Source: Candidatus Kaiserbacteria bacterium (GTDB taxonomy: Bacteria; Patescibacteriota; Minisyncoccia; Phycocordibacterales; UBA918). From it: 64,000 nt of DNA. The notes beneath the pieces were generated by a model, which did no database searches, was not told where the DNA came from, and saw only the letters and a list, made by a program, of their open reading frames with translations. The translations under genes were made by a program, and so were the position numbers. Below are positions 1 through 64,000 of the stretch, piece after piece; within the stretch, counting starts at the first letter, position 1; each line of letters opens with the position of its first letter. Location of the stretch: positions 15,654-79,653 of the forward strand of contig CP064968.1 in the NCBI GenBank assembly GCA_016699245.1. Reading direction: 5' to 3'.

Positions 1-861
1 CACATCGTGTCCAAGAATAAGTGCGCTTACAAATGTGGATGAGAATGAGTCACCGGCACCGGTGCGCGAGACCGGTTCTTTCGGGTCGGGGTACATCGGC
101 ATGTACCACGCGGTATCGCCTTCGAGTGCGTATGCGCCATTAGGCCCGTCGGTAATCACGGGAATCTTTGGACCGAGAGCCTTCATCATGCGGAGGAGGG
201 CAGGAATACTTTGTTCTTGAGTTTTAAGAATCTCCTGTGCTTCTTCTTTGTTACAGAAAAAGATTTCTGTAACCGCGTAGAGGTCCTTCAGTTCCTCATA
301 GCCAAGACGAATCTGGAAGGTGCCCGGCTGAAACGCAAGTTTGGTCTCGGGATGCTCTTTTACATACTTTGCAATTTCGTGATGGAATGCAACACCGTTT
401 TCGCCAATGGATGAGAAGTAGAGGAAGCGTGGTGATGTTTTGAAATCAGGGAGTTGGTACGGAAACTCCTCGTGTTTAATAAGAATAGTACGTTCTGCAC
501 CGTACCGGAGAATATAGTGATAATTCGTCTTTTTGCCTTCATGAATCTTTATGTAGTCGGTATCAATACCTTCTTTACGCAAGGTGTCGAGACAATCACT
601 TCCATTACGATCGTGTCCAAGGCTCGACACAAGCGCTGCGCGCAACCCGAGACGGTGTGCTGCAACTGTTGCATTTGCAGAATTACCCACAGCATTAACG
701 ACAACGACGTCCTTGTACGGAAGTTTGCCACCAAAAGCCATTTCGAGTTTCTTGCGTCCGGTCTTTTCATCTACGGTTACTTTAGCGTCTTCTTGTGATA
801 ATTCAATAAATGCGTCTACGGTCGTGTCGCCAATGGCAACGAAATCATACTGTTGATCCAT
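1..861 (-). CDS. PfkB-family carbohydrate/nucleoside kinase (ribokinase-like); 3' end lies outside the window
   Basis: Reverse-strand translation from ATG at 859-861 runs open to position 1 (MDQQYDFVAIGDTTVD...GAGDSFSSTFVSALILGHDV). The N-terminal GxGD substrate-binding pattern and C-terminal GAGDxF PfkB signature are both present. Absent from the ORF track only because no stop falls inside the window. Confidence 0.75.
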   Translation of the reverse strand, partial: MDQQYDFVAIGDTTVDAFIELSQEDAKVTVDEKTGRKKLEMAFGGKLPYKDVVVVNAVGNSANATVAAHRLGLRAALVSSLGHDRNGSDCLDTLRKEGIDTDYIKIHEGKKTNYHYILRYGAERTILIKHEEFPYQLPDFKTSPRFLYFSSIGENGVAFHHEIAKYVKEHPETKLAFQPGTFQIRLGYEELKDLYAVTEIFFCNKEEAQEILKTQEQSIPALLRMMKALGPKIPVITDGPNGAYALEGDTAWYMPMYPDPKEPVSRTGAGDSFSSTFVSALILGHDV

Positions 862-943
862 AATGAGAGTAGTATAGCATCCCACACTTTGCATCATGGT
901 ATAGTAGGGGGGATTATTACACAGCGTAACCACACAATGCACT

Positions 944-1918
944 ATGGCACTCATTTACATTACACGTCATATTCCAGAAATCGGTATCAATTTACTTCGC
1001 GCCGCAGGGCACACGGTGGATGTGAGCACCAAGGACGGTGTGCTCACTCCACAAGAATTAGTGAGTGCCGTGAGCGCAAAACCGTATGATGCAGTCATTT
1101 CACTTCTTACCGATACCATCAATAAAGAAATCTTTGACGCAGTACCCACGGCAAAGATTTTTGCAAATTATGCCGTGGGGTACAACAACATTAATCTCGA
1201 GGATGCAAAGACTGCTGGGGTAACTATTACTAATACCCCCGGAGTGCTCAATGATACCGTTGCCGAATTTACCATCGCACTTATGCTCGCGATTGCACAT
1301 CGTATCCCTGAATCAGAAACATTTACTCGGACGGGGAAGTTTGTGGGATGGGGACCAGAATTATTTATCGGTACCGACGTAAAGGGAAAGACTCTTGGTA
1401 TCGTGGGTGCAGGGCGTATTGGCTACGAGGTAGCACGACGTGCGTATCATGGTCTTGGTATGAACATTGCATACTATGATGTGGTGCAGTTACCGACACT
1501 TGAAAAAGATTGTAAAGCGACCTTTGTGGATTCAGTTGAAGCGCTCCTTCCTCTCGCGGATGTCGTTTCTATTCATGTGCCACTTTTGCCTACTACAAAG
1601 CATCTCATTAATGCCGAGCGTCTTGCACTCATGAAGCCATCTGCATATCTCATTAATACCTCACGTGGACCCGTGGTGGACGAAGATGCACTCGTCGTCG
1701 CACTTCAAACGGGAGTGATTCGAGGAGCAGCGCTCGATGTGTATGAGTACGAGCCTACGCTCGCAAAGGGTCTTGCATCACTTCCAAACGTGGTGATTAC
1801 CCCGCATATTGCATCAGCCTCAGATGAGACCCGTGGAAAGATGTCTGTCATGGCTGCGCAAAATGTGATTGATTTCCTCGCAGGGGAGGTACCTGAAAAT
1901 AGGGTGGCCTTAGAATAA
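944..1918 (+). CDS. D-isomer-specific 2-hydroxyacid dehydrogenase (glyoxylate/hydroxypyruvate reductase-like)
   Basis: 324 aa with an NAD-binding GxGxxG motif (GIVGAGRIGYEVARRA), catalytic-domain pattern (TSRGPVVDEDAL...ALDVYEYEP) and a conserved His near the C-terminus (ITPHIASAS). Confidence 0.85.
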   Translation: MALIYITRHIPEIGINLLRAAGHTVDVSTKDGVLTPQELVSAVSAKPYDAVISLLTDTINKEIFDAVPTAKIFANYAVGYNNINLEDAKTAGVTITNTPGVLNDTVAEFTIALMLAIAHRIPESETFTRTGKFVGWGPELFIGTDVKGKTLGIVGAGRIGYEVARRAYHGLGMNIAYYDVVQLPTLEKDCKATFVDSVEALLPLADVVSIHVPLLPTTKHLINAERLALMKPSAYLINTSRGPVVDEDALVVALQTGVIRGAALDVYEYEPTLAKGLASLPNVVITPHIASASDETRGKMSVMAAQNVIDFLAGEVPENRVALE

Positions 1919-1939
1919 GGAGTGTAACGACTATATTCT

Positions 1940-2062
1940 AAGAGCCCGTCGTTTTTTCCTCCCCCCGGAGGTAAAAACGACGCGTACACTCATACCTTCT
2001 AAAAAATATACCCTACCTAAGAGCCCGTCGTTTTTTCCTCCCCCCGGAGGAAAAAGCGACGC
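1940..2062. repeat. Two tandem copies of a 43-bp hairpin repeat (AAGAGCCCGTCGTTTTTTCCTCCCCCCGGAGG(T/A)AAAA(A/G)CGACG)
   Basis: Copies at 1940-1984 and 2019-2062. Each is a near-perfect inverted repeat (CGTCGTTTTTTCCTCC / GGAGGAAAAAGCGACG) around a CCCC loop, sitting between the dehydrogenase and rplY. Possibly a terminator or attenuator. Confidence 0.6.
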
Positions 2063-2141
2063 ACCACGTCGGTCATGGTTGAGAAAAGTTGAAGTTTTGC
2101 GTACGTATGGTATGGTAACCCACACAATTAAGCATTACATT

Positions 2142-2768
2142 ATGACATTTTCACTTACCGTAGAGGCGCGTACCGAGCGAGGAAAGAAACTCGTGCAGTT
2201 GCGCGAAGCAGGAAAACTTCCTGCAATTATGTATGGTCCAAAGGAAGAAGCAACTGCTTTAACCATCGACCGTGTTGAGTTTGAAAAACTCTTTAAGCAG
2301 ACGGGAGAATCAAGCGTGATTACACTTACTGGTCTTAAGACTCCAAAAGAGGTGCTCGTGAACGACGTTGCCTTTGATGCACGTCGTGGTGGAGTGATTC
2401 ACGTTGACTTTTACGCTGTTGAGGCGGGGAAGGAAATTACGGTTGATGTACCGCTTGAATTCGTCGGTGAGGCTCCTGCAATAAAGCAGGGAGGTACACT
2501 TACTAAGGTACTCCATGAAGTGTCTATTACCTGTATGCCCGCACATCTTCCAAAGGAGATTCTCGTGGACGTATCGGGACTCGATGATTTTGAAAAACAG
2601 ATTCACGTGCGTGACCTCACTATTCCCGCAAACGTCACTCTCGAAAACGATGGGGATGAAGTGGTGGCACTCGTACAGGCGGTGAGTGAAGAAGTAGAGA
2701 CCCCTGTAGCCGTAGACCTTGGGGCTATTGAAGTAGAAAAGAAAGGAAAGACTGAAGTTGCTGAGTAA
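2142..2768 (+). CDS. rplY: 50S ribosomal protein L25 / general stress protein Ctc
   Basis: MTFSLTVEARTERGKKLVQLREAGKLPAIMYG is the typical L25 N-terminus, followed by a Ctc-type C-terminal extension. The ORF-track start at 2079 adds a non-conserved leader, so the internal ATG at 2142 is preferred. Confidence 0.85.
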   Translation: MTFSLTVEARTERGKKLVQLREAGKLPAIMYGPKEEATALTIDRVEFEKLFKQTGESSVITLTGLKTPKEVLVNDVAFDARRGGVIHVDFYAVEAGKEITVDVPLEFVGEAPAIKQGGTLTKVLHEVSITCMPAHLPKEILVDVSGLDDFEKQIHVRDLTIPANVTLENDGDEVVALVQAVSEEVETPVAVDLGAIEVEKKGKTEVAE

Positions 2769-2786
2769 TTATGAAGCAAATGAAAA

Positions 2787-2822
2787 GGCCCACAATTGCA
2801 GAGCAATTGTGGGCCTTTTTCT
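2787..2822 (+). terminator. Rho-independent terminator after rplY
   Basis: GGCCCACAATTGC-AGAG-GCAATTGTGGGCC stem-loop followed by TTTTTCT. Confidence 0.7.
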
Positions 2823-2877
2823 GTGGGTGAAAAAGTAGATACCAAAGCCTCAAATTGGTATACTACAGACAAGAGTT

Positions 2878-4242
2878 ATGTATATCAAAATTTTGGTACT
2901 GAGTGTTATTTTTGTGAGTGGCAGTTTTTTATTGCCATCCTTTGTGCGAGGCCAAGCACCCGCCATTTGTAACGACGACGTTACGGGGAAGACAGAAGAC
3001 CAACTTAAAATTGACCTTGCGCTCTGTAATGCAGAGATTGCAAAATGGCAGGGTATCCTCACGGGCACACGCGACAAGGTGACTACTATCGACGGCGACG
3101 TAAAGGCGCTCACGGCCAAAATCAAATCAGCCGAGGCAACCATCAAATCTAAAAACATTGCCATCTCTCAACTCACGAAAGATATTAATGTGCGGAGCAA
3201 GAAAATTGACGGTCTCGAAGTACTCATTGACGATGGAAAAAAGTCACTCGCGCAACTCCTCCGTCGTACGAATGAACTCGACGATTACTCGCTTGCTGAG
3301 GTAATACTCGATAGTAAGAAACTCTCTGATTTTTTTGTGGACCTCGATTCTTTTCTTTCGATTCAGCGTGGGCTTGAAGATCACTTTTATGCTGTTCGCG
3401 AAACTATAGCAGAAACTGAGGAGGAGCGAGAACGACTCGGCGAGATCCAAGATCAAGAACTCGATGCAAAATATGATGTAGAAATAAAAAAGAAGACGAT
3501 TACCAAGACTGAACAGCAGAAGAAAGAGTTACTCGCCGCCACAAAACAAGAGGCAAAATCATACGAGCAAATTGTGGCTGACAGACAAGCAAAGGCAAAT
3601 CAAATCAACGCTGCACTCTTTCGTCTCCGTGGTGTTGATGGTGGTGGTATTCCATTTAAAGACGCGCTCGCCTATGCACAGGAAGCGTCTCGCTATACTG
3701 GTGTGCGTGCAGCATTCATTCTTGGTATCTTGCGTCAGGAGTCCAATCTGGGGGTGAATGTAGGACAGTGTCTTCTCACGGATGCGACGACCGGAGCAGG
3801 AAAGGGGAAGAACACGGGTACGCCATTTTCAAATGTCATGAAGCCAGACCGCGATGTTCCGTACTTCATAGACATGATGAAGCGCTTGGGACGTGACCCG
3901 TACCTCACTCCCGTTTCTTGTCCGCAGTCCATCGGATACGGAGGAGCAATGGGTCCTACTCAGTTTATTCCCTCAACATGGAAAGGATACGAGGGGCGTA
4001 TCGCCACTGCTTTTGGCGTCCCCGTGGGTGACCCATGGAATCCTCAACACGCTATCATGGCTACGGCACTATTTCTTCAAGATTTGGGCGCAGCGCGTGG
4101 CGGGTACTCTGCAGAGCGTGAGTCCGCAGGTCGCTACTATGCAGGAGGCAACTGGGCTCTCTATGGTCTCGGATACGCAGCCAGTGTGCTCGGCCACGCC
4201 GAAGTTTACCAAGACAACATCGATTTCTTGAATAATCAGTAG
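2878..4242 (+). CDS. Secreted coiled-coil protein with C-terminal lytic transglycosylase (SLT/lysozyme-like) domain
   Basis: N-terminal signal peptide (MYIKILVLSVIFVSGSFLLPSFVRG), a long charged coiled-coil region, then SLT-like motifs: ILRQESNLG (catalytic E-S), AMGPTQFIPSTW (GLMQ-like) and YYAGGNWALYGLGYA. Confidence 0.55.
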   Translation: MYIKILVLSVIFVSGSFLLPSFVRGQAPAICNDDVTGKTEDQLKIDLALCNAEIAKWQGILTGTRDKVTTIDGDVKALTAKIKSAEATIKSKNIAISQLTKDINVRSKKIDGLEVLIDDGKKSLAQLLRRTNELDDYSLAEVILDSKKLSDFFVDLDSFLSIQRGLEDHFYAVRETIAETEEERERLGEIQDQELDAKYDVEIKKKTITKTEQQKKELLAATKQEAKSYEQIVADRQAKANQINAALFRLRGVDGGGIPFKDALAYAQEASRYTGVRAAFILGILRQESNLGVNVGQCLLTDATTGAGKGKNTGTPFSNVMKPDRDVPYFIDMMKRLGRDPYLTPVSCPQSIGYGGAMGPTQFIPSTWKGYEGRIATAFGVPVGDPWNPQHAIMATALFLQDLGAARGGYSAERESAGRYYAGGNWALYGLGYAASVLGHAEVYQDNIDFLNNQ

Positions 4243-4304
4243 TACCTAGACCTAAACCCAACTGTTTTAAAACGAGCAGGGTTCTATCCTAGAAAGCGGT
4301 GCCA

Positions 4305-4630
4305 CCTCAAAACTCTTATTCGGCACCACTTTATATCTGCACGCATAAGCCCCAGAATTAAAACCTAAAGGTTTTAATTCTGGGGCTTTGCTCCGCTCGC
4401 CCAATGAGGGCTGTGCGAGGCATCTCTAAAGTGGCGCACTCAACAAGTTTTGATACGAAGATGCACATGAACAAATCCGTTGACGCACAACTTTTGCAGC
4501 GCCTCGCGCAAGGCCACGCAGGCCGAGCGGAGCAAAAACCTAGAATACCAAATGCGAAGCATTTGGTATTCTAGGTTTTATGCGTGCGGGGCAAAAGTTC
4601 GTGCCGAGAAAGGATTTGTGGTTTTTGAAC
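4305..4630 (+). mobile_element. MITE-like / structured repeat element, copy A (family with long terminal inverted repeats; other copies at 14626, 22907, 57068)
   Basis: The left arm CACGCATAAG-hairpin-CTTTGCTCCGCTC and right arm GAGCGGAGCAAA-hairpin-TTTATGCGTGC are reverse complements. The outer TIRs (CAAAACTCTTATTCGGCACCAC... and ...AACCACAAATCCTTTCTCGGCACGAACTTTTGC) are shared with the other copies. The central CGTTGACGCAC...CTCGCGCAAGGCC block is conserved in three of four copies. Confidence 0.5.
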
Positions 4631-4705
4631 TTGTACGCAAATAAGTCTTTGGGGATGGGCGATACCGGTTGCCAAATAAAGCAATTCTGGTATAGTGTCA
4701 CGACT

Positions 4706-4975
4706 ATGAAAGCAGATATACACCCAAAGAACTACCGAACAGTCATTTTCCACGACAACTCAAGTGGAGAGCGGTTTCTCGTTGGTTCTACGATTCACAC
4801 GGAAAAGACTGAAAAGTGGACAGATGGCAACGAATACCCGATTGCATTTGTAGACGTTTCAAGTGCTTCGCACCCATTCTACACAGGACAGGAAAAGGTG
4901 ATGGACACTGCAGGACGCGTCGAACGTTTCAAGGCTCGTGTGGAGAAGTCAAAGGCAAAGGGAAAGAAGGCGTAA
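4706..4975 (+). CDS. rpmE: 50S ribosomal protein L31
   Basis: [32 protein letters not shown]...HPFYTGQ is canonical L31. The ORF-track start at 4580 would read through the repeat element arm, so the internal ATG at 4706 is preferred. Confidence 0.9.
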
Positions 4976-4980
4976 GGAAA

Positions 4981-5010
4981 AAGCCGGACTCGCACGTCCG
5001 GCTTTTTGTT
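4981..5010 (+). terminator. Rho-independent terminator after rpmE
   Basis: AAGCCGGAC-TCGCAC-GTCCGGCTT followed by TTTTGTT. Confidence 0.6.
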
Positions 5011-5051
5011 GCCTGTAATTTGCTATACTTGAATGGTCTCACATCTATCGT

Positions 5052-6038
5052 ATGGAATTCAATAATGAACATCTTGCCCTCTTTAGGGAAAATCACAAAA
5101 CGCAGTTTCTCTGTGGGCAATTTGATGCGCTTCGCGCTAAGCGTCTGGAAGCAGAAGGACTTGCGCTTGACCCCACGATGGCAGAATTGGTGCAGGAAGA
5201 AATCGCGTCTCTCGACGAGCAAACGACACACCTGTATACAGAAATGGAGCGCATCCTCGAAGATTCTAAAGTTGAAGAAGCTAAGCCCTATGGGGTACTC
5301 CTTGAAGTACGTGCAGGGGCAGGGGGAGAGGAGGCTGCGCTTTTTGCGGAAGAACTCGCGTATATGTACCTACGGTATGCCGAGATGAAGGGGTGGCAGA
5401 CTTCCACCGCATCTGAGTCGCGCGCTTCACAGGGTGGCTTTAAGGAAGCGACATTTGAGATTATTGGTAATGACGCCTACGACGCACTCCGCTATGAGAC
5501 TGGCGTCCACCGCGTCCAGCGTATTCCCGTTACTGAGAAAATGGGACGTATCCACACCTCTACCGCATCCGTGGTCATTCTCCCCATGCGTCGCAAACCT
5601 ATTATTGAGGTGAATCCGAGCGACTTTGATATGGAGTTTTCTCGTTCGGGAGGTGCAGGAGGGCAGAACGTCAACAAAGTGGAAACGGCAGTGCGCCTCA
5701 TTCACCGCCCGACAGGCCTTGACGTGCGTTGCCAGTCTGAGCGCAGTCAGTTGAAAAATCGAGAAAAGGCCATGACTATGCTCATCGCCAAACTCGAAAT
5801 GGCTCACGAGGAAGAAGAATCAAAAAAGCATGCTGCCACCCGCAAGTCACAGATTGGTACCGGTGACCGCTCAGAAAAAATCCGCACATATAATGTGCCA
5901 CAGAACCGCATCACTGACCATCGCATCAAAGAGTCATGGCACAATATCCATGAAATCCTCGCAGGCAATCTTGCTGATGTCGTGAAATCCCTACAACGAG
6001 CCGAGGCAGGAGCTAGTGCTGGCGAGATTGCAGAATAA
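5052..6038 (+). CDS. prfA: Peptide chain release factor 1
   Basis: GGQ motif ([24 protein letters not shown]) plus an RF1-type tripeptide context ([18 protein letters not shown]-x-T rather than the SPF of RF2). Confidence 0.8.
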
Positions 6039-6089
6039 GGGGTGCTGTGGTACTATCCGACTGCTCTTTTAATGGGCGTATTTTTAATT

Positions 6090-6836
6090 ATGAATATAAA
6101 TCACACATCGGAGAAATCTCTTATCGAGCGTCTTTTTGACGTTGGTGCACACTTTGGCTTTACGAAGTCACGTCGTCACCCTACTGCAACCACATTTATT
6201 TTTGGGAACAAGCAGGGGACTGACATTATTGATCTTGAACAAACAGCACTCGCACTCGAGAATGCAAAAAATTTCTGTCTCGAAGCGGGAAAGGCAGGGA
6301 AGACAGTTCTCTTTGTCGGCACAAAGGAAGAAATGACCGTGACCGTAAAGGCTCACGCAGAACAGGCAAAAATGCCTTTTGTGGTGAATCGATGGGTGGG
6401 CGGTATGCTTACCAACTTTTCTGAAATTAAAAAACGTGTACAGCGTCTTAAGGATTTGGTAGCTCAAGGAGAATCAGGAGAGCTTGAACGCAAATACACA
6501 AAAAAAGAACGTGTCGTGATTGGTCGTGAACTCGACAAACTCGTACACAATTTTTCTGGTATTCAGCATATGGATCGTCTTCCATACGCAATGATTATTG
6601 TTGACCCTCGTCACAATTTTATTGCCGTAGAGGAAGCAACCGATCTCAATATCCCAATTATCGCTATTGCAAGTTCAGATACTAATCTTCGTCCTATTAC
6701 CTATCCAATCGTAGCAAATGATGCACTTCAATCGAGTGTCTCACTTATTCTTGACGAACTTACCACTGCGTACACTCAGGGTGTTGCAGAATTTACTCCT
6801 CTCCCTACTCCCCGCCGCGAAGAAGTACGTCGTTAA
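6090..6836 (+). CDS. rpsB: 30S ribosomal protein S2
   Basis: LFDVGAHFGFTKSRRHP...KAGKTVLFVGTKEE...FVVNRWVGGMLTNF is canonical S2. The ATG at 6090 was chosen over the ORF-track start at 6042 (hydrophobic non-conserved leader). Confidence 0.9.
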   Translation: MNINHTSEKSLIERLFDVGAHFGFTKSRRHPTATTFIFGNKQGTDIIDLEQTALALENAKNFCLEAGKAGKTVLFVGTKEEMTVTVKAHAEQAKMPFVVNRWVGGMLTNFSEIKKRVQRLKDLVAQGESGELERKYTKKERVVIGRELDKLVHNFSGIQHMDRLPYAMIIVDPRHNFIAVEEATDLNIPIIAIASSDTNLRPITYPIVANDALQSSVSLILDELTTAYTQGVAEFTPLPTPRREEVRR

Positions 6837-6892
6837 TACAAAGCACCGCCAAAGCAGTACTTTGATAATTATTTAATTTGCTCTTTATATTT

Positions 6893-7477
6893 ATGGAAAT
6901 TACATCAGCACAGCTTAAGGAATTACGAGAGTTGACCGGAATCTCTGTTATGCAGTGCAAGAAGGCTCTTGAAGAGGCAGGAGGTGACATGGAGAAAGCA
7001 AAGATTATCCTGCAGAAGAAGGGGGGAGAAATTGCGCTCAAGAAATCAGATCGTGCACTCGGTGCAGGTGCTATTGGAAGTTATGTACACTCCACCCATG
7101 AAGTTGCTGCGCTCGTGCAACTTTCTTGTGAAACCGACTTTGTCGCAAAAAATGAGGAGTTCAGTGCACTTGCACGCGAAATTGCTATGCATGTTGCCGC
7201 ACAGAGTCCTCTCTACATCACTCGTGAAGAAGTCACCGACGAAATACTCGCAAAGGCAAAAGAAGTCTTTATGGCAGAAGTGAAGGATAAACCTGCAGAA
7301 ATGCAGGAGAAAATTCTTGCTGGCAAAATTGACGCATACTTCAAGGACCGCATCCTTATGGAACAACCCTTCATTAAGGATCAAGACAAGACCATTGGAA
7401 CCTTGGTAAGTAATGCTATTCAGAAATTTGGCGAAAACGTTGTCATTAGCGCAATCTCTCGACTTTCAGTAAAATAG
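6893..7477 (+). CDS. tsf: Elongation factor Ts (short form)
   Basis: ITSAQLKELRELTGISVMQCKKALEEAGGDMEKA is the UBA-like N-terminus of EF-Ts, and the C-terminal FVAKNEEF...IDAYF pattern matches. It lies immediately downstream of rpsB, the conserved rpsB-tsf order. Confidence 0.85.
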   Translation: MEITSAQLKELRELTGISVMQCKKALEEAGGDMEKAKIILQKKGGEIALKKSDRALGAGAIGSYVHSTHEVAALVQLSCETDFVAKNEEFSALAREIAMHVAAQSPLYITREEVTDEILAKAKEVFMAEVKDKPAEMQEKILAGKIDAYFKDRILMEQPFIKDQDKTIGTLVSNAIQKFGENVVISAISRLSVK

Positions 7478-7481
7478 AGTA

Positions 7482-7916
7482 ATGAGTACTCTCGAACAAG
7501 TATTTTTAATAAGTGTTTTGTTTGTGGTTGCTCTCGTTTTGCTTTTTCATGTTGAGAGAAAGAACGGTAAGCGTTTTGGAGAGCATCTTCGTATTCGCAC
7601 TGATTATATAGTTCTCAAAGCAACGAAATACGTTCATACGGCACTCAACTACACAGGGCGTGATTTTGTCCGTCAAGTGGCACATTATCTCTTTCATACA
7701 ATTCTTCGCAATGTGCTTGAGTTTACGAGAAGTGCTGAAAAGGGCTTACGTAATATGATACGCATCAATAAGACATTGGCAAAGCGTGCTGAGCGTGAGA
7801 GTGTCACGCGTACTAAACTCGAAGAAATAGCAATTCACAAAGTAGCAACAGCGCTTACCGAGGATGAGAAGCGCATACGTAGGGAAAAGGAATTGCGGGG
7901 CCATCCGCATCAATAG
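7482..7916 (+). CDS. Hypothetical membrane-anchored protein
   Basis: 144 aa ORF with one N-terminal TM helix (FLISVLFVVALVLLF) and a charged helical C-terminus; no recognisable family. Confidence 0.35.
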   Translation: MSTLEQVFLISVLFVVALVLLFHVERKNGKRFGEHLRIRTDYIVLKATKYVHTALNYTGRDFVRQVAHYLFHTILRNVLEFTRSAEKGLRNMIRINKTLAKRAERESVTRTKLEEIAIHKVATALTEDEKRIRREKELRGHPHQ

Positions 7917-8002
7917 GTTGCATTTTTGGACGATTTCTTTCATAATACACCCCGTGCGCAAAAGCGCATTTTTTGTACACAGAAAATATTTATTTTCTTT
8001 GA

Positions 8003-8075
8003 GCCGTCTTAGCTCAGTTGGTAGAGCAACGGTTTTGTAAACCGTAGGTCCTCGGTTCAAACCCGAGAGACGGCT
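8003..8075 (+). tRNA. tRNA-Thr (anticodon UGU)
   Basis: Folded by hand into a cloverleaf. Acceptor GCCGTCT/AGACGGC; D-arm TAGCTCAGTTGGTAGAGC is identical to the E. coli tRNA-Thr D-arm; anticodon stem ACGGT/ACCGT with loop TTTGTAA (anticodon TGT); T-arm CTCGG-TTCAAAC-CCGAG; discriminator T at 8075. Confidence 0.8.
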
Positions 8076-8077
8076 CA

Positions 8078-8419
8078 AAGAAAAGAAATAGAAGTAGTCT
8101 TAGCGAAGGTGGTGGAGTTAAAACAGTGCGGGGCACTGTTTTAAAGTTTTGTAAACCGTAGGTCCTCGGTTGACCAATTTTTCTTACGACCTTAAGGGAG
8201 TTAGAAAAATGGAAATGTCCTTGTGGCGCAAACCCGAGAGACGGCTCAAAGAAAAGAAATAGAAGTAGTCTTAGCGAAGGTGGTGGAGTTAAAACAGTGC
8301 GGGGCACTGTTTTAAAGTTTTGTAAACCGTAGGTCCTCGGTTGACCAATTTTTCTTACGACCTTAAGGGAGTTAGAAAAATGGAAATGCCCTTGTGGTGC
8401 AAGCCCGAGAGACGGCTCA
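8078..8419 (+). repeat. Two tandem 171-bp units of disrupted tRNA-Thr-derived sequence (pseudo-tRNA repeats) plus a truncated third unit start
   Basis: Units 8078-8248 and 8249-8419 are nearly identical. Each has a diverged tRNA 5' half (GTCTTAGCGAAGGTGGTGGAG), a 19-nt palindromic insert (AACAGTGCGGGGCACTGTT) replacing the anticodon-stem 5' strand, an exact copy of the tRNA anticodon loop to T-stem (TTTTGTAAACCGTAGGTCCTCGGTT), a 57-nt insert in the T-loop, and an exact tRNA 3' end (CAAACCCGAGAGACGGCTCA) followed by AAGAAAAGAAATAGAAG. Confidence 0.6.
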
Positions 8420-8454
8420 AAGAAAAGAAATAGAAACTAGGTCACACATGTATT

Positions 8455-8490
8455 AAAAAAGCCCCGATGGTAACTCATCGGGGCTTTTTT
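8455..8490. terminator. Rho-independent terminator (A-tract / hairpin / T-tract; possibly bidirectional)
   Basis: AAAAAA-GCCCCGATG-GTAACT-CATCGGGGC-TTTTTT. Confidence 0.7.
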
Positions 8491-8520
8491 AATCCCTAAA
8501 GTGCGCTATACTCCCATATT

Positions 8521-10071
8521 ATGGCAAAACATTCGCACCTACTCCCCTATGCAAACCGACCAGATTTTAAAGTTGGTCGCGCACCCGAACTTACCGGTCG
8601 AGACCGAGTGCTGTATCGTTTTCTCGAAATCCTTCCAGGTGCAGCATCATGGACAGCACTTGTGGGCATGGTTCTCATGTCTATTTATACACCCTTTTTT
8701 GCGGCATACTTCATTATTGCATTTGCTGTCTTTTGGGTCCTTAAAACTGCTTTTCTTTCATACCACCTTCGTTATAACTGGAAGCGTCTTCGGAGTCACA
8801 TGACTGCTGATTGGAAAAGGATGATTGAGCGTTTTGAGTATGAACATCTGTATCATCTCATTATTCTTCCATACTACAATGAGTCTGAAGAAGTAATTAA
8901 TACATCTCTCGCCTCTCTCGCAGAAGTACGGTATGACAAAAAAAGTATGATTGTGGTGCTTGCGCGTGAAGAGCGTGCAGGTGAAGGCGCTGCACTCGTT
9001 GCAGAACGCATGAAAGAAAAGTGGGGAAGTACCTTTGGCAGTTTTCATATTTCTGCACACCCTGCAAATCTCCCGGGTGAGATGGCCGGCAAGGGCTCCA
9101 ATGCCACGTGGGCAGCAGAAGATGTACGAAAAAAAGTTCTTGACCCTCATGGTATCCGCTACAATCATACACTGGTATCAATTTTTGATATCGACACCGT
9201 CGTGTATTCCGACTATTTCAATTGTCTCGTATGGCATTTTATAACAGCACCGCGCCCACTCAAGAGTTCATTCCAGCCAGTACCAGTTTTCAACAATAAT
9301 ATGTGGGAAGCATCTTCACTTGCACGTGTGGTGGCGATGTCTTCCACCTTTTGGGAAATGGTACAGCAGGAGCGCCCTGAGCGCATGGCGACTTTTTCTT
9401 CCCATTCTGTCTCATTTCAAGCATTGTATGAAATTGGCTACTGGCAGACCAACATGGTCTCCGAGGATTCGCGCATTTACTGGAATCTTCTCCTTGCGAA
9501 TGATGGAGAGTACGATGTGATTCCGCTTTCGTACCCTGTCTCCATGGACGCTAATGCCGCACCGACATTTTTTGGTACAGTTAAAAATATATACAAACAG
9601 CACCGCAGGTGGACCTATGGTGTTGAAAACTTCGTCTACGTGGTGTATCACTTCACGAAGAATAAAAATATTCCCCTTGGCCGTCGCATTAAAATTGCGC
9701 TCCAGCAGGCAGAAGGGTATTGGTCTATGGTCACGAATCCGATTATGCTCATTATTCTCGGTTGGGCACCAATCTTTTTTGGAGGACGTGTCTTTCATGA
9801 GACGGTACTTTCCTACAATCTTCCTATTGTGGTACGCGACCTTCTTATTCTCGCGATGTTTGGTCTTGTGATTTCTTCCATGATATCTCTCACACTCATT
9901 CCAAAACGTCCTGAGGGGAAAAGTCGTTTCGTGTATATTGTGATGGCATTGCAGTGGGTTCTGGTGCCGATTACGATGGTTATCTTTAGTGCGATTCCCG
10001 GGCTCGATGCGCAGACACGACTTATGCTCGGTAAGTATATGGGTTTTTGGGTTACTCCCAAATCCCGGTGA
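8521..10071 (+). CDS. Membrane-embedded family 2 glycosyltransferase (processive, cellulose/chitin-synthase-like)
   Basis: 516 aa with N-terminal TM helices, a cytoplasmic GT-A domain with D-x-D-like segments, the Q-x-x-R-W hallmark (KQHRRW) and several C-terminal TM helices. The stop is TGA. Confidence 0.7.
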   Translation: MAKHSHLLPYANRPDFKVGRAPELTGRDRVLYRFLEILPGAASWTALVGMVLMSIYTPFFAAYFIIAFAVFWVLKTAFLSYHLRYNWKRLRSHMTADWKRMIERFEYEHLYHLIILPYYNESEEVINTSLASLAEVRYDKKSMIVVLAREERAGEGAALVAERMKEKWGSTFGSFHISAHPANLPGEMAGKGSNATWAAEDVRKKVLDPHGIRYNHTLVSIFDIDTVVYSDYFNCLVWHFITAPRPLKSSFQPVPVFNNNMWEASSLARVVAMSSTFWEMVQQERPERMATFSSHSVSFQALYEIGYWQTNMVSEDSRIYWNLLLANDGEYDVIPLSYPVSMDANAAPTFFGTVKNIYKQHRRWTYGVENFVYVVYHFTKNKNIPLGRRIKIALQQAEGYWSMVTNPIMLIILGWAPIFFGGRVFHETVLSYNLPIVVRDLLILAMFGLVISSMISLTLIPKRPEGKSRFVYIVMALQWVLVPITMVIFSAIPGLDAQTRLMLGKYMGFWVTPKSR

Positions 10072-10343
10072 CGCACGAGCACCTCATCTGCTTTGTTGCC
10101 CTGCAAAACTGCAGCCTCACCGTACGTCATGTACGCCTCGACAGCAGTTTTTTGTGCGCCGCGCATCTGTGGCACTCGTGCGTCACCGGTGGTGCTGGGG
10201 CAATCAAATCAATCTGGCGGAAGCGTACGGTACGCCTCGGTTTAAAACAATGTATCTAATGTACGTCCAAGGAATATGACTCATATTTTAGTGTAGTTTT
10301 AAGTTTTGAAAATGACTCTACTTCGTGGTACCCTACATCTACT

Positions 10344-11480
10344 ATGGGCCCACATATCGAGGTACAGCCACTCCCACACAAAACGCGTCAGCGAACATTT
10401 TTGTTTCTGGTACTCATTTTTCTTGTATCTCTCCCATTCCTGTACTTCTATGCTACGGGGTATCGTTTTGATTTACAGAAACCTACAAACCTCGTCAGTA
10501 CCGGTGGTATATATGTCGCGGTTGATGTAACCGGCGCAGACATATTTATCGACGGAGAACTCGTGCGAGAGACACGCACGTTTCGCAAGGCTTTTTATGC
10601 TCAAAGATTAGATGCTGGCACACACCGTGTTCATGTGCAGAAAGACGGATACCATACGTGGGTAAAAGAACTTCCCGTTTCAAAGCGACTTGTCACCGAG
10701 GCAGAAGCGTTTAATCTCCCTCTTGTACCACAGGTGCGTGTTATTACTCCGTTTCTGTCTGCAACGGGCACTCCTGTGGTACGTACACCCCTTCTCACTG
10801 CATCCACTTCCGAGATGATGCTCGCTACTACCACTACGGCAACATCTACCTTTATCAATAATGGAGAGTACACACGGCTCATTGAAAACTTCAATGCAAC
10901 CACCACCGAGTTACAGGAAAGTACTGCAGAACAAATTAAAGATATTTTCAACACGAGCACGACAACCGAAGTGAAGGGGGAAGAAGCTACTTCGACCATT
11001 ACCTATAACGGTGTACAACTCATACGTGCGAGCGACGAGGTCTTTGCGACATGGGTTGGCTCGTTTGAGCAGATGCCGTACTACTACTGTGCGCCCGATT
11101 TCCCTGCATACAGCACTTCATCACCTGCTGATACCTTACCTTCTGAAGTGATTCCTACGCCTGAAGATGAAGTAATTCTCCTTGAGGAAGGCATTATGGG
11201 CCCCGTACAAACTATTCCAAAAGATACGGCGTGTGACCCACGTATTCGTATCGATAGAAAATGGCAGGAGGTGAGTGATTTTGATTTCTTCCCCGGAAGC
11301 ACCGACTTTGTGGTGATGGCACTGAGTGACGGCATCTATGTGGTAGAGGTAGACGACCGCTCATGGCAGAATGTGCAACCACTTATCATGGGTACAGATC
11401 TTGCATTTCATATAGAGAACGGCTCGATTTATGTATACGACGGTGCTCTTATTTATCAAGTATTATTGCAAACTGAATAA
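10344..11480 (+). CDS. Membrane-anchored PEGA-domain-like protein (hypothetical)
   Basis: N-terminal TM helix, then a PEGA-like beta segment (GGIYVAVDVTGADIFIDGELVRE...GTHRVHVQKDGYHTWVKELPV), a Thr/Ser-rich linker and a C-terminal domain. Confidence 0.4.
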   Translation: MGPHIEVQPLPHKTRQRTFLFLVLIFLVSLPFLYFYATGYRFDLQKPTNLVSTGGIYVAVDVTGADIFIDGELVRETRTFRKAFYAQRLDAGTHRVHVQKDGYHTWVKELPVSKRLVTEAEAFNLPLVPQVRVITPFLSATGTPVVRTPLLTASTSEMMLATTTTATSTFINNGEYTRLIENFNATTTELQESTAEQIKDIFNTSTTTEVKGEEATSTITYNGVQLIRASDEVFATWVGSFEQMPYYYCAPDFPAYSTSSPADTLPSEVIPTPEDEVILLEEGIMGPVQTIPKDTACDPRIRIDRKWQEVSDFDFFPGSTDFVVMALSDGIYVVEVDDRSWQNVQPLIMGTDLAFHIENGSIYVYDGALIYQVLLQTE

Positions 11481-11485
11481 GTACT

Positions 11486-12208
11486 ATGACACCGAGTAAC
11501 GGACACCAGCACCCACTTACGCAGATGATTGCAGAAATTAATAGTATTTTTGCAGAGATTGGTTTTGTGTTTGCAGAAGGTCCTGAGGCAGAGCGTGAGC
11601 ACTACAATTTTGATAGGCTCAATGTCCCCAAGGATCACCCCTCACGCGATATGCAAGATACGTTTTGGTTTCGCCGTAGTGATGTGAAGGAACCTACTGT
11701 GCTCCGCACACACACTTCTGCTGTACAGGGTCGCTTTATGGAAGCACATACTCCCCCCATGCGTGCTATTGCGTTGGGGAAAGTGTTTCGTAATGAGGCA
11801 ACCGACGTCACTCACGAAGCACAGTTTTATCAGTTTGAAGGATTTTACGTGGACAAAGAGGTGCACCTCGGACACTTGAAGGGCACACTTGAATACTTTT
11901 TCGGAAAGTTCTTCAGAGGGGATGTGGAGGTACGATTCCGTCCCAGTTTCTTTGGTTTTGTGGAGCCGGGTGTCGAGGTGGATATGCGTCTCAACTCAGG
12001 TAACTCAAAACTCGTGGGGAAGTGGATTGAGATTATGGGTGCCGGTATGATTCATCCTAATGTACTCCTTGATTCTGGCATTGACCCCTTACTATACTCA
12101 GGCTTCGCCTTTGGTATGGGGCTTGATCGACTCGGCTTTATGAAATACGAGTTTGATGATATCCGCACACTCTATAGTGGTGACCTCAGATTTGTAAATC
12201 AGTTTTAG
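11486..12208 (+). CDS. pheS: Phenylalanine--tRNA ligase alpha subunit (short form, catalytic core only)
   Basis: Class II aaRS motifs 1-3 are present (HPSRDMQDTFW; FRNEATDVTHEAQFYQFEG; GFAFGMGLDRL). Confidence 0.9.
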   Translation: MTPSNGHQHPLTQMIAEINSIFAEIGFVFAEGPEAEREHYNFDRLNVPKDHPSRDMQDTFWFRRSDVKEPTVLRTHTSAVQGRFMEAHTPPMRAIALGKVFRNEATDVTHEAQFYQFEGFYVDKEVHLGHLKGTLEYFFGKFFRGDVEVRFRPSFFGFVEPGVEVDMRLNSGNSKLVGKWIEIMGAGMIHPNVLLDSGIDPLLYSGFAFGMGLDRLGFMKYEFDDIRTLYSGDLRFVNQF

Positions 12209-12258
12209 AAATAGAAAATAGAAGATATAAAATATAAAATAGAAAATAGAAGATATGG
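12209..12258. repeat. Left inverted-repeat arm of the four-helix-bundle gene cassette (ATAGAAAATAGAAGATA units)
   Basis: AAATAGAAAATAGAAGATATAAAATATAAAATAGAAAATAGAAGATATGG immediately after the pheS stop. Its reverse-complement partner is at 12630-12670. Confidence 0.6.
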
Positions 12259-12632
12259 AAAATAAAAAAGAAGTGTCACAGACAGAGAAGGAAGTTTTTA
12301 AGATGAGACTTATTGATTTTTCTGTTTCAACTATGAAACTGTGTCATGATTTTCGCAAAGATCCCACACTTTGGTCGTTGAGTGATCAACTGATTAGAAG
12401 TGCAACTTCGATTGGAGCAAATATTAATGAAGCACAGGGAGCAAATTCTAAAAAAGATTTTGCAAATTATTTTCAAATCGCACTTAAATCAGCTAGAGAA
12501 ACTCGATATTGGATACAAGTAATAGAGCGTTATAACAGTAAGATAAAAGATATCGAGTTCGTACGTAATGAAAATGAAGCGCTCATAAATATCTTGCATG
12601 CTTCATTAAAAACCCTGAGGTCGAAACTGTAA
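12255..12632 (+). CDS. Four-helix-bundle protein (23S rRNA intervening-sequence protein family)
   Basis: SDQLIRSATSIGANINEAQGANSKKDFANYFQIALKSARETRYWIQVI matches the conserved core of the 23S-rRNA-IVS / four-helix-bundle family (GANIAEG...KDF..FL.IA.GS..E). It is inserted between pheS and pheT. Confidence 0.7.
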   Translation: MENKKEVSQTEKEVFKMRLIDFSVSTMKLCHDFRKDPTLWSLSDQLIRSATSIGANINEAQGANSKKDFANYFQIALKSARETRYWIQVIERYNSKIKDIEFVRNENEALINILHASLKTLRSKL

Positions 12633-12670
12633 TATCTTCTATCTTCTATTTTCTATCTTATATTTCTCAT
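12630..12670. repeat. Right inverted-repeat arm of the four-helix-bundle cassette
   Basis: TAATATCTTCTATCTTCTATTTTCTATCTTATATTTCTCAT is the reverse complement of the AGATAGAAAATAGAAGATAGAAGATATT-type units of the left arm. Confidence 0.6.
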
Positions 12671-14596
12671 ATGAAAGTAATTCACGATTGGCTTAAAGAG
12701 TATGTGGGGGACGCAATGCCTGACGTCGCCACCTGCGAAGACCTTTTCACGTTTCATGCCTTTGAGGTAGATGGTGTTGAAGTGGTGGAGGGGAAGGATG
12801 TGCTCGATATTAAAGTTTTGCCAGACCGTGCGAGTGATTGTCTTTCACATCGGGGTATCGCCCATGAACTTGCCGCAATTATGGGCGCACCACTCACGCA
12901 TGACCCGCTTCGAGAACCGGTAGCACTTGTACCGCTCACTGAAAAAATCAAAGTAACTATAGAAGATACACAGGCATGTCGTCGCTTTGGTGCGGCGCTT
13001 ATGACGGGTGTTGCGGTGAAGGAATCACCCGAGTGGCTCAAAGCGCGTCTTCACGCACTCGGGCAACGCTCCATCAATAATGTGGTCGATGCGACCAACT
13101 ATGTGATGCTTGGACTTGGACAGCCTCTCCACGCATACGACGCGGCCAAGTTCCCGCATACTAATGATATGTGGCATTTTGGTGTCCGTATGGCTCGTGA
13201 AGGGGAGGAGGTCACGACACTTTCGGGCGACACCTACTCACTTACCCCACTAGTCCAACTCATTACCGATGCACCGAGTGGTGTGCCTCTCGGCATCGCA
13301 GGTATAAAGGGAGGAAAACTTGCCGAGATAGATGCAGCGACTACAAATATCATTCTTGAAGCAGCAAACTTTGCTCCACAGATTACACGCAAAGCCGCAC
13401 AATTTTTGAAACTCCAAACCGACGCTTCAAAGCGTTTTGAAAACAATCTCTCGCCCGAACTCGTGCCTTACGCACTCGTAGAAGTAGTGCGCCTCATTAC
13501 TGAAATTTCAGGGGGAACCTGTGCAGGATATGCCGATGTGTATCCAACACCATTTCAGAGTGTTCCCGTCACCGTTTCACTTACACAGGTGAATGCACTT
13601 CTCGGCATGACACTTACGGAAAAAGAGGTAGAAGATATTCTCACGCGCCTTGGATTTTCATTTATCAAAGACGGAGACGCATGGACCGTCACTGCGCCAT
13701 GGGGACGCACTGATGTCACCATTCCTGCGGACGTTATTGCAGATATTGGTCGCGTGTATGGATACGAGCATGTTGCGTCGGTACTTCCTCTACCCATGCC
13801 ACTTGCGGAGTGTAATGCTCGCCAGTACTACAGTGAGATAATTCGTCATGTGCTTGTTGAAGCAGGATGTTCTGAGGTAATTACTTCTTCATTCCGCAAG
13901 AAAGATGTCATCACACTCCAAAATGCACTTGCAAGTGATAAGGGGTCTTTGCGAAGTACGCTCACCCACAACATTCGCGAAGCACTCGACAAAAATATGC
14001 CGAACGTCGACCTCCTCGGACTCACCACGCTATCACTTTTTGAGATTGGTACTGTGTTTAATAAGACTACGATGGGCGATGATGTGATGGAGCATATATC
14101 GCTTGCGATTGGTGTACGGACAAAGCAACAGGGCTACACACCCAAAGACGATGCACTACTCGCCTCACTTGTGACGCACGTAGAGGAAGTACTGGGAGTC
14201 ATGCTTAATGGCGTAAGTGACAAAGGTGTCTATGAGTGTAATCTCACCGATGCTCTCAACACGCTTCCGGTACCACAGACCTACGATGCGTATGTGCCAC
14301 AAGAGCCTGTTTCCTTTACTCCTTTTTCCGCATACCCATTCATCTCACGCGATATCGCACTCTGGGTACCCGAGGCAGTGACGGCTGAAGAAATCGAAAG
14401 AGAAATCCGCGAGCATGCCGGTACACTCCTCACCCGCGTGACCCTCTTTGATTCCTTTACAAAAGAGGGGAGAGTCTCCTACGCCTTTCGCCTCATCTTT
14501 CAGTCTCACGAAAAAACTCTCACCGATGATGAGGTAGGACCTATAATGCAAACCCTCACCACCACCCTCACCGCAAAAGGTTTTGAGATTCGGTAG
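12671..14596 (+). CDS. pheT: Phenylalanine--tRNA ligase beta subunit (short 641-aa form)
   Basis: B3/B4, B5 and catalytic-like domains plus the C-terminal FDPA-like domain are recognisable (e.g. LGQPLHAYDAAKF; FEIGTVF; YPFISRDIALWVPE). It directly follows pheS and the cassette. Confidence 0.9.
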   Translation: MKVIHDWLKEYVGDAMPDVATCEDLFTFHAFEVDGVEVVEGKDVLDIKVLPDRASDCLSHRGIAHELAAIMGAPLTHDPLREPVALVPLTEKIKVTIEDTQACRRFGAALMTGVAVKESPEWLKARLHALGQRSINNVVDATNYVMLGLGQPLHAYDAAKFPHTNDMWHFGVRMAREGEEVTTLSGDTYSLTPLVQLITDAPSGVPLGIAGIKGGKLAEIDAATTNIILEAANFAPQITRKAAQFLKLQTDASKRFENNLSPELVPYALVEVVRLITEISGGTCAGYADVYPTPFQSVPVTVSLTQVNALLGMTLTEKEVEDILTRLGFSFIKDGDAWTVTAPWGRTDVTIPADVIADIGRVYGYEHVASVLPLPMPLAECNARQYYSEIIRHVLVEAGCSEVITSSFRKKDVITLQNALASDKGSLRSTLTHNIREALDKNMPNVDLLGLTTLSLFEIGTVFNKTTMGDDVMEHISLAIGVRTKQQGYTPKDDALLASLVTHVEEVLGVMLNGVSDKGVYECNLTDALNTLPVPQTYDAYVPQEPVSFTPFSAYPFISRDIALWVPEAVTAEEIEREIREHAGTLLTRVTLFDSFTKEGRVSYAFRLIFQSHEKTLTDDEVGPIMQTLTTTLTAKGFEIR

Positions 14597-14625
14597 TTTT
14601 AAAGTTCTTTCTTTCCAAGAATCCA

Positions 14626-14965
14626 AAGAACTCTTTCTCCGTACCACTACGGCCATCTAAAATCCTTTCTCGGCACGAACTTGAAAAAACCACGCATAAA
14701 CCTAAAACCATCAATCCTTCGGATTGGTGGTTTTAGGTTTTGCTATGCTCGCGCTGTGTGCGCTCCGCAATGCTTTTTTAAAGTTGTGCCTCAACGGATT
14801 TTTACGTATATGCCATTAAGAACTCGTTGACGCACTGCTTTTATGCAGCCTCGCGCAAGGCCCCACAGGCCGAGCGGAGCAAAGACCCAAAACTCACATT
14901 CTACGAATGTGAGTTTTGGGTTTTATGCGTGCTGAAGAAAAGCAGTGCGGAAAAAGAGTTCTGTC
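14626..14965 (+). mobile_element. MITE-like / structured repeat element, copy B
   Basis: Same architecture as copy A: left TIR AGAACTCTTTCTC...AAATCCTTTCTCGGCACGAAC...CACGCATAA, central CTCAACGGATTTTT...CTCGTTGACGCAC...CTCGCGCAAGGCC, right arm GAGCGGAGCAAAG-hairpin-TTTATGCGTGC-TGAAGAAAAGCAGTGCGGAAAAAGAGTTCTGTC. Confidence 0.5.
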
Positions 14966-15114
14966 GCCAACATACAGAGTTCGCGACGAGAGGGAATTTC
15001 CTCCATTTTTCTCGCCAATTCCCACGCATTTTTGCCACAGGGGGAAGGGGGACAAAATGGCTTAAATTTGCTATACTTTTGGCTATTATTGGGTATTTAT
15101 AAATCGACAAAAAC

Positions 15115-17202
15115 GTGAGTAAACAAAGTTCATATAGCGCTGATTCGATTCAGATTCTTGAAGGTCTTGAGCCTGTGCGCAAGCGCCCGGGCATGTACAT
15201 CGGTACCACTGGTCCTGATGGTCTGCATCACCTCATTTGGGAGATTTTCGACAACTCGCGCGATGAGGCCATGGGTGGCTTTGCCAATCGCATTGAGGTA
15301 GCACTGCTTCCGGGCAACTATATTCGCGTTGTCGACAACGGTCGTGGTATTCCGGTGGATACTCACAAGCAAACAAAAGTCTCGGCTCTCGAGACAATTC
15401 TCACCACACTCCATGCGGGAGGAAAGTTTGGTGGGGAGGATGGTGGATACAAGGTCTCTGGCGGTCTCCACGGCGTGGGCGCATCGGTGGTAAACGCGCT
15501 TTCTACGCACATGATTGCTGAAGTGCATCGTGATGGGGGGTATTTCATTCAGGAGTACACCATCGGCAAGCCAAAAGCAAAGGTCAAGAAAGTTGGCCCT
15601 TCGAAATTCCATGGCACTATTATCACCTTTCGTGCTGATGGAACTATTTTTCCTGAGATTAAGTACGAGTTTAAGCGGATTGTGTCTCACTTGCGCCAGC
15701 AAGCGTACTTAGTAAAGAGTATGCGCATTAGTGTCATTGACGCACGTCCTACTGAGGAGGAGACAAAGGATGTGACTGAGAAAGATGTGCAGAAGTTTAT
15801 GTCGGGTATTCTCGGGAAGACCTATCTTTCTGATGAACACTTTGAGGTACCACACGAACACTTCTTCTTTGAGGGAGGGCTCCGTTCGCTTGTGGCTTTT
15901 AACAATCACTACCAAACGCCGGTGCATAAAAATATCTTTTATGTGGAGAAGCAGAATGTAGACCCTGCAGTACTTTCAGTAGAGGTGGCACTCCAATATG
16001 TAGATGATATCAGTCCGCGCATTAGTGCATTTGCAAACAACATCTTCAACCCCGAGCACGGTACACACATCACGGGCTTTAAAACTGCGCTCACCCGTAC
16101 TCTCAATAATTACGCAAAGAAAAATAATTACTTCAAAGAGAAAGACGGTGCATTCACTGGAGATGACGTTCTTGAGGGTATTACTGCGGTAGTATCGGTA
16201 AAGATGCCTGAAATACAATTTGAAGGGCAGACAAAGGCAAAACTAGGCTCTGTGGAGGCTCGCAGTGCCGTGGAGACAGTCTTTGGTGATGCATTCAACG
16301 AGTTCCTCGAGGAAAACCCGGATGACGCAAAGGGAATCATCAACAAGGTGGTGATTGCCGTAAAGGCGCGTAAGGCAGCAAAGGCTGCAAAGGACTCGGT
16401 TCTCCGCAAGGGCGCACTTGAAGGTATGACCCTTCCGGGGAAACTCGCTGACTGCCAGACAAAGAGTCCTGCAGAATCAGAAATCTTTATTGTAGAGGGA
16501 GACTCTGCGGGTGGTTCGGCAAAGATGGGTCGTGATCGCCGTACACAGGCAATCCTTCCGCTTCGCGGAAAGATTCTCAATGTGGAGCGCGCTCGCCTCG
16601 ACAAGATGCTTGCCTCAGAACAGGTGAAGAATCTTGTGGTTGCTATGGGTACTGCTATTGGTGATGTGTTTGACCTTTCAAAACTTCGCTATCACAAAAT
16701 CATTATTGCAACAGACGCCGATGTGGACGGTGCGCACATTCGCACGCTTCTTCTCACCCTTTTCTACCGGTACTTCCGTCCCGTGATTGATGGGGGATAT
16801 ATCTACATCGCACAGCCGCCACTCTACAAGATTCAACGTGGTAAGGAGATTATGTATGCCTACAATGATGAAGAAAAAATGGCGATTCTTGGGAAAGATG
16901 CTGTCGTGTCAGAAGTAGAAGAAGGGGAGGAGACCCCCGAGCCTGTGGAGGAAGAAGTAGAGGCAGAGGCAACAGCAAAGACTCCTAAGATTCGTATCCA
17001 ACGCTACAAAGGTCTCGGAGAGATGAATGCCGAAGAACTCTGGGAAACCACCATGAATCCAGACCATCGTGTATTGAAACAGGTGTCTATTGTCGATGCG
17101 CTCGAAGCTGACAAGGTGTTCGATATTCTCATGGGTACCGACGTCTCAAGTCGCAAGTCATTCATCCAGTCCAACGCCCACATGGCCAATCTCGACGTTT
17201 AA
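15115..17202 (+). CDS. gyrB: DNA gyrase subunit B
   Basis: GTG start. GHKL ATPase N-terminus (LEGLEPVRKRPGMYIGTTG...DNGRGIP), QTK loop, Toprim motifs (EGDSAGGSAK; PLRGKILNVE; ATDADVDGAHIRTLLLT) and C-terminal tail all present. Confidence 0.95.
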   Translation: MSKQSSYSADSIQILEGLEPVRKRPGMYIGTTGPDGLHHLIWEIFDNSRDEAMGGFANRIEVALLPGNYIRVVDNGRGIPVDTHKQTKVSALETILTTLHAGGKFGGEDGGYKVSGGLHGVGASVVNALSTHMIAEVHRDGGYFIQEYTIGKPKAKVKKVGPSKFHGTIITFRADGTIFPEIKYEFKRIVSHLRQQAYLVKSMRISVIDARPTEEETKDVTEKDVQKFMSGILGKTYLSDEHFEVPHEHFFFEGGLRSLVAFNNHYQTPVHKNIFYVEKQNVDPAVLSVEVALQYVDDISPRISAFANNIFNPEHGTHITGFKTALTRTLNNYAKKNNYFKEKDGAFTGDDVLEGITAVVSVKMPEIQFEGQTKAKLGSVEARSAVETVFGDAFNEFLEENPDDAKGIINKVVIAVKARKAAKAAKDSVLRKGALEGMTLPGKLADCQTKSPAESEIFIVEGDSAGGSAKMGRDRRTQAILPLRGKILNVERARLDKMLASEQVKNLVVAMGTAIGDVFDLSKLRYHKIIIATDADVDGAHIRTLLLTLFYRYFRPVIDGGYIYIAQPPLYKIQRGKEIMYAYNDEEKMAILGKDAVVSEVEEGEETPEPVEEEVEAEATAKTPKIRIQRYKGLGEMNAEELWETTMNPDHRVLKQVSIVDALEADKVFDILMGTDVSSRKSFIQSNAHMANLDV

Positions 17203-17208
17203 ACTAAA

Positions 17209-17233
17209 ATGACGGACATCGGATGTCCGTCAT
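17209..17233. repeat. REP-like 25-bp perfect palindrome ATGACGGACATCGGATGTCCGTCAT (copy 1 of 4)
   Basis: A perfect palindrome 7 bp after the gyrB stop. Identical copies at 39401, 39964 and (one centre mismatch) 40151 surround the RAYT gene. Confidence 0.7.
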
Positions 17234-17269
17234 GCGGATGCCTGGCTTTGTTGTTGGTAGGTATACAAA

Positions 17270-17310
17270 ATCGCCGGCGCCCGTAGGGCGCCGGCGATTT
17301 GCTTATTTTT
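17270..17310. terminator. Bidirectional terminator hairpin between gyrB and the convergent minus-strand gene
   Basis: ATCGCCGGCGCCC-GTA-GGGCGCCGGCGAT flanked by A-rich sequence on one side and T-rich on the other. Confidence 0.55.
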
Positions 17311-17320
17311 CTTGCTTCAA

Positions 17321-18394
17321 TTATTCCACCACCACACTGAGTGACGCAGTGTTGTTTCCTGTCTTTGTGTCACCAGCTACTGAAAGCGTATTGGTGAAGG
17401 TGACTACTTCACCCTCCTCCACATCGAGATAGAATCCAAGAGTGAACATCACATGTGACTGTGGGGCAAGTGGTGCCTGCACGGGTGAAGTATACACTTC
17501 GCCCGTAGGCAAGATTGTGGTGAATGACCAGTTGCCTGAAGTCTTGGTACCGAGGTTAATTACATCAAAGCGAATCGCATTATGTGCATCAGTGTTGAAT
17601 GTCTTGGTGAATCCAAAGACACCATTTTGAAGCACTCCAGAGCCCAGAATCTGCACACTGAGGTCGGTATACATTTCCTTTGCAGGTGCTACAGGGATGA
17701 CGGGCTTCGCAACTGGCTCTTGAGGCACCGTAGGCGTAACTGGCTTTTGGGTAGGCTCCTTCACCGCCTCAGGTACAGGCTTTACATCCGCAGGCTTCTT
17801 TTCAGTATCGACGATAGCTACTTCAGTCGTCGTTGCCGTTTCTCTGTGTGCTACTTCACGTACAGGAATTGTTGCGTTAACGACAGTAACCTTTGTGGTG
17901 TGTTTCAGAGTATCTCCCGTCTTATTATTTGTGAAGGCAACGGTGAGGGGAATATCGGTGAAGCGGAAGTCATCAGAAAGCGCGGTGAGGGAAAGCCCAT
18001 GCACATTCGCCGGGAGGGTCAGTGTGTCAGTACAAGCGATAGGCATAAAAGTATCGTCACCACTTCGTACCTCGAGTCGTACTCCGGGGACACACTCGTA
18101 CGTAAGGGCATATTCACCTTCAGTGCGGAAGTCTGTCCAAGAAATTTGGAATGACTCAGCAGAATTTACGACAATCTTTTCGGTCGCTATGGTTAATTCT
18201 TTTGCAGGGCGGTAGAGATTAATAGTCTCTGCAATAGACGCAAGGGAAGCAAAACCTTCCGGTGCACGCTTACTGCCTTCGACGGTGATATACACGAAAA
18301 AGGCGATGGTGACGAGAAAGCCAACAATCGCAAGTGTCTTCACGACGGCACTCTTTAGAGTTTGTGTTTCATTCATATGCAAGTATGCTACCAC
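17321..18394 (-). CDS. Hypothetical N-terminally membrane-anchored surface protein with Pro/Thr-rich linker
   Basis: 357 aa with a TM helix (LAIVGFLVTIAFFVYITV), a beta-rich domain, a proline-rich linker (KPADVKPVPEAVKEPTQKPVTPTVPQEPVAKPVIPVAPA) and a C-terminal domain. Confidence 0.4.
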   Translation of the reverse strand: MVAYLHMNETQTLKSAVVKTLAIVGFLVTIAFFVYITVEGSKRAPEGFASLASIAETINLYRPAKELTIATEKIVVNSAESFQISWTDFRTEGEYALTYECVPGVRLEVRSGDDTFMPIACTDTLTLPANVHGLSLTALSDDFRFTDIPLTVAFTNNKTGDTLKHTTKVTVVNATIPVREVAHRETATTTEVAIVDTEKKPADVKPVPEAVKEPTQKPVTPTVPQEPVAKPVIPVAPAKEMYTDLSVQILGSGVLQNGVFGFTKTFNTDAHNAIRFDVINLGTKTSGNWSFTTILPTGEVYTSPVQAPLAPQSHVMFTLGFYLDVEEGEVVTFTNTLSVAGDTKTGNNTASLSVVVE

Positions 18395-18503
18395 GATAAT
18401 TCTACTATGTCAACACACAAAAAATGGCGCAAAAGCAGTGTATTGACAAAAACTATAAATGATGTACTATTCTAACAACTACATCAATCTCAATTTTTAA
18501 TAT

Positions 18504-19229
18504 ATGACTCAAGCAAATCCCTACGCACCGTATTCTTCAAAGCGCGAACAGCGTATTGTCTTTTTCTTTGTGACGGTAGGGACTATAGCGCTTACCTATG
18601 CTTTTTTCTATATAGTCGATTTCCTTCCGGAGCAAAAGACCGATGGTAACGAAACTCCCTCACGCATGGAAGCGGAGCAGATGGCTGTATCTGAAACAGA
18701 GAATGTGACACTCAGTGATGAAGAAACTGAAAAGCAGGATACGCTCGCCCACGATACAACTGCAGTAGTGAGTGAAGACGCAACCTTTCCTATTGCTATC
18801 ATTTTTGATTCACTCGATGATAGAAAAGTTCGTGTCCTTAATCCAGAATCTTCTTCGGTGGAGGCACTTGATGCAGCACTTCTTTCTGGTGTGATTCGTC
18901 ATCCTGACTCAGCAGACTTTGCCGAGAAGGGCACCATATTCCTTTTGGGACACTCAAGTTATCTGCCGAATGTCATGAATAAAAACTTCCAAGCGTTTAA
19001 TGGTATTCAAAAACTAAAGTGGGGAGATACTATTCGTCTCCGCTCCAGCGACACCGAATACGTGTACACGGTAGATAGGGTATACGAAGCAAAGGCTTCA
19101 AGCGCCGAGGTGCCACTGCAATATGATATCGCAAAGCTTGTGCTCGCGACCTGTAATACCTTTGCGAGTAAGGACGACCGCTTCGTAGTGGAAGCCACGC
19201 TCGTAGACTCATACCCGCTTGAGGATTAG
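18504..19229 (+). CDS. Sortase-family transpeptidase
   Basis: N-terminal TM anchor (IVFFFVTVGTIALTYAFFYIV), catalytic His context (TIFLLGHSS), catalytic Cys in a TLxTC-like motif (LVLATCNTF) and a conserved Arg (DRFVVEATLV). Order and spacing match sortase catalytic motifs. Confidence 0.65.
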   Translation: MTQANPYAPYSSKREQRIVFFFVTVGTIALTYAFFYIVDFLPEQKTDGNETPSRMEAEQMAVSETENVTLSDEETEKQDTLAHDTTAVVSEDATFPIAIIFDSLDDRKVRVLNPESSSVEALDAALLSGVIRHPDSADFAEKGTIFLLGHSSYLPNVMNKNFQAFNGIQKLKWGDTIRLRSSDTEYVYTVDRVYEAKASSAEVPLQYDIAKLVLATCNTFASKDDRFVVEATLVDSYPLED

Positions 19230-19480
19230 TGTGTCGAGAGAGGAGAAGTGTCCGAACTTTGACAAAAAATAGGTTGTGATGTACAATATTTTTATATAGT
19301 TCTCCTCTGTTCTTCATGCGCCTGTGTGCATGGCTCATGGCAAAATAATCATATTTTGCTTTGTACATTAATTTCAGTCAAAAGCGGAATCTTTCCATGC
19401 TTTCAATATGTTTACGTACACGCGTAGGTGAGCATATTTAGAGGTATGAACTCATTACTTAATTTTATCGAACTCATTAT

Positions 19481-21529
19481 ATGAAGAACAAATACACAAT
19501 TGCATACATAGGTGCGATTATCGCACTCCCGGTAGCGCTCTTGTTCATCGTGCCAGCAGTTGCAACAACAAATGCATTCGACTGGAACGGTGGAAGTACT
19601 GCACAGTCTTCCTTTGCAGAAGCTGAGGCTGATGTATTCGGAGATGCGGACGCATGGACATGGGGTACAGGAACAGATGCAGGTGCAGAGGCTGAAACTG
19701 AGTCTGACGCATCAGCGCACGCATCCGCTTTTGGTAATGGTGCCGAGGCAGAAGCAGGTGCTAATACTGAAGACTACGCATGGTCATCAACAGGGACAGA
19801 TGATGCGGGAGTCACTTCTGGGGAAGCCTACGCCTGGAACACCGGCAGCGCGTACGCGTCTGCACACGTGCATACAAACACCTGTGGTCATGACTGGTGT
19901 GATTACCACGATTGTGATGATCACGACGAGTGTACATGGGGCTGTGAGGAGGAAGAAACTCATGCACCTACCTGTACCTTGAATGTTCTCCCTAGTTCAA
20001 TCGTAGAGGGGAATTCAGTAAAGCTTGTATGGGATACCAGTTACGCATCTGCAGTCTCGATTGCAGGAATTGGTTCTGTGGTACTTGATGGCTCTAAGGA
20101 CCTTACACCAACACAGTCACAGACCTATACGCTTACCGCAACAGGTGAAGGTGGTACGGCAATATGTGCAAAGTCAGTGCACGTAACTCCAAAAGAGGTG
20201 GTATATCCAGCGCCACTCTGTACATTCAGTATTAATCCTGAATCTATTACGGAAGGTGGATCAGCAACATTTACATGGGATACCACCAATGCAACCGCAG
20301 TGTCTATTGACACCATTGGAGCAGTCACTGTTGATGGTACAAAAGTTGTGTACCCAACACAGACAAAAAACTATGAACTTACCGCAACAGGAAATGGTGG
20401 TACGGTAAAGTGTACCGACTCCGTTCACGTAACACCAAAAGTGAATCCACCAACACAAGTAGTGAAGTGCGATTCGTTTACTGCAAGTAAATCACATATC
20501 AAGAAAGGAGAAGCAGTGGTACTCGCGTGGAATACTACTGACGCACAGAGTGTGCTCATCAACGAAGGTGTTGGTACAGTCGCACTCGATGGGAATACCA
20601 CGGTCTATCTCTTCCGTAGTACAACCTTCACTCTCACCGCGCGTAATGGTGCTGAAACCAATACGTGTCAGGTATCGGTCGGTGTTGATGCGGAAAATAC
20701 TACTTCCGGAACCACAACTACTATCACGAATGTAAACAATAACTACGTTGCGACAACTACTATCACGAATGTAAACAACAACAGCAACTATAACTACAAC
20801 TCATACAGTGGTGGAAGTAGCCGTAATAACAACAACAATGACGATGATGCTCGCTGTGATTCATTCACGGTAAGTGATTCTCGTGTCGAAGAAGGAGATA
20901 AAGTTACACTCCGTTGGAAGACTACCGACGCAGACGATGTTGATATTAACCAAGGTGTGGGTGATGTTGACGATGATGGAAGCGAAACAGTAACCATCGA
21001 TGAAGACACCACTTTTACCTTGACTGCGCGCGGTGATGGCGATACTGATACGTGTCGCGTGAGTGTCAAGGTAGACGAAGATGATGACAACAATGATAAC
21101 GACAAACTTCGTTGTGAATTTAGCGTTTCCGACAGTGCTATCCGCACCGGTGAGAGCGTTATCCTCTCATGGATAAACGACGCTACTGACCGCCTTGTCC
21201 TCAAGGACAACAACGGCAAGACACTTGCAGACTCAAAGAAGAATAGTGATATCGATGAGGATGTAGATTTCCTTACCGTAAAGCCATCAAAGACCACCAA
21301 GTATACCCTTGATGTCTATGACGGCAACAAGAAGGAAACGTGCGTGCTCAATGTTGAAGTTGGAAAGGGCACCGTGAGTGGTATCTCACTCTCACAGGTC
21401 CCCTACACAGGATTTGAAGCAGGGCCAATGCTTACCGCTATTTTCTACGGTGCAATCGCTCTCTGGGGTCTTGTACTCGCCTACGCGCTTGTCCTAAAAA
21501 AAAAGCACTCCCGGATGCTCTCAAAGTAA
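19481..21529 (+). CDS. Cell-surface protein with 5-6 Ig-like repeat domains and a C-terminal sortase-type sorting signal (non-canonical VPYTG)
   Basis: Signal/TM N-terminus and an Asp/Glu/Ala-rich low-complexity region. Cys-containing ~95-aa repeats (C..S...I.EG.S..L.W.T..A..V.I...G.V...G...V.P..T..Y.LTA.G.GG...C...V.V) occur about six times. The C-terminus SQVPYTGFEAGPMLTAIFYGAIALWGLVLAYALVLKKKHSR is motif + TM helix + basic tail. The sortase gene is directly upstream. Confidence 0.6.
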   Translation: MKNKYTIAYIGAIIALPVALLFIVPAVATTNAFDWNGGSTAQSSFAEAEADVFGDADAWTWGTGTDAGAEAETESDASAHASAFGNGAEAEAGANTEDYAWSSTGTDDAGVTSGEAYAWNTGSAYASAHVHTNTCGHDWCDYHDCDDHDECTWGCEEEETHAPTCTLNVLPSSIVEGNSVKLVWDTSYASAVSIAGIGSVVLDGSKDLTPTQSQTYTLTATGEGGTAICAKSVHVTPKEVVYPAPLCTFSINPESITEGGSATFTWDTTNATAVSIDTIGAVTVDGTKVVYPTQTKNYELTATGNGGTVKCTDSVHVTPKVNPPTQVVKCDSFTASKSHIKKGEAVVLAWNTTDAQSVLINEGVGTVALDGNTTVYLFRSTTFTLTARNGAETNTCQVSVGVDAENTTSGTTTTITNVNNNYVATTTITNVNNNSNYNYNSYSGGSSRNNNNNDDDARCDSFTVSDSRVEEGDKVTLRWKTTDADDVDINQGVGDVDDDGSETVTIDEDTTFTLTARGDGDTDTCRVSVKVDEDDDNNDNDKLRCEFSVSDSAIRTGESVILSWINDATDRLVLKDNNGKTLADSKKNSDIDEDVDFLTVKPSKTTKYTLDVYDGNKKETCVLNVEVGKGTVSGISLSQVPYTGFEAGPMLTAIFYGAIALWGLVLAYALVLKKKHSRMLSK

Positions 21530-21543
21530 CTAGGGAGGAAGAT

Positions 21544-21828
21544 GTGGTCACACCCGTGGCGACACCTGAAATTCCTCCCAATCTTCCGGTATTGCCAGAA
21601 GGTGAAGTGGAGGATGAAATTGACGCGCTCAAAGCACTTGAAACGCATGCGCACATACATGCAACACTCATCTCGAGTGATGCACTCCGTCTCATTGCGA
21701 ATCACGGCACCCGTGCTGAACAGATGGAACTCTTGGATAAAGTTATTGCACGCGCAAAGACCAAGTATCCTACTGAAAATGAGTGGACCGTACTCAACAA
21801 AGAACGCGTCATAACACTCCTCGCATAA
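21544..21828 (+). CDS. Hypothetical small acidic protein
   Basis: 94 aa ORF with a GTG start and helical-looking sequence. The frame was preferred over the overlapping 21542 ORF on composition only. Confidence 0.3.
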   Translation: MVTPVATPEIPPNLPVLPEGEVEDEIDALKALETHAHIHATLISSDALRLIANHGTRAEQMELLDKVIARAKTKYPTENEWTVLNKERVITLLA

Positions 21829-21840
21829 GTGAGGAACAGC

Positions 21841-21872
21841 AAAACCCCGCGACTTCGCCGCGGGGTTTTGCT
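21841..21872 (+). terminator. Rho-independent terminator
   Basis: AAAACCCCGCG-ACTTCGC-CGCGGGGTTTTGCTGTT. Confidence 0.65.
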
Positions 21873-21947
21873 GTTCACGCCACATTTCCTAAGGTCTTGC
21901 TTCGGGCAAATAGGGAAGGCGAGTAACTTCTGTTGCTCCATGAGATA

Positions 21948-22259
21948 TTATCCCAGAGCCAAGTCCCGCACATACTGCGATACAGAATCGTACCCTTTTT
22001 CAATCGCTCTTTTTTCAATACGCGCCTTATCTGCTCCTGACACACGAAAACGAATGACGTCTGACTGTTTCCGCCCATACTCTTGTTCGGCAATAATTAG
22101 ATTAGGTAGATCGAGAATGACCGATGATAAATCTTCCTCAAGAAACTCTTGATCAATACATGCGCCTTTCGCAATAAAATGCACTGTCCCTGACTTTGTT
22201 TTTTCAAGCGTATAGGGATATATTTTATTTTTTATAGTTATACTTGCTTTTGTTTTCAT
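21948..22259 (-). CDS. hicB: HicB-like antitoxin (N-terminal HicB fold + C-terminal ribbon-helix-helix)
   Basis: The C-terminus IRFRVSGADKARIEKRAIEKGYDSVSQYVRDLAL is RHH-like. The start ATG overlaps the hicA TGA stop (ATGA coupling). Confidence 0.45.
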   Translation of the reverse strand: MKTKASITIKNKIYPYTLEKTKSGTVHFIAKGACIDQEFLEEDLSSVILDLPNLIIAEQEYGRKQSDVIRFRVSGADKARIEKRAIEKGYDSVSQYVRDLALG

Positions 22260-22504
22260 ATATTTCTTTTTATGAATACTTGTATCTGAGTGCGTATCTG
22301 CTGCTTGTAGAAATTTTTACACTCATTGTTGTGTACGGGGACAATAATATCGTGTTGTAACTGCGAGTGTTTCCACTTTACGTGACTGCCTTTTGCATAT
22401 ATTTTCTCAAAACCAACGTAAATAAGGATTTTTTCGATATCTGCATAACGAACATTCTGTGGTGAATGGTCAAACTTTTGAAGCAGTTTTTCAATCTGAC
22501 TCAT
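22256..22504 (-). CDS. hicA: HicA-like mRNA interferase toxin
   Basis: MSQIEKLLQKFDHSP...GFEKIYAKGSHVKWKHSQLQHDIIVPVH...KQQIRTQIQ matches the HicA pattern (GF..GSH..H...PVH). The internal ATG at 22504 is preferred over the longer ORF with a hydrophobic leader. Confidence 0.55.
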   Translation of the reverse strand: MSQIEKLLQKFDHSPQNVRYADIEKILIYVGFEKIYAKGSHVKWKHSQLQHDIIVPVHNNECKNFYKQQIRTQIQVFIKRNI

Positions 22505-22601
22505 TGTAACTACATTATATATAAATGTAGTTACAATGCAAGTATCAAAGCAGTGGTATATAATCAGGAAGGAGATAGAGAAGTATCTCAACTAATAAAT
22601 T

Positions 22602-22862
22602 ATGAAAAAAGATCCATTTGTATTAACGAAGGAAGAGCAGGAAATTGAGAACGCGTTTGCACAGGGTGCGTATTCCTCTGTCCCCAATCTCGCGGAAGAA
22701 AAAAAGAGATATGCGCAAATCGCACAAAATACCTTTGCACGAAACAAGATGATTACACTCCGTATCTCCGAACGCAATCTTCTCCGTGTGAAAGCAGCAG
22801 CCGCCCGTGAGGGACTGTCATACCAAACATACATCACTGCGCTTATTCAGAAGAATGTGTAG
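22602..22862 (+). CDS. BrnA / CopG-type type II antitoxin (apparently orphan)
   Basis: EEKKRYAQIAQNTFARNKMITLRISERNLLRVKAAAAREGLSYQTYITALIQKNV matches the CopG-antitoxin (BrnA) family pattern. No BrnT/DUF497 partner ORF is adjacent. Confidence 0.55.
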   Translation: MKKDPFVLTKEEQEIENAFAQGAYSSVPNLAEEKKRYAQIAQNTFARNKMITLRISERNLLRVKAAAAREGLSYQTYITALIQKNV

Positions 22863-22906
22863 TCGGGGTGGACAACACTACATAGAAACCTCTTGAAAGA
22901 AAAGTG

Positions 22907-23309
22907 ACAGAACTCTTTCTCTGAACTCTTTTCCTAAAATCCTTTCTCGTCACGAACTTTTGCCCCGCACGCATAAGGCCTGAGAACTAAAAGCAATGCT
23001 TTTAGTTCTCAGGCCTTTGCTCCGCTCGCCCAATGAGGGCTCCGCGAGGCGCTGCAAAAGTTGTAACTCAACGGATTTTAGTAAAAGAACTCGTTGACGT
23101 ACTGCTTTTATTCAGCCTGCCTAGATTCTTCTTATGAGCGAAGCAAATTAGAAAATCTTGGCTGTCGCCACATGCTCTCACAATGCAATGTGGTGACCAG
23201 GACGACCTCAGGGGAGGAGCGGAGCAAAGACCCAAAACCCGCATTCGTAGAATGAGGTTTTGGGTCTTATGCGTGCTGAAGAAAAGCAGTGCGGAAAAAG
23301 AGTTCTGTC
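22907..23309 (+). mobile_element. MITE-like / structured repeat element, copy C
   Basis: Left TIR GACAGAACTCTTTCTC...AAATCCTTTCTCGTCACGAACTTTTGCCCCGCACGCATAAG, right TIR CTTATGCGTGCTGAAGAAAAGCAGTGCGGAAAAAGAGTTCTGTC (its reverse complement). Internal hairpin arms and a central CTCAACGGATTTTAG...CTCGTTGACGTAC block are conserved with copies A, B and D. Confidence 0.5.
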
Positions 23310-23355
23310 TCCAATCTGTGCGATTCTAACCGAAAAAGAATTTTAGAGTTTGCGA

Positions 23356-25116
23356 CTACAACACCTTTGCCTCAATCTCAGCGAGGAGGTGGTTGCCGAG
23401 TTTGTCGAGTTTCATTTGGCTTGTGCCACCGCCTCTCGATTCGAGTGTCACATTCTTGTTGGTAATTTCTGCGTCACCGACCACAGCAAAGTAGGGAAGT
23501 TTATCAGTCTTTGCGGCACGAATACGCTTGCCCAGGGATTCACTGGCGTCAACAAGGGTGACACGAATACCCACTGCCTTCAATTCCTCATACACATGCT
23601 GTGCATATTCGTGGTGTGCATCCGCCACCGGAATAATGCGTATTTGCTCAGGAGCAAGCCAAAGAGGGAAATTACCTGCGGTATGCTCTATATATACCCC
23701 TAGAAAGCGATCTATGGTGCCAAGGAGCGCTTTGTGGATCATTACTGGGGTTTTCTTCGTCCCGTCTTTATCCGTGTATTCTAGGTCAAAACGGCCCGGC
23801 TGCACAAAGTCGAGTTGCTGGGTAGCACACTGCCATTCTCGCCCTAGTGCGTCGATAACCATAATGTCAATTTTTGGACCATAGAATGCTGCCTCACCAA
23901 TAGCGACGTGATAGTCGAGTCCAAGCTTCTTTGCCACCAACTCAATTTTTTCTTCAGCACTTTTCCATAGTTCAGAATCACCTAGATATTTTTCTTTTTG
24001 CTCGGGATCATGGAATGAGAGGCGCGCCTTAAACTCCATACCGAGTGCTCGGTAGAGTGACTTAATCATCTGCATAATACTTTCAAACTCTTGCTCAATT
24101 TGGTCGGGACGACAAAAGACATGTGCGTCATCCTGCGTGAGCGAACGTACGCGCGTGAGCCCACCGAGTTCACCTGTCTTCTCGTCGCGATAGCACGTGG
24201 TGGTCTCCATGTACCGCACGGGGAGGTCACGATAACTGCGTGGTCGTGAGGCATAAATCTGTGTGTGATGCGGGCAGTTCATGGGCTTCAGTGCAAATTC
24301 GTCACTCGACTCCTGGCTCTTTACAAGGAAAAGTTCGTGGCCAAACTTATCCCAGTGGCCTGATTTCTTGTATAAATCAATCTTTGTAATATGCGGAATC
24401 CAGACCTTTTCAAAGCCAGCACGTGACTGGAGTGATTCAGAGAATTTCCCTAATTCATCGCGCAGAATCGTACCTTTTGGGGTATAGAGGGGGAGACCAG
24501 ACCCCACCAATTCAGAGAAAGTGAAGAGGTCAAGCTCCTTACCCAGTTTCCTATGGTCGCGCTTCTTTGCTTCCACGACACCGGCAAGGTACTTGACTAA
24601 ATCGTCTTTCGTGTCAAAAGCAAGACCATACAAGCGCGTGAGCATCGCATTTTTTTCGTCCCCACGCCAGTATGCACCGGCCACGGAGGTGAGTGTAAAG
24701 GAGTCGACGTCGATATCTTTTGCAGGAGACTCTGAGTGTCCTCCACGACAGAGGTCGGTGAACTCACTTGCACCCTCTCCCACAGTGTACAGAGTGATGG
24801 TCTCACCATTTTTTTCGAGGTCGTTAATGAGTTCTATCTTGTACTGATTATTTTTGAAGGTGTCGCGCGCAATATCGGGGGTCACCACTGTGTGTGAAAA
24901 TACTTTCCACGTTGCAAGCATCTTTTTCATGTGACGTTCGATATTCTTCAGGTCCTCATCCTTCGGTGTCGGTCCTCCGTTAAAATCAAAGTCATAGTAA
25001 AACCCCGTTTCGATAGCCGGACCGATGGTGGGTTTTGCGTGTGGAAATTCTTTGCGCACCGCAGTCGCAAGGAGGTGGGCAAGGGTGTGTCGCTTCTTCT
25101 CTAAAAGTGGTTCCAT
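23356..25116 (-). CDS. thrS: Threonine--tRNA ligase (586 aa, lacking the N-terminal TGS domain)
   Basis: Second-additional-domain pattern (RHTLAHLLATAV...TIGPAIETGFYYDFDF), class II catalytic motifs (FRDELG; GELGGLTRVRSLTQDDAHVF) and a C-terminal anticodon-binding domain. Confidence 0.9.
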   Translation of the reverse strand: MEPLLEKKRHTLAHLLATAVRKEFPHAKPTIGPAIETGFYYDFDFNGGPTPKDEDLKNIERHMKKMLATWKVFSHTVVTPDIARDTFKNNQYKIELINDLEKNGETITLYTVGEGASEFTDLCRGGHSESPAKDIDVDSFTLTSVAGAYWRGDEKNAMLTRLYGLAFDTKDDLVKYLAGVVEAKKRDHRKLGKELDLFTFSELVGSGLPLYTPKGTILRDELGKFSESLQSRAGFEKVWIPHITKIDLYKKSGHWDKFGHELFLVKSQESSDEFALKPMNCPHHTQIYASRPRSYRDLPVRYMETTTCYRDEKTGELGGLTRVRSLTQDDAHVFCRPDQIEQEFESIMQMIKSLYRALGMEFKARLSFHDPEQKEKYLGDSELWKSAEEKIELVAKKLGLDYHVAIGEAAFYGPKIDIMVIDALGREWQCATQQLDFVQPGRFDLEYTDKDGTKKTPVMIHKALLGTIDRFLGVYIEHTAGNFPLWLAPEQIRIIPVADAHHEYAQHVYEELKAVGIRVTLVDASESLGKRIRAAKTDKLPYFAVVGDAEITNKNVTLESRGGGTSQMKLDKLGNHLLAEIEAKVL

Positions 25117-25119
25117 AAT

Positions 25120-26014
25120 AATTTTGTATATTTAACTCTGAATAAAAGTCCGTGTCGCTGGATCTAGCGATTAGCCCGAGAAGGGGAGAATCGAGATTCA
25201 GATTCGACAACCTCTTTGTGTTCGTTTGCTCATCTAAAAAACGCCCAAGCAAAAACACGATTTCTCATGTTTTTGCTCGGACGATCTTTGCATTCCTGCA
25301 AGCCGCGGTTCCACCGAGCTTCCGAGAGTTTTGCTCTCGACGCTTATATGCAGATTAGGTGCTCATATATGAGTACGCCCAAGAGGGCTGACGTTTGGTA
25401 GACGTCACAACTTCTGATTCACTATGGTAGCGTGTCTGCACCCAATGTCAAATTGGAGCATAGGGAAGCGAGAAGGGGAACTGGTATGGGATGTGGAGTG
25501 GTGTAAAATAGCCAGACAAAATACATCTTGCGCGGAAGTATGCATGAGGATATCTCATGTGGATACATCCGGTTGAAACCTCTTTTTCACCAGTATCCGA
25601 ACTAAGATAAAAGCACTCACTTTTTAAAAAAAAGAATGCTTCCACATTCTCGATTAGCCGAGATATTTATATAATAATGGGTTTTGTAACCCCGAGGACT
25701 AACCTAGGAGAATCTCCTATGATAGTTCTCGGAGTGCGCACATAGTTAAATCATGCTCTATGTGTGACATCGTAAGTCACCCATACGTCTGTTCGACTTA
25801 CGATGTCGACCATCGTAAAGTTGCCCCGAGGGCTATCCTAGGGGAAAGACTTCGGGGTATGCCACTGACCTGCCTAAGGTCTTGTCTCGCGAGAATATGT
25901 GCTCTTAAAAATTTGGACATTCGATCTCCTAATTTTTCCTTTAAATATAAAATGAAGTGTTGAAAGTTATCCACGAAAAATACTCTGTGTTGCGTCACTT
26001 TTTCGATACAATAT
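25120..26014. other. 900-bp non-coding region upstream of the giant surface-protein gene, containing conserved hairpins (candidate ncRNA / regulatory leader)
   Basis: No ORF with protein-like composition. Long hairpin GACATCGTAAGTC-(16 nt)-GACTTACGATGTC at 25766-25807 shares its stem with the hairpin upstream of rpsP (53213-53287). Paired related motifs CCGAGGACTAACCTAGGAGAATCTCC (25695) and CCGAGGGCTATCCTAGGGGAAAGACTTC (25826). Confidence 0.4.
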
Positions 26015-29000
26015 ATGTATTCGTACATGCAACAGTCTGATGCCACAGTGAGTACCTCGCGCGACCAGTTCTTTTTGGAAAGAATAGGTTTTTTCTTTAC
26101 TCAGTGTTTTTTACATGCACGAGGAGTGCATCATAAGAAGGTCTCACTGATTGTTGCATTTGGACTTTTTTTGATAGTGGTTTGTTTTCCTTCGGCAAAG
26201 GCTGAGGCCGCAATTCAATTTGTCGGTTCTACGACTGCATCGGGCGATAATGCCGCATACAATCTCTCCCTCACCGGACTCACGGGGGGTATCTCGAGTA
26301 CTGCAGCACAGGATGATTTTGTTGTTGTGGTAAATACATACGTTGGTACTGCAGATGGTAATCCTGGCGTCGGCACAGCGGGCTATACAGAAATGGCCGA
26401 TTTGTATGCAAATAATAACAGAGACGTTAATTTCTCAGTGAATTATAAGTTTATGACGGCGACTCCCGATACAACAGTTTCTTGTAACGGGAGTGCAACG
26501 GCCGGTAGTGCATCGACCTGCCTCGCGATGGTTTTTCGGGGTGTGGATCTCACGACGCCGATGGATGTCGCATCGACGACGGCAACCAGTAACACTACAG
26601 AAGACGTTGATTGTCCCGCAATAACCCCCGTCACCAGTGGATCGTACGTACTCTGTACAGGAGGGGGTGCGGGAGCAAATGTCGACGCTGCGATTCCTGC
26701 AATTGCAGGGTACGCTCATGCATATCTGCAGTTTGATTCCACCAACTACACTTCTGCATCAGTTGGTGCGTATAAGGCATGGACATCAGGCGCCGAAGAT
26801 CCTGCAGCATTTGTTATGGACTTAGGTACACAGGCGAACAATTCAATGGCGGCACTCACTATGGCATTACGTGAACAACGCACCGTCTCCCTCTCCTCCG
26901 CCTCCAACCAAGTCTTTTCATACGCGCAAGCAACGACCACCATCAGCACCATCACCATTACCGATAACGTGGGCGCATCGGTCACCGCAGCAAACGACAT
27001 CCGCATCCGCATCGCCTCTACCTCCCTCACCATGAAGTGGGACACCACCGACACCACCGCCACCTTTGGCGGTACCGCCTCGGGCAAAGTATCAAACCCC
27101 GTCTCCTACGAAAACAATGGCACGACACTCGTAATACCTGTAGACACCAACTTTAGTGCAGGAGAGACACTCACGGTGAGTGGACTCTCCTTCACCCAGT
27201 TCCTCGGCACCAGTACCGCAACCACGGGGCTCAACATGTACCTCGCGGGAGGAAGTGACGCCGTGAGTGATGGTGCTGATGATAAGACGATAGTTATCTA
27301 TTCCGCCTTGCCCACCCTCACCACTCCCACCGCCACCGCCATTAGTTCCACTACCGCAACCCTCGGTGGCACCATCGTAAGTAACGGTGGGGGACTGACC
27401 GCCCGTGGTACCTGCTGGGGCACGACCCCATCCCCCGTCACCAACTGTGTTGCAGAAGGCGGTACAGGAACGGGTGTCTTCACGCAGGCACGCACCGGCC
27501 TTTCGCAGGCCACCTTCATCTACGCCCGTGCCTATGCCACAAACGCTACCGGCACCGCATACTCAAGTGACACCCTCTTCCTCACCGAAGGCACCTTCGT
27601 ACCGGGTACGGAGAATGTCACCGCAGTGGGAACGAGTACTGCAACGATAGGGGGGACGATCTTAGGTTCTTTCTCGACTTTTACGACTGCAACAGATACG
27701 CCAGAGGCAAACATAAAAGCCCTCACCGTTGACTCCGTAAATGGTGTTCTCTACGCAGGGTCAGATACGAATGGATACATCTACCGCTGTCTCCTTTCTA
27801 CAGGGTGTGACTCCACTGGAGATTTCACTATTGTATATGACACTGCGTCTACAGATATGTTCGCACTCACTATTGCGAGTAGTACTTTGTATGTAGCAGC
27901 AATAACAGGTGCAGGTTTTGGCACCATCCACCGATGCCTCCTCTCCACGGGGTGTGACGCTTCGGGTGATTTTACAGAAGTGCTTAGTAGTCCTGTTGAC
28001 TTCTTTTATTCGTTCACCGTTGATTCTGTTAACGGTGTCCTTTACGTAGGAGGAAGTTATGCTGGTACCCAGGAGTCTATCCATCGATGCCTCCTCTCCA
28101 CGGGATGTGAAGACTGGGGTGACTTCTCACAAGCGTATAGCACGTTTGTAAGTCAAAAAATTATCTCCCTGACCATCGCAAGTAGCACCCTCTACGCAGG
28201 AACGGACACAGAAGGTATTATCTACCGATGCCTCCTCTCTACAGACTGTGACGCTACGGTAGATTACACAACTGCTTTCGACACCACAGAAACAAAAATT
28301 CTTTCTCTCGCGTTTGACTCAGTTAACGGCGTCCTCCATGTAGGGACAAGTCCGAACGGCATCTTTTACCCATGTCTCCTCACCACGGGGTGTGACGCCT
28401 CGGGTGATTTTAATAGTCCCGCGAACACGGCCGATGACGAAATATACTCCATCATATTTTCAAGCACCACACGCTACGCAGCCACGGGTCCTCGTGGAGT
28501 CATCTACGCATGTTTCCTCCCCACGGGGTGTGATGGCCTCGGCGCCTTCACCACCGCAACAGACACCCCTGCGACCGCTATCTACGCTCTCGCCATCGAC
28601 TCCGCAAATAATGCGCTCTACGCAGGCTCGGGCGCAGACGGCATCATATACAAAAGCGAAATAGGTCCCGCATACCCCATCACCGAACGTGGCACCTGCT
28701 GGGGAACCAGCCCATCCCCCGTCACCAATTGCCTTGCCACCTCAGGGACGAGTACCGGCGCCTTCACCCATGCACGTACTGGTCTTCCGAGTGGCACTCT
28801 CATCTACGCGCGCGCGTATGTTACCTATGCATCAGGCACCGCATACTCAGCTGACATAAGTACCACCACTCTTAGTGTGCCACCAACCACCCTCTCCTCC
28901 GCCTCCAACCAAGTCTTTTCATACGCGCAAGCAACGACCACCATCAGCACCATCACCATTACCGATAACGTGGGCGCATCGGTCACCGCAGCAAACGACA

Positions 29001-29650
29001 TCCGCATCCGCATCGCCTCTACCTCCCTCACCATGAAGTGGGACACCACCGACACCACCGCCACCTTTGGCGGTACCGCCTCGGGCAAAGTATCAAACCC
29101 CGTCTCCTACGAAAACAATGGCACGACACTCGTAATACCTGTAGACACCAACTTTAGTGCAGGAGAGACACTCACGGTGAGTGGACTCTCCTTCACCCAG
29201 TTCCTCGGCACCAGTACCGCAACCACGGGGCTCAACATGTACCTCGCGGGAGGAAGTGACGCCGTGAGTGATGGTGCTGATGATAAGACGATAGTTATCT
29301 ATTCCGCCTTGCCCACCCTCACCACTCCCACCGCCACCGCCATTAGTTCCACTACCGCAACCCTCGGTGGCACCATCGTAAGTAACGGTGGGGGACTGAC
29401 CGCCCGTGGTACCTGCTGGGGCACGACCCCATCCCCGTCACCAACTGTGTTGCAGAAGGCGGTACAGGAACGGGTGTCTTCACGCAGGCACGCACCGGCC
29501 TTTCGCAGGCCACCTTCATCTACGCCCGTGCCTATGCCACAAACGCTACCGGCACCGCATACTCAAGTGACACCCTCTTCCTCACCGAAGGCACCTTCGT
29601 ACCGGGTACGGAGAATGTCACCGCAGTGGGAACGAGTACTGCAACGATAG
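26015..29650 (+). CDS. Giant secreted repeat protein, 5' segment (about 1140 aa in frame before a 1-nt homopolymer deletion)
   Basis: N-terminal signal/TM (KKVSLIVAFGLFLIVVCFPSAKAEAA). Contains FN3-like modules (TCWGT.PSPVTNC...GTGTG.FT.ARTGL...IYARAYATNA.GTAYS) and ~45-aa YRCLLSTGCD...GDFT repeats. An 874-bp segment (26891-27764) is duplicated perfectly at 28892-29763 except for C5->C4 at 29432-29436 and G6->G5 at 29650-29654. The ORF ends at a TAG created by the frameshift. Confidence 0.75.
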   Translation: MYSYMQQSDATVSTSRDQFFLERIGFFFTQCFLHARGVHHKKVSLIVAFGLFLIVVCFPSAKAEAAIQFVGSTTASGDNAAYNLSLTGLTGGISSTAAQDDFVVVVNTYVGTADGNPGVGTAGYTEMADLYANNNRDVNFSVNYKFMTATPDTTVSCNGSATAGSASTCLAMVFRGVDLTTPMDVASTTATSNTTEDVDCPAITPVTSGSYVLCTGGGAGANVDAAIPAIAGYAHAYLQFDSTNYTSASVGAYKAWTSGAEDPAAFVMDLGTQANNSMAALTMALREQRTVSLSSASNQVFSYAQATTTISTITITDNVGASVTAANDIRIRIASTSLTMKWDTTDTTATFGGTASGKVSNPVSYENNGTTLVIPVDTNFSAGETLTVSGLSFTQFLGTSTATTGLNMYLAGGSDAVSDGADDKTIVIYSALPTLTTPTATAISSTTATLGGTIVSNGGGLTARGTCWGTTPSPVTNCVAEGGTGTGVFTQARTGLSQATFIYARAYATNATGTAYSSDTLFLTEGTFVPGTENVTAVGTSTATIGGTILGSFSTFTTATDTPEANIKALTVDSVNGVLYAGSDTNGYIYRCLLSTGCDSTGDFTIVYDTASTDMFALTIASSTLYVAAITGAGFGTIHRCLLSTGCDASGDFTEVLSSPVDFFYSFTVDSVNGVLYVGGSYAGTQESIHRCLLSTGCEDWGDFSQAYSTFVSQKIISLTIASSTLYAGTDTEGIIYRCLLSTDCDATVDYTTAFDTTETKILSLAFDSVNGVLHVGTSPNGIFYPCLLTTGCDASGDFNSPANTADDEIYSIIFSSTTRYAATGPRGVIYACFLPTGCDGLGAFTTATDTPATAIYALAIDSANNALYAGSGADGIIYKSEIGPAYPITERGTCWGTSPSPVTNCLATSGTSTGAFTHARTGLPSGTLIYARAYVTYASGTAYSADISTTTLSVPPTTLSSASNQVFSYAQATTTISTITITDNVGASVTAANDIRIRIASTSLTMKWDTTDTTATFGGTASGKVSNPVSYENNGTTLVIPVDTNFSAGETLTVSGLSFTQFLGTSTATTGLNMYLAGGSDAVSDGADDKTIVIYSALPTLTTPTATAISSTTATLGGTIVSNGGGLTARGTCWGTTPSPSPTVLQKAVQERVSSRRHAPAFRRPPSSTPVPMPQTLPAPHTQVTPSSSPKAPSYRVRRMSPQWERVLQR

Positions 29651-29654
29651 GGGG

Positions 29655-32600
29655 ACGATCTTAGGTTCTTTCTCGACTTTTACGACTGCAACAGATACGC
29701 CAGAGGCAAACATAAAAGCCCTCACCGTTGACTCCGTAAATGGTGTTCTCTACGCAGGGTCAGGAGGTAGTGGCATCATCTACCGCTGTCTCCTTTCTAC
29801 AGGGTGTGATTCCACAGGAGACTTCGTTATTGCGTATGACACTACACATTCAAATATCTCCTCTCTTGCCATTGCGAGTAGTACTCTGTTTGTTAACGGC
29901 TTTACAAGCACAGACAATACTGTTGTGTACCGCTGTCTCCTCTCCACGGGGTGTGACGCCTCGGGTGATTTTACGACTGCATGGACACCATCTTCTCCTC
30001 AATCAAGCCGTACATTAGTTGCAGATTCAGTAAACAACATACTCTACATGGGGGGTCAAGATAATTCAGATCAATTTACAATTTATCGATGTGCCCTTTC
30101 TTCGGGATGTGACTTCCAGACTGACTTCACGACTGCATATGCACCTGCCGCACAGATAGACGTCCATTCCCTCACCATTGCCAGTAGCACGCTCTACGCA
30201 GGCTCGGGTAATGGTGGTAATATTTACCGCTGTCTCCTCTCCACGGGGTGTGATGCTGATGTGGATTTTACCCTTGCATACAACACCACAGAATCGCAGA
30301 TTTATTCCCTCACGAGTGACTCAGCTAATGGTGTTCTGTATGTAGGGACGAGCCCGAACGGCATCATCTACCGATGCCTTCTCACGACAGGTTGTGACGC
30401 CTCGGGTGACTTCACGACGGCAACAGACACCCCACAGACAGATATCTACGCTCTCACCATCTCAAGTAGCACCCTCTACGCAGGCACGGGCGCAAACGGT
30501 GTCATATATCAGTGCCTCACCTCCACAGGCTGTGATTCTACAAATGACTTCACCACCGCAACAGACACTCCCGCTACCACTATAAACGCTCTCGTCATCG
30601 ATTTCGCGAATAGTTCTATTTACGCAGGCTCCGGTGCTACGGGTATCATATACAAAACCAGTATAGGTTCCGCATACCCCATCACCGAACGTGGCACCTG
30701 CTGGGGCACGAGTCCCAACCCCGTCACCAACTGCCTTGCCACCTCAGGGACAAGTACTGGTGCCTTCACCCATGCACGCACTGGCCTTCCCCAGGCTACC
30801 CTCATCTACGCTCGAGCGTATGTTACCTACGCATCAGGCACCGCATACTCAGCCGACGTAAGCACTACCACCCTCGGCGTCGCAGCACCCACCCTCTCCT
30901 CAGGAGCCAACCAAGCCTTTTTCTATGGTCAAGCAACCACCACCATAAGTACCATCACCATTACCGACACTCCTGGCGGACTCGTCACCGCAGCAAACGA
31001 CATCCGCATCCGCATCGCCTCTACCTCCCTCACCATGAAGTGGGACACCACCGACACCACCGCCACCTTTGGCGGTACCGCCTCGGCCAAAGTATCAAAC
31101 CCTGTCTCCTACGAAAACAACGGCACCACACTTGTGATTCCTGTTGACACCAACTTTGGAACAGGGGACACCCTCACCATAGACGGACTTTCTTTTTCAC
31201 AGTTCCTTGGGGTGAGTACCGCCACCATCGGGCTCAACATATACCTCGCGGGGGCAAGTGACGCCGTGAGTGATGATGCCGATGATAAGACGATGAGTAT
31301 TAGTTCCACCACCCCTACCGTTACCACCCCCACTACCACTGCTATAGGCCTTAATAGTGCAACTCTCGGCGCTACCATTACGAGTGACGGTGGGGGAACA
31401 CTGAGTGCGCGCGGTACCTGCTGGGGCACCAGCGCATCCCCCGTCACCAACTGTACCGCAGAAGGCGGTACGGGAACGGGTGTCTTTACGCAGGCACGCA
31501 CCGGTATGGCGACGGGTACTCTCTACTACTATCGTGGATATGCGACAAATGCCTCGGGTACGACATATTCGGCAGATGGTACCTTTAGCACCAATGCTGT
31601 TCCCGTACTCACTACTCCCACTGCTACTGCCGTGGGTTCAAGTACCGCTACCCTCGGTGCTACCCTTGTTTCCACAGGTACCAACACTATTAATGCTCGC
31701 GGTACCTGCTGGGACACGAATTCGTCTCCCACCATCAACTGTCTTGCAGAAGGTGGTACGGGAACAGGTGCTTTCACGCAGGCACGTACAGGTCTGACAG
31801 CGGGCACACTGTACTACTATCGTGGGTATACGACATATACTGACGGTGCAAGTGTCACCCGTACCGCATATTCAGCAGATGGCACATTTGTAAGTTCAAC
31901 CACCCCTACACTCACCACCCCCACCGTTACTGCCGTCAGTTTTACAACCGCAACATTCGGCGCCAATATCACGAGTGACGGCGGAGCACCACTGAGTGCC
32001 CGTGGTACCTGCTGGGGCACCAGTGCGTCCCCGGTGACCAACTGTCTTGCAGAAGGCGGTACGGGAACGGGTGTCTTTACGCAGGCACGCACCGGTCTCC
32101 CCCAGGGCACACTCATTTACGCCCGCGCATACGCAACAAACGCATACGGTACTTCATACTCAGCCGATATAAGTACTACCACCAGCATCTCCACGAGTGA
32201 TCTCATCATCTCCGGTACCCTCTATAGCGACGAAGGGGTCACCACGATAAACGGAGGGAAGACCATTGCTCTCGCTATCGGCACCACCACCCCCTCAGTC
32301 CACACCACTACCTCCAATGGTTCTGGCGTATGGACTGCTACCATCCCCACCGGCCACACCATCGGCACCTCTACCCCTATCCTCGCTTGGGTAGATAATG
32401 ACGGCACCACCCGTGCCGCACTCCTCACGAAGGCAACATCCACCTCTAATATCTCTGGCCTTAGTCTCTATAAAGATAGAGTGATTGTGTCGCATGAGGC
32501 AACAAGTGGTACCTCAACGACACTCACTGACATGTCCTTCTATGACAACGACAACGACAGTGACATTCAATACAATGCGACAACAACAAGCGCAGGGCTT

Positions 32601-35600
32601 GTATTAAACGCTGGCAACGAACTCCATATCCAAACAGGGAAGTCCTTCACTCCCCTAGGCGCCGTCACCATACAGGGGAACGCCGGCACCGGCACCGATG
32701 GTTCACTTCACCTTCCTGCAAGTAGCATCTACACCGCAGGAGGCACCACCACCCTTGCCGGCAATTTCACCGCATCATCCTCCGCAACCTTTACCCCTGG
32801 CACCCACACCCTCACCTTTAATGCAACGACCACCGGAAAGAGTATTGATGTACCACTCGCTACCCTTGGTAACACCACCTTCAATGGAGCAGGTGGTGCA
32901 TGGGCGTTTGCATCAGCAGCCACCACCTCAGCCCTTACCATCACCGCCGGCACCCTAACTGCTCCCGCCACCAGTCTTACCATCCTCGGTAACTACCAGA
33001 ACAGTGGCACCTTCACTCACAACAACGCCACGGTCACCATCGCCTCCACCACCGCCGCACAGGGTATCATGGGTACTGCCACCGGTACGTCGGCCTTCAG
33101 TACGCTCCGCATCATCGGTGCTACCACCACTGCTCCAACATCAGGCCTCGTCGGTAAATGGATGTTTGAGGAGGGAAGTGGCACGACGGTGCGGGATGCG
33201 AGTGGGGGTGGGAATACGGGGACGCTCAATGGAACTCCTTCTTGGATTTCTGAGAATAGGGGTAAGGCAATTTCGCTCAATGGAACAACAGATTATGTAG
33301 CTATTCCTAACTTGATACAGACTCATCGTAGTGACATTACTATCGCCACGTGGTTCAAGACGACCACAACGGGTGTAATTGCGGGATATCAAGCTGGTAT
33401 GGTGGGAAGTGGTCCCAGTAGTTATGTTCCCGCTATCTATATCGGTACCGATAATAAAATTTACGCTCAACTATGGGATGGTGCGACACACCCAATCACA
33501 ACTTCCGGAACGTATACCGACGGTGCTTGGCACCATGTTGCGCTCGCAGTCTCAGGCGGTAATAGCCAATCCCTCTACGTTGACGGTTCGTTTGTGGGGA
33601 TTCTCAGTAATGCAATTACTGATTTTGGTGCAACCTATTCGCAGTTTGGTGCTGGGTACACCACAGGGTGGACCAACGCGTCTGGTGGGTTGACTTATTT
33701 TGCTGGTTCTCTTGATGATAATCGAATCTACAACCGCGCGCTCACCGCGAACGAAATCAGCGACCTCTATAACGAACGTCCAAAAGTCTTCTCACAAAAC
33801 GCCTCTACCACCAACCTCATCATTGAATCCGGTGTCGTGTCCGCACCACCATCTCTGAGTATCGCCGGCGACTACCAGAACGCAGGCGCCTTCCTCGCGA
33901 ACGCCGGCACCACCACCTTCAACGGCACCACCACCTTTAGTGGCGTGAGCGCCCAGACCCTCGGTGGCACCATGACGGGCGCAAGCGCCTTTGGAAACGT
34001 GGAGTTTACCGGCGGAGGACTCAAGTCTTTTGCGACGACGACTACGAATGCAAGTACATCTAATTTTATGGTGGATGCCGGCGCGACGGTCGTCGCGCCG
34101 GAAAACCTCTCCGTCTCTGGTCAATACACCAACAACGGCACGTCCTCAAACCCAGGAGGGAAGGTGTGGACCAGCCGCACCGCCGCCGCCTACAACATCT
34201 GGCAATCCGTCACCTACGGCAATGGTCTCTTTGTGGCGGTGTCTGGTACTGGCGCTGGCACAATCAACGACCGCGTCATGACTTCCCCTGACGGAATCAC
34301 CTGGACCCCCCGCACCGCCGCTACCAATAACTACTGGTACTCCGTCACCTACGGCAACGGCCTCTTTGTGGCAGTGGCTGGTTCCGGCACCATAAGCGAC
34401 AAAGTCATGACTTCCCCTGACGGCATCACCTGGACCCCTCGCACCGCCGCCGCTGACAACACCTGGCGCTCCGTCACCTACGGCAATGGGGTCTTCGTGG
34501 CGGTGTCTGGTACTGGTGCCGGCACCATCAACGACCGCGTCATGACTTCCCCTGACGGCATCACCTGGACCCCTCGCACCGCCGCCGCCAACAACTCTTG
34601 GTGGTCCGTCACCTACGGCAATGGCCTCTTTGTGGCGGTGGCTGAGACTGGCACCATCAACGACCGCGTCATGACCTCCCCCGACGGCATCAACTGGACT
34701 GCCCAGACCGCCGCTGCCAACAACAACTGGGTCTCCGTCACCTACGGCAATGGCCTCTTTGTGGCAGTGGCTTTTTCTGGCACCATCAATGACCGCGTCA
34801 TGACCAGCCCCGACGGCATCACCTGGACCCCCCGCACCGTTGTCGCCAACAACACCTGGGTCTCCGTCACCTACGGCAATGGCCTCTTTGTGGCGGTGTC
34901 TGGTACTGGAGCTGGTACCGTGAACAACCGCGTCATGACCTCCCCCGACGGCATCAACTGGACCGCCCAGACCGCCGCCGCCAATAACGAATGGGTCTCC
35001 GTCACCTACGGCAATGGCCTCTTTGTGGCGGTGGCGTACTCTGGTTTCAATCGCGTCATGACAAGCGCGGTCGGTACCACCACCTTTAGTGGCGTGAGCG
35101 CCCAAACCCTCAATGGCACCATGACCGGCGCGAGCGCCTTCGGCAACGTCGCCTTTACCAACACCAGCGCTACCACCACCTTTGCAAGTAACGCGAGCAC
35201 CTCTAATTTCACCACTGCATCAAACACAATCGTCGTTGCTCCATCCAGCCTTTCTCTTTCCGGAGACTACACAAACAACGGCCGTTTCGTCGCCGGCACC
35301 GGCACCACCACCTTTAATGGCAATACGACACAGACCGCCACCGGCACCATGACGGGTACGAGTGCGTTTAGCAACCTCACTATTACGAACAGTGTCGCCT
35401 CCACCACCTTTGTTACTCCACTGACGGTAAGTGGCAAATTCACTGCCACGACCCCCGGCACTATCATCATCCTCAGTTCACAGGGCACCACCACCTTCGC
35501 TACTGCAGGAATCATTGGTAGCAGTACAGAGAGCATCACTCTCCGCGCCACCACCCCTGGCACGCAAGCACCCCTTGATATAGAGGGCACATACACTCTT

Positions 35601-38600
35601 TCGTATATAAACGTCAAAGATTCCAATGCCTGTGATAACGCCATTGCCCTCAGTGGTACCGGTCTCACCGACAGTGGCAATAACACGTGTTGGACTTTTG
35701 CCTCAGGTTCAGTGATTGTACTTTCCGGTATCCTCTATAGCGACGAAGGGACAACACCTATTACCGCGCCAAAGACATTGGGTATCATGGTGGGTACATC
35801 GACACTGAGTCTCCATAGTACGACCTCTGCAGCATCAGGTGCTTGGAGTTTTACCGTACCTGCAGGGCATACCATTGTTCAGGGGACTCCTATTCTCGTC
35901 TGGGTAGACAATGACGGTTCTACGCGGGCGTCGCTCGTCACCAAAGCAGATTCATCATCCGCCGATATATCAGGACTTAATCTGTATCAAAATAGGGTGA
36001 TTGTCTCGCATGAGGGTGCTGAAGCCATCACGCTCTTAGCTATGACTCGGTATAATAATAGTGATGATGCTGATATTCAGTTTGAAGCGGTTGATGCTGA
36101 GGGATATATAGGACAAATCTTTTCAGGGAACAAATTGTATATCAATGCAGGGAAAACATTTTCTCCTGATGGAGAGTTAACCATAGGTGCCAACGCCAGT
36201 TCCTCAAGTGTCGATGGTGCCCTCCACATAGCGAGTGGTGCTACATATAAGCAAATGATGCCAAATAATAATTGGACCTATATCGGAGGTTCACTCACTG
36301 CATCATCTACGGCAACTATCATAAATAATGGTACATTTCAATTCACTGCGTCTACCACGGGGAAGAGTATTAACGCCACTCAGCCACTTGGTAAGGTCAC
36401 TTTCGCAAACACCGCGAGCATGTCCTTTGCCACGAGTGCCACGACAACCAACCTCACTATCAACGCAGGTGCGTCGGTTGTTGCACCCGCTAGCACGCTC
36501 ACGATTCTTGGTGACTATACCAACAACGGCACCTTTACCCACAATGGGGGTACGATACTCTTCGCAAGCACCACACAGGCACAGTTTTTGCGTGGTACGC
36601 TCTCGGGTACCTCTGCCTTTGGTACACTTAGTTCTGTGGGTAATACGACCACCTCTCCATCTGGACTCATAGGGAAGTGGAACCTCGATGAAGGATCGGG
36701 GACAGAAGCATACGATTCATCGGGAAATGGTAATACCGGTACGCTCACCAATGGTCCAACCTGGAAAGCAGGTAAAGTCGGCCAGGCCGTTGATCTTGGT
36801 GGAGATGATGATTATATCAATGTGGGGTCTCCAGCGTCGCTCGATGATGTCACCCAAAAAACCATCACCGCATGGATAAATCCGGTTACCCTTGGTGATA
36901 GTGATTATGGGCGAATCGCTGATAAAGATGCAGGCACAGCGACTGGGTGGTTGTTTTATGTGTCGAACGGAGACAATGTGAGTAGTTTGCGCTTTGGACA
37001 TTATTTTGCAGGAGGTCTTGGTTTTTGGAATACTGGAAACAACACTATTACTACCGGAGGGAACACATGGCAACATGTCGCGGTGACCTACGACAACAGT
37101 TCGGCAAGCAATGATCCAGTCTTTTACATAAACGGTGTATTGAGTCCTCTTGCGTTTGACACTAATAATTCGGGTGCAGCGAATAGTGATGCGGCACACA
37201 ACCTCTGGTTCGGAGACCGTGCGGGGAATGATCGTTCTTTCAATGGAGACATGGACGATATCCGTATGTACAATCGAATTCTTACCGCCGGAGAAATCGC
37301 TACGATATACAATGAACGTCCAAAGTTTATCAATGCGAATGCTTCGACCACCAATCTCTCGATAGACTCGGGCGTGGTAGCCCTGTCATCAACCAGCCTC
37401 TCTATTGCGGGTAACTACACCAACTCGGGCACCCTCGCAGTAACGGGCACCACGACCTTTAACGGCAATACGACACAGACCGCCACCGGCACCATGACCG
37501 GCTCAAGTGCATTTAAGAACGTGGAAATACTCAATACGTCTGCTCCTACTATCTTCGGCGCACCCTTTGCCGTCACCGGCCACTTCAAGGCAACGTCGCC
37601 AAGTATTAGTATGAAGTTTGCAGAAAACGCTACCACATCCCTCAATACCGCTACCCTGTATGGTACCTCAGGCAACAAGGTACAACTTCGCTCAACGACT
37701 GAGGGGACACGTTTTGGTATTGAAATAAGTGGTGCATATGATATTTCGTACGTTGATGTGAAGGATAGTAGTGGCTCCACAACGCTCGGCAATATCACCG
37801 CCACCACATCAGTGGATTCAGGTAATAATAATAGATGGACTTTTATCGCTGATCCCGTACCATCCCTCTCCTCCGCCTCCAACCAGTCCTTCTACTACTC
37901 TGAACCCACCACCACGATAAGTACCCTGACCATCACCGACACCCCCGGCGGACTTGTCACCGCCACAAACGACATCCGCATCCGCATCGCCTCTACCTCT
38001 CTCACCATGAAGTGGGACACCACCGACACCACCGCCACCTTTGGCGGTACCGCCTCGGGCAAAGTATCAAACCCCGTCTCATACGAAAACAACGGCACGA
38101 CACTCGTAATACCTGTTTCGAATGACTTTAGCGCCGCAGACACCCTCACCGTAGACGGGCTTTCTTTCACCCAGTTCCTCGGGGTGAGTACCGCTACCAC
38201 TGGACTCAACATATACCTCGGTGGCGCAAGTGACGCCGTGAGTGACGATGCAGACGATAAGACGATGAGCATCAGTGGACTCGGAACCCTCTTGAATCAC
38301 ACGAGTGGCCAAGTGAGTGACAATATCAATTCCACCACAGAGACAGGCATCCCACTCTTTGCCTTCAATCTCTCTTCAGTGGGTGAAAACAGCACCATTT
38401 CAAACCTCACCCTCCGTATCACGGGAGCCAATGGAGTGAGTACCGGTGACCTCTCAAACTTCGCACTCTACCGTGACAACAACAACAGCAAGACATTCGA
38501 CGCAGGAGATACCGCCGTGGGCGGTTCCCCAAGTGTTACCCTCACGGGTGACAACGGCACCGTGACCTTTAGCACACCATTCAGTGCAACCTCCACCGCA

Positions 38601-39377
38601 CGCAACTATGTACTCGTAGGCTCCGTAGACAATGTACGCGTGACCGAGGGCTTCACACTCAACCTGAGTGCCATCGACGTAGCACTCACCGGAGACACCA
38701 CCGGTCTCACCACGCTCCTCAGCACGCTCTCTGGTGTACAACACATGAGAGGGGGCGGTGGTGGCAGTAGTGGTGGCGGAGTACACGCCGGTATTGGGGG
38801 TGCACCTCCAGCGGGTGACGGAATACGTGGCGGTGGCGGAGGTGGTGGAGGAGGTGGCGTCGACCCCGACAGTGGCACCCCGATAGGCAATGAACCCGGC
38901 TTCAATGCACCAAGTGGGCAGGGTAGCCCACAGGGTGGATGGACGAATGGTACGAATGTATACACCTCAAATGGTGTGTACACGACGACGAGTGGCAATG
39001 GCTCGCGCCATACCTTCACCACCTTTGGATTTGATGTACCACTCAACAACACCATAGTGGGTGTTGAGGTAAAGGTAGAGGCATCGGGCAGTACGGCAGC
39101 AGGGACTATCTCAATAGGGCTCTCCTGGAATAACGGCTCAACACTCACCTCACTGAAGACCACGAGCACCCTCGGACTCACCGACACGGTGTTCGTTCTC
39201 GGAGGATCATCGGACAATTGGGGTCGCACCTGGACTCCCCTCGAATTCGCAAACGGTAGTTTTGCAATTGAAATTATTGGCAATACCTCTGCAAACACCC
39301 TCTCTGTGGATGCCATACAAGCAAAGGTATACCACCAAGCCACGGGCGGTGGCGGTGGTGGTGGCGGGGCGATTTAG
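29655..39377 (+). CDS. Giant secreted repeat protein, 3' segment (about 3240 aa) with two LamG/concanavalin-like domains, propeller-like repeats and a Gly-rich tail
   Basis: The frame of the 29925 (GTG) ORF is homologous and open back to 29655, directly after the G-tract. Contents: YRCLLSTGCD repeats x8; FN3-like modules x6; LamG_3-like domains at 33140-33780 and 36660-37330 (LVGKWMFEEGSGTT..D.SG.GNTGTL...TDY..I...I...ITIA.W.K....W.HVA...........LYV.G........IYNR.LTA.EI..LYNE); eight tandem 40-aa VWTSRTAA..N.W.SVTYGNGLFVAV.G.G...DRVMTSPDGI.WT repeats (34150-35050); a ~3.5-kb internal duplication; Gly-rich C-terminus. Stop TAG at 39375. Confidence 0.8.
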   Translation, partial: TILGSFSTFTTATDTPEANIKALTVDSVNGVLYAGSGGSGIIYRCLLSTGCDSTGDFVIAYDTTHSNISSLAIASSTLFVNGFTSTDNTVVYRCLLSTGCDASGDFTTAWTPSSPQSSRTLVADSVNNILYMGGQDNSDQFTIYRCALSSGCDFQTDFTTAYAPAAQIDVHSLTIASSTLYAGSGNGGNIYRCLLSTGCDADVDFTLAYNTTESQIYSLTSDSANGVLYVGTSPNGIIYRCLLTTGCDASGDFTTATDTPQTDIYALTISSSTLYAGTGANGVIYQCLTSTGCDSTNDFTTATDTPATTINALVIDFANSSIYAGSGATGIIYKTSIGSAYPITERGTCWGTSPNPVTNCLATSGTSTGAFTHARTGLPQATLIYARAYVTYASGTAYSADVSTTTLGVAAPTLSSGANQAFFYGQATTTISTITITDTPGGLVTAANDIRIRIASTSLTMKWDTTDTTATFGGTASAKVSNPVSYENNGTTLVIPVDTNFGTGDTLTIDGLSFSQFLGVSTATIGLNIYLAGASDAVSDDADDKTMSISSTTPTVTTPTTTAIGLNSATLGATITSDGGGTLSARGTCWGTSASPVTNCTAEGGTGTGVFTQARTGMATGTLYYYRGYATNASGTTYSADGTFSTNAVPVLTTPTATAVGSSTATLGATLVSTGTNTINARGTCWDTNSSPTINCLAEGGTGTGAFTQARTGLTAGTLYYYRGYTTYTDGASVTRTAYSADGTFVSSTTPTLTTPTVTAVSFTTATFGANITSDGGAPLSARGTCWGTSASPVTNCLAEGGTGTGVFTQARTGLPQGTLIYARAYATNAYGTSYSADISTTTSISTSDLIISGTLYSDEGVTTINGGKTIALAIGTTTPSVHTTTSNGSGVWTATIPTGHTIGTSTPILAWVDNDGTTRAALLTKATSTSNISGLSLYKDRVIVSHEATSGTSTTLTDMSFYDNDNDSDIQYNATTTSAGLVLNAGNELHIQTGKSFTPLGAVTIQGNAGTGTDGSLHLPASSIYTAGGTTTLAGNFTASSSATFTPGTHTLTFNATTTGKSIDVPLATLGNTTFNGAGGAWAFASAATTSALTITAGTLTAPATSLTILGNYQNSGTFTHNNATVTIASTTAAQGIMGTATGTSAFSTLRIIGATTTAPTSGLVGKWMFEEGSGTTVRDASGGGNTGTLNGTPSWISENRGKAISLNGTTDYVAIPNLIQTHRSDITIATWFKTTTTGVIAGYQAGMVGSGPSSYVPAIYIGTDNKIYAQLWDGATHPITTSGTYTDGAWHHVALAVSGGNSQSLYVDGSFVGILSNAITDFGATYSQFGAGYTTGWTNASGGLTYFAGSLDDNRIYNRALTANEISDLYNERPKVFSQNASTTNLIIESGVVSAPPSLSIAGDYQNAGAFLANAGTTTFNGTTTFSGVSAQTLGGTMTGASAFGNVEFTGGGLKSFATTTTNASTSNFMVDAGATVVAPENLSVSGQYTNNGTSSNPGGKVWTSRTAAAYNIWQSVTYGNGLFVAVSGTGAGTINDRVMTSPDGITWTPRTAATNNYWYSVTYGNGLFVAVAGSGTISDKVMTSPDGITWTPRTAAADNTWRSVTYGNGVFVAVSGTGAGTINDRVMTSPDGITWTPRTAAANNSWWSVTYGNGLFVAVAETGTINDRVMTSPDGINWTAQTAAANNNWVSVTYGNGLFVAVAFSGTINDRVMTSPDGITWTPRTVVANNTWVSVTYGNGLFVAVSGTGAGTVNNRVMTSPDGINWTAQTAAANNEWVSVTYGNGLFVAVAYSGFNRVMTSAVGTTTFSGVSAQTLNGTMTGASAFGNVAFTNTSATTTFASNASTSNFTTASNTIVVAPSSLSLSGDYTNNGRFVAGTGTTTFNGNTTQTATGTMTGTSAFSNLTITNSVASTTFVTPLTVSGKFTATTPGTIIILSSQGTTTFATAGIIGSSTESITLRATTPGTQAPLDIEGTYTLSYINVKDSNACDNAIALSGTGLTDSGNNTCWTFASGSVIVLSGILYSDEGTTPITAPKTLGIMVGTSTLSLHSTTSAASGAWSFTVPAGHTIVQGTPILVWVDNDGSTRASLVTKADSSSADISGLNLYQNRVIVSHEGAEAITLLAMTRYNNSDDADIQFEAVDAEGYIGQIFSGNKLYINAGKTFSPDGELTIGANASSSSVDGALHIASGATYKQMMPNNNWTYIGGSLTASSTATIINNGTFQFTASTTGKSINATQPLGKVTFANTASMSFATSATTTNLTINAGASVVAPASTLTILGDYTNNGTFTHNGGTILFASTTQAQFLRGTLSGTSAFGTLSSVGNTTTSPSGLIGKWNLDEGSGTEAYDSSGNGNTGTLTNGPTWKAGKVGQAVDLGGDDDYINVGSPASLDDVTQKTITAWINPVTLGDSDYGRIADKDAGTATGWLFYVSNGDNVSSLRFGHYFAGGLGFWNTGNNTITTGGNTWQHVAVTYDNSSASNDPVFYINGVLSPLAFDTNNSGAANSDAAHNLWFGDRAGNDRSFNGDMDDIRMYNRILTAGEIATIYNERPKFINANASTTNLSIDSGVVALSSTSLSIAGNYTNSGTLAVTGTTTFNGNTTQTATGTMTGSSAFKNVEILNTSAPTIFGAPFAVTGHFKATSPSISMKFAENATTSLNTATLYGTSGNKVQLRSTTEGTRFGIEISGAYDISYVDVKDSSGSTTLGNITATTSVDSGNNNRWTFIADPVPSLSSASNQSFYYSEPTTTISTLTITDTPGGLVTATNDIRIRIASTSLTMKWDTTDTTATFGGTASGKVSNPVSYENNGTTLVIPVSNDFSAADTLTVDGLSFTQFLGVSTATTGLNIYLGGASDAVSDDADDKTMSISGLGTLLNHTSGQVSDNINSTTETGIPLFAFNLSSVGENSTISNLTLRITGANGVSTGDLSNFALYRDNNNSKTFDAGDTAVGGSPSVTLTGDNGTVTFSTPFSATSTARNYVLVGSVDNVRVTEGFTLNLSAIDVALTGDTTGLTTLLSTLSGVQHMRGGGGGSSGGGVHAGIGGAPPAGDGIRGGGGGGGGGGVDPDSGTPIGNEPGFNAPSGQGSPQGGWTNGTNVYTSNGVYTTTSGNGSRHTFTTFGFDVPLNNTIVGVEVKVEASGSTAAGTISIGLSWNNGSTLTSLKTTSTLGLTDTVFVLGGSSDNWGRTWTPLEFANGSFAIEIIGNTSANTLSVDAIQAKVYHQATGGGGGGGGAI

Positions 39378-39400
39378 AAAAGAGAAATAAAATTGATAAA

Positions 39401-39435
39401 ATGACGGACATCGGATGTCCGTCATTGTCCGTCAT
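39401..39435. repeat. REP-like palindrome copy 2 (plus 10-bp partial tandem duplication TGTCCGTCAT)
   Basis: ATGACGGACATCGGATGTCCGTCAT-TGTCCGTCAT, 24 bp after the giant-gene stop and downstream of the RAYT gene end. Confidence 0.7.
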
Positions 39436-39463
39436 TTTTGTATGCTTCACACGCGCACACGCA

Positions 39464-40138
39464 TTACTCAAGGGTTACACCATCAAGGTGAAGTATGTTA
39501 AATTTTTTGAGGTGCGACTGAAATGCTTTTGTATAGCCTGCTGAGCCTCCAAAATATTTGAGAAAAAATGTTCGGTCAGTAACTGAACCAAAATTACTTT
39601 TGCCACTGTAGTCGAGATGACTACTCCATTTGTATTTTGAAAGTAATTCCTCGACGTGTTGTGCAGAAGGAATTTCTCCCTCGCGCCATTTTGGTGTGGT
39701 GAGGTCAAGTGGATTGAGGTGAATATAAAAGGGGAGATACATGAAGTGTGCATCTGAGGTGATACGTATGGATTTGTACTTACCTTGAAAGAGTCCACCA
39801 GAGCGTTCATATCGCTCATTAAAATACTTTGCGTACCCCATATTTATCTTTTTCATAAAGAGAGACACCCCACCTTCAACGAGAGGGGAGAGCATGAGGT
39901 GGTAGTGGTTTGGCATGAGACAAAAGAAGTGTATCTGCACCAGCCGTTCACCTTCACCTGCTAATGACGGACATCGGATGTCCGTCATTTTTGTGTTTCG
40001 TCGATGGTTGGTGTCGCTTCTTCCTTGAACGTTAAACGTATATAAATCATGAATAAATCTGGCATAATCCCTTGAATCAAGGAATATCGTACGCTTCTCA
40101 ACTCCTCTGTTGAGTACGTGAAAAAACTCTGTATGCAT
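39464..40138 (-). mobile_element. REP-associated tyrosine transposase (RAYT; IS200/IS605-like Y1 HuH transposase) gene
   Basis: 224 aa with FFHVLNRGVEKRTIF, the HuH motif (LMPNHYHLML), the catalytic-Tyr region (GLFQGKYKSIRI) and YIHLNP...WSSH, all matching the RayT/COG1943 pattern. The gene is flanked on both sides by the 25-bp palindrome and carries one copy in-frame inside the ORF. Confidence 0.75.
39964..39988. repeat. REP-like palindrome copy 3, located inside the RAYT coding sequence
   Basis: A perfect ATGACGGACATCGGATGTCCGTCAT copy. On the minus strand it is translated in-frame as ..KMTDIRCPSL.. within a ~25-aa segment absent from typical RAYT homologues (between the FL..L helix and the HuH motif). 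Confidence 0.65.
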
Positions 40139-40150
40139 ACTGATATTCTA

Positions 40151-40186
40151 ACACACATGACGGACATCCGATGTCCGTCATGTGTG
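40151..40186. repeat. REP-like palindrome copy 4 (extended: ACACACATGACGGACATCCGATGTCCGTCATGTGTGT)
   Basis: An extended 37-bp palindrome with one central mismatch, lying exactly between the dnaE stop (40187-40189) and the RAYT start (40138). Confidence 0.65.
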
Positions 40187-43100
40187 TTACTCTTGGGGGA
40201 TGGGGGTGTTCGGGTCGAGGGCTTTTATGCGGTCTATGACAACGGTGGGCTCTTCGTTTCTCATTGAGAGTTTGCCTGAGACTGCTACACAGGAGCCTAC
40301 GACGAATAGGTCGTGGTGCGTTTTGTATGTCTCGGGGAAAGCAACAAGTTCGATAGTCTCGCTTCCGTCTCCAACCAAAATAAAACCCATCTTGTCACCT
40401 TTCTTCGTGAGAATTTCGTGGATGCTTTCCACCATACCTGCGGTCACTATGGGTATGCCATTGCGGGTCTCCTTCTTAATGACACCAATTTTTGGCCGTT
40501 TTGCGAGTTCATCTTTGTATGCATCAAGGGGGTGCCCCGAGACATACACACCGAGTAATTCTTTTTCCCATACGAGTTTCTCTGCTTTACCTGCAGGCTC
40601 TGCTGGCTCCAAGATGAGTGCGTGGATGTCCGCAGTACCAAACGCGCCAAAGAGGGATTCTTGGGAAGATTCTTTGTGACTACTATGTTCCTTGTGATAG
40701 GTAAGCATGGTTTCCACATTGTGAAGAAGCATCCCGCGCTCATGAAAGCGGTCGAATGAGCCCGACATAATAAGTGCCTCAAGTGATTTTTTGTTGAGGT
40801 TTTTGCTTGTGACGCGGGTAAGGAAATCTTGGAGGGATGTGTAGGGGCCATGTTCTTTGCGCTCGTCAATGATGGATTCGGCGATGCCTTCGCCGAAGTT
40901 TTTAATGGTTGTTAGTCCAAAACGTATGCGTGCTTTTTTGTCACGTTGAACAGGCACTACCGAGAAGGGCCCAAAACTTTCGTTGATGTCGGGTGGAAGC
41001 ACTTCGATACCCATGCGCACACACTCTGCGATAATCTCAGATATTTTCTCGGTATCACCCGCATCGGCGGTGAGTACTGCTGACATGTATTCTTCGGGAT
41101 AATTAGCCTTCATGTATGCAGTTTGATAGGCGACACGTCCATAACTTGCTGCATGGGCTTTGTTGAAGCCGTACGCGGCAAATGGCTCAATGAGTTTCCA
41201 CAGTTTGTCTGCAAGCGATGCACTCAATTTTCCATATTCCACAAAGCCTTTGAGGAGCTTTTCTTTCTCCGCCTCCATTACCGCAGGAATCTTTTTACCC
41301 ATCGCTTTACGAAGCATGTCAGCCTCGAGCCACGAGTAGCCCGCGAGTTCTCGTGCAATCATCATGACGTCGTCCTGGTAGGTAATCACCCCGTAGGAAC
41401 GGTCGAGGATTTTTTCCAATCGTGGGTCAAGATAGGAAACGAGATTTGCATTATGCTTCCGCTCAACATACTGCGGAATAGATTCCATCGGCCCAGGGCG
41501 GTAGAGTGCCACCATCGCATTGATGTCGTGAATGGTGGAAGGACGGAGTTGCTTGAGGAATGCAGTCATGCCTGTTCCGTTTAACTGGAATAGTCCCATA
41601 GTCTCACCACGCGCGAGCATCTCGAAGGTTTTGGTGTCAGTGACGGGAATGTTTTCAATATCTACTTCTATGTCACGAATTTTCTCGACGCGCTTCACTG
41701 CGTCTGCAAGTATGGAAAGATTTTTGATACCGAGAAAGTCGAACTTGAGGAGGCCGACACCATCTTCACCTACAGAATGCATCTCGTACTGGGTGATGAG
41801 TTTGCCACTTTTTGGGTCGGGCTGTACGGGTACAAATTCGGTGAGTGGGGCGGGCGCAATCACCACTCCTGCAGCATGCACACCGACATGGCGCACCCGC
41901 CCCTCAATTTGTTTTGCCAAATCAATCACCTCTTTTGTGTCGGGGTCTTTTGCATAGAGGGCTTTGAGATCGGGCTCGATTTCCATCGCATTTTCAATAG
42001 TCATGGGGAAGCCTTGGCTACCCATAGGGATGAGTTTTGCAATACGGTCGCCGATGGCGTACGGGTGGCCAAGGGCACGAGCCACGTCACGTACGGCAGC
42101 GCGTGCCATCATCGTTCCAAAGGTACCAATCTGTGCGACGTTTTCTTCGCCATACTTTTCACGCGCATACGCAATGATTTCGTCTCGTCTGTTGTCGGCG
42201 TAGTCCATGTCGATATCAGGTGCAGAAGGGCGCTCGGGGTTGAGGAAACGTTCAAAGGGAAGATTGTACTCAAGGGGATTTACATTCGTAATCCCGAGCA
42301 CGTACGTGGTGAGCGAGCCCGCCACCGATCCTCGAATGGTGGTGAGGATTTTGCGTTCGCGTGCCTCACGAAGGAGGTCCCCCACAACGAGAAAGTACTT
42401 TGCGTAGCCTTTCATTTTAATAACACCGAGCTCGTAGTCGAGGCGTTCCATAACAGCGTTGTCCTCACGTGAAAGCCCGCGCCACGCAATGCCCGCATAT
42501 GCCATGTCATGGAGTTCGACGTCAGGCTCTTTGCCGCTTTCGATTTTATAGTCAGGGAAATACCATGTCGCACCCGGAGTCATCGTGACGTTACACGCTT
42601 CGGCGATTGTAATGGTGTTTGCGAGTGCCTCCTTTTCCGCCTCACGTACAAAAAGTTCTTGTGCACGTTCACTCGAAATAAACGAGAAGTTTGGCGCAAG
42701 TTCACCTTCCTTGTCCTGTGTCTCTACCACACCACCGCTTTGAATCTTTATCATCGTCTCGCGCGCGAGGTAGTCACGTTGCTCAAGATAGTAGACGTCG
42801 TGTGCAGCGACGAGAGGTGTGTTAGTCCTCTCGGCAAGCGCAAGAATACTTCTTTGGAGGGCTTCGTGGCCGTCTATCTCGGGATGATGGGTAATTTCTA
42901 AATAGCAATCGTCACCAAATATGCTTTTGTACCAATCAAGCGAGGCTTCAGCCTGCTCGATGAAATTGTCCTTGAGTGAAAGTACGGGCTCGCCGCTAAA
43001 TGAGGGAATGATGCAGATGAGGTCTTTGTGAAATTCTTCGATGAGTGCATGGTCGATGCGGGGTTTGTAGTAGAAACCGTTGACGTAGGATTCGGTCACT

Positions 43101-43435
43101 ATCTTGATGAGGTTTTTATACCCCTCATTATTTTTGGCGAGAAAGACCACCCGCCCGCGCGGCTTGTCGATACCGGCATCTTTGTCAAAGCGGGTGCGGG
43201 GTGCAAGATACCCATCGAGACCGATGATAGGCTTTATACCTTCTTTGGTGCACGCCTTATAGAAATTGACGGCACCATAGAGGGCGCCGTTGTCGGTGAG
43301 CGCAAGGGCGTGCATACCATCACGCTTTGCGCGCTGGGCCAACTCTTTTGGCGTCGGTAGGGCATTGAGAAGAGAATAGTGCGAGTGAACGTGGAGGTGG
43401 ATGAAGCCAGATTTTAAAGTCTCTTTTTCTTCCAT
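40187..43435 (-). CDS. dnaE: DNA polymerase III alpha subunit
   Basis: PHP domain start (MEEKETLKSGFIHLHVHSHYSLLN), polymerase core and OB-fold C-terminus. The start is assigned to ATG 43433-43435 because the ORF-track start at 43966 adds 177 non-conserved residues overlapping rnhB on the other strand. Confidence 0.9.
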   Translation of the reverse strand: MEEKETLKSGFIHLHVHSHYSLLNALPTPKELAQRAKRDGMHALALTDNGALYGAVNFYKACTKEGIKPIIGLDGYLAPRTRFDKDAGIDKPRGRVVFLAKNNEGYKNLIKIVTESYVNGFYYKPRIDHALIEEFHKDLICIIPSFSGEPVLSLKDNFIEQAEASLDWYKSIFGDDCYLEITHHPEIDGHEALQRSILALAERTNTPLVAAHDVYYLEQRDYLARETMIKIQSGGVVETQDKEGELAPNFSFISSERAQELFVREAEKEALANTITIAEACNVTMTPGATWYFPDYKIESGKEPDVELHDMAYAGIAWRGLSREDNAVMERLDYELGVIKMKGYAKYFLVVGDLLREARERKILTTIRGSVAGSLTTYVLGITNVNPLEYNLPFERFLNPERPSAPDIDMDYADNRRDEIIAYAREKYGEENVAQIGTFGTMMARAAVRDVARALGHPYAIGDRIAKLIPMGSQGFPMTIENAMEIEPDLKALYAKDPDTKEVIDLAKQIEGRVRHVGVHAAGVVIAPAPLTEFVPVQPDPKSGKLITQYEMHSVGEDGVGLLKFDFLGIKNLSILADAVKRVEKIRDIEVDIENIPVTDTKTFEMLARGETMGLFQLNGTGMTAFLKQLRPSTIHDINAMVALYRPGPMESIPQYVERKHNANLVSYLDPRLEKILDRSYGVITYQDDVMMIARELAGYSWLEADMLRKAMGKKIPAVMEAEKEKLLKGFVEYGKLSASLADKLWKLIEPFAAYGFNKAHAASYGRVAYQTAYMKANYPEEYMSAVLTADAGDTEKISEIIAECVRMGIEVLPPDINESFGPFSVVPVQRDKKARIRFGLTTIKNFGEGIAESIIDERKEHGPYTSLQDFLTRVTSKNLNKKSLEALIMSGSFDRFHERGMLLHNVETMLTYHKEHSSHKESSQESLFGAFGTADIHALILEPAEPAGKAEKLVWEKELLGVYVSGHPLDAYKDELAKRPKIGVIKKETRNGIPIVTAGMVESIHEILTKKGDKMGFILVGDGSETIELVAFPETYKTHHDLFVVGSCVAVSGKLSMRNEEPTVVIDRIKALDPNTPIPQE

Positions 43436-43450
43436 AGTGGGACTATTGTA

Positions 43451-44057
43451 TAGTAGTAGCGTGAAAAAGAGAATCGTACATATTATTGGAGTCGATGAAG
43501 CCGGTAGGGGTCCATTAGCGGGGCCTGTAGCGGTTGGTGCGGTGCTTGTACCCGTAGATTTTAACTGGGCGCATATTCCGGGAGTGGGGGATTCGAAGAA
43601 AGTAAAGGCGGAAAATCGCGAAGCGATTTTCCGCCTTGCCGCACGTCTTCGTAAAGAGGAAGCCCTTAATTTTGCTACCGCACTCATACCCGCATCGACC
43701 ATCGACAAAATCGGTATTACGCACGCGGTACAAAAGGGAATTGTGAAATGTCTGGCGACCCTTGATGCTTCCCCTAAAACCACCATGATTCTTCTCGATG
43801 GACTTCTCCACGCACCCTCTGAATACATACACCAGGAGACTATTATAAAAGGAGATGCAAAAGAGAAGGTTATTGGACTCGCCTCTATTTGTGCGAAGGT
43901 CACACGCGATGCACACATGGTGCGTGTTGCGCGCAAACACCCTGAATATCTCTTTGATATCCACAAAGGCTATGGAACCAAAAAGCATATTGAGGCAATC
44001 CTCACTCATGGCCTCTCCCCAATCCATCGCCGTTCCTTCACCAAGAGATTCCAGTAG
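43451..44057 (+). CDS. rnhB: Ribonuclease HII
   Basis: IIGVDEAGRGPLAGPVAVGAVLV (DEAGRG active-site motif) and ...DSKK... are present. GTG start at 43451, divergent from dnaE. Confidence 0.85.
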
Positions 44058-44174
44058 GAGATACCCCCGGTAGGTCTTACGTGTCTCTGGTGGCAAATAC
44101 CCCCAAAATCCAAGGATTATATACCCTGTCTTTTCTATTGCGTTTTAGAAGATATCTGCTATAGTTCTCCCACT

Positions 44175-44474
44175 ATGGTTATACGAATGCGACATACACG
44201 GGCCCATACAGGGAACCGTCGTTCACACCACGCAATAAAAGCGGAGACACTTTCAAAGTGTACGCACTGTGGTGCTTCACGCCGTCCACATCACATGTGT
44301 CTCGAGTGTGGTTACTATAATGGTCGGCAGGTCATTGACCTCGCTGCCGAAAAGGCGAAGCGCGATGCACGTATCAAGGCAAAGCACGAGCAAATCAAAA
44401 ATGAGCTTGGCTCGTCACCCGAAGTACCCACTCCCGTAGCAGAGACGAAAGAAATTCTTTCAAAAGAGAAATAA
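44175..44474 (+). CDS. rpmF: 50S ribosomal protein L32
   Basis: RHTRAHTGNRRSHHAIK...C.HCG..RRPHHMCLECGYYNGRQV shows the L32 N-terminal motif and zinc-ribbon cysteines, with a Lys/Glu-rich tail. Confidence 0.8.
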   Translation: MVIRMRHTRAHTGNRRSHHAIKAETLSKCTHCGASRRPHHMCLECGYYNGRQVIDLAAEKAKRDARIKAKHEQIKNELGSSPEVPTPVAETKEILSKEK

Positions 44475-44570
44475 CCCAGAGAGAAAAGAATCCACAACGT
44501 CCCCAGAAATGGGGACGTTTCAGTAGGAAAGTCTGATACACTAGTGGGTAGTAACAGTTCATTATTTTTT

Positions 44571-45470
44571 ATGGCAAATCGGCACCTTTCAAGATCAATC
44601 GTTCTTCAATCACTCTTTGAGTGGGATTTAAATAGTATAGAAAAAAGCGCAATGGTGGAGACCCTCATGCGCAACGTCGAAGAATTTGCACCCAACAAGT
44701 CCGATACGCCATTCATGGAGAAGCTTCTTGATGGTGTACTCCAAAAGCAATCTGAGTTAGACCTCATCATCGAGAAGGCTGCACCCGAATGGCCTATCGA
44801 TAGAATCGCTCCTGTAGATCGCAATATTCTCCGTCTCGGTCTCTATGAACTGCTTTTCTCAGACCGCAATGAAGTACCCGCAAAAGTCGCTATCAATGAA
44901 GCCATTGAACTTGCGAAGCAGTTTGGTGGAGACAATTCAAGCCGTTTTGTAAACGGTGTACTTGGTGCCGTATATAAAGAAATCGGGGAGCCAGGCAAGG
45001 AAGAAAGTTCCAAGATTAAAAAGAAACGCGAAATTCCTTTTGAGCAGATGGACATTGAGCGTCTCGCAGGGGCTGTCGTGTATGCAATTCACGAGGGTAC
45101 GATGTACCTGGCCCTCGTCCACGATATCTTTGGTCATTGGACGCTCTCAAAGGGGAAACTTGTTGAAGGTGAAGAAATTGAAGCAGGCACAGCGCGTTCA
45201 ATTAAAGACGAAATAGGTCTCACCGTTGAACTTGAGACCGAACTTGGTAAAAATGAATATGTTGCGTCGCATCCTGAAAAGGGCAAGGTGCGCAAGCAAG
45301 TCGTATACTACCTCGCACGTGCGCCATACGAAAATCTCGCCCTCGAAGAAAAGGGAGGACTCGATGCGGCACAGTGGTTTAAGGTTGCCGATATTCTCGA
45401 ACTTAACTTTTATGAAGATATTTTGCCCATTGTTACCAAGGCAGTCACGGTACTCGTGAGTAGGAAGTAG
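44571..45470 (+). CDS. nusB: NusB transcription antitermination factor fused to a C-terminal NUDIX hydrolase domain
   Basis: NusB core (SRSIVLQSLFEWDL...PIDRIAPVDRNILRLGLYELLF...PAKVAINEAIELAKQFGGDNSSRFVNGVL) followed by a Nudix fold with a Nudix-box-like segment (GKLVEGEEIEAGTARSIKDEIGL). Confidence 0.65.
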   Translation: MANRHLSRSIVLQSLFEWDLNSIEKSAMVETLMRNVEEFAPNKSDTPFMEKLLDGVLQKQSELDLIIEKAAPEWPIDRIAPVDRNILRLGLYELLFSDRNEVPAKVAINEAIELAKQFGGDNSSRFVNGVLGAVYKEIGEPGKEESSKIKKKREIPFEQMDIERLAGAVVYAIHEGTMYLALVHDIFGHWTLSKGKLVEGEEIEAGTARSIKDEIGLTVELETELGKNEYVASHPEKGKVRKQVVYYLARAPYENLALEEKGGLDAAQWFKVADILELNFYEDILPIVTKAVTVLVSRK

Positions 45471-45545
45471 GATGTTGAATAGAAAATAGAAAATAGAAGA
45501 TAGAAGATAGAAAATAGAAAATAGTGAATAGAAAATAGAGCCTGA
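45471..45545. repeat. Tandem heptamer array (ATAGAAA / ATAGAAG units, about 10 copies)
   Basis: GATGTTGAATAGAAAATAGAAAATAGAAGATAGAAGATAGAAAATAGAAAATAGTGAATAGAAAATAGAG. The same units make up the inverted repeats flanking the four-helix-bundle cassette and the spacer after each tRNA-derived unit. Confidence 0.6.
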
Positions 45546-45603
45546 AATACTCTCGATATTACCTGCTATTCCCAATTTTACATATTTCTGCTACCCTACG
45601 CCC

Positions 45604-46317
45604 ATGACAGACCCACAAAATATCAATGCAAGCCTCACTAAACTGGAAACACTCATTGGAGTGACTTTTGATGAGCGGAAGCATCTCCTCACTGCAATGA
45701 CCCATCGCTCGTATCTCAATGAGCATCGTGAGGCCATGCAGGCTCATAATGAGCGGTATGAGTTCCTTGGTGATGCTGTTCTTGAACTTATTATTACTGA
45801 TTTTCTTTTTCATAAATATCCCGAAAAGCCTGAAGGGGAACTCACGGCTATTCGTGCAGCACTCGTGAATACCAACTCCCTTGCTGAGGTATCGGCGAAG
45901 CTCAACATTAATGAATACCTCTTGCTTTCAAAAGGTGAAGAGAAAGACACGGGCCGCGCACGCCAGTACATTCTTGCAAATGCATTTGAGTCTATTATTG
46001 GTGCCGTGTATCTCGATCAGGGGTATGAGGCTGCAAAGGAATTTGTGGGGCGTAATCTTTTTGATAGGACGGATACTATTGTTGCAAAGCGCCTTTGGCA
46101 GGATGCAAAGAGCCGCTTTCAGGAGTTAGCGCAGGAACACTCAAATATCACTCCCAACTACGATACATTAAGTCAAACAGGCCCCGATCATGATCGCATC
46201 TTCACGGTAGGTGTTTTTCTCGGTTCTGAAAAAATTGCCGAAGGAAAAGGACGCTCAAAGCAAGAAGCCGAACAAGTTGCTGCAGAAGCAGGCGCAGTGG
46301 TAAAGGGTTGGCTCTAG
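45604..46317 (+). CDS. rnc: Ribonuclease III
   Basis: RNase III signature (ERYEFLGDAVLELIITDFLFHKYP), catalytic acidic residues (ANAFESIIGAVYLD) and a C-terminal dsRBD (IFTVGVFLGSEKIAEGKGRSKQEAEQVAAEA). Confidence 0.9.
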   Translation: MTDPQNINASLTKLETLIGVTFDERKHLLTAMTHRSYLNEHREAMQAHNERYEFLGDAVLELIITDFLFHKYPEKPEGELTAIRAALVNTNSLAEVSAKLNINEYLLLSKGEEKDTGRARQYILANAFESIIGAVYLDQGYEAAKEFVGRNLFDRTDTIVAKRLWQDAKSRFQELAQEHSNITPNYDTLSQTGPDHDRIFTVGVFLGSEKIAEGKGRSKQEAEQVAAEAGAVVKGWL

Positions 46318-46398
46318 ACAGACTATAAACACACCCCGTATTCTCAGTAGAATCATATGATAGAATGTTTATATGAGATGTATTAAGATTTTTTTTGC

Positions 46399-46902
46399 AT
46401 GATATATAATAAAAAGGGGTTTTCGCTTATTGAGATAATCGTTGCAGTTGGGATTGTACTTGTACTTGCGTCTATTGTACTTATCAGTGTAGGAGAAGCA
46501 AGAAAAACTGCGCGAGATTCTCAACGTGAAAATGATATCAAACAGATTGTACTTGCGCTTCGTATGTATAAGGAGATGAATTCCGAAGTTCCCGTGTCAT
46601 ATGGGGGGATTGTTATTGGTGAAGGTGGTTCGCTCGACAATGCAACATCAGGCCTTGGGCCATATCTAACAGCCATTATGCGCGGTGACCCACGGGGAAG
46701 TACAACTGATACAAAATACGAGTATGTTTATGACAGTGTCTACACTTGTAACGGCATAGATTACACAGTCGTGTATGTAAAAACTATGGAGAGAGAGAGT
46801 GGAGGAAATTGGGCATCAGTGTGTGGTACCTATAGTGGTGGGACAAGCCCGAGCACCTATGGAGTCATCATAGGCCCTGCGTATTATGGTATGAGCGCCT
46901 AA
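46399..46902 (+). CDS. Type IV pilin / pseudopilin (prepilin-type N-terminal cleavage-methylation domain)
   Basis: Class III signal KKG|FSLIEIIVAVGIVLVLASIVLI (G-1, E+5), then a globular domain with a conserved Cys pair. Confidence 0.7.
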   Translation: MIYNKKGFSLIEIIVAVGIVLVLASIVLISVGEARKTARDSQRENDIKQIVLALRMYKEMNSEVPVSYGGIVIGEGGSLDNATSGLGPYLTAIMRGDPRGSTTDTKYEYVYDSVYTCNGIDYTVVYVKTMERESGGNWASVCGTYSGGTSPSTYGVIIGPAYYGMSA

Positions 46903-47173
46903 ATTAACTCTATTCATAGAAAAGTGGATCACATCGATTTACGTAACCTAAAGGAAATAGCTATAAAAGAAAAAGGTAATTCTCGTGTTGTTCATTAACA
47001 TCCCTACCTATACAAAAGAAAAGTTGCGGGGTGGTCAGAAATTAATGAGCTTTAGTGAATATAATTTTTGAACCCGCTTTAAAATGCATACCCAATACAT
47101 TTTAGAACATATTGCGTAAGATGTGCATATATGATTTCTATATTCAGGCTGGTACTCATGATAGAATAAAACA

Positions 47174-47668
47174 ATGAGAAATTTCTCTCTACAAAGAAAA
47201 GGCTTCACACTCATTGAGTTACTCATGATTATTGCAATCATTGGTTTTATTGTGACGATTGCGTATGCAAATATGCAAGATGCAAAAAAGCATGCTCGTG
47301 ATGAGCAACGTATGAGTGATTTAAAAATCGTGAAAGTTGCGTCTCGTTCATATCAAGATTTTATCTCTGATGGAATATTACCCCCAGCAAATCCTGCAGA
47401 AGTTCTGGGTGATGGAGTTGGTTTTGATACGACTATTGCTCCCTATGTTACGGATATAATAAAAGACCCAATTAATGCAGGCACGAATCAGTATTATTAC
47501 CGAAGTGCATACACCTGTGCAGGGACCCCACACACAGTTGTTGTTGCGCTTTCTATGGAGATTGCAAGTAATGGTAATTTTGCAGCTGTCTGTGGCGCGG
47601 GACCGTATGCTGATGTTGCTTCTGGCGTTACCCCAACATTGGCATCGTACGTGATTATTCTTCAGTAA
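47174..47668 (+). CDS. Type IV pilin / pseudopilin (second, tandem copy)
   Basis: QRKG|FTLIELLMIIAIIGFIVTIAYA prepilin motif, a domain paralogous to the upstream pilin (YTCAG..HTVVVA / YTCNG.DYTVVYV), and a Cys pair. Confidence 0.7.
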   Translation: MRNFSLQRKGFTLIELLMIIAIIGFIVTIAYANMQDAKKHARDEQRMSDLKIVKVASRSYQDFISDGILPPANPAEVLGDGVGFDTTIAPYVTDIIKDPINAGTNQYYYRSAYTCAGTPHTVVVALSMEIASNGNFAAVCGAGPYADVASGVTPTLASYVIILQ

Positions 47669-47670
47669 CT

Positions 47671-49956
47671 ATGTACCTTAAAGAGCTCACTATTCACGGA
47701 TTCAAATCATTCGCGCGTAAGGGCGAACTTGCATTCACGACGCCGATTACTGCCATAGTGGGTCCAAATGGGTCGGGGAAATCAAATGTCGCAGAGGCAT
47801 TCCGATTCGTTTTGGGTGAACAGTCCATCAAGTCACTTCGGGGTAAGAAGGGTGAGGATTTAATTTTTAATGGCTCAGAGAGTGTCTCACGTGCCAATAG
47901 GGCTTCGGTGACGATTACACTTCTCAATCCTGCGAAAAATGGAACGCGCGTTTTTCCTCTCGATTTTGATGAAATTATTGTGGAGCGTGTGGTCAATCGC
48001 GATGGTGTGAATGAATATGCGATTAACGGTTCTAAGACCCGCCTCAAGGATGTGCAAGAACTTCTTGCGTCAGCCAACATAGGTCCCACGGGGCACCATA
48101 TTATTTCTCAAGGTGAAGCAGATCGCATTCTTTCTGCAAGTGCGCGTGAGCGCCGCGAAATGATAGAAGATGCACTCGGACTTAAAGTATTTCAATTCAA
48201 AAAAGCTGAGAGTGAACGCAAACTCAAAAAGACGCGTGAAAATATTTTGAACGTTGAGTCACTTCGTCGGGAGGTTGCTCCGCATCTTAAGTTCCTTGAG
48301 CGTCAAATAAAAAAGATTGAACGTTCCGTGGCACTCCAAGAAGAATTACAGATTGTCTATGCTGATTACCTTAAGCGCGAGGATACGTATATCGCGTACC
48401 ACTATGATAGATATACAGAAGCGAGGCGTATCCCTCTTGCGCGCCGCGACGAGCTAGCTACGCTTCTCACACGCGCCAAAGAAAAACTTGTTGTACGCGA
48501 GCACGACGATACACGTGATGCACTCATTGCACTCGAAACACGAATTCGTGATGCACGTCATGCACGACAAGAAGTCGCCCGTACTATTGGGAAGATAGAA
48601 GGACAAATCCTTTTTATAGAACGACAAATTTCTGAAAAGAAAAAGAAACAAGAATCACAGTCATCGGAGCCGATTCCGCGAGGAGAAGTAGAAAAGGTGC
48701 TTATGCAGGCAGAAAAACTTTCAGAGTCTGCACACGCAGAAACTGATGTCGAAGGTTACGTACGTGCGCTTCACGATATTCTTCATGCGCTCAAAAAACT
48801 TCTCACACACAACTATGCGAATACGGATGCGCAGGACGAGGTGCGTGATTTGGAACATGAACTTCATACGAAACAGAAAGAACGTGAGCATGTGGAGGAA
48901 CAGTCTCTGCACATCAAGGTTGATGAAGAGAAACTTGCGGAAGAGTACGAAAGCCTGAAACGAAGTATTGAATCAGAGCAGACGGAGAGTCGTGAAGCAG
49001 AACGTGAGGTCTTTGCCATTATGAATGAGCAACGGGAAGTAGAAAAGTCTATTGATGCAATCGATCGTGAACTTATTGTCCTCGAGCGTGACAGGCAAGA
49101 ATTTAAAAGTGAGTTACAAGAAGCAGTGTCGCTTATTGGTCGTGGTGCGAGCATGTATTTTGAGTATGTGGTGACGGATGTAGAGGGAAAACCACTCTCG
49201 AGCGATGTACTTGTAGGTGAGGACCGAACTCTTCAACGAAATAGAAAACATGAACTCGAACGTATGAAAATACGCCTTGAGGAACTCGGTACTGGCTCAA
49301 ATGAGGACGTGCTCAAAGAGTATAAGGAGGTAAAGGAGCGAGATGAATTTCTCGTCCATGAAGTTGCCGACCTCACAGAGTCGGTTACAAAACTTGAAGC
49401 ACTTATTGCAGAATTGACGAGTGATTTAAATGCACAGTTTGTGAGTGGTATTGAAAAAATAAGTACGGAGTTTCATACATTCTTCACGCTTATGTTTGGT
49501 GGCGGTAGTGCAGACCTCGTACGCGTGAAACCGAAAGTGGTACAAAAAAGCGAAGGTGGCCTCGAAGAGGAAGGTTCTGAAGAAATTATGGAAGAGAGCG
49601 AGGAGGGAATTGAGATTGATGTGAAGCTTCCCAACAAGCGTGTACGTGGCCTTGATATGCTCTCAGGGGGCGAACGGGCACTTACCTCGATTGCCCTCAT
49701 TTTTGCGATGAGTCAGGTGAATCCGCCACTCTTTGTGATTCTCGATGAAACCGATGCAGCACTCGATGAAGCAAATAGCCGCCGCTATGGTGAAATGATT
49801 TCTGCACTTGCACAGAAGTCACAGTTGATTCTTATTACTCACAACCGTGAGACTATGGGACGCGCCGGTGTGCTCTATGGTGTGACTATGGCAGGTGATG
49901 GAATCTCAAAACTCCTCTCTGTAAAATTTGACGAAGCAGTGAGCGTGGCGAAATGA
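47671..49956 (+). CDS. smc: Chromosome segregation protein SMC (short 761-aa variant)
   Basis: SMC N-terminal Walker A (LKELTIHGFKSFA...TAIVGPNGSGKSNVAEAFRFVLGEQSIKSLRG), long coiled coils, and C-terminal ABC signature + Walker B + D-loop (LSGGERALTSIALIFAM...LFVILDETDAALDEAN). The stop is TGA. Confidence 0.8.
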   Translation: MYLKELTIHGFKSFARKGELAFTTPITAIVGPNGSGKSNVAEAFRFVLGEQSIKSLRGKKGEDLIFNGSESVSRANRASVTITLLNPAKNGTRVFPLDFDEIIVERVVNRDGVNEYAINGSKTRLKDVQELLASANIGPTGHHIISQGEADRILSASARERREMIEDALGLKVFQFKKAESERKLKKTRENILNVESLRREVAPHLKFLERQIKKIERSVALQEELQIVYADYLKREDTYIAYHYDRYTEARRIPLARRDELATLLTRAKEKLVVREHDDTRDALIALETRIRDARHARQEVARTIGKIEGQILFIERQISEKKKKQESQSSEPIPRGEVEKVLMQAEKLSESAHAETDVEGYVRALHDILHALKKLLTHNYANTDAQDEVRDLEHELHTKQKEREHVEEQSLHIKVDEEKLAEEYESLKRSIESEQTESREAEREVFAIMNEQREVEKSIDAIDRELIVLERDRQEFKSELQEAVSLIGRGASMYFEYVVTDVEGKPLSSDVLVGEDRTLQRNRKHELERMKIRLEELGTGSNEDVLKEYKEVKERDEFLVHEVADLTESVTKLEALIAELTSDLNAQFVSGIEKISTEFHTFFTLMFGGGSADLVRVKPKVVQKSEGGLEEEGSEEIMEESEEGIEIDVKLPNKRVRGLDMLSGGERALTSIALIFAMSQVNPPLFVILDETDAALDEANSRRYGEMISALAQKSQLILITHNRETMGRAGVLYGVTMAGDGISKLLSVKFDEAVSVAK

Positions 49957-49960
49957 AATA

Positions 49961-49993
49961 GGACCACGAGCGCGTAGCGCTCGTGGTCCTTTT
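49961..49993. terminator. Bidirectional terminator between convergent smc and the minus-strand gene
   Basis: GGACCACGAGCGC-GTA-GCGCTCGTGGTCC-TTTT. Confidence 0.7.
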
Positions 49994-50273
49994 ACAATGC
50001 TACTGATTCTTCGCAGCAGCAGGCACTTGCAAGTACAGGTGCCGTATTTTCGACATCACTGATACTGCCGCCTGCATACGGATGGAATTGAGACAAATAG
50101 TTCTTTAATTGCTCATCGTTCACCTGCCTTGAAAAATGTACTTGGGCTTCATAGCGACCGGGTTCACGCTTTGGTGTTTCTAAGACAACAAACGCAAATA
50201 TCTTTTGCAGTGCCGTCAAAAAATCAGTGATTCCGAAATCCGTCCCCGTGACAACGAGTGTGTACTTGACCAT
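49992..50273 (-). CDS. Hypothetical small protein (ferredoxin-like alpha+beta fold suspected; CutA/Dabb-like)
   Basis: 93 aa (MVKYTLVVTGTDF...HPYAGGSISDV...CCCEESVAL) with only weak resemblance to CutA/Dabb families. Confidence 0.3.
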   Translation of the reverse strand: MVKYTLVVTGTDFGITDFLTALQKIFAFVVLETPKREPGRYEAQVHFSRQVNDEQLKNYLSQFHPYAGGSISDVENTAPVLASACCCEESVAL

Positions 50274-50419
50274 TTTGAACTCCTCTACGTTGATGATACA
50301 AACATGTTTAGTTGCATGTATGCGGCCATACTATTTTGTCAGCAAAATTTTCAAAGTCCTTTCTTGTAATCCCTCTCCTCTGTAGAAGTGACGTGAAGAT
50401 TATGTAACAAATATTGGTT

Positions 50420-50752
50420 TTACGCAAATGCAATTTCTCTCGTCGGGAATTGAAACAATTGAAAAGCCCCCAGAGAAATATGAATCTGGGGGACTTTAGC
50501 TTGGTTTAATGGAGGACACTGTAGAACCATCCCCCGACACGCGAGATCAACGTCTTCTTCGAGAAGTATTCCTTCACTCAGAATGTGAAGCCAAAACTTT
50601 TCTTGACTGAATTTTTCTTTATAAACGATAGAGAAGTTGTACTTTCTATGAAGTGTCTTGCACAACTCATCCAAAACTGCATCGTCGAGCATGTGTAGCT
50701 CTAGGATACCTTCTGTTTTGCAGCGATTACTGTCATGTGCGATGGTCTTCAC
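50420..50752 (-). CDS. Hypothetical protein
   Basis: 110 aa ORF with moderately protein-like composition and no recognisable motif. Confidence 0.25.
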   Translation of the reverse strand: MKTIAHDSNRCKTEGILELHMLDDAVLDELCKTLHRKYNFSIVYKEKFSQEKFWLHILSEGILLEEDVDLACRGMVLQCPPLNQAKVPQIHISLGAFQLFQFPTREIAFA

Positions 50753-50880
50753 GACGTTCTCCTTTCAAAAAAACATTAAATTGACAATCTATATTATACA
50801 ATAGATGCAAGAAAAAGCAAGACATCGTGCATATCATTCTGTTGAAATGATTCATGTCTGAATGAAGACACACTATGCTC

Positions 50881-52869
50881 CTATTTTCCAACGAGTTCGT
50901 AGTCAAGGACACGTTCCTCCATGTCGGCGCGCGTGAGTTTGATACGTATTTCACCACCGAGTGTGTAGGTGACTCCGGTACGATTACCCCGGATGCGGTA
51001 TTTTGTGGCTTCGTGGGTGAAGAAGTCACCTTTAATACTTGAAAGACGAATCATACCCTCACAGCGTGAGACCTTGTCTTCAACATACATCCCCCAGTCG
51101 GTGACACCGGTGATAATGCCGTCAAACTCTTGTCCAACTTTATCAAGCATATACTCTACTTGCTTGTATTTTATAGAATCGCGCTCTGCGGAGACTGCAG
51201 TCATTTCACGTTCTGAGGACTGGATAGAAAGTTTTTCGTACTTCGCAATTTCGCGACCTTGAATTATGGAGCCATCGAGGTGCTTGCGCAAAAGGCGATG
51301 TGACATCAAGTCGGGGTATCGTCGAATCGGGGAGGTGAAGTGTGTGTAGTATTTAAAGGCAAGCCCGAAGTGTCCAATATTTTTGGTTGTGTAGACTGCC
51401 TTTGCCATAGAGCGAATCGTCGCGGTCTTGATAAGGTTTTCTTCAGGAGTACCTTCAATAGATTTAAGGAGCGCATTAATATCCTTTGCTTGGATAACGC
51501 CTTTTTTGGTATTGAATTCATGACCGAGGGCGCGAAGGAAAATACCAAGGGATTCGATTTTTTCAGGGTTTGGGACATCGTGTACGCGGTAGACAAACGC
51601 CGCGTCGCGGCCGCTTTTCTTGGTGTGCTCATACACAAATTCCGCAACGCGGCGATTGGCGAGAAGCATGTAGTCCTCAATCATAAGCATGGTTTCGGTA
51701 CGTACTTTAGTATAGACACGAATAGGCTTGCCGTTTGGGTCGAGTTCAAATTTTACCTCAGGCTGGTCAAAAGCAATCGCACCATCAGAGAATCGTTGTT
51801 TGCGGAGGATGCGTCCTATATCCATAAGGATACGTAACTCGGTATGCATGACTCCTTCGCCTTTATCGAGCACTTCCTGTGCCTCTTCATACGAGAAGCG
51901 TTTATTGCTATGAATGATGGTCTGACCAAACCACTCACCATGGGTATTACCCTGTGCGTCCATTTCAAAAACTGCCGAGAAGGAAAGTCGGTCTTCATTG
52001 GGGCGAAGGGAACAGAGGTCGTTACTGAGTACCTCAGGGAGCATAGGAATCACGCGATCGACGAGGTAGATAGAGGTACCACGTTCTTGCGCCTCAGCGT
52101 CAATAATGTCTTCCTCAATTACATAATGTGATACATCGGCGATATGAATACCAATCTCATAGTTACCATTGGGGAGTACGAAAAATGAAATAGCATCATC
52201 AAAGTCTTTTGCGTCGACGGGGTCAATGGTGCAAGTCGTACGGTCGCGCATGTCGCGTCGTTTTGGACTTTGCCCCAGGACACCCTCTCTGCCTTCGGCA
52301 TTCACCTTGTCACCAAGGGTCGCTTCCACTGCATCAGCAAAAATTTGCTCTTTACGAGCATAGAGTTCCTGTCCGGCTTTTGCGACGTGCTCAGGGAAGT
52401 TTTCTGAAAACCCGCCACCCCGAATAATCGCCTGCATTTCGGTCTCGTGGTCACCCGCGCGCCCAAGGACTTCCACAATGGTGCCAATGGGGTCGGTAAG
52501 AGGATTCTTCCACGCATCAATGTGTACTACTACCTTCATACCATCGTGGGTGTCTGTGGCACCAGGGAGAATGGGACGAATATGAATACGCTTGTTGTCG
52601 GGGAGGAGGCGGTAGGCACCCATCTTCTTTTGGACGGTACCAATGAACTCAGTGTGCTTTGGCGTGACTACGTGCACGACAGCGCCCTCTTGGCGCTTCC
52701 CGGTGACTTTTGGTTTCAGTTCAATTTCGACGATATCGCCGTCGAGTGCGAATGAGAGTGCTTCGGTAGGGATGACTATGTCTTCCTCTTGGTCGGGTAG
52801 GGCAACGTAGCCAATACCTTTTCCACGAATCATAATAACCCCTTCATATATTGCTGTATTCTTTTCCAT
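50881..52869 (-). CDS. rnr: Ribonuclease R (RNB-family 3'-5' exoribonuclease with C-terminal S1 domain)
   Basis: Cold-shock/OB N-terminus, an RNB catalytic domain (DPVDAKDFDDAISF; EGTSIYLVDRVIPMLP) and an S1 domain at the C-terminus (GVTDWGMYVED...GMIRLSS). Confidence 0.9.
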   Translation of the reverse strand: MEKNTAIYEGVIMIRGKGIGYVALPDQEEDIVIPTEALSFALDGDIVEIELKPKVTGKRQEGAVVHVVTPKHTEFIGTVQKKMGAYRLLPDNKRIHIRPILPGATDTHDGMKVVVHIDAWKNPLTDPIGTIVEVLGRAGDHETEMQAIIRGGGFSENFPEHVAKAGQELYARKEQIFADAVEATLGDKVNAEGREGVLGQSPKRRDMRDRTTCTIDPVDAKDFDDAISFFVLPNGNYEIGIHIADVSHYVIEEDIIDAEAQERGTSIYLVDRVIPMLPEVLSNDLCSLRPNEDRLSFSAVFEMDAQGNTHGEWFGQTIIHSNKRFSYEEAQEVLDKGEGVMHTELRILMDIGRILRKQRFSDGAIAFDQPEVKFELDPNGKPIRVYTKVRTETMLMIEDYMLLANRRVAEFVYEHTKKSGRDAAFVYRVHDVPNPEKIESLGIFLRALGHEFNTKKGVIQAKDINALLKSIEGTPEENLIKTATIRSMAKAVYTTKNIGHFGLAFKYYTHFTSPIRRYPDLMSHRLLRKHLDGSIIQGREIAKYEKLSIQSSEREMTAVSAERDSIKYKQVEYMLDKVGQEFDGIITGVTDWGMYVEDKVSRCEGMIRLSSIKGDFFTHEATKYRIRGNRTGVTYTLGGEIRIKLTRADMEERVLDYELVGK

Positions 52870-53164
52870 GTGGTCTTGATAGTATCACGGACTTGCGTCC
52901 GGAACCATATAGGTGTAATCTCCCAGATTAGGAGCGGAAGAAATCAATCTTGAGATTCCTGTACAGGACATTTGTATTGGAACAACCAGTATGCAAACCG
53001 CCGATTTTTTCGGTTGAAGGTGATCTAGGCATACATCCATGGGTGCTATATTTCGAATGTAAGACAGATACTAATTGCCGGAATTGCGGTCCGCAAGAAA
53101 ACTGCCTTTTCACGCGTTATCGACTCTTGTGCATCTAAGGCTAAACCGTTCCTCCCCTTCGTAC

Positions 53165-53204
53165 AAAGGCCAGCGACCCCCAAAAGGGAAGCTGGCCTTT
53201 TTTC
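53165..53204 (+). terminator. Rho-independent terminator-like hairpin (end of a possible unannotated plus-strand transcript from 52900-53160)
   Basis: GGCCAGC-(16 nt)-GCTGGCC followed by TTTTTT. No plus-strand protein gene lies upstream, so a small RNA could end here. Confidence 0.4.
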
Positions 53205-53212
53205 TATAAAAC

Positions 53213-53287
53213 TGCCGACATCGTAAGTCGGCAATCAAAATTGTAGATTGAGGACGATTAATATTGCCGACTTACGATGTCGGCAAT
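53213..53287 (+). promoter_or_regulatory. Long hairpin in the rpsP leader (TGCCGACATCGTAAGTCGGCAAT ... ATTGCCGACTTACGATGTCGGCAAT)
   Basis: About 23-bp perfect stem with a 27-nt AT-rich loop, 70 bp upstream of rpsP. The stem core GACATCGTAAGTC / GACTTACGATGTC recurs at 25766-25807. Confidence 0.5.
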
Positions 53288-53355
53288 ATTGGGGTTTAAG
53301 TGGCTCATACTCGGGGTTGACCTTTAGTACTCATTCTGGTATTGTTCACCCCACT

Positions 53356-53766
53356 ATGTTAAAGATGCGTTTACAACGAATTGGTCGCAAGAATAACCCT
53401 TCATATCGTGTTGTTGTTACTGACTCTCGAAATGCCCCTTCACGCGGGCGTCATGTTGATTTCATTGGTTCGTACGACCCACTCCTCGGACGTTTTCAAA
53501 TTGATGCCGCAAAGGCAAAGCATTGGCTTAGTCATGGCGTACAGCCTTCAGATACTGTGTACAACTTCCTCATTTCAGAAAAGATTATTGAAGGAAAGAA
53601 GAGGAATGCACTCTCACGAAAATCTCCAATCATTGACGAAGCAAAATTGAAAGCAGAAGCAGAGGCAAAAGCCGCTAAGGAAGCCGCAGAAAAAGCAGCC
53701 AAGGAGGCCGCAGAAGCACCTGTAGAAGTAGCACAAACTCCCGCAGAAGAGACAGTCGCTGCATAA
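53356..53766 (+). CDS. rpsP: 30S ribosomal protein S16 with Ala/Lys/Glu-rich C-terminal extension
   Basis: MLKMRLQRIGRKNNPSYRVVVTDSRNAPSRGRHVDFIGSYDP is canonical S16. The start ATG at 53356 was chosen over the upstream ORF-track start. Confidence 0.85.
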   Translation: MLKMRLQRIGRKNNPSYRVVVTDSRNAPSRGRHVDFIGSYDPLLGRFQIDAAKAKHWLSHGVQPSDTVYNFLISEKIIEGKKRNALSRKSPIIDEAKLKAEAEAKAAKEAAEKAAKEAAEAPVEVAQTPAEETVAA

Positions 53767-53915
53767 TACTCAAACCACACAATACGCGCACATGAGAATT
53801 CTCCTCATGTGCGCGTATTGACGTATAGCCTCTACCTGCTACCATTCTCTATAGTACGTTCCTGATAATGAACGTAGATGGACGCTTAACAGAATAAGTT
53901 CTCAATTCACATAGT

Positions 53916-54281
53916 ATGGAGTTAGATCAGCAATTTCTCGAACAAGTGGTAAAGGCACTTGTCGACCACCCAGAAACCGTAAAGATTAATCGAACCGTTG
54001 ACGAGATGGGCGTATTGCTTACCTTGGATGTACACGCAGAGGATATGGGAAAGATTATTGGACGTTCAGGAAACACCGCAAAGGCAATCCGCACACTCCT
54101 TCGTGTTGTGGGTATGAAGAATGATGCGCGTGTTAATCTCAAGATTAATGAACCAGAAGGTGGTACACGCTCAGTCCCTTCAGCAGTTGCTGCTGATATG
54201 GGCGCTATTGACGGTGGTGCCGATGATGCACCAGCCGCTCCAAAATCTTTGGATGAAGCCATAGATGGCTTACGCATCTAG
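53916..54281 (+). CDS. KH-domain RNA-binding protein (YlqC/UPF0109 family, rpsP operon)
   Basis: LVDHPETVKI...VLLTLDVHAEDMGKIIGRSGNTAKAIRTLLRV carries the KH GxxG loop. Its position after rpsP is conserved. Confidence 0.8.
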   Translation: MELDQQFLEQVVKALVDHPETVKINRTVDEMGVLLTLDVHAEDMGKIIGRSGNTAKAIRTLLRVVGMKNDARVNLKINEPEGGTRSVPSAVAADMGAIDGGADDAPAAPKSLDEAIDGLRI

Positions 54282-54301
54282 CAACTTGACCCTGAGTATC
54301 T

Positions 54302-54458
54302 AAACTCGTTCACCTATTGTCTTGTTGCGACCAGAAAATTCCCAGCGGAATTTTCTTACGGCTTCGGCAGCGACAAATCAAAAACGTCAGACATCCGTCT
54401 GACGTTTTTGATTTGACCGGCTCGATGCCTGCAGATGTTCGCAACAAGACAATAGGTT
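54302..54458. other. Structured non-coding element: 19-bp inverted repeat (ACCTATTGTCTTGTTGCGA / TCGCAACAAGACAATAGGT) enclosing two internal hairpins
   Basis: Inner hairpins GAAAATTCC-CAGC-GGAATTTTC and AAATCAAAAACGTCAGAC-ATCC-GTCTGACGTTTTTGATTT. May be a bidirectional terminator or a small RNA. Confidence 0.35.
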
Positions 54459-54559
54459 CACTTCTGTAAATCTTCGTCGCGCGGTTATTCGTTTGTTTAA
54501 ATGGGGGAGTTGTGTAAGACTATTTGTATGATTAAGGGTATTGATTATACGGGAATAAC

Positions 54560-54950
<391 letters not shown>

Positions 54951-54962
54951 CTAGTCATCATC

Positions 54963-55637
54963 ATGCATTTTCACGTCATAACCTTATTTCCCGAAATCTG
55001 CGAGGCATATACCGATTCGTCTATTCTTGGTCGTGCGCAAAAGACGGAGAAGGGAAAAGGTGCGAAGCATCGTGGAAAGAAAATCGAGGTGACGTACTAT
55101 AATCCTCGTGAGTACACGACCGATAAGCACCACAAAGTGGATGACCGTCCTTATGGCGGGGGCCCAGGAATGGTGATGTACGCAGAGCCCATACTCAAAG
55201 CGTGGGAAAAGGCAGTGGGGCGAAAAAAGGATAAGGGGAAAGTGAAGACACTCATCATGTCACCCCGCGGTGCGAAGTTTGATACCGCAATGGCAAAGAA
55301 ACTTGCAGGGAAGTATGAGCACCTCGTACTTATCTCAGGCAGGTACGAAGGTATTGATTCGCGTGTCCTTCAGATACTGAATGCAGAGGAAGTCTCTGTG
55401 GGTGATTATGTGCTCACCGGAGGAGAACTTCCCGCACTCGCTATCATTGACTCCATTGCCCGCCAAGTCCCCGGAGTCCTTGGTACCTTTGAATCTCTCG
55501 AAGAAGAACGTATCTCAAGTGGGGAAATGTACACCCGCCCCGAGATCCTCACATACAAGAAAAAAGAATACAAAGTCCCACCGGTCTTTCTCTCGGGGGA
55601 TCACAAGGTGATACAGGAGAGAAAAAAAAGTAATTAA
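54963..55637 (+). CDS. trmD: tRNA (guanine37-N1)-methyltransferase
   Basis: MHFHVITLFPEI... is the TrmD N-terminus. The SAM-binding SPOUT knot motifs (SPRGAKF; ISGRYEGIDSRV; VLTGGELPALAIIDSIAR) are present. Confidence 0.9.
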   Translation: MHFHVITLFPEICEAYTDSSILGRAQKTEKGKGAKHRGKKIEVTYYNPREYTTDKHHKVDDRPYGGGPGMVMYAEPILKAWEKAVGRKKDKGKVKTLIMSPRGAKFDTAMAKKLAGKYEHLVLISGRYEGIDSRVLQILNAEEVSVGDYVLTGGELPALAIIDSIARQVPGVLGTFESLEEERISSGEMYTRPEILTYKKKEYKVPPVFLSGDHKVIQERKKSN

Positions 55638-55773
55638 ATTTGATAAAACACTTCAAGGGCTGCGGGGTTTGGTGTGGGGTGATACGGTATGCACAGTAGT
55701 CTGTCTCCACCTCGTCATTGATGATTTGCCTTTCCGTACTATACTTACTGTATTAACTCTATAACTATTAGAT

Positions 55774-56955
55774 ATGGACAATGCACTAGTGGAGTATGTT
55801 GCGAACCGTATACGAGCCGGTGTTACAAAGGCAGAAGTGCAAGAAGAACTGCTTGCCGTCGGTTGGTCTGAAGAGGAAAGTGCGCATGCATACAAATCAG
55901 CGCTTGTCGTATTCGGTACACCAGTTCCCACTGAAGGTAATCGTCAAATATTTACGAAGAAATCTTCGACGGTTGATGTGGTGGTCAATTTTTTCTCTTT
56001 CATTCTTCTCGGTATCACCGCCACATCTCTTGGAACGCTTTTCTACCAAGTCATCAATAAGTTCATAAAAGACCCACTCGATGCCACCGTCCATTATTGG
56101 TATGATTCTTCTTGGCAGACCGATGTTATTCACTATGCAATTGCCGCACTCCTCATTGCGTACCCGCTCTACTTTTTCGCCATGCACATCTGGTTTAAGA
56201 AATTCAGAGAAGATGAAGGACGTTCTGAATCAAAACTCACCAAGTGGCTTACATACCTCGTGTTACTCGTTGCTGCGGTCACGGTAGTCGGAGATCTTAT
56301 TACTGTCGTATACAAGATGTTGCAGGGAGAAGCATCAGCACGTTTCTTCTTGAAAGCACTCACTATCCTTGTTATTGCAGGAATGATATTTGCGTTCTAT
56401 TATCTGGAACGAAAGAAAGTCCAGTATCAGTTAGATATACCTCGTTCAATCTTTAAGTCCCTCGGTATGTTCACAACAGGTCTAGTGACTGTGGCGATTG
56501 TTCTCGGTTTCTTCGCGGGCGGTTCTCCGAAGACAGAGCGAAATCGGACGTTTGATGTGACCCGTGCAAGCGACCTCACTAATCTTGTAAATTGTGTTTC
56601 TTCCTATGCGATTACTTATGAAGTACTTCCCGCAACACTTGATGATCTTAAAAATTCACGCGATTATTATTGCAATGCATCGATGACCGACCCAGAAACA
56701 GGCACAGCATACACATACCGTATTGTGACACCAAGTACTATTCGAGGCACTGAGCGAGTGGGTGAGTTTGAACTTTGTGCTACATTTGCACTCCAATCAG
56801 AGAAAGCAAATGGCAATTCATACTATTATGGTAACAGCGAACAATGGTCTGAACATACAGCGGGCCTCAATTGCGATACAATGGATGCTCGAATTGGTGA
56901 CGCGTACCCCATGCCAACAGGAACAACCGGTGCACCTACTAATTGGAATTATTAA
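55774..56955 (+). CDS. Hypothetical polytopic membrane protein with Cys-containing C-terminal extracytoplasmic domain
   Basis: 393 aa with a soluble N-terminal ~55 aa, 4-5 TM helices and a C-terminal domain with four Cys; no family recognised. Confidence 0.4.
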   Translation: MDNALVEYVANRIRAGVTKAEVQEELLAVGWSEEESAHAYKSALVVFGTPVPTEGNRQIFTKKSSTVDVVVNFFSFILLGITATSLGTLFYQVINKFIKDPLDATVHYWYDSSWQTDVIHYAIAALLIAYPLYFFAMHIWFKKFREDEGRSESKLTKWLTYLVLLVAAVTVVGDLITVVYKMLQGEASARFFLKALTILVIAGMIFAFYYLERKKVQYQLDIPRSIFKSLGMFTTGLVTVAIVLGFFAGGSPKTERNRTFDVTRASDLTNLVNCVSSYAITYEVLPATLDDLKNSRDYYCNASMTDPETGTAYTYRIVTPSTIRGTERVGEFELCATFALQSEKANGNSYYYGNSEQWSEHTAGLNCDTMDARIGDAYPMPTGTTGAPTNWNY

Positions 56956-57067
56956 TGTATTTCTACAGATGATACACTCGCTTGACCTTCGGTAAAGGAA
57001 ATGTCTCAGGATATTTCTCGTGAGTATGATGCTCAGGAAGTGATGTTTAGTGAGTCAATCTCGAGTA

Positions 57068-57562
57068 CCTCAAAACTCTTATTCGATACCACAACAAGAA
57101 CCACAAATCCTTTCTCGGCACGAACTTTTGCAGGGCACGCATAAGGCATGAAAACTAAAAGCAATGCTTTTAGTTTCCAGGCCTTTGCTCCGCTCCTCCC
57201 CTGAGCGACTTACAGTCGCTGTTCAGGTTGTATGATATTTTTCGTAAACTCAAAATATCGACAACCTCTTGCGAAAGTCTCCCAGACTTTCTCACGTCCG
57301 CGAGGCCCTGCAAAAGTTGTGCCTCAACGAATTTGTTCACTTTGTAAGCTTAGAGCAAAACTCGTTGAGGTACCACTTTAGATATGCACCACAGAGAGTA
57401 CATCCATTTTTATAGTCGCCGTTCGGCTCCTTAAAAATTAGGTGCCTCGCGCAAGGCCACACAGGCCGAGCGGAGCAAAGCCCCGAAAATAAAATCCAAA
57501 GGATTTGTTTTTCGGGGCTTATGCGTGCAGATATAAAGTGGTGCCGAAAAAGAGTTTTGACA
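57068..57562 (+). mobile_element. MITE-like / structured repeat element, copy D (largest copy, 495 bp)
   Basis: Left TIR CCTCAAAACTCTTATTCGATACCAC...AACCACAAATCCTTTCTCGGCACGAACTTTTGCAGGGCACGCATAAG. The right TIR CTTATGCGTGCAGATATAAAGTGGTGCCGAAAAAGAGTTTTGACA is the reverse complement of copy A's left end. Internal arms and the central CCTCAACGA...TCGTTGAGG hairpin are conserved. Confidence 0.5.
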
Positions 57563-57863
57563 CCGACATTCCCAAAAGAGTGGGGAATACCAAAATCCAC
57601 AGGTAACTGTTGACCTTTTTGAGCGGGTCTGGTATTATTCCGGCACGCAATAGATCTCGGATGAGTCATGGATGTGCGATGTTTGGAGGGGGGTCATATA
57701 CAGCGCTGTATATGAAAGAGCACCAGGGAACCTAAGTTCCGTAATCACGACCACGTGATGTACACATTACTCGCACAGTAAAAACGACATTAGAACAACG
57801 CACTTTGGGTGCGGTTATTTTGTTGTTATGCCGTTTTTGCTTTTATACATAACACGTATACGT

Positions 57864-60800
57864 ATGTCTAACGCACCACAGCACGGAGGAGCCTCAGTGG
57901 GAATGCTTCCAAAGAAGCGATTCCAAAATTTTCGTGACGCACGTGTGTCACTGCCTGACCTCGTTGAACCACAACGATTGTCATACACCAACTTCATTGA
58001 GGTAGGACTCAAGGAAGTCTTTAAGGAGTTTTCACCTATCAGTGACTATTCTGATAAGAAATTCGACCTCATTTTCAAAAAGTATGAATTGGGTCAGCCA
58101 AAGACCACTCCCGAGCACGCACGTGAAAACAAACTCACGTACGAGGCACCACTCCGCGCACTCGTTGCGCTCAACAACAAGACCTTTGGTGGTGAGAAGG
58201 AGCAAGAGATTTTTCTCGCCGACATTCCGGTGATGACCGAAAATGGTACCTTCATCATCAATGGTGTTGAGCGCGTTATCGTGCCACAACTCGCCCGTTC
58301 ATACGGTATTTTCTTTACCACAAATGAATCAAAGGGCCGTACCTTCTTTGGTGCAAAAATCATTCCTGCTCGCGGTGCGTGGGTAGAGATTGAGTCTGAG
58401 GCTGATGGGGTGATTTATGTAAAAATAGACCGCAAGCGCAAGTTCCCTATTTCATCCCTTTTCCGTGTACTTGGTGTGACGAGCGACAAAGACATGCTCA
58501 AGCTCTTTAAGGGTATTGCTCATGCTGATGAGTACATCACCCGTACCCTTGCAAAGGATCCAGCAAAGCAGGCTGATGATTCATACATCGAAATCTACCG
58601 TCGCCTTCGTGACGGTGACCTTGCCACAGTCGACAACGCAAAGGAGTTTATTAACTCCATCTTTAGCACCACTCGCTACGACCTTTCAGAAATTGGTCGC
58701 CATCACTTCAACGAGCGTTTCGGACTTTCCACAGATGCAAAGGCAGATGCACAGCGCATTGTGTCTGTAGAAGACTTGGTGACTATCATCAAAAACATCA
58801 TTGAGCAAAATCACACCCCCGGTGCTATTGCCGATGACATCGACCATCTCGGATTCCGCCGTGTACGTTACTTTGGAGAGATGCTCCAACAGCGTATTCG
58901 TGTGGGTATGACTCGCGTGAAGCGCAACATACAAGACCGCATGTCGACGATTGAGGCAGAAACATCGCTCCCGATGTCACTCATCAATCCCCGACCACTC
59001 CAAGCAGCGATTAAGGAGTTTTTCACCACAAACCAACTTTCACAGTTTATGCAACAGCAAAACATGCTTGCAGAACTTGAAGGACTCCGTACGCTTTCCG
59101 CACTCGGTCCCGGTGGACTCACCCGTGAGCGTGCAGGCTTTGAGGTACGTGACGTACACACCTCACACTATGGCCGCCTCTGTCCTATTCACACACCAGA
59201 AGGTCCAAACATTGGTCTTATTCTTCGTCTTGCGATGTACGCACGCGTCAATCGTTTCGGTATTATTGAGACTCCATACGCAAAGGTAGAGAAAGGTGTG
59301 GTGACCGATGAAATTATCTACCTAAACGCTCACGAAGAAGAGCGCTACCACATTGCACACGCTGCTATTGAAGTTGATGATGCAGGGAAGATAAAGCCCG
59401 ATATCGTCGAAGCGCGTTTTAAGGGCGAGCCAGTCATTGTGCCAAAAAAGAATATTGAGTTTGTCGACATCGCTACCAATCAAGCCTTCTCAGTAGCGAC
59501 TTCAATGATTCCATTCATCAATCACGATGACGCCAACCGCGCACTCATGGGTAGTAACATGCAGAAGCAGGCAACTCCCTGCATCATTCAGGAAGCACCA
59601 CTCGTCGCCACCGGTGTCGAGGAACTCTCTGCACGTGATACGGGCCGTATGATTACCGCCCTCGAAGCAGGTGAAGTAGTGGAAGTAGACGCTCGTCACG
59701 TCGTCGTAAAGAATAAAGATGGCAAGAAGAAGGAATACACACTGACGACGTTCCAGCGCACCAACGACTTCTCTGCCTTCTACCACATCGCATCCGTCTC
59801 AGTAGGAGATAAGGTAAAGCGTGGCGACGTACTCGCAAATACTTCATCGACTGACACGGGCCAAATGGCACTCGGACAAAACATGCTCGTCGCCTTTATG
59901 AGTTGGTCAGGTGCCAACTACGAGGATGCCATCATTATTTCTGAACGTGTTGTAAAGGATAGTAAGTTCTCAACCATTCACCTCGATGAACTCGAAGTCT
60001 CCGTGCGTGACACAAAACTTGGCCCTGAGGTCACCACGCCAGATATTCCAAATGTGAGTGAATTGAAACTCCGCAATCTTGATGAAGAAGGAATCATTCG
60101 TGTTGGTGCAGAAGTGCGCCCTGGAGACATTCTCGTGGGTAAGGTGACGCCAAAGGGCGAGACACAACTTACTCCTGAGGAACGCCTCCTCCGTTCAATC
60201 TTTGGAGAAAAAGCAAAAGATGTGAAAGATACTTCCCTTCGCCTTGAAGCAGGAAAGCGTGGTCGCATTATTGGCGTGAAAATCTTCACCCGTGAAAATG
60301 GTGACCAACTCGAAAGCGGTGTTATCAAGCGTATTCATATCACCGTCGCGCAGGTACGTAATGTATCCGTCGGAGATAAACTCGCAGGACGTCACGGTAA
60401 CAAGGGTGTTATCTCACGTATTCTTCCTGAGGAAGATATGCCATACACTGAAGACGGCAAGCCTGTTGATGTGATTCTCACACCACTCGGCGTACCTTCA
60501 CGTATGAACCTCGGACAGATTCTCGAACTGCACCTCGGTATGGCGGCGAATACGCTCGGCTACCAGGCTATTGTGCCTCCATTTGCAGGAGCGACTGAAG
60601 ATCATGTAAAGACCGAACTCGTTGCCGCTGGATTCCCTTCAGATGGAAAACTGTGGCTCCGTGATGGTCGCACCGGTGACACCTTTGCACAGCGTATTTC
60701 TGTGGGCTACATGTACATCTTGAAACTGCACCACATGGTAGAAGACAAGATCCACATGCGCTCAATTGGCCCCTACTCACTCATCACCCAGCAGCCACTC

Positions 60801-61070
60801 GGCGGAAAAGCACAGGTGGGAGGTCAGCGATTTGGAGAAATGGAAGTATGGGCACTTCTCGGCTATGGAGCAGCGTATACGCTCCGCGAGATGCTCACGA
60901 TTAAGTCAGACGATATTGTGGGACGTTCTGCCGCATTCGACGCCATCGTCCGTGGCGAAAAGATTAGTCATCCACACACACCGGCAGCATTCAATGTGCT
61001 CGTCAATCAGTTACGTGGCCTTTCACTCGACATCGATTTACGAAAGGAGCCGAGCGACCGCGCTTATTAA
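57864..61070 (+). CDS. rpoB: DNA-directed RNA polymerase subunit beta
   Basis: Full-length beta subunit with conserved blocks (e.g. GRHGNKGVISRILPEEDMPY; RFGEMEVWALLGYGAAYTLREMLT). The ATG at 57864 was chosen over the ORF-track start at 57828. Confidence 0.95.
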   Translation: MSNAPQHGGASVGMLPKKRFQNFRDARVSLPDLVEPQRLSYTNFIEVGLKEVFKEFSPISDYSDKKFDLIFKKYELGQPKTTPEHARENKLTYEAPLRALVALNNKTFGGEKEQEIFLADIPVMTENGTFIINGVERVIVPQLARSYGIFFTTNESKGRTFFGAKIIPARGAWVEIESEADGVIYVKIDRKRKFPISSLFRVLGVTSDKDMLKLFKGIAHADEYITRTLAKDPAKQADDSYIEIYRRLRDGDLATVDNAKEFINSIFSTTRYDLSEIGRHHFNERFGLSTDAKADAQRIVSVEDLVTIIKNIIEQNHTPGAIADDIDHLGFRRVRYFGEMLQQRIRVGMTRVKRNIQDRMSTIEAETSLPMSLINPRPLQAAIKEFFTTNQLSQFMQQQNMLAELEGLRTLSALGPGGLTRERAGFEVRDVHTSHYGRLCPIHTPEGPNIGLILRLAMYARVNRFGIIETPYAKVEKGVVTDEIIYLNAHEEERYHIAHAAIEVDDAGKIKPDIVEARFKGEPVIVPKKNIEFVDIATNQAFSVATSMIPFINHDDANRALMGSNMQKQATPCIIQEAPLVATGVEELSARDTGRMITALEAGEVVEVDARHVVVKNKDGKKKEYTLTTFQRTNDFSAFYHIASVSVGDKVKRGDVLANTSSTDTGQMALGQNMLVAFMSWSGANYEDAIIISERVVKDSKFSTIHLDELEVSVRDTKLGPEVTTPDIPNVSELKLRNLDEEGIIRVGAEVRPGDILVGKVTPKGETQLTPEERLLRSIFGEKAKDVKDTSLRLEAGKRGRIIGVKIFTRENGDQLESGVIKRIHITVAQVRNVSVGDKLAGRHGNKGVISRILPEEDMPYTEDGKPVDVILTPLGVPSRMNLGQILELHLGMAANTLGYQAIVPPFAGATEDHVKTELVAAGFPSDGKLWLRDGRTGDTFAQRISVGYMYILKLHHMVEDKIHMRSIGPYSLITQQPLGGKAQVGGQRFGEMEVWALLGYGAAYTLREMLTIKSDDIVGRSAAFDAIVRGEKISHPHTPAAFNVLVNQLRGLSLDIDLRKEPSDRAY

Positions 61071-61091
61071 TTCGTAGTTTTTAATCATCAT

Positions 61092-64000
61092 ATGAAAACA
61101 CAAGCTCCCCAGCAATTCAGCGAAATTTCGCTCAAACTCGCATCACCAGAGCGTATTCTCGAGTGGTCAAAGGGTGAGGTCACCAAGCCCGAGACCATCA
61201 ACTACCGCACCCAGCGCCCCGAGAAGCACGGTCTCTTTGACGAGAGAATCTTCGGACCCGTGGAAGACTACGAATGTGCGTGTAAGAAGTATCGTGGTAT
61301 ACGCTACAAAGGTATCACCTGTGAGAAGTGTGGTGTAGAAATCACTCGCTCTATCGTACGTCGTGAGCGTATGGGTCACATCGACCTCTGCGTACCGGTG
61401 TCACACATTTGGTTCCTCCGTGGCGTCCCGAGCCGTATTGCACTTATTCTCGGTACCTCAGCGGCATCAATCGAGAAGGTGGTGTACTTTGCGGGATATA
61501 TCGTCACCAAGGTAAGTCAGGATGAGAAGAATCGTATTTTGAAAGAACTCGACACTGAGTTTAAAACAAAGTACAAGGAACTCACTTCAGACACTGCTCG
61601 TGAAGACCTCCAAGGTCGCATGAGTGACATCAAGCACGAAATTGAATCAATCACCGTTGGTTCTATTCTCGATGAGATGCACTACCACAAGTACTCAATG
61701 AAGTACTCAACACTCTTTGACGCACGAATTGGTGCGGAGGCGATTTACGACATTTTCAAGAAACTCGACCTCGTACTCCTTCGCGACCAACTCGAAAAGG
61801 CGCGTGAGACCGCCGGTGCTGCAGAGCGTACGAAGCTCGACAAGCGTCTTTCGCTCATTAAGGGAATGATTCATGCAGAGGTACGTCCTGAGTGGATGTT
61901 CCTTATGCGTATCCCCGTGATTCCACCAGCACTTCGCCCTATGGTGGCGCTTGAGGGTGGACGTCATGCATCTTCAGACCTCAACGACCTCTACCGCCGT
62001 GTCATCAACCGAAACAATCGTCTCAAGAAACTCATCGACATCATGGCTCCGGATGTGATTCTCCGTAACGAGAAGCGTATCCTTCAGGAGGCAGTCGATG
62101 CACTTATCGACAACTCTATTCGTCACGGCAACACCGCATACTCTGCAATGAGTCAGGCACAGCGACGTCCACTCAAGTCACTTTCAGATTACTTGAAAAG
62201 TAAGCAAGGCTACTTCCGCCAGAACCTTCTCGGAAAACGAGTAGACTACTCGGGACGTTCCGTGATTGTGATTGGTCCAGACCTCTCACTCGACCAGTGT
62301 GGTCTCCCCAAGCACATGGCACTTGAACTCTTCCGCCCATTCGTTATTGCACAGCTTTTGAAGCAAGAACTCGCATACAACATTCGTGGTGCAGGACGCT
62401 TGATTGAAGATGGCGTACCTGAAGTGTGGGCGATTCTCGAAAATGTGATTAAAGATCGACACGTACTTCTCAACCGCGCACCAACACTCCACCGTCAGGG
62501 TATTCAGGCATTCCGCCCTGTACTTATTGAAGGTAATGCTATTCAGGTGCACCCGCTCGTGTGTCGCGCGTTCAACGCCGACTTCGACGGTGACCAGATG
62601 GCGGTACACGTACCGCTCGGTGAAGAAGCACAGTTTGAGGCACGGGAAATCATCTCTGCAAACAAGAACATCTTGAAGCCAGGAAGTGCAGACCCTGTCG
62701 TATCAGAAAAACTTCTCGATATGGCACTCGGTGCATTCTGGATGACCAAGATTATCGAAGGTGCAAACTGGCGAGGGCAAATTCTTTGCTTCCCCTAACG
62801 CAGCGATTATTGCCTATGACTTTGGGGTTATTGACCTTCGTGCAAAGGTGAAAGTGCTTGCGACTGATACCGAGAAGTATGCACAGTATAAGGGCGAGGT
62901 ATTTGAGACTTCAGTTGGACGCCTTCTCTTTAACTCAGTGCTCCCAAGTGACCACGATTACATTAATGATGTCATCACGCAGCGCACACTCTTTAACATC
63001 ATCATTGAGATTATCGATGTAGATGGTATTGGCGCAGTACCAAAGATTGTTGACCGCATGAAGCGATTTGGATTTGAGTACGCAACAAAAGTCTGGTACC
63101 ACATGGGGTATCGACGATGTGGTCGTGCCAAAGCAAAAGAAAGCAATCATCGAGAAAGCGCGAGGCGAAGAAGCAAAGGTACTCGCGTTCTTTAACGAGG
63201 GTCTCATCTCTCGCGATGAACGACGCCGCATGATTATTGAAATCTGGCACCGCACGAAGACCGAGATTGAAGGCACATTACCTGAGACACTTGATGTGAA
63301 TGGTTCGGTATACGACATGTGGAAGTCTGGCGCCCGCGGTTCTATGGGGACAGATTGCCATGATGGCTGGTATGAAGGGTCTCATCATCAACACACGAGG
63401 AGAAACACTCGAGTTCCCAATTACCTCTTCCATGAAGGAGGGAATGAGCCCAATTGAATACTTCATTACCACGCACGGTTCACGTAAGGGACTTGCCGAT
63501 ACCGCGCTCCAGACAGCAAAGGCTGGATACCTCACCCGTCGTCTCTTCGTGGTAGCACAGGATGCTATTGTGACTGAGCCAGACTGCAAGACTAAGGACG
63601 GTGTCACTATTGGTCGCGTCTCTTCATCAGGAATTGAGATTGCATTTAGCAAAGCGATTCGTGGACGCATCCTCGCCTTGGACGCGATAACGACTACTGG
63701 CGAAGTACTCTTCAAGAAAGGGCATCTCCTTTCACGTACTGACTCAATGGTTGTGGAGAAGTCAGACATTACGTCTGTCGAGGTACGCTCACCGATGACG
63801 TGTAAGACACTTCATGGTGTGTGTCAGCAGTGTTATGGTATCGACCTCACGACGAACAAACTGGTGGATATTGGAGAGGCAGTAGGAACTGTGGCTGCAC
63901 AAGCTATTGGAGAGCCAGGAACACAGCTTACGATGAATACCAAGCACGCAGGAGGTGCTGCGTCAGTCGGTGGAGACGTGACTCAGGGTCTTCCTCGTGT
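61092..64000 (+). CDS. rpoC: DNA-directed RNA polymerase subunit beta' (continues past window end), interrupted by three single-nucleotide frameshifts
   Basis: N-terminal Zn-finger ([23 protein letters not shown]), NADFDGD catalytic motif at about 62580. Homology continues across three frames: frame of 61092 to about 62760, frame of 62761 ([21 protein letters not shown]) to about 63090, frame of 63068 ([24 protein letters not shown]) to about 63350, frame of 63372 ([11 protein letters not shown]...[19 protein letters not shown]) to 64000. Confidence 0.85.

Follow-up and report, generated by a model that had tools for sequence, protein, structure and literature searches.

Introduction

Giant surface proteins are a known class, already described for CPR genomes. 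In Vampirococcus lugosii (CPR), the ten longest proteins are giant membrane proteins of 1,392-4,163 aa with WD40, PKD, DUF11, integrin, and fibronectin domains, for which a role in host recognition or attachment has been proposed (PMC8080830). In the Nanohaloarchaeota, the SPEARE proteins of an ultrasmall symbiont reach up to 8,553 aa, are mostly extracellular, and carry at least one laminin-G domain along with other adhesion domains (PMC6642349). What is understood of how ultrasmall Patescibacteria recognize and hold their partners comes largely from Saccharibacteria. To our knowledge, no host has been demonstrated for Kaiserbacteria.

Here we analyze a giant gene from Candidatus Kaiserbacteria, a small-genome member of the Patescibacteria (CPR), located on a contig of 1.05 Mb within the 64,000-nt stretch of DNA that was analyzed (the window). 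Its product belongs to the class of giant surface proteins. The reading that we favor on balance, with some reserve, is that of a single Kaiserbacteria gene split by assembly errors and encoding an exported modular fiber for multivalent adhesion.

Results

The gene lies between thrS and dnaE, and positions 26015..39377 (13.4 kb; forward strand, like the other coordinates given below) are one coding unit. As deposited, this unit is divided into open reading frames at 26015-29650 and 29655-39377, the latter with a GTG at 29925, bridged by 217 nt in the third frame. GenBank accordingly lists two hypothetical proteins for the Candidatus Kaiserbacteria MAG, QQR64990.1 (1,207 aa) and QQR64991.1 (3,150 aa). 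Repair of two 1-bp homopolymer deletions, by insertion of one C and one G, yields a single ORF of 4,454 aa with no internal stops, which bears out the preliminary description of three ORF pieces, homologous across their junctions, as one gene of about 13.4 kb. Both frameshifts fall in the 5' third of the gene, where D1, FN3-like, and propeller modules (see below) have been duplicated in tandem over 2.0 kb. This duplication holds an 876-bp stretch whose first copy (26889..27764) is 100% identical to 28890-29763 except for the two deletions, both in the second copy, and homology thus crosses both junctions. At frameshift 1 (29429..29433) there are four C residues where the identical upstream copy has five (27428-27432), and at frameshift 2 (29650..29654) there are five G residues where the upstream copy has six (27650-27655).

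The two breaks are most likely uncorrected homopolymer errors of the assembly, because the essential gene rpoC, which also lies in the window, is itself frameshifted three times, twice at A4/G4 runs; a perfect repeat of 876 bp would also hinder polishing at both sites. Over 874 bp the copies differ by two indels, both in homopolymers, and by no substitutions, and the pattern therefore reads as a signature of error, not of decay. That the frameshifts are real, leaving a recent pseudogene or two genes (one for a 1,211-aa secreted protein, the other for a leaderless 3,150-aa remnant), seems to us quite unlikely. Such a reading agrees with the deposited sequence and the submitted annotation, which both give two proteins, and the genome and metagenome scans yielded no independent junction sequence. 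Genome and metagenome collections yielded no close ortholog that spans the junction; in JGI metagenomes, neither the G5 nor the G6 form of the second junction had an exact match, and a protein scan of the same metagenomes recovered FN3-like modules only (48-64% identity), with no ortholog across the junction. However, the second "gene" would begin partway through a propeller blade and without a signal peptide, the 9.7 kb downstream stays open and homologous after repair, and the broken rpoC marks the assembly as demonstrably error-prone. A frame that stays open for more than 3,000 codons and has conserved homologs is far beyond chance, and a related giant gene in another assembly (L002) is one intact ORF of 2,409 aa. 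A phase-variation switch, in which slipped-strand mispairing at the homopolymers would toggle a truncated form of 1.2 kaa against the full-length fiber, strikes us as very improbable. While both breaks are homopolymers in a surface-protein gene, the classic setting of a contingency locus, the tracts are short (C4-5 and G5-6), and established contingency tracts are usually at least 7 nt long. Moreover, the frame would be restored only by two simultaneous shifts, and the same type of indel occurs in rpoC, where switching is implausible. Read as a product of assembly error, the locus is a worked example of how long-read homopolymer errors split a giant repeat-rich gene into two GenBank "hypothetical proteins."

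The protein has a signal peptide or N-terminal anchor (26126..26206, HHKK-VSLIVAFGLFLIVVCF-PSAKA/EAA), and the true start may be the GTG at 26126 instead of the ATG at 26015 or 26027. The signal peptide proposed earlier coincides with the single hydrophobic segment in the whole protein, aa 38-67, which is followed by AKA/EAA, and export would proceed by the Sec pathway via this signal or anchor. Of the 46 cysteines, 44 are distributed so that each module concerned has an even number of them, a pattern that extracellular disulfides would produce; the two exceptions, aa 31 and 57, belong to the N-terminal leader. The composition is rich in Thr, Gly, Ser, and Ala (T+G+S+A 50%, K+R 3.4%), and the protein is predicted to be all-beta where modeled. 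An LPXTG motif, a C-terminal TM segment, an S-layer homology domain, and a T9SS domain are all absent; because no wall or membrane anchor other than the N-terminal segment is recognizable, the protein could be released, not displayed. Status as a sortase (LPXTG-type) substrate was rejected given the C-terminus (...VYHQATGGGGGGGGAI), which has no hydrophobic segment, and T9SS cargo was rejected for want of a Pfam match to PF18962. Behind the leader lies the NTD (aa 65-290, 26207..26884), which also follows a signal sequence in 12 further proteins, with 45-61% identity. All of these homologs have an equivalent N-terminal hydrophobic segment, and the two that are named come from Kaiserbacteria and Yonathbacteria. 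AlphaFold models the NTD with confidence as an all-beta fold to which no solved structure comes close, and PDB sequence and profile searches with this domain returned no meaningful match. At the other end of the gene, 23 nt past the stop codon, a REP-like hairpin of palindromic sequence with a T-run behind it (39400..39441) is a likely transcription terminator of the gene. As a separate observation, an upstream protein of 682 aa that ends in VPYTG, a TM segment, and KKKH adjoins a sortase gene.

The 45-aa YRCLLSTGCD repeats, which carry a cysteine pair, were confirmed by modeling to fold as a seven-bladed beta-propeller. In the AlphaFold2 model of aa 526-955, the core has a pLDDT of ~90 with about four strands per repeat over seven repeats. 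A Foldseek search of the PDB with this model gave 1,096 matches at E<=1e-3, the best of which are 7-bladed WD40/YncE propellers (E ~1e-10, TM(target) 0.65-0.78). The preliminary description had counted 16 copies of this repeat, to which it gave no fold, and had spoken of propeller repeats elsewhere. The repeat itself stands and is now assigned to the propellers, while the count falls to 14, in two arrays of seven (12 with the CxxxxGC motif and two degenerate). These arrays form propeller I (27668-28669) and propeller II (29667-30668), each with 7 blades and 64% identical to one another. For aa 1-955 there was no Pfam or NCBIfam match at E<=1, WD40, Reg_prop, and other propeller repeats included, and a PDB sequence and profile search returned nothing meaningful. 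Judged by its sequence signature, R-C-x-x-S-T-G-C-D, the Cys-pair repeat is an undescribed repeat family; its relatives number 661 cluster representatives at E<=1e-3, of which 89 reach E<=1e-30.

Judged by sequence, each Cys-pair propeller is apparently nested inside an FN3-like module. Split module 1 (27590..28879) has its halves at 27590-27667 and 28670-28879, around propeller I, and split module 2 (29590..30878) encloses propeller II. When the propeller is deleted from the sequence, the flanks join as a complete FN3-like module, identical at 54 of 95 positions to the adjacent intact one; in the AlphaFold model the FN3 halves have a pLDDT below 50. Intact copies of this "GTCWG" module lie at 27311..27589, 29312-29589, 31341-31595, 31602-31889, and 31932-32168, which brings the number of FN3-like modules to seven, in keeping with the earlier estimate of at least six. 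Pfam fn3 (PF00041) has no match on the protein at E<=1, and among the proteins that match the ~90-aa GTCWG module (45-65% identity), many have PF00041/PF16656 as their precomputed assignment. Both propellers would be disulfide-stapled and would sit in a loop of the FN3-like module.

Two domains match Laminin_G_3 (PF13385; 135.2 bits where the cut-off is 27.6, Pfam E 2.6e-39, over two stretches), a member of the ConA-like lectin/glucanase superfamily. LamG domain 1 spans 33147..33782 (aa 2379-2590) and LamG domain 2 spans 36666..37328 (aa 3552-3772), with 34% identity between them. The best PDB sequence match is 4qvs, an "S-layer domain-containing protein" (E 1.9e-14), so that Pfam and the PDB both agree with the two LamG_3-like lectin domains noted at the outset. 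In NCBIfam the sole match, to TafC (LamG), was below threshold, and PHROGs gave no meaningful one. Between the LamG domains lie seven tandem repeats of ~43 aa (34158..35066, W.SVTYGNGLFVAV...RVMTSPDGI.WT), not eight of 40 aa as first described; TRF reports a period of 129 nt in 6.6 copies. This array is a probable 7-bladed beta-propeller by sequence, since it has seven units, the whole protein scores 22.8 bits for EPTP (PF03736) against a cut-off of 21, with no single stretch passing alone, and most of its close homologs are precomputed as PF03736. A PDB sequence search with the array returned nothing meaningful. The module is very common: its relatives that share 55-70% identity number more than 7,000. 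Many of these carry T9SS sorting domains (PF18962) and are thus surface proteins, a feature confined to the Bacteroidota ones.

The remainder of the protein is stalk and end modules. D1 ("SSASNQ...NDIRIRIAS," ~140 aa) is present in four copies (26885..27310, 28886-29311, 30894-31307, and 37863-38273). In other proteins it forms tandem arrays, and the whole score of one of these, P0015, exceeds the Pfam BppU_IgG cut-off, with no single stretch passing. The uncharacterized module A (aa 2057-2378, ~320 aa, 32181..33146), which ends in Thr/Ser/Asn-rich stalk repeats, has a paralog A' at 35709-36665 (49% identical), and module C (aa 3019-3232, 35067..35708) has a paralog C' at 37329-37847 (47% identical). 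Module B (33783..34157) consists of stalk repeats with the motif "NASTSNF...SGDYTNNG," and part of it is duplicated past the 43-aa array (aa 2638-2709 and 3021-3090, 69% identical). A 3.5-kb internal duplication had been proposed here. The repetition is real, and the actual unit, A-LamG-C, is ~715 aa, repeated at a spacing of 1,171 aa with 34-49% protein identity; its first copy has an extra insert of ~430 aa that contains the stalk-repeat duplication and the 43-aa-repeat array. The C-terminal cassette (38274..39350) comprises module F (38274-38762), a Gly-rich linker (38763-38897), and a tail domain ending in ...VYHQATGG (38898-39350), after which a Gly run makes the C-terminus G8; linker and end together account for the Gly-rich tail reported earlier. 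At least eight relatives also combine module F and the tail near their C-terminus. The NTD, A, D1, F, and the tail match no Pfam family, and A, the NTD, and the tail also have no meaningful PDB match in sequence or profile searches; all five could be defined as new families.

Discussion

The role of this protein is most likely that of an adhesive, host- or glycan-binding surface fiber. We infer export, disulfides, fiber shape, adhesion, and host contact, the last from the domain content and from the CPR/DPANN literature (PMC8080830, PMC6642349). Outside the cell, the protein would form a long modular fiber whose scaffold consists of Ig/FN3-like modules (D1 and FN3-like) and Thr/Ser/Asn-rich stalk repeats (A, B, and C). 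The plug-in binding modules would be the two Cys-pair propellers, the one probable 43-aa-repeat propeller, and the two LamG lectin-like domains, with the NTD next to the membrane and the F/Gly-linker/tail cassette at the far end. Such a fiber would adhere multivalently to glycans or proteins, whether of a host cell or of another surface, and would complement the type IV pili decorated with the same Cys-pair propeller in related organisms. The gene takes up ~1.3% of a ~1.05-Mb genome and is therefore a costly investment.

A structural component of the envelope or matrix, such as an S-layer-like coat, a sheath, or a biofilm fiber, would share some of these features without being a host-recognition adhesin. 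The S-layer label of 4qvs, the PDB entry nearest to the LamG domain in sequence, the highly repetitive, low-charge composition, and conserved end modules that could drive self-assembly are all in line with such a component. We nevertheless consider it unlikely, as Pfam and NCBIfam detected neither an SLH nor another S-layer anchoring domain, and the order of modules differs among relatives, unlike that of lattice-forming proteins. The lectin-like and propeller modules, the propeller being common to pilin-like proteins, point instead to ligand binding. Membership of Laminin_G_3 in a lectin/glucanase superfamily, and the reliance of CPR bacteria on host-derived material, might suggest a secreted polysaccharide-degrading or wall-attacking enzyme complex with the stalk repeats and LamG domains as its catalytic parts. 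However, searches of Pfam, NCBIfam, PHROGs, and the PDB by sequence found no glycoside hydrolase, lyase, peptidase, or toxin family, and the chance of such an activity appears to us slight indeed.

The preliminary description did not recognize the repeat combination as that of any family, but the same module set recurs in the uncharacterized Patescibacteria giants P0256 (3,009 aa), P0257 (3,242 aa), P0259 (1,910 aa), P0261 (2,409 aa), and P0297 (2,040 aa). These share the Cys-pair propeller, A/B/C, D1, and F with the tail (31-62% identity per module), and P0256 also has the 43-aa-repeat array. Giant proteins that share modules range from 1.9 to 4.9 kaa, their named members are almost all Patescibacteria, and propellers are found at equivalent stalk positions. 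The searches, among them a genome scan with a single-blade alignment (A2), found the Cys-pair propeller in giant proteins labeled Patescibacteria, Microgenomates, Dojkabacteria, Paceibacteria, and Saccharibacteria. The Patescibacteria giants differ from the Kaiserbacteria protein in the order and number of modules, and no giant relative examined has all three propellers along with the NTD and a pair of LamG domains. Nor is the genomic context conserved: the giant genes of L001-L003 adjoin GAPDH, whereas the Kaiserbacteria gene is flanked by thrS and dnaE, and the conserved genes downstream of the L001-L003 giants have no counterpart in the window. We can only tentatively suggest, as a possibility that we ourselves doubt, an undescribed, Patescibacteria-centered family of modular "plug-in" surface fibers with a conserved NTD-stalk-F/Gly-linker/tail scaffold and interchangeable receptor-binding modules. 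The inserted modules would be the Cys-pair propeller in an FN3 loop, the 43-aa array, and LamG, with the same Cys-pair propeller also on type IV pilins. If this is true, the Cys-pair propeller would serve CPR bacteria as a lineage-specific device for recognizing hosts or ligands, and it would offer a handle with which to find those hosts.

Among the described systems, the SPEARE proteins resemble the Kaiserbacteria protein in giant size and in laminin-G content, here two Laminin_G_3 domains. Their serine protease and their restriction-endonuclease-like domain behind a C-terminal TM helix are missing: Pfam and NCBIfam gave no peptidase or endonuclease domain, and the only hydrophobic segment is N-terminal. 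Membership was therefore rejected, and we regard the protein as an analog of the SPEARE proteins. The Vampirococcus giants likewise come from a small-genome CPR bacterium and are multi-kiloresidue proteins rich in beta-propeller, Ig/FN3-type, and adhesion domains. Compared by description, the Kaiserbacteria protein is set apart by LamG, the Cys-pair propeller, the 43-aa array, and the undescribed NTD, A, D1, F, and tail modules, and it has no matches to PKD, DUF11, integrin, or saposin. A third comparison is with the type IV pilin-like proteins P0123, P0124, and P0126, which are ~500-560 aa long, begin with an N_methyl leader of the prepilin type, and would be presented on pili. The Kaiserbacteria protein has a Sec-type leader and a propeller nested in FN3-like modules, and pilin status was rejected on the absence of the N-terminal methylation motif PF07963 in Pfam. 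The propeller of these pilin-like proteins nonetheless belongs to the same 7-bladed Cys-pair family, at 27-31% identity to aa 526-955 (alignment A1). Common to pilin-like proteins and to the giants of several Patescibacteria lineages, the Cys-pair propeller is thus a concrete candidate for a ligand-binding module, one that lends itself to tests of expression and binding.

Coding integrity of the giant gene

In GenBank, the giant gene (window 26015-39377, + strand) is entered as QQR64990.1 (IPH92_00190) plus QQR64991.1 (IPH92_00195), two separate proteins of a Candidatus Kaiserbacteria MAG whose contig measures 1,054,716 bp. The upstream piece is an ORF of 1,211 aa at 26015-29650 (+), and a second frame is open at 29655-39377 (+), where the earliest start codon (GTG, 29925) would give 3,150 aa. 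DNA self-comparison revealed a 2.0-kb tandem duplication (26889-28889 and 28890-30890), the initial 876 bp of which are 100% identical between copies save two indels: copy 2 has C4 against C5 in copy 1 near 29433, and G5 against G6 near 29650. When one base was inserted per site, a single ORF of 4,454 aa without an internal stop was obtained, and the preliminary description was right to outline one coding unit. Its reading of three pieces was also correct, because the third-frame translation of the 217 nt separating the indel sites is identical to the peptide of copy 1.

The split in this one gene is very probably an artefact of sequencing and assembly. The frameshifts could instead be real, leaving a pseudogene or two genes, and the GenBank annotation does give two proteins; however, we consider this improbable. 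The duplicate copies differ by two indels, both in homopolymers, with zero substitutions over 874 bp, which reads as the signature of consensus error and not of decay. The frame stays open for 9.7 kb downstream of the indel sites, and the second “gene” would lack a leader and start partway through a propeller blade. In the same assembly, the essential gene rpoC (61092-64000+, +) changes frame three times within approximately 600 bp (near 62760, near 63087 in an A4 run, and near 63346 in a G4 run) before regaining its original frame; the assembly therefore holds uncorrected 1-bp indels. The giant-gene indels are located in a perfect repeat, which would probably make short-read polishing ambiguous. 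That the two tracts mediate phase variation is very unlikely. A search of JGI metagenomes with the second-junction pattern and a protein scan found no independent copy of the junction.

Domain architecture

The sole hydrophobic segment of the repaired protein is a Sec-type leader, HHKK-VSLIVAFGLFLIVVCF-PSAKA/EAA (aa 38-64), in agreement with the signal peptide proposed earlier. It is followed by the N-terminal domain (NTD, aa 65-290), which is without a close solved structure, and by two units (aa 291-1622), each made of D1 (~140 aa), an FN3-like module, and a second FN3-like module split by a seven-blade array of 45-aa Cys-pair repeats (YRCLLSTGCD-type). D1 and three FN3-like modules (aa 1628-2052) lead to A, LamG1, B, seven 43-aa repeats (W...RVMTSPDGI.WT), and C (aa 2057-3232), and then to A', LamG2, and C' (aa 3233-3945), which are 49%, 34%, and 47% identical to A, LamG1, and C. 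The last D1 (aa 3951-4087) precedes F (aa 4088-4250), a Gly-rich linker (aa 4251-4295), and a tail domain ending in VYHQATGG and then a Gly run (aa 4296-4446).

The Gly-rich tail of the preliminary description is recognizable in this linker and final run, while several of its counts had to be revised. We count 14 Cys-pair repeats instead of 16, 12 of them canonical and 2 degenerate, and seven 43-aa repeats (TRF period 129 nt, 6.6 copies; homologs likewise have seven) instead of eight of 40 aa. The 3.5-kb internal duplication is better described as an old duplication of a ~715-aa unit whose first copy carries an insert. Copies of a ~70-aa stalk repeat, 69% identical, flank the 43-aa array (aa 2638-2709 and 3021-3090; window 33900-34157 and 35067-35280), an arrangement that suggests insertion of the array along with duplication of its target.

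Two LamG_3-like domains, as first described, were recovered (Pfam Laminin_G_3, 135 bits; PDB 4qvs, E 1.9e-14). The earlier fold assignments needed revision: a propeller is well supported for the Cys-pair repeats and likely for the 43-aa repeats. An AlphaFold2 model built from an 11-sequence alignment shows seven blades, with about four strands to each repeat and a core pLDDT of ~90, and resembles WD40/YncE-type seven-bladed propellers (Foldseek, E ~1e-10), demonstrating, at the level of predicted structure, that the Cys-pair arrays are two seven-bladed propellers. The 43-aa repeats likely form a propeller too, although their Pfam EPTP score of 22.8 bits is just above the cut-off of 21; their relatives at 55-70% identity number more than 7,000, most precomputed as EPTP and many with T9SS sorting domains.

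Removal of the ~335-aa Cys-pair propeller leaves flanks that form a complete FN3-like module (54/95 identical to its intact neighbour), so on sequence grounds the propeller appears nested within an FN3 loop; in the AlphaFold2 model, the flanking FN3 halves fall below pLDDT 50 and are not resolved. A short C-x5-C loop (CLLSTGCD) is present in every blade, and the remaining cysteines of the mature protein occur in even numbers per single module. This pattern suggests disulfides and therefore an extracellular location. D1 occurs as tandem arrays in other proteins; one of these proteins, P0015, exceeds the Pfam BppU_IgG cut-off overall, with each single stretch below it. A, F, and the tail had no match in Pfam, nor did A and the tail in a profile search of the PDB.

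Relatives and distribution

A word-index search with the Cys-pair array returned 11 proteins only, three of which (P0123, P0124, and P0126) have a prepilin N_methyl leader; the propeller is shared between the giant protein and pilin-like proteins. When 1.84 billion cluster representatives were searched exhaustively with a profile, 661 matched at E ≤ 1e-3 and 89 at E ≤ 1e-30, with many proteins of 1.9-4.9 kaa among them. Several relatives have A/B/C, D1, F, and the tail in common, in several the same stalk motif precedes the propellers, and F and the tail co-occur near the C-terminus in at least eight; the 43-aa repeats are present as well in P0256 (3,009 aa). Named members and loci are labelled Patescibacteria, Microgenomates, Dojkabacteria, Paceibacterota/Paceibacteria, Saccharibacteria, or Kaiserbacteria, the sole exception being a protein pair on a 3-kb contig labelled Bacteroidetes.

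The relative at locus L002 is an intact ORF of 2,409 aa, and its final 670 aa are 35% identical to window 37338-39350. At three loci of Patescibacteria relatives (L001, 14484-18984; L002, 10778-15290; L003, 15471-18924), a propeller-bearing giant gene lies upstream of the same run of genes, for ~255-aa and ~520-aa proteins and for GAPDH; in L001 and L002, a gene for a ~353-aa protein comes before them. The 527-aa protein of L002, the one locus checked, has FN3-like Pfam matches. No gene of this run has a counterpart in the window, which shares no genomic context with these loci. The Cys-pair blade region of L001 (8699-13620, Paceibacterota MAG) is divided into ORFs of 521 and 462 aa instead of forming one giant ORF, and may represent a further family member that is fragmented or has decayed.

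Genomic surroundings

The giant gene lies between thrS (23356-25116, −) and a Y1-transposase-like gene with dnaE (39464-43966, −), and the remaining window holds housekeeping genes (pheST, gyrB, rpoBC, smc, rnr, rpsB, and others). G+C climbs to 52-57% along the gene and GC skew drops to −0.19, in agreement with the protein's amino-acid bias (T 17.4%, G 11.7%, S 10.6%, A 10.6%, K+R 3.4%). A 25-nt palindrome followed by a T-run, 23 nt past the stop codon, is probably its transcription terminator. This palindrome, ATGACGGACATCGGATGTCCGTCAT, occurs four times in the window (17208-17234, 39400-39426, 39963-39989, and 40156-40181; 7 half-site matches against 0.01 expected), with one copy directly after gyrB and one directly after the giant gene. 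Three of the four lie around or within the Y1_Tnp/IS200-like ORF (39464-40138, −; Pfam E 6e-7), and together they look like a REP element with a RAYT-type transposase.

An LPXTG-type signal is absent from the giant protein. Genes for a sortase (18504-19229, +; Pfam Sortase, E 4e-16) and a 682-aa secreted repeat protein (19481-21529, +) lie 5 kb upstream; the C-terminus of the latter consists of VPYTG, a hydrophobic helix, and KKKH, which makes it a likely sortase substrate. Between these surface-protein genes and thrS, a HicA toxin (Pfam E 1.2e-10) adjoins a 103-aa partner with a NikA-like (PF21983) C-terminus (21948-22591, −); the two probably make up a HicAB-type toxin-antitoxin pair. Immediately upstream of smc are two small type IV pilin-like genes with N_methyl motifs (46399-46902 and 47174-47668, +). 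A 308-aa ORF (44544-45470, +) unites an N-terminal NusB and a C-terminal NUDIX hydrolase domain in an unusual fusion, but could also be two genes merged by an indel in this error-prone assembly.

Comparison with known systems

The giant protein is encoded by one very large gene and has a Sec-type leader, a modular and beta-rich build with two lectin-like domains, two propellers supported by modelling and a third that is probable, and conserved end modules. Most likely it would be exported, stapled by disulfides, and extended as a fibre with the NTD close to the membrane, and would bind multivalently to the glycans or proteins of some other cell or surface. Of interest are the Cys-pair propeller family, almost confined to Patescibacteria and nested in FN3-like modules, the NTD, and the conserved C-terminal cassette. 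The SPEARE proteins of Nanohaloarchaeota (PMC6642349) also bear LamG and are analogous, but the giant protein is not a member, having no protease, endonuclease, or C-terminal TM helix. The role suggested here agrees with the one put forward for the giant membrane proteins of Vampirococcus, a CPR predator (PMC8080830). The preliminary description did not recognize the repeat combination as a family; the protein is not categorically new and belongs to the known giant adhesin-like surface proteins of ultrasmall symbionts.

Follow-up and report, generated by a model that had tools for sequence, protein, structure and literature searches.

Within the 64,000-nt stretch of contig CP064968 analysed here (the window), the reading frame of a giant repeat-protein gene is broken inside one copy of a duplicated segment, which raises the question of whether the break belongs to the DNA of the organism or to its assembly. 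The gene is split in the GenBank annotation, where the downstream part (ORF2) is listed as a separate protein (QQR64991.1).

A duplicated block with two contracted tracts

The features of the duplicated block and its relatives within the giant gene are as follows.

26889..27764, + strand: copy 1 of the identical block (876 nt), in frame, with C5 at 27432-27436 and G6 at 27650-27655
28890..29763, + strand: copy 2 of the identical block (874 nt), a 100% match to copy 1 except for two 1-nt deletions
29433..29436, + strand: C4 tract of copy 2, where copy 1 and two diverged copies have C5; loss of the C moves the reading from frame 2 to frame 1
29648..29650, + strand: TAG stop closing the very probably artefactual ORF1 (26015-29650), met after 72 out-of-frame codons
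29650..29654, + strand: G5 tract of copy 2, G6 in copy 1; the second deletion, with the homologous reading passing from frame 1 to frame 0
30892..31760, + strand: third, diverged block copy (~77-99% identity per 100 nt), with C5 kept at the homologous site
37864..38163, + strand: fourth block copy, partial and diverged, covering the block start only (83% identity)

Global alignment of 26891-27764 with 28892-29763 yields two differences, each a 1-nt gap in copy 2, and no substitutions over 874 bp. Both differences are confined to homopolymer runs and change their length by one (C5 to C4 and G6 to G5), as the first-pass annotation had claimed. Its block ends at 27764 and 29763 hold, but the true starts lie two bases before the 26891 and 28892 that it gave, at 26889 and 28890, and the C4 tract that it placed at 29432-29436 begins one base later, position 29432 being a T. 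The double frameshift that it described, with the TAG stop and the homologous protein resuming beyond it, is likewise found, and the frame order along the split gene is 2, 1, 0, with the homologous protein picked up in frame 0 right after the G tract.

Three tracts of at least 5 nt occur in the block, and the two contracted in copy 2 include the longest: no G/C run of the block exceeds the G6, and the C5 is one of two runs that rank next in length. Both changes are deletions. They are spaced 218 bp apart, ~3.4 kb into the 13.4-kb gene, and the G tract lies 113 nt from copy-specific sequence. Copies 1 and 3 read straight through with C5, as does copy 1 with G6, while a counterpart of the G-tract site is absent from copy 3. 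The motif that the C deletion destroys, CWGTxxSPVTNC, is preserved at all six of the other matched sites.

The first two units and the third copy form a tandem array with a period of ~2,002 bp. Outside the block, units 1 and 2 of the ~2-kb repeat share only 53-91% identity, against which the identity of the 874-876-bp block is far above chance. This segment is identical, or very nearly so, in the first two units and was most likely homogenised by gene conversion.

The giant gene and its counterparts in relatives

Insertion of one C and one G restores a single 13,365-nt ORF of 4,454 codons with no internal stops, which fuses the ORFs at 26015-29650 and 29925-39377.

26015..39377, + strand: giant surface-protein gene, one gene after the two-base repair (4,454 aa)

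The 3,268 codons (9.8 kb) past the break remain open up to the natural end of the gene. The encoded protein has an N-terminal hydrophobic leader, FN3-like CWGT...SPVTNC domains, two Laminin_G_3 domains and repeats of ~48 aa (YRCLLSTGCD) and 43 aa (WTPRTAA...VMTSPDGI), while no curated family in Pfam or NCBIfam was matched by the repeat unit. The gene is almost certainly one intact ORF of ~13.4 kb, and its 4,454-aa product is predicted to be a repeat protein that is secreted or located at the surface.

The locus is a variable island between thrS and dnaE, accessory and fast-evolving. In a relative with 93% identity at thrS, the locus holds a 3,128-aa gene that is intact and has the same N-terminal leader, although the interior of the gene differs almost entirely, and in a relative with 83% thrS identity the giant gene is missing between dnaE and thrS. 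The contig of another close thrS relative stops 840 bp upstream of thrS, at the expected start of the giant gene. The closest GTDB genome identified by an rpoB scan (L001) belongs to a different species (rpoB 93% at the amino acid level); on its 57-kb contig the fetched locus begins far downstream of the giant gene, and the contig, judged by colinearity, should end near the 3' end of the gene.

Copies for direct comparison were sought more widely. The corrected block protein retrieved only domain-level relatives from the JGI metagenomes (44-64% identity over about 100 residues), and the corrected repeat unit, used as the query in a large protein search, gave only partial matches, mostly at 33-55% identity (maximum 65%) and nearly all spanning under half of the query length. 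The block had no same-species copy in the collections searched, and exact-sequence look-ups with ORF1 and thrS returned no encoding contig, hence no alternative assembly of the same strain with which to compare the tracts.

Errors in the window and the origin of the contractions

The first-pass annotation had also reported homopolymer trouble at 54560-54950 and in rpoC, and both sites are indeed disrupted.

54560..54950, + strand: homopolymer-inflated junk of ~390 bp, with runs such as G41, G35, G19 and C15, in place of most of a 162-aa NUDIX-like gene
62765 (A), 63087 (A) and 63346 (G), + strand: three +1 homopolymer insertions in rpoC, relative to the intact ortholog in L001

The NUDIX-like gene is intact in L001. 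As written, rpoC, an essential single-copy gene, changes frame three times, and its N-terminal part is named "hypothetical protein" in GenBank (QQR65008.1); once the three insertions are deleted, a stop-free 968-aa beta-prime subunit results, which aligns with those of nine relatives. Two further candidates for frameshifts were rejected: the ORF containing an A9 run at 21496 ends normally in a sortase-signal-like tail, and gyrB, pheT, pheS, prfA, dnaE, rpoB and thrS have essentially full Pfam domain coverage.

Errors in the CP064968 assembly are clustered. The rpoC insertions fall within 582 bp and are grouped in the same way as the pair in the giant gene, and a uniform spread was rejected, as two errors in 874 bp at the observed density of the window have a P of about 0.001-0.002. 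Local enrichment of errors must therefore be assumed if the giant-gene contractions are to be explained in this way; clustering of this kind is evident in rpoC, and repeats are known from the literature to produce it. The causes of the two clusters may differ, since rpoC has insertions in 3-4-nt runs and the giant gene has deletions in 5-6-nt runs.

Longer homopolymers are under-called by R9.4.1 Nanopore sequencing, deletion being the usual direction of error. CP064968 is the metagenome-assembled genome (MAG) Damh_18-Q3-R51-60_MAXAC.235_fly, a single circular contig of 1,054,716 bp assigned to Kaiserbacteria in the SILVA taxonomy (Singleton et al. 2021, PMC8012365, Supplementary Data 3), with coverages of 33.5x (Illumina) and 32.5x (Nanopore) and a reported polymorphic rate of 1.3% (PMC8012365). 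It was produced by Nanopore R9.4.1 sequencing, Flye assembly (--nano-raw), Racon, medaka (r941 model) and a further round of Racon with Illumina reads (PMC8012365). Homopolymer indels in Oxford Nanopore consensus sequences lead to frameshifts, and polishing is needed for bins below 40x (Sereika et al. 2022, PMC9262707). Reads furthermore prefer the error-free instance of a repeat, which leaves the error site without reads, and most errors that remain after polishing are located in repeats (Wick & Holt 2022, PMC8812927).

The contractions from C5 to C4 and from G6 to G5 are thus very probably leftover R9.4.1 consensus errors that are absent from the DNA of the organism. Under-calling would have shortened both tracts in copy 2, and short-read polishing with one placement per read would have left this copy unrepaired, as correct Illumina reads from either copy would align better to the correct copy 1 and may have starved copy 2 of coverage. 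This reading is favoured by the origin of the sequence, a Nanopore R9.4.1 Flye assembly polished with singly placed short reads, by the same class of error in the essential rpoC gene and the junk region of the same window, by the presence of C5 in copy 1 and two diverged copies and the loss with C4 of the CWGTxxSPVTNC motif, and by the intact 3,128-aa gene in the relative. The presence of indels only, with no substitutions and with the 9.8-kb frame downstream intact, fits a consensus error better than mutation, while the shortness of the tracts and the occurrence of two contractions within one gene argue against both decay and phase variation. The earlier proposal of an error in a collapsed repeat, which was preferred there to phase variation, is supported as regards a polishing or assembly error but not as regards collapse, as both copies are resolved and only copy 2 is affected. 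The starvation mechanism is less compelling at the G tract, which is close enough to copy-specific sequence that some uniquely anchored Illumina reads could have corrected it. Nor is repeat starvation the sole mode of failure in this assembly, given the errors in the non-repeat rpoC gene. Strain-level variation in tract length is a conceivable counterpoint, in view of the polymorphic rate of the MAG.

Competing explanations and known systems

If both deletions were instead real and fixed, the gene would have been recently truncated or pseudogenised, leaving the 1,211-aa product of ORF1 as a secreted N-terminal fragment and 9.8 kb as an untranslated remnant. Homopolymer indels are also the commonest natural frameshift mutations, and the ORF is disrupted by two shifts relative to copy 1. 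Loss of this accessory gene would be tolerable, judging by the variable interior in one relative and the missing gene in the other, and ORF2 is annotated by GenBank as a protein of its own. This outcome is nevertheless unlikely, given that two indels stand beside zero substitutions in 874 bp, that the signs of relaxed selection (more stops and substitutions) are lacking from downstream codons that show no decay, and that the earliest start codon of ORF2 is GTG 29925, upstream of which no Shine-Dalgarno-like sequence was found, nor was a signal peptide on ORF2. Moreover, the impossible frameshifts of rpoC render any frameshift in this assembly weak evidence of biology.

Surface-type repeat proteins are often phase-variable, and the contracted tracts are G/C homopolymers in a MAG whose population is polymorphic, so that they might be contingency repeats which toggle the surface protein by slipped-strand mispairing, the assembly having caught the OFF state. 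Short tracts switch occasionally, as for the C6 of Bordetella bvgS, an exception to the >8 nt used in computational screens for C/G contingency tracts (PMC1891110). At 5 and 6 nt, the tracts here are below the typical switch length (usually 7-9 or more G/C), and such runs are ordinary in the window, which contains 23 C5 runs (12 in the giant gene) and eight G6 runs (three in the giant gene); with the junk excluded, its longest G/C run is 6 nt. Both tracts are off together, such that a return to ON would require two independent +1 events, they lie far into the gene rather than near the usual 5' end or promoter, and copy 1 keeps the same tracts at full length. It is very unlikely that the contractions are real and that short C5 and G6 slippage sites in a recombination-homogenised repeat silence or truncate a giant host-attachment protein of a Kaiserbacteria episymbiont of the Candidate Phyla Radiation (CPR), and the toggling of contingency repeats with an OFF state caught in the assembly is even less probable. 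Slippage switching at this locus, if true, would make this the first surface gene of the CPR to be described as phase-variable.

Programmed recoding, in which two -1 ribosomal frameshifts or transcriptional slippage would yield the complete protein from the sequence as it stands, has practically no likelihood: the sole point in its favour is the immediate continuation of the homologous protein in the shifted frame after each tract, and it is effectively refuted by copy 1, which has the same sequence plus one base per tract and needs no recoding; the X XXY YYZ slippery heptamer is absent at both sites, C4 and G5 are far shorter than the runs known to provoke polymerase slippage, which typically takes 9 or more A/T, and a pair of recoding sites spaced by 218 nt within a duplication has no known precedent.

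Real frameshifts would have a bearing on surface variation in episymbiotic CPR bacteria, but the evidence points the other way. The main value of the residual-error reading is one of caution, as leftover Nanopore errors of this kind would mislead searches of CPR genomes for pseudogenes, phase-variable loci or giant surface proteins.

Compared with known systems, the repaired gene resembles the giant CPR/Patescibacteria surface proteins with homogenised tandem units in its length, N-terminal leader, tandem repeats and occurrence in a ~1-Mb Kaiserbacteria genome, as well as in the rapid turnover of its interior between close relatives, and nothing unusual for this class was found in it. The exact segment with sharp borders inside divergent units is like concerted evolution by gene conversion. 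As in the contingency loci of Neisseria, Haemophilus, Campylobacter and Bordetella, an intragenic G/C homopolymer in a putative surface protein is altered by a one-base change that truncates the product; unlike in those loci, the tracts are short, disrupted in a pair, situated mid-gene, not over-represented and hosted by an error-prone assembly. The known residual errors of R9.4.1 assemblies in repeats differ from the present case in that polishing would be expected to fix a G tract so near to unique sequence, and in that the CP064968 errors are found outside repeats as well. The contractions are nonetheless like the errors that remain in R9.4.1 assemblies after short-read polishing (PMC8812927, PMC9262707) in consisting of single-base homopolymer changes with frameshifts and split gene calls, and in sparing one of the two copies of an exact repeat, with unmistakable errors of the same class nearby.

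Reading frame of the giant gene

The giant gene, which codes for a surface-type repeat protein, is deposited as two open reading frames, ORF1 and ORF2. The first-pass annotation had described segment 26891-27764 as duplicated at 28892-29763 apart from two 1-nt losses, and global alignment bears this out: two indels, both single-base gaps in copy 2, are the only differences, and there are no substitutions. The true extent of the identical block, and the tracts concerned, are as follows.

26015-39377 (+), giant gene; ORF1 26015-29650, ORF2 29925-39377
26889-27764 (+), identical block, copy 1 (tandem unit 1)
27432-27436 (+), C5 tract, copy 1
27650-27655 (+), G6 tract, copy 1
28890-29763 (+), identical block, copy 2 (tandem unit 2)
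29433-29436 (+), C4 tract, copy 2
29650-29654 (+), G5 tract, copy 2

The first contracted tract had been recognised correctly in kind but placed one base off, as read from the bases, while the position of the second stands. The double shift of frame followed by resumption of the homologous protein, also proposed at first pass, is confirmed, with frame 2 open to the C tract, frame 1 between the tracts and frame 0 past the G tract. ORF1 does end at the TAG at 29648-29650, and as annotated includes 72 trailing out-of-frame codons. Addition of one C and one G yields a single ORF of 13,365 nt (4,454 codons) with zero internal stops, and after the break 3,268 codons stay open as far as the natural stop. 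The split of the giant gene is very probably not biological.

Repeat architecture and genomic setting

A ~2,002-bp unit occurs three times in tandem (starts 26889, 28890 and 30892), with the block as its initial ~875 bp, and a fourth, partial block copy lies at 37864. Across the block, identity between units 1 and 2 is 100%, after which it drops sharply to 53-91% per 100 nt, while unit 3 shares 77-99% identity per 100 nt with the block in the first ~400 nt and 53-84% further on. Such a profile is what a recent gene-conversion tract within diverged tandem repeats should produce. The predicted protein carries an N-terminal hydrophobic leader, FN3-like domains with a CWGTxxSPVTNC motif, YRCLLSTGCD repeats of ~48 aa, WTPRTAA...VMTSPDGI repeats of 43 aa and two Laminin_G_3 domains; its repeat unit matches no family in Pfam or NCBIfam. 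A motif search found CWGTxxSPVTNC or a close variant kept at six of seven sites. Loss of the motif through the C deletion is limited to copy 2, and the C5 state is kept in copy 1 and two diverged copies.

An intact giant gene coding for 3,128 aa occupies the same position in a relative with 93% identical thrS (GCA_964570795.1; L091 1-9196, - strand). The N-terminal leader is common to both proteins and the C-terminal ~435 aa are 77% identical, while the ~2,600-aa interior is almost wholly different, with other repeats in place, which shows that modules turn over to an extreme degree among congeneric species. In the more distant L095 locus (83% thrS identity) dnaE adjoins thrS directly and the giant gene is absent. 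An IS200-like Y1 transposase gene (39467-40147, -) lies immediately 3' of the giant gene, and both lie between thrS and dnaE, which places the giant gene in a variable island; together, the interior swap and the absence in L095 mark the locus as a fast-evolving accessory island. Of the short-read contigs from closer relatives, one stops 840 bp upstream of thrS, at the expected start of the giant gene, and another breaks ~1.6 kb into the gene. A large protein search and a JGI metagenome scan found no same-species sequence of the block.

Several further features were observed in the window. A 171-bp tandem repeat (8058-8435; 2.2 copies, 98% identical) starts within the 3' end of tRNA-Thr (8003-8076) and may stem from an integration event at the tRNA or from duplication of a terminator region. 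Two pairs of dispersed intergenic repeats of 90-100 bp, ~91-92% identical (14872-14970/23217-23314 and 22937-23027/57105-57195), have one arm 3' of thrS and the other 5' of gyrB or of rpoB. A sortase gene (18504-19229, within 18501-21529) adjoins a gene (19481-21529) for a 682-aa protein without a Pfam match, the C-terminus of which (VPYTG, a hydrophobic stretch and KKK) looks like a sortase sorting signal. On the minus strand of the gene-poor region 21830-23350 lie small ORFs resembling HicA and NikA, which look like what is left of a toxin-antitoxin or mobilisation system; relative L094 has a comparable HicA/NikA pair next to thrS.

Source assembly and errors elsewhere in the window

The thrS product is 100% identical to QQR64989.1 and ORF2 (3,150 aa) corresponds to QQR64991.1; trmD, pheT and the sortase are likewise exact protein matches. 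CP064968 is listed as Damh_18-Q3-R51-60_MAXAC.235_fly, a single circular contig of 1,054,716 bp (Singleton et al. 2021, PMC8012365, Supplementary Data 3), assigned to Paceibacteria, UBA9983_A, UBA2163 (SILVA: Kaiserbacteria), with coverages of 33.5x (Illumina) and 32.5x (Nanopore) and a polymorphic rate of 0.0126. The "fly" genomes were assembled from Nanopore R9.4.1 reads with Flye --nano-raw; polishing used Racon, medaka and, last, a further Racon step on Illumina reads that minimap2 had mapped (PMC8012365).

Homopolymer trouble had been noted at first pass at 54560-54950 and in rpoC, and both cases hold. The rpoC gene (from 61092) changes frame three times, and comparison with the intact ortholog in the closest GTDB genome (L001, CAZNWG010000003.1; rpoB 93% aa identity) places 1-nt homopolymer insertions at 62765 (A), 63087 (A) and 63346 (G). 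Without these bases rpoC encodes 968 aa with no stops and aligns cleanly with nine relatives. Since a beta-prime subunit frameshifted three times would not be survivable for a bacterium, the insertions are sequence errors, and they account for the GenBank label "hypothetical protein IPH92_00285" on the truncated product of the first 568 aa (QQR65008.1). The ~390 bp at 54560-54950 contain inflated homopolymers (G41, G35, G19, C15, A11 and others) and replace most of a 162-aa NUDIX-like gene directly upstream of trmD, intact in L001 at 7734-8219; agreement with L001 persists over the first ~39 residues. Here the consensus of the deposited genome has failed grossly, though locally. Domain coverage is essentially full in most other genes, including gyrB, pheS, pheT, prfA, dnaE, rpoB and thrS; errors are accordingly few and occur in clusters, and a uniform error rate across the window was rejected.

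Origin of the contractions

Both contractions are very probably residual assembly or polishing errors, the reading preferred at first pass, which gains support from the errors in rpoC and at 54560-54950, the Nanopore source and the lack of substitutions. A fixed, real frameshift, for which a fast-evolving accessory island leaves some room, is improbable, as two indels without a substitution separate the copies, the downstream codons remain open, and ORF2 has no start ahead of the GTG at 29925, no upstream Shine-Dalgarno-like sequence and no leader peptide. Slipped-strand phase variation, the alternative raised at first pass, is very unlikely: screens for phase-variable C/G tracts use a cut-off of >8, with C6 in bvgS a rare exception (PMC1891110), whereas the present tracts are 5-6 nt, a length commonplace in the window, where the maximum outside 54560-54950 is 6. 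Both tracts are moreover off simultaneously and mid-gene, and the equivalent copy-1 tracts are unaltered. Programmed recoding is excluded for practical purposes, as the same sequence is read through without a shift in copy 1 and a slippery heptamer is absent from both the C-tract and the G-tract site.

The contracted runs are G6, the longest G/C run of the block, and C5, one of the two that follow it in length. A starvation step, in which reads go to the error-free copy of the repeat and leave the faulty copy uncovered, may lie behind the persistence of the copy-2 contractions through short-read polishing, although it would be weaker for the G tract, merely 113 nt from copy-specific sequence. 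The practical use of the two-contraction case is as a warning that CP064968, a publicly available "complete" CPR genome, contains errors. Gene-breaking homopolymer indels persist in Nanopore consensus, and short-read polishing is needed for bins below ~40x (PMC9262707); repeats defeat short-read polishers that give each read one placement, and post-polishing residual errors lie mostly in repeats (PMC8812927). With an exact 874-bp repeat, one copy clean and the other with contracted runs, the giant-gene locus presents the configuration of such repeat-polishing failure.

Follow-up and report, generated by a model that had tools for sequence, protein, structure and literature searches.

A Patescibacteria Y1 transposase-like gene with an in-frame hairpin that matches the hairpins at its flanks

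Results

Layout of the locus

The window analyzed here is a 64-kb stretch (64,000 nucleotides) of a Candidatus Kaiserbacteria genome (contig CP064968.1). It contains four copies of a 25-mer, ATGACGGACATC-S-GATGTCCGTCAT, with exact matches on the + strand at 17209-17233, 39401-39425, and 39964-39988 and its reverse complement at 40157-40181; the number expected by chance was 0 (100 dinucleotide-preserving shuffles). The copies at 40157 and 39401 bracket a minus-strand gene for a 224-amino-acid (aa) transposase-like protein, the copy at 39964 lies in frame within this gene, and the copy at 17209 follows gyrB. The original prediction, made from the letters of the sequence, was accurate as to these copies and the gene between them. 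The gene upstream of the transposase-like open reading frame (ORF) is dnaE. The 25-bp palindrome that it called perfect is a genuine repeat, but not a strictly perfect palindrome, as it consists of 12-bp arms around one unpaired central base, and the extended upstream palindrome, which had been placed at 40151-40186 with 37 bp, actually spans 39 nt with a 19-bp stem. Three copies have G as this central base on the + strand; the upstream copy has C and is therefore inverted. The locus comprises the following features:

40150-40188, unstranded: upstream hairpin, palindromic over 39 nt, 19-bp stem; its core 25-mer (40157-40181) is inverted relative to the internal copy
40145-40150, minus strand: -10-like hexamer TAGAAT, 6 nt upstream of the ATG, read from the sequence
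39464-40138, minus strand: Y1/HUH transposase-like gene, intact, 224 aa; start codon 40136-40138, stop codon 39464-39466
39963-39989, unstranded: internal in-frame hairpin, 27 nt, 13-bp stem, encoding K50-L59 (KMTDIRCPSL)
39400-39426, unstranded: downstream hairpin, 27 nt, 13-bp stem, oriented like the internal copy
39426-39435, unstranded: tandem duplicate (TGTCCGTCAT) of the final 10 nt of the arm, repeating 39416-39425
17209-17233, unstranded: solo 25-mer, 6 nt past the stop codon of gyrB

The length of 27 nt given for the internal and downstream hairpins counts a flanking A/T pair. The internal copy reads in frame as ..NTKMTDIRCPSLAG.. within the protein. The outer pairs of the upstream hairpin extend into the dnaE stop codon (40187-40189) at one end and into the -10-like hexamer at the other. 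The downstream hairpin lies beyond two stop codons, 37 nt from that of the Y1 gene and 22 nt from that of a convergent 3150-aa gene, and computed folding allowed an alternative pairing register via the 10-nt arm duplicate. Hairpin energies predicted for single-stranded DNA ranged from -12 to -21 kcal/mol (z of -4.6 to -9.3 versus shuffles), with the upstream hairpin at -21 kcal/mol (z about -8 to -9). Rfam at gathering threshold yielded no match at the hairpins, the sole match in the window being a tRNA. Beyond the solo copy at 17209, a separate G+C-rich terminator-like hairpin is present at ~17270.

The protein is a Y1 transposase homologue

The 224-aa ORF contains every motif quoted in the original prediction (HVLNRG, LMPNHYHLML, GLFQGKYKS, YIHLNP, and WSSH), the last of these in a C-terminal domain. 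The Pfam family PF01797 (Y1_Tnp) matched with 30 bits (cut-off 23), confined to residues 67-140. The HUH motif corresponds to H78-Y79-H80 and the catalytic tyrosine to Y138 in YIHLNP, both of which were invariant in alignments of 30 and 85 sequences. All family-invariant residues, including H78, H80, and Y138, are present, and the gene is intact. In the AlphaFold model (pLDDT 86.9, pTM 0.85), Y138 is placed in helix 129-140, and residues 43-62 form the sole segment with a pLDDT of <50. This predicted disordered surface loop, which sits between helix 22-34 and strand 67-74 and precedes the strands carrying the HUH motif, holds the hairpin-encoded peptide, the internal hairpin coding for part of it; typical Y1 proteins lack the loop, as had been anticipated for the segment with the in-frame copy.

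Foldseek searches returned IS608 TnpA, the Escherichia coli RAYT-REP complex 4er8, and ISDra2 TnpA as top matches, with the best TM-score for 4er8. The 26 best PDB matches were all Y1 transposases (IS608, RAYT 4er8, ISDra2, IS200, and Sulfolobus), with a probability of 1.00 and target-normalized TM-scores of 0.53-0.65. At the sequence level, a single-sequence search with the protein found no PDB sequences, 4er8 gave no match at E values up to 1, and the profile match to ISDra2 TnpA was weak (E about 1e-3). These results identified the protein as a homologue of Y1 (IS200/RAYT-type) transposases with an HUH motif and a single catalytic tyrosine. The classification as a RAYT in the original prediction holds to this extent; strict RAYT membership goes beyond what model score, hairpin head, and dispersal support, because the NCBIfam equivalog model NF047646 (REP_Tyr_transpos) was not reached (35.5 bits versus a cut-off of 80), the hairpins have no GTAG/GTGG head, and their dispersal is low copy.

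The internal hairpin recurs in most family members

More than 3400 homologues of the protein were found, mostly 221-235 aa in length and source-named Parcubacteria/Patescibacteria, and 80 homologous loci were sampled from Patescibacteria genomes in GTDB. About 40 of the 80 loci had a perfect stem of at least 7 bp at ORF nt 145-170, with sequences unrelated between loci. In a protein-anchored alignment of 55 loci, most members, drawn from across the family tree, had the hairpin at one and the same codon. When covariation was tested on this alignment, 75.3% of cells were paired, versus 55.2% in shuffles (none of 500 reached the observed value) and 29-41% with partners slid. Double-sided changes numbered 145 versus 58 in shuffles, the covariation score was 0.448 versus 0.149, and up to four Watson-Crick pair types occurred per stem position.

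The sequence of the internal hairpin differs completely among genomes but, except at two loci (L048 and L051), agrees with the flank hairpins of its own locus. In relatives, the cognate hairpin recurs 2-77 nt upstream and a few nucleotides downstream of the gene. An unbiased search of 75 loci for shared strings of at least 12 nt linked the upstream with the downstream flank in 65 and the internal segment with the upstream flank in 44 and with the downstream flank in 37, compared with 0 and 1 for a control ORF segment. Orientation relative to the internal copy was variable, the upstream hairpin being inverted in 30 of 42 cases and the downstream hairpin direct in 21 of 34. The internal copy also showed an adaptation to coding: TAGATT in flank copies is replaced by TATATT, whereby an in-frame stop codon is avoided.

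In syntenic orthologues, the three hairpin copies change in concert. In one of them (L089; 82% nucleotide identity), the 25-nt core of all three hairpins is as in the window, save for the central loop base of the internal copy. In two others (L090 and L091; 75-77% nucleotide identity, including the 3' end of dnaE), GAC-GGACATC is changed to TAT-GGACATC, with compensating changes in the 3' arm, in all three copies. Orthologues at 92% and 80% identity likewise carry the internal hairpin. Judged from these alignments, the in-gene hairpin is an old conserved feature of the family and not an accident, and the extra segment together with its hairpin is native to a large subfamily, an outcome that the original prediction had itself named as refuting its reading.

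One clade has lost the internal copy, and several loci contain a decayed internal copy beside perfect flank hairpins; the internal copy is therefore dispensable and may lack function. At the two exceptional loci mentioned above, the internal hairpin is perfect yet unlike the upstream one, which is not explained by simple homogenization from the flanks. In decayed internal copies, comparison of G-T with A-C mismatches gave mixed signals and no strand preference, the strand with the G-T mismatches being sense or antisense depending on the locus.

Flank hairpins adjoin a -10 box and the stop codon

In relatives, the upstream hairpin is separated from the start codon by a median of 18 nt. A TATAAT match of at least 5/6 ending 4-10 nt (mode 6) before the start codon was present in 40 of 79 loci, versus ~3 expected at random positions. 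A generic two-hexamer scan detected no sigma-70 site at the Y1 gene, as would be expected if the hairpin replaces the -35 region. The placement of the -10 box looks like that of a leaderless mRNA, with the upstream hairpin filling the spacer/-35 region.

In relatives, the downstream hairpin either contains the stop codon or begins close to it, at a median distance of 1 nt. A T-rich tail followed in only 7 of 58 cases, and a general role as a canonical intrinsic terminator was therefore rejected; in the window, the internal copy scores as a terminator on the antisense (+) strand only. Extra half-arms or second hairpins, comparable to the arm duplicate in the window, were found by a strict test beside 7 of 112 flank hairpins in relatives, a minor fraction, so that half-arm duplication was discarded as a general footprint. 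No conserved target, guide, or junction tetranucleotide was seen in the aligned flanks inspected beside the copies. The GT/AG-type guide tetranucleotide suggested for the hairpin foot was not found either: GTAG/GTGG is absent 5' of the foot in the window and in metagenome copies, where the 5' flanks are A/T-rich (..TAAA, ..CTA, and ..CACAC). Many relatives have outer stems of the form AATCTA...TAGATT.

Solo copies and gene copies

Solo hairpins were infrequent, with 1 in the 64-kb window and 12 far copies in ~812 kb of relatives' loci; eight metagenome contigs carry the exact 25-mer without a Y1 gene nearby. Solo copies are often located just 3' of genes. On three of the eight metagenome contigs, the copy lies in frame in the ORFs of BacA (L082), MurC (L084), and MnmA (L088), which contain the sequence NDGH[PR]MSV[IM] encoded by the 27-mer. 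The MnmA copy falls within a 19-residue insertion relative to the solved MnmA structure 9hlv; the MurC copy is a less clear case. A census over 1.2 Mb counted 96 far hairpins, of which 46 lay in long open frames; shuffled sequence gave 0. Extrapolated from the solo copies in the window and in relatives' loci to a genome of ~1 Mb, roughly 15 copies would be expected. This number is within the range of RAYT groups 1 and 4 (12-14 copies) and far below that of groups 2 and 3 (57-140 copies) (PMC5581495).

Several genomes hold 2-3 copies of the Y1 gene. In metagenome-assembled genomes, paralogues within one genome were 52-63% identical, none reaching 95%, and each had its own hairpin type; no near-identical gene copies were present among the 80 loci, and no relatives of the gene were found on viral contigs. 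The gene neighborhood varies across the 80 loci, and the orthologous position is kept in the closest relatives. Adjacency to dnaE was considered as a sign of a fixed host locus and rejected, since it recurred at only one other locus and in a different orientation.

Discussion

Comparison with known systems

The locus shares several traits with REPtrons (RAYT/TnpA-REP, such as E. coli YafM and 4er8): the Y1/HUH fold with an HUH motif and a single tyrosine, a cognate palindrome bracketing the gene (here with flank copies mostly inverted to each other), and paralogues in the same genome that each have their own hairpin family, as do RAYT groups. By the criteria of PMC5581495, solo palindromes elsewhere, the lack of recent gene duplicates, and syntenic close relatives are further likenesses. 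The locus departs from REPtrons in having a third cognate copy at a conserved codon within the ORF, few copies overall, and flank hairpins that run into the -10 box and the stop codon, and its protein is ~60 aa longer, with its C-terminal WSSH domain. Moreover, the definition of a REP includes a guide tetranucleotide, GTAG or GTGG, on the 5' side of the hairpin foot (PMC6006769, PMC3733652). The hairpins described here have no such head and form long, perfect palindromes whose loop measures 1-3 nt.

Members of the IS200/IS605 family (IS200, IS608, and ISDra2) resemble the locus in their Y1 fold and in the compact organization of a single small gene between subterminal hairpins. With its hairpin directly upstream of the promoter, the locus is reminiscent of the left end of IS200, which forms a terminator hairpin. 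Several identical copies or transposition of the whole unit, as in that family, were not seen among the 80 loci, and we know of no IS200/IS605-family insertion sequence (IS) whose tnpA contains a copy of the end hairpin. Rickettsia palindromic elements (RPEs) and intragenic REPs are likewise short palindromes that occur in frame in housekeeping genes, where they add a short peptide within tolerant loops; one paper lists intragenic REPs and stop codons provided by REP ends (PMC3733652). The difference is that one host gene here is the putative mobilizing enzyme itself, and that this insertion is conserved over a deep family, evolving together with the flank copies. The literature searched on RAYT, REP, REPIN, IS200, and Patescibacteria/CPR/Parcubacteria contained no description of this Y1 family or of a REP within a RAYT gene.

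Origin and maintenance of the internal hairpin

Sequence comparison places a unit of hairpins and Y1 nuclease at a syntenic site in the closest relatives, as part of a large Patescibacteria clade. On balance, we think that this is probably a vertically inherited, compact REP/RAYT-like unit, in which a mobile hairpin was anciently inserted into the gene of its own enzyme and has been kept homogenized. By analogy to IS608 TnpA and E. coli TnpA-REP, the protein would recognize the hairpin extruded in single-stranded DNA and cut and rejoin beside it. At low frequency, the hairpin of ~27 nt (9 codons) would thereby move to new sites, 3' of genes and in frame within genes, and one ancient event of this kind may have put a copy into a tolerant loop of the enzyme's own gene. 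Repeated exchange between hairpins, in which the enzyme either excises and re-inserts copies or swaps strands, could then keep all copies perfect and alike, along with arm-templated repair within each hairpin. The most likely reason for keeping the internal copy is its use as a third cis site linking enzyme and substrate, whether for autoregulatory binding, as a "seed" copy, or both; possibly it is a neutral passenger maintained by homogenization. A more far-reaching proposal, which we regard as doubtful, is that the internal hairpin is a working cis site, at which the enzyme can remove the 27-nt (9-codon) hairpin from its own gene and restore it in frame. The gene would then act as the master or "seed" copy renewing the hairpin family of the genome, enzyme and substrate would be forced to co-evolve, and in-frame peptide insertions would be seeded in housekeeping genes of reduced genomes. 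In a bolder version still, the hairpin-encoded loop itself would contact the hairpin.

The very compact order of hairpin, -10 box, and ATG, with a second hairpin at or over the stop codon, would also suit an active IS200-like IS, whose ends would be the flank hairpins, with the internal one as an alternative end and solo copies as footprints of gene deletion by recombination between the two end hairpins. The lack of a conserved neighborhood over the 80 loci (dnaE adjacency at one other), the 2-3 copies in several genomes, and profile and fold matches to IS608/ISDra2 TnpA about equal to those with RAYT fit this account. Nevertheless, we consider it unlikely, given that copies in one genome are only 52-63% identical and differ in hairpin type, so that there are no recent duplicates, that the locus is syntenic in relatives at 75-82% nucleotide identity and absent from viral contigs, and that solo hairpins lie in frame in housekeeping genes, which a whole IS would destroy. 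It is more improbable again that the hairpins are RNA or transcription elements (an upstream insulator or terminator, a 3' stabilizer, and a pause or RNase site in the ORF) selected for expression independently of DNA cutting. The upstream hairpin occupies the position of the IS200 read-through terminator and also ends dnaE, but a leaderless mRNA would leave it outside the transcript of the Y1 gene. The frequent solo copies directly 3' of genes would be in line with such a role, as would the action of REPs as 3'-untranslated-region elements in E. coli (10.64898/2026.03.23.713779); against it stand the T-rich tail in only 7 of 58 downstream hairpins and G-T mismatches without strand preference in internal copies. 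The same sequence at three sites, the concerted change, and the paralogue-specific hairpins in one genome would moreover be left unexplained.

Both alternatives offered in the original prediction, a recent, private insertion of a REP into its own transposase gene that kept the frame or a degenerate, nonfunctional element, are refuted by these data. The position, frame, and cognate identity of the hairpin are common to most of the 55 aligned loci and extend to the 92% and 80% orthologues, which argues against a private event despite the location of the copy in a segment missing from classical Y1 proteins (Pfam aligns residues 67-140 only), and the intact ORF with all invariant residues argues against degeneration. 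An equally remote explanation is that a peptide motif (D-I/V-G/R-C/R-P) is the conserved entity and the palindrome a by-product of coding. Although D53 is at least 90% conserved in the closest 85 homologues and "DIGCP"-like strings recur, the peptide varies freely with the hairpin (YSDLRSPNI, NKAVGQPYF, YIVTGLRYI, and CLEVEPLNS) with pairing kept. Codon choice always preserves pairing, and the same DNA is also present beyond the ORF. The segment is moreover a predicted disordered region, and one clade lacks it.

Implications

For the questions of how REPs and RAYT enzymes stay matched and whether RAYTs really move REPs, the family described here offers a natural experiment, with hundreds of diverged enzyme-hairpin pairs and a substrate copy at a fixed codon of the enzyme gene. 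Each hairpin change is recorded in the gene and can be compared with flank and dispersed copies, making concerted evolution, specificity switching, and hairpin turnover measurable directly from sequence, and the system is testable with small oligonucleotides and the 224-aa protein. In the tiny, gene-dense genomes of Patescibacteria, these hairpins are found in frame within essential genes, where they are a source of protein-loop variation. Two contigs (L090 and L091) end exactly at the hairpin, which marks the hairpins as a source of assembly breaks. Metagenome assemblies also collapse identical repeats, so that copies of an active IS could be under-seen. The internal hairpin further explains the recurrent "DIGCP"-like pseudo-motif in thousands of database proteins named only "transposase."

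The Y1 gene and its hairpin copies

An intact Y1 gene is accompanied by three cognate hairpins in a conserved layout, with covariation in the stems and concerted change among the copies.

Y1 gene and hairpin copies in the window (stems include adjacent bases)
39464-40138, minus strand: Y1 gene, a 224-aa ORF with every predicted RayT motif
17209, 39401 and 39964, plus strand: exact matches to the 25-mer ATGACGGACATCGGATGTCCGTCAT; none expected by chance
40157: upstream copy, matching the reverse complement of the 25-mer
39963-39989: internal hairpin, 13-bp stem
39400-39426: downstream hairpin, 13-bp stem
40150-40188: upstream hairpin, 19-bp stem
40145-40150: −10-like hexamer TAGAAT, 6 nt before the ATG of the Y1 gene

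Translation confirmed the minus-strand ORF with its RayT motifs and in-frame internal 25-mer, which encodes KMTDIRCPSL, and sequence matching recovered the copies at 39401, 39964, upstream of the gene and at 17209, the last lying 6 nt 3' of gyrB. The 25-mer had been called a perfect palindrome; its two 12-nt arms do pair, but one central base (G or C) is unpaired and sets the orientation of each copy, the upstream one being inverted relative to the other three. The extended upstream palindrome also exists, with ends a base or two away from those originally predicted, and overlaps the stop codon of dnaE, the neighbouring gene on the upstream side. Folded as single-stranded DNA, the window copies reached −12 to −21 kcal/mol, well under shuffled sequences. 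Downstream of the Y1 gene lies a convergent gene for a highly repetitive 3150-aa protein (29925-39377, plus strand), preceded by near-identical tandem units of ∼2 kb (26889, 28890 and 30892; whole region, 26889-39377). At L001, a locus of the closest GTDB relative, giant repeat-protein genes with hairpins at their 3' ends adjoin the Y1 gene and are duplicated at 6.16-kb spacing.

The Pfam Y1_Tnp model matched the window protein above threshold, restricted to residues 67-140, and the NCBIfam curated RAYT model was not reached (35.5 bits; 80 required). More than 3400 homologues were found in Patescibacteria/Parcubacteria-type genomes, nearly all of 221-235 aa; related clusters at 50% identity numbered 242 at E≤1e-30 and 5003 at E≤1e-10. 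H78 and H80 (HUH) and Y138 were invariant among aligned homologues. An AlphaFold model based on 85 homologues (pLDDT 86.9, pTM 0.85) was confident apart from residues 43-62, a disordered loop that hosts the internal copy, and its best structural matches were IS608 TnpA, the E. coli RAYT-REP complex 4er8 (highest TM-score) and ISDra2 TnpA. Because of the Pfam match, the invariant catalytic residues and the confident Y1-like model, the protein is classed as an intact Y1/HUH enzyme from a deep subfamily of its own.

Layout of the unit among relatives

In relatives' loci, the upstream hairpin precedes the ATG by a median of 18 nt (mode, 13-14 nt). The gap usually contained a −10-like hexamer: in 40/79 loci, a match to TATAAT in at least 5 of 6 positions ended 4-10 nt (mode, 6) ahead of the start codon; random positions would give ∼3 such loci, and other offsets gave 1-7. 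Judged from sequence, this placement would imply a leaderless mRNA, with the hairpin occupying the spacer/−35 place. For the homologue P0109, the annotation includes an N-terminal extension, '..KSLDIRCPEIYY..', that is an in-frame translation of the upstream hairpin, and gene callers thus sometimes place the start too early. The downstream hairpin follows the stop codon at a median of 1 nt, and its first three bases form the stop codon in ∼20 loci. Since a T-rich tail followed only 7/58 downstream hairpins, a role as ordinary terminators was rejected. Compared with the internal copy, the nearest upstream copy had the opposite orientation in 30/42 loci and the downstream copy the same orientation in 21/34, so that the window has the most frequent arrangement.

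The internal hairpin is conserved as nucleic acid

Among 80 homologous loci taken from GTDB genomes, ∼40 had a stem of ≥7 bp without mismatches at ORF nt 145-170. The stem sequences were unrelated between loci, and each such locus repeated its own hairpin shortly before the start codon and shortly after the stop. A comparison blind to hairpins, which scored shared strings of at least 12 nt in 75 loci, linked the two flanks in 65/75, the internal segment with the upstream flank in 44/75 and with the downstream flank in 37/75; a control segment of the same ORF shared such strings with the flanks in 0/75 and 1/75. When the DNA of 55 loci was aligned with the protein alignment as sole anchor, the hairpin centre fell on the first base of one common codon. 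Paired cells amounted to 75.3%, versus 55.2% in shuffles (0/500 reached the observed value) and 29-41% with slid partners; double-sided changes numbered 145 versus 58 in shuffles, and up to four Watson-Crick pair types occurred at one stem position.

In the protein alignment, the palindrome-encoded peptide recurs as DIGCP, DIRCP or DVRRP, with I-to-V changes accompanying C-to-R changes, a coupling expected from compensatory substitutions within a DNA stem. Elsewhere the peptide varies freely (YSDLRSPNI, NKAVGQPYF, YIVTGLRYI and others) while pairing holds; a conserved protein motif was therefore rejected, and the conserved entity is the nucleic-acid hairpin. The original prediction identified the element broadly correctly, and its observation held, but neither explanation that it offered did. 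Recent insertion of the hairpin into its own transposase gene conflicts with a position, pairing and flank identity common to the family, and a degenerate element with an intact gene, invariant catalytic residues and a confident model.

Concerted change, decay and loss

Three loci (L089, L090 and L091) are syntenic orthologues of the window locus. L089 (82% nucleotide identity to the window over 39127-40422) keeps the 25-nt core in each of the three hairpins, except for a changed central loop base of the internal copy. In L090 and L091 (75-77% identical, dnaE 3' end included), TAT-GGACATC replaces GAC-GGACATC in each of the three copies and the 3' arm has changed to compensate. Matched changes in such numbers cannot have arisen independently; either sequence is transferred between the copies or they are remade from a common source. 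The internal copy shows adaptation to coding: in place of the TAGATT of AATCTA-core-TAGATT flank copies it has TATATT (Tyr-Ile), so that no in-frame TAG arises. The short contigs of L090 (1398-1424) and L091 (983-1011) both stop exactly within the downstream hairpin. Short-read assemblies appear to break at perfect palindromes of this size, possibly the reason for the many homologues on 1-3-kb contigs.

Several loci had 1-2 mismatches in the internal copy and perfect flank hairpins. A clade of ∼18 loci (∼215 aa) and a small second clade were without the internal hairpin and kept those of the flanks. Loci with an internal hairpin were scattered across the whole of an approximate neighbour-joining tree, for which an old gain with few losses is the simplest history. 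In L048 and L051, the internal hairpin is perfect and differs from the upstream one via compensatory changes, and the downstream copy of L079 looks chimeric; some process thus re-establishes pairing inside single copies. Repair of one arm of an extruded hairpin from the other would restore pairing in this way. L001 carries a second hairpin variant AATGAGTGACATCGGATGTCACTCATT (10695-10721 and 16856-16883) beside the main one AATGATGGACATC..., differing by two compensatory pairs and thus forming two sub-families within one genome.

Dispersal of the hairpin

The hairpin is dispersed at low copy number, and some copies are inserted in frame within other genes. When metagenome contigs were scanned, the exact 25-mer appeared on 8, none of which carried a homologous Y1 gene or had anything else in common with the window. 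Some copies lay directly 3' of genes, and three were in frame within BacA, MurC and MnmA, encoding NDGH[P/R]MSV[I/M] (27 nt, 9 codons). In MnmA, this peptide lies inside a 19-residue insertion relative to solved structures; MurC is a less clear example. Across the window and 1.2 Mb of loci, a count of perfect hairpins with stems of ≥10 bp and loops of 1 or 3 nt gave 223, versus none in shuffles: 127 adjoined Y1 genes and 96 lay elsewhere, 46 of the latter within frames that run for ≥150 codons without a stop. Y1 paralogues of one genome are 52-63% identical, each with a distinct hairpin type, and the type of one paralogue was found at other places of the same genome. Thus, the hairpin at L007:2646 is cognate to a different paralogue of its genome (L063 type, assembly JAUXUB) and far from it, and L046:2101 is of the L053 type (JBBUAA), far from its paralogue and within a 708-codon open frame. 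Far cognate copies numbered 12 in ∼812 kb of relatives' loci and one in the 64-kb window.

No relatives were found on viral contigs, and the gene neighbourhood of Y1 loci was not kept at larger evolutionary distances. Non-duplicating, syntenic behaviour has been described for RAYTs rather than insertion sequences (PMC5581495), and the Y1 gene behaves like a RAYT in this respect, with the proviso that metagenome assemblies may hide identical repeats.

Proposed mechanism and relation to known systems

By analogy with IS608 TnpA and TnpA-REP, the Y1 protein would recognise the hairpin in single-stranded DNA, cut and rejoin there, and now and then move it. One ancient event could have placed a copy within the protein's own gene, hosted by a predicted disordered loop, and enzyme-mediated exchange together with arm-templated repair would keep the copies alike. 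The internal copy may be an autoregulatory site, a seed copy linking enzyme and substrate, or a tolerated passenger: its loss or decay in some lineages argues for dispensability, whereas its retention at one codon throughout a deep family with very small genomes argues against simple neutrality.

The unit would resemble the REP/RAYT system in its way of working and looks like a minimal version of IS200, but two defining features of RAYT/REP are absent, a GTAG/GTGG head and a score reaching the curated protein model, and its hairpin copy number is low. In-frame palindromes have precedents in intragenic REPs and Rickettsia palindromic elements (PMC3733652). In the open-access papers and preprints searched, neither a cognate REP conserved within a RAYT-like gene itself nor the present Patescibacteria family was described. 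Here, REP-enzyme co-evolution becomes directly readable from sequence and testable by simple biochemistry.

Other features of the window

A second, unrelated repeat family (4300-4630, 14825-14973, 22937-23317 and 57095-57569) comprises at least 5 modules of ∼130-150 nt in both orientations. Conserved outer parts (..CGTTGACGCACAACTTTTGCAGCGCCTCGCGCAAGGCC..GAGCGGAGCAAA.. and ..TTATGCGTGC..CAAAAGTT..TGCC..) enclose a long, perfect, locus-specific hairpin with a 17-21-bp stem. The modules had no match in Rfam; a MITE and a structured RNA are both candidate identities. At 54600-54770, G or C runs of 13 to >40 with A-runs between them (C15, G42, G35, C8, G19..) look like an artefact of sequencing or assembly and not like a biological feature. 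After a tRNA (8003-8075), a 171-nt segment is duplicated in tandem (8058-8228 and 8229-8399, 99% identical), with the hairpin TTAAAACAGTGCCCCGCACTGTTTTAA in both copies. A/T-rich tracts with a 7-nt period (AATAGAAAATAGAAGATA...) lie at 12189-12292, 12632-12665 and 45464-45553, and both orientations are represented.
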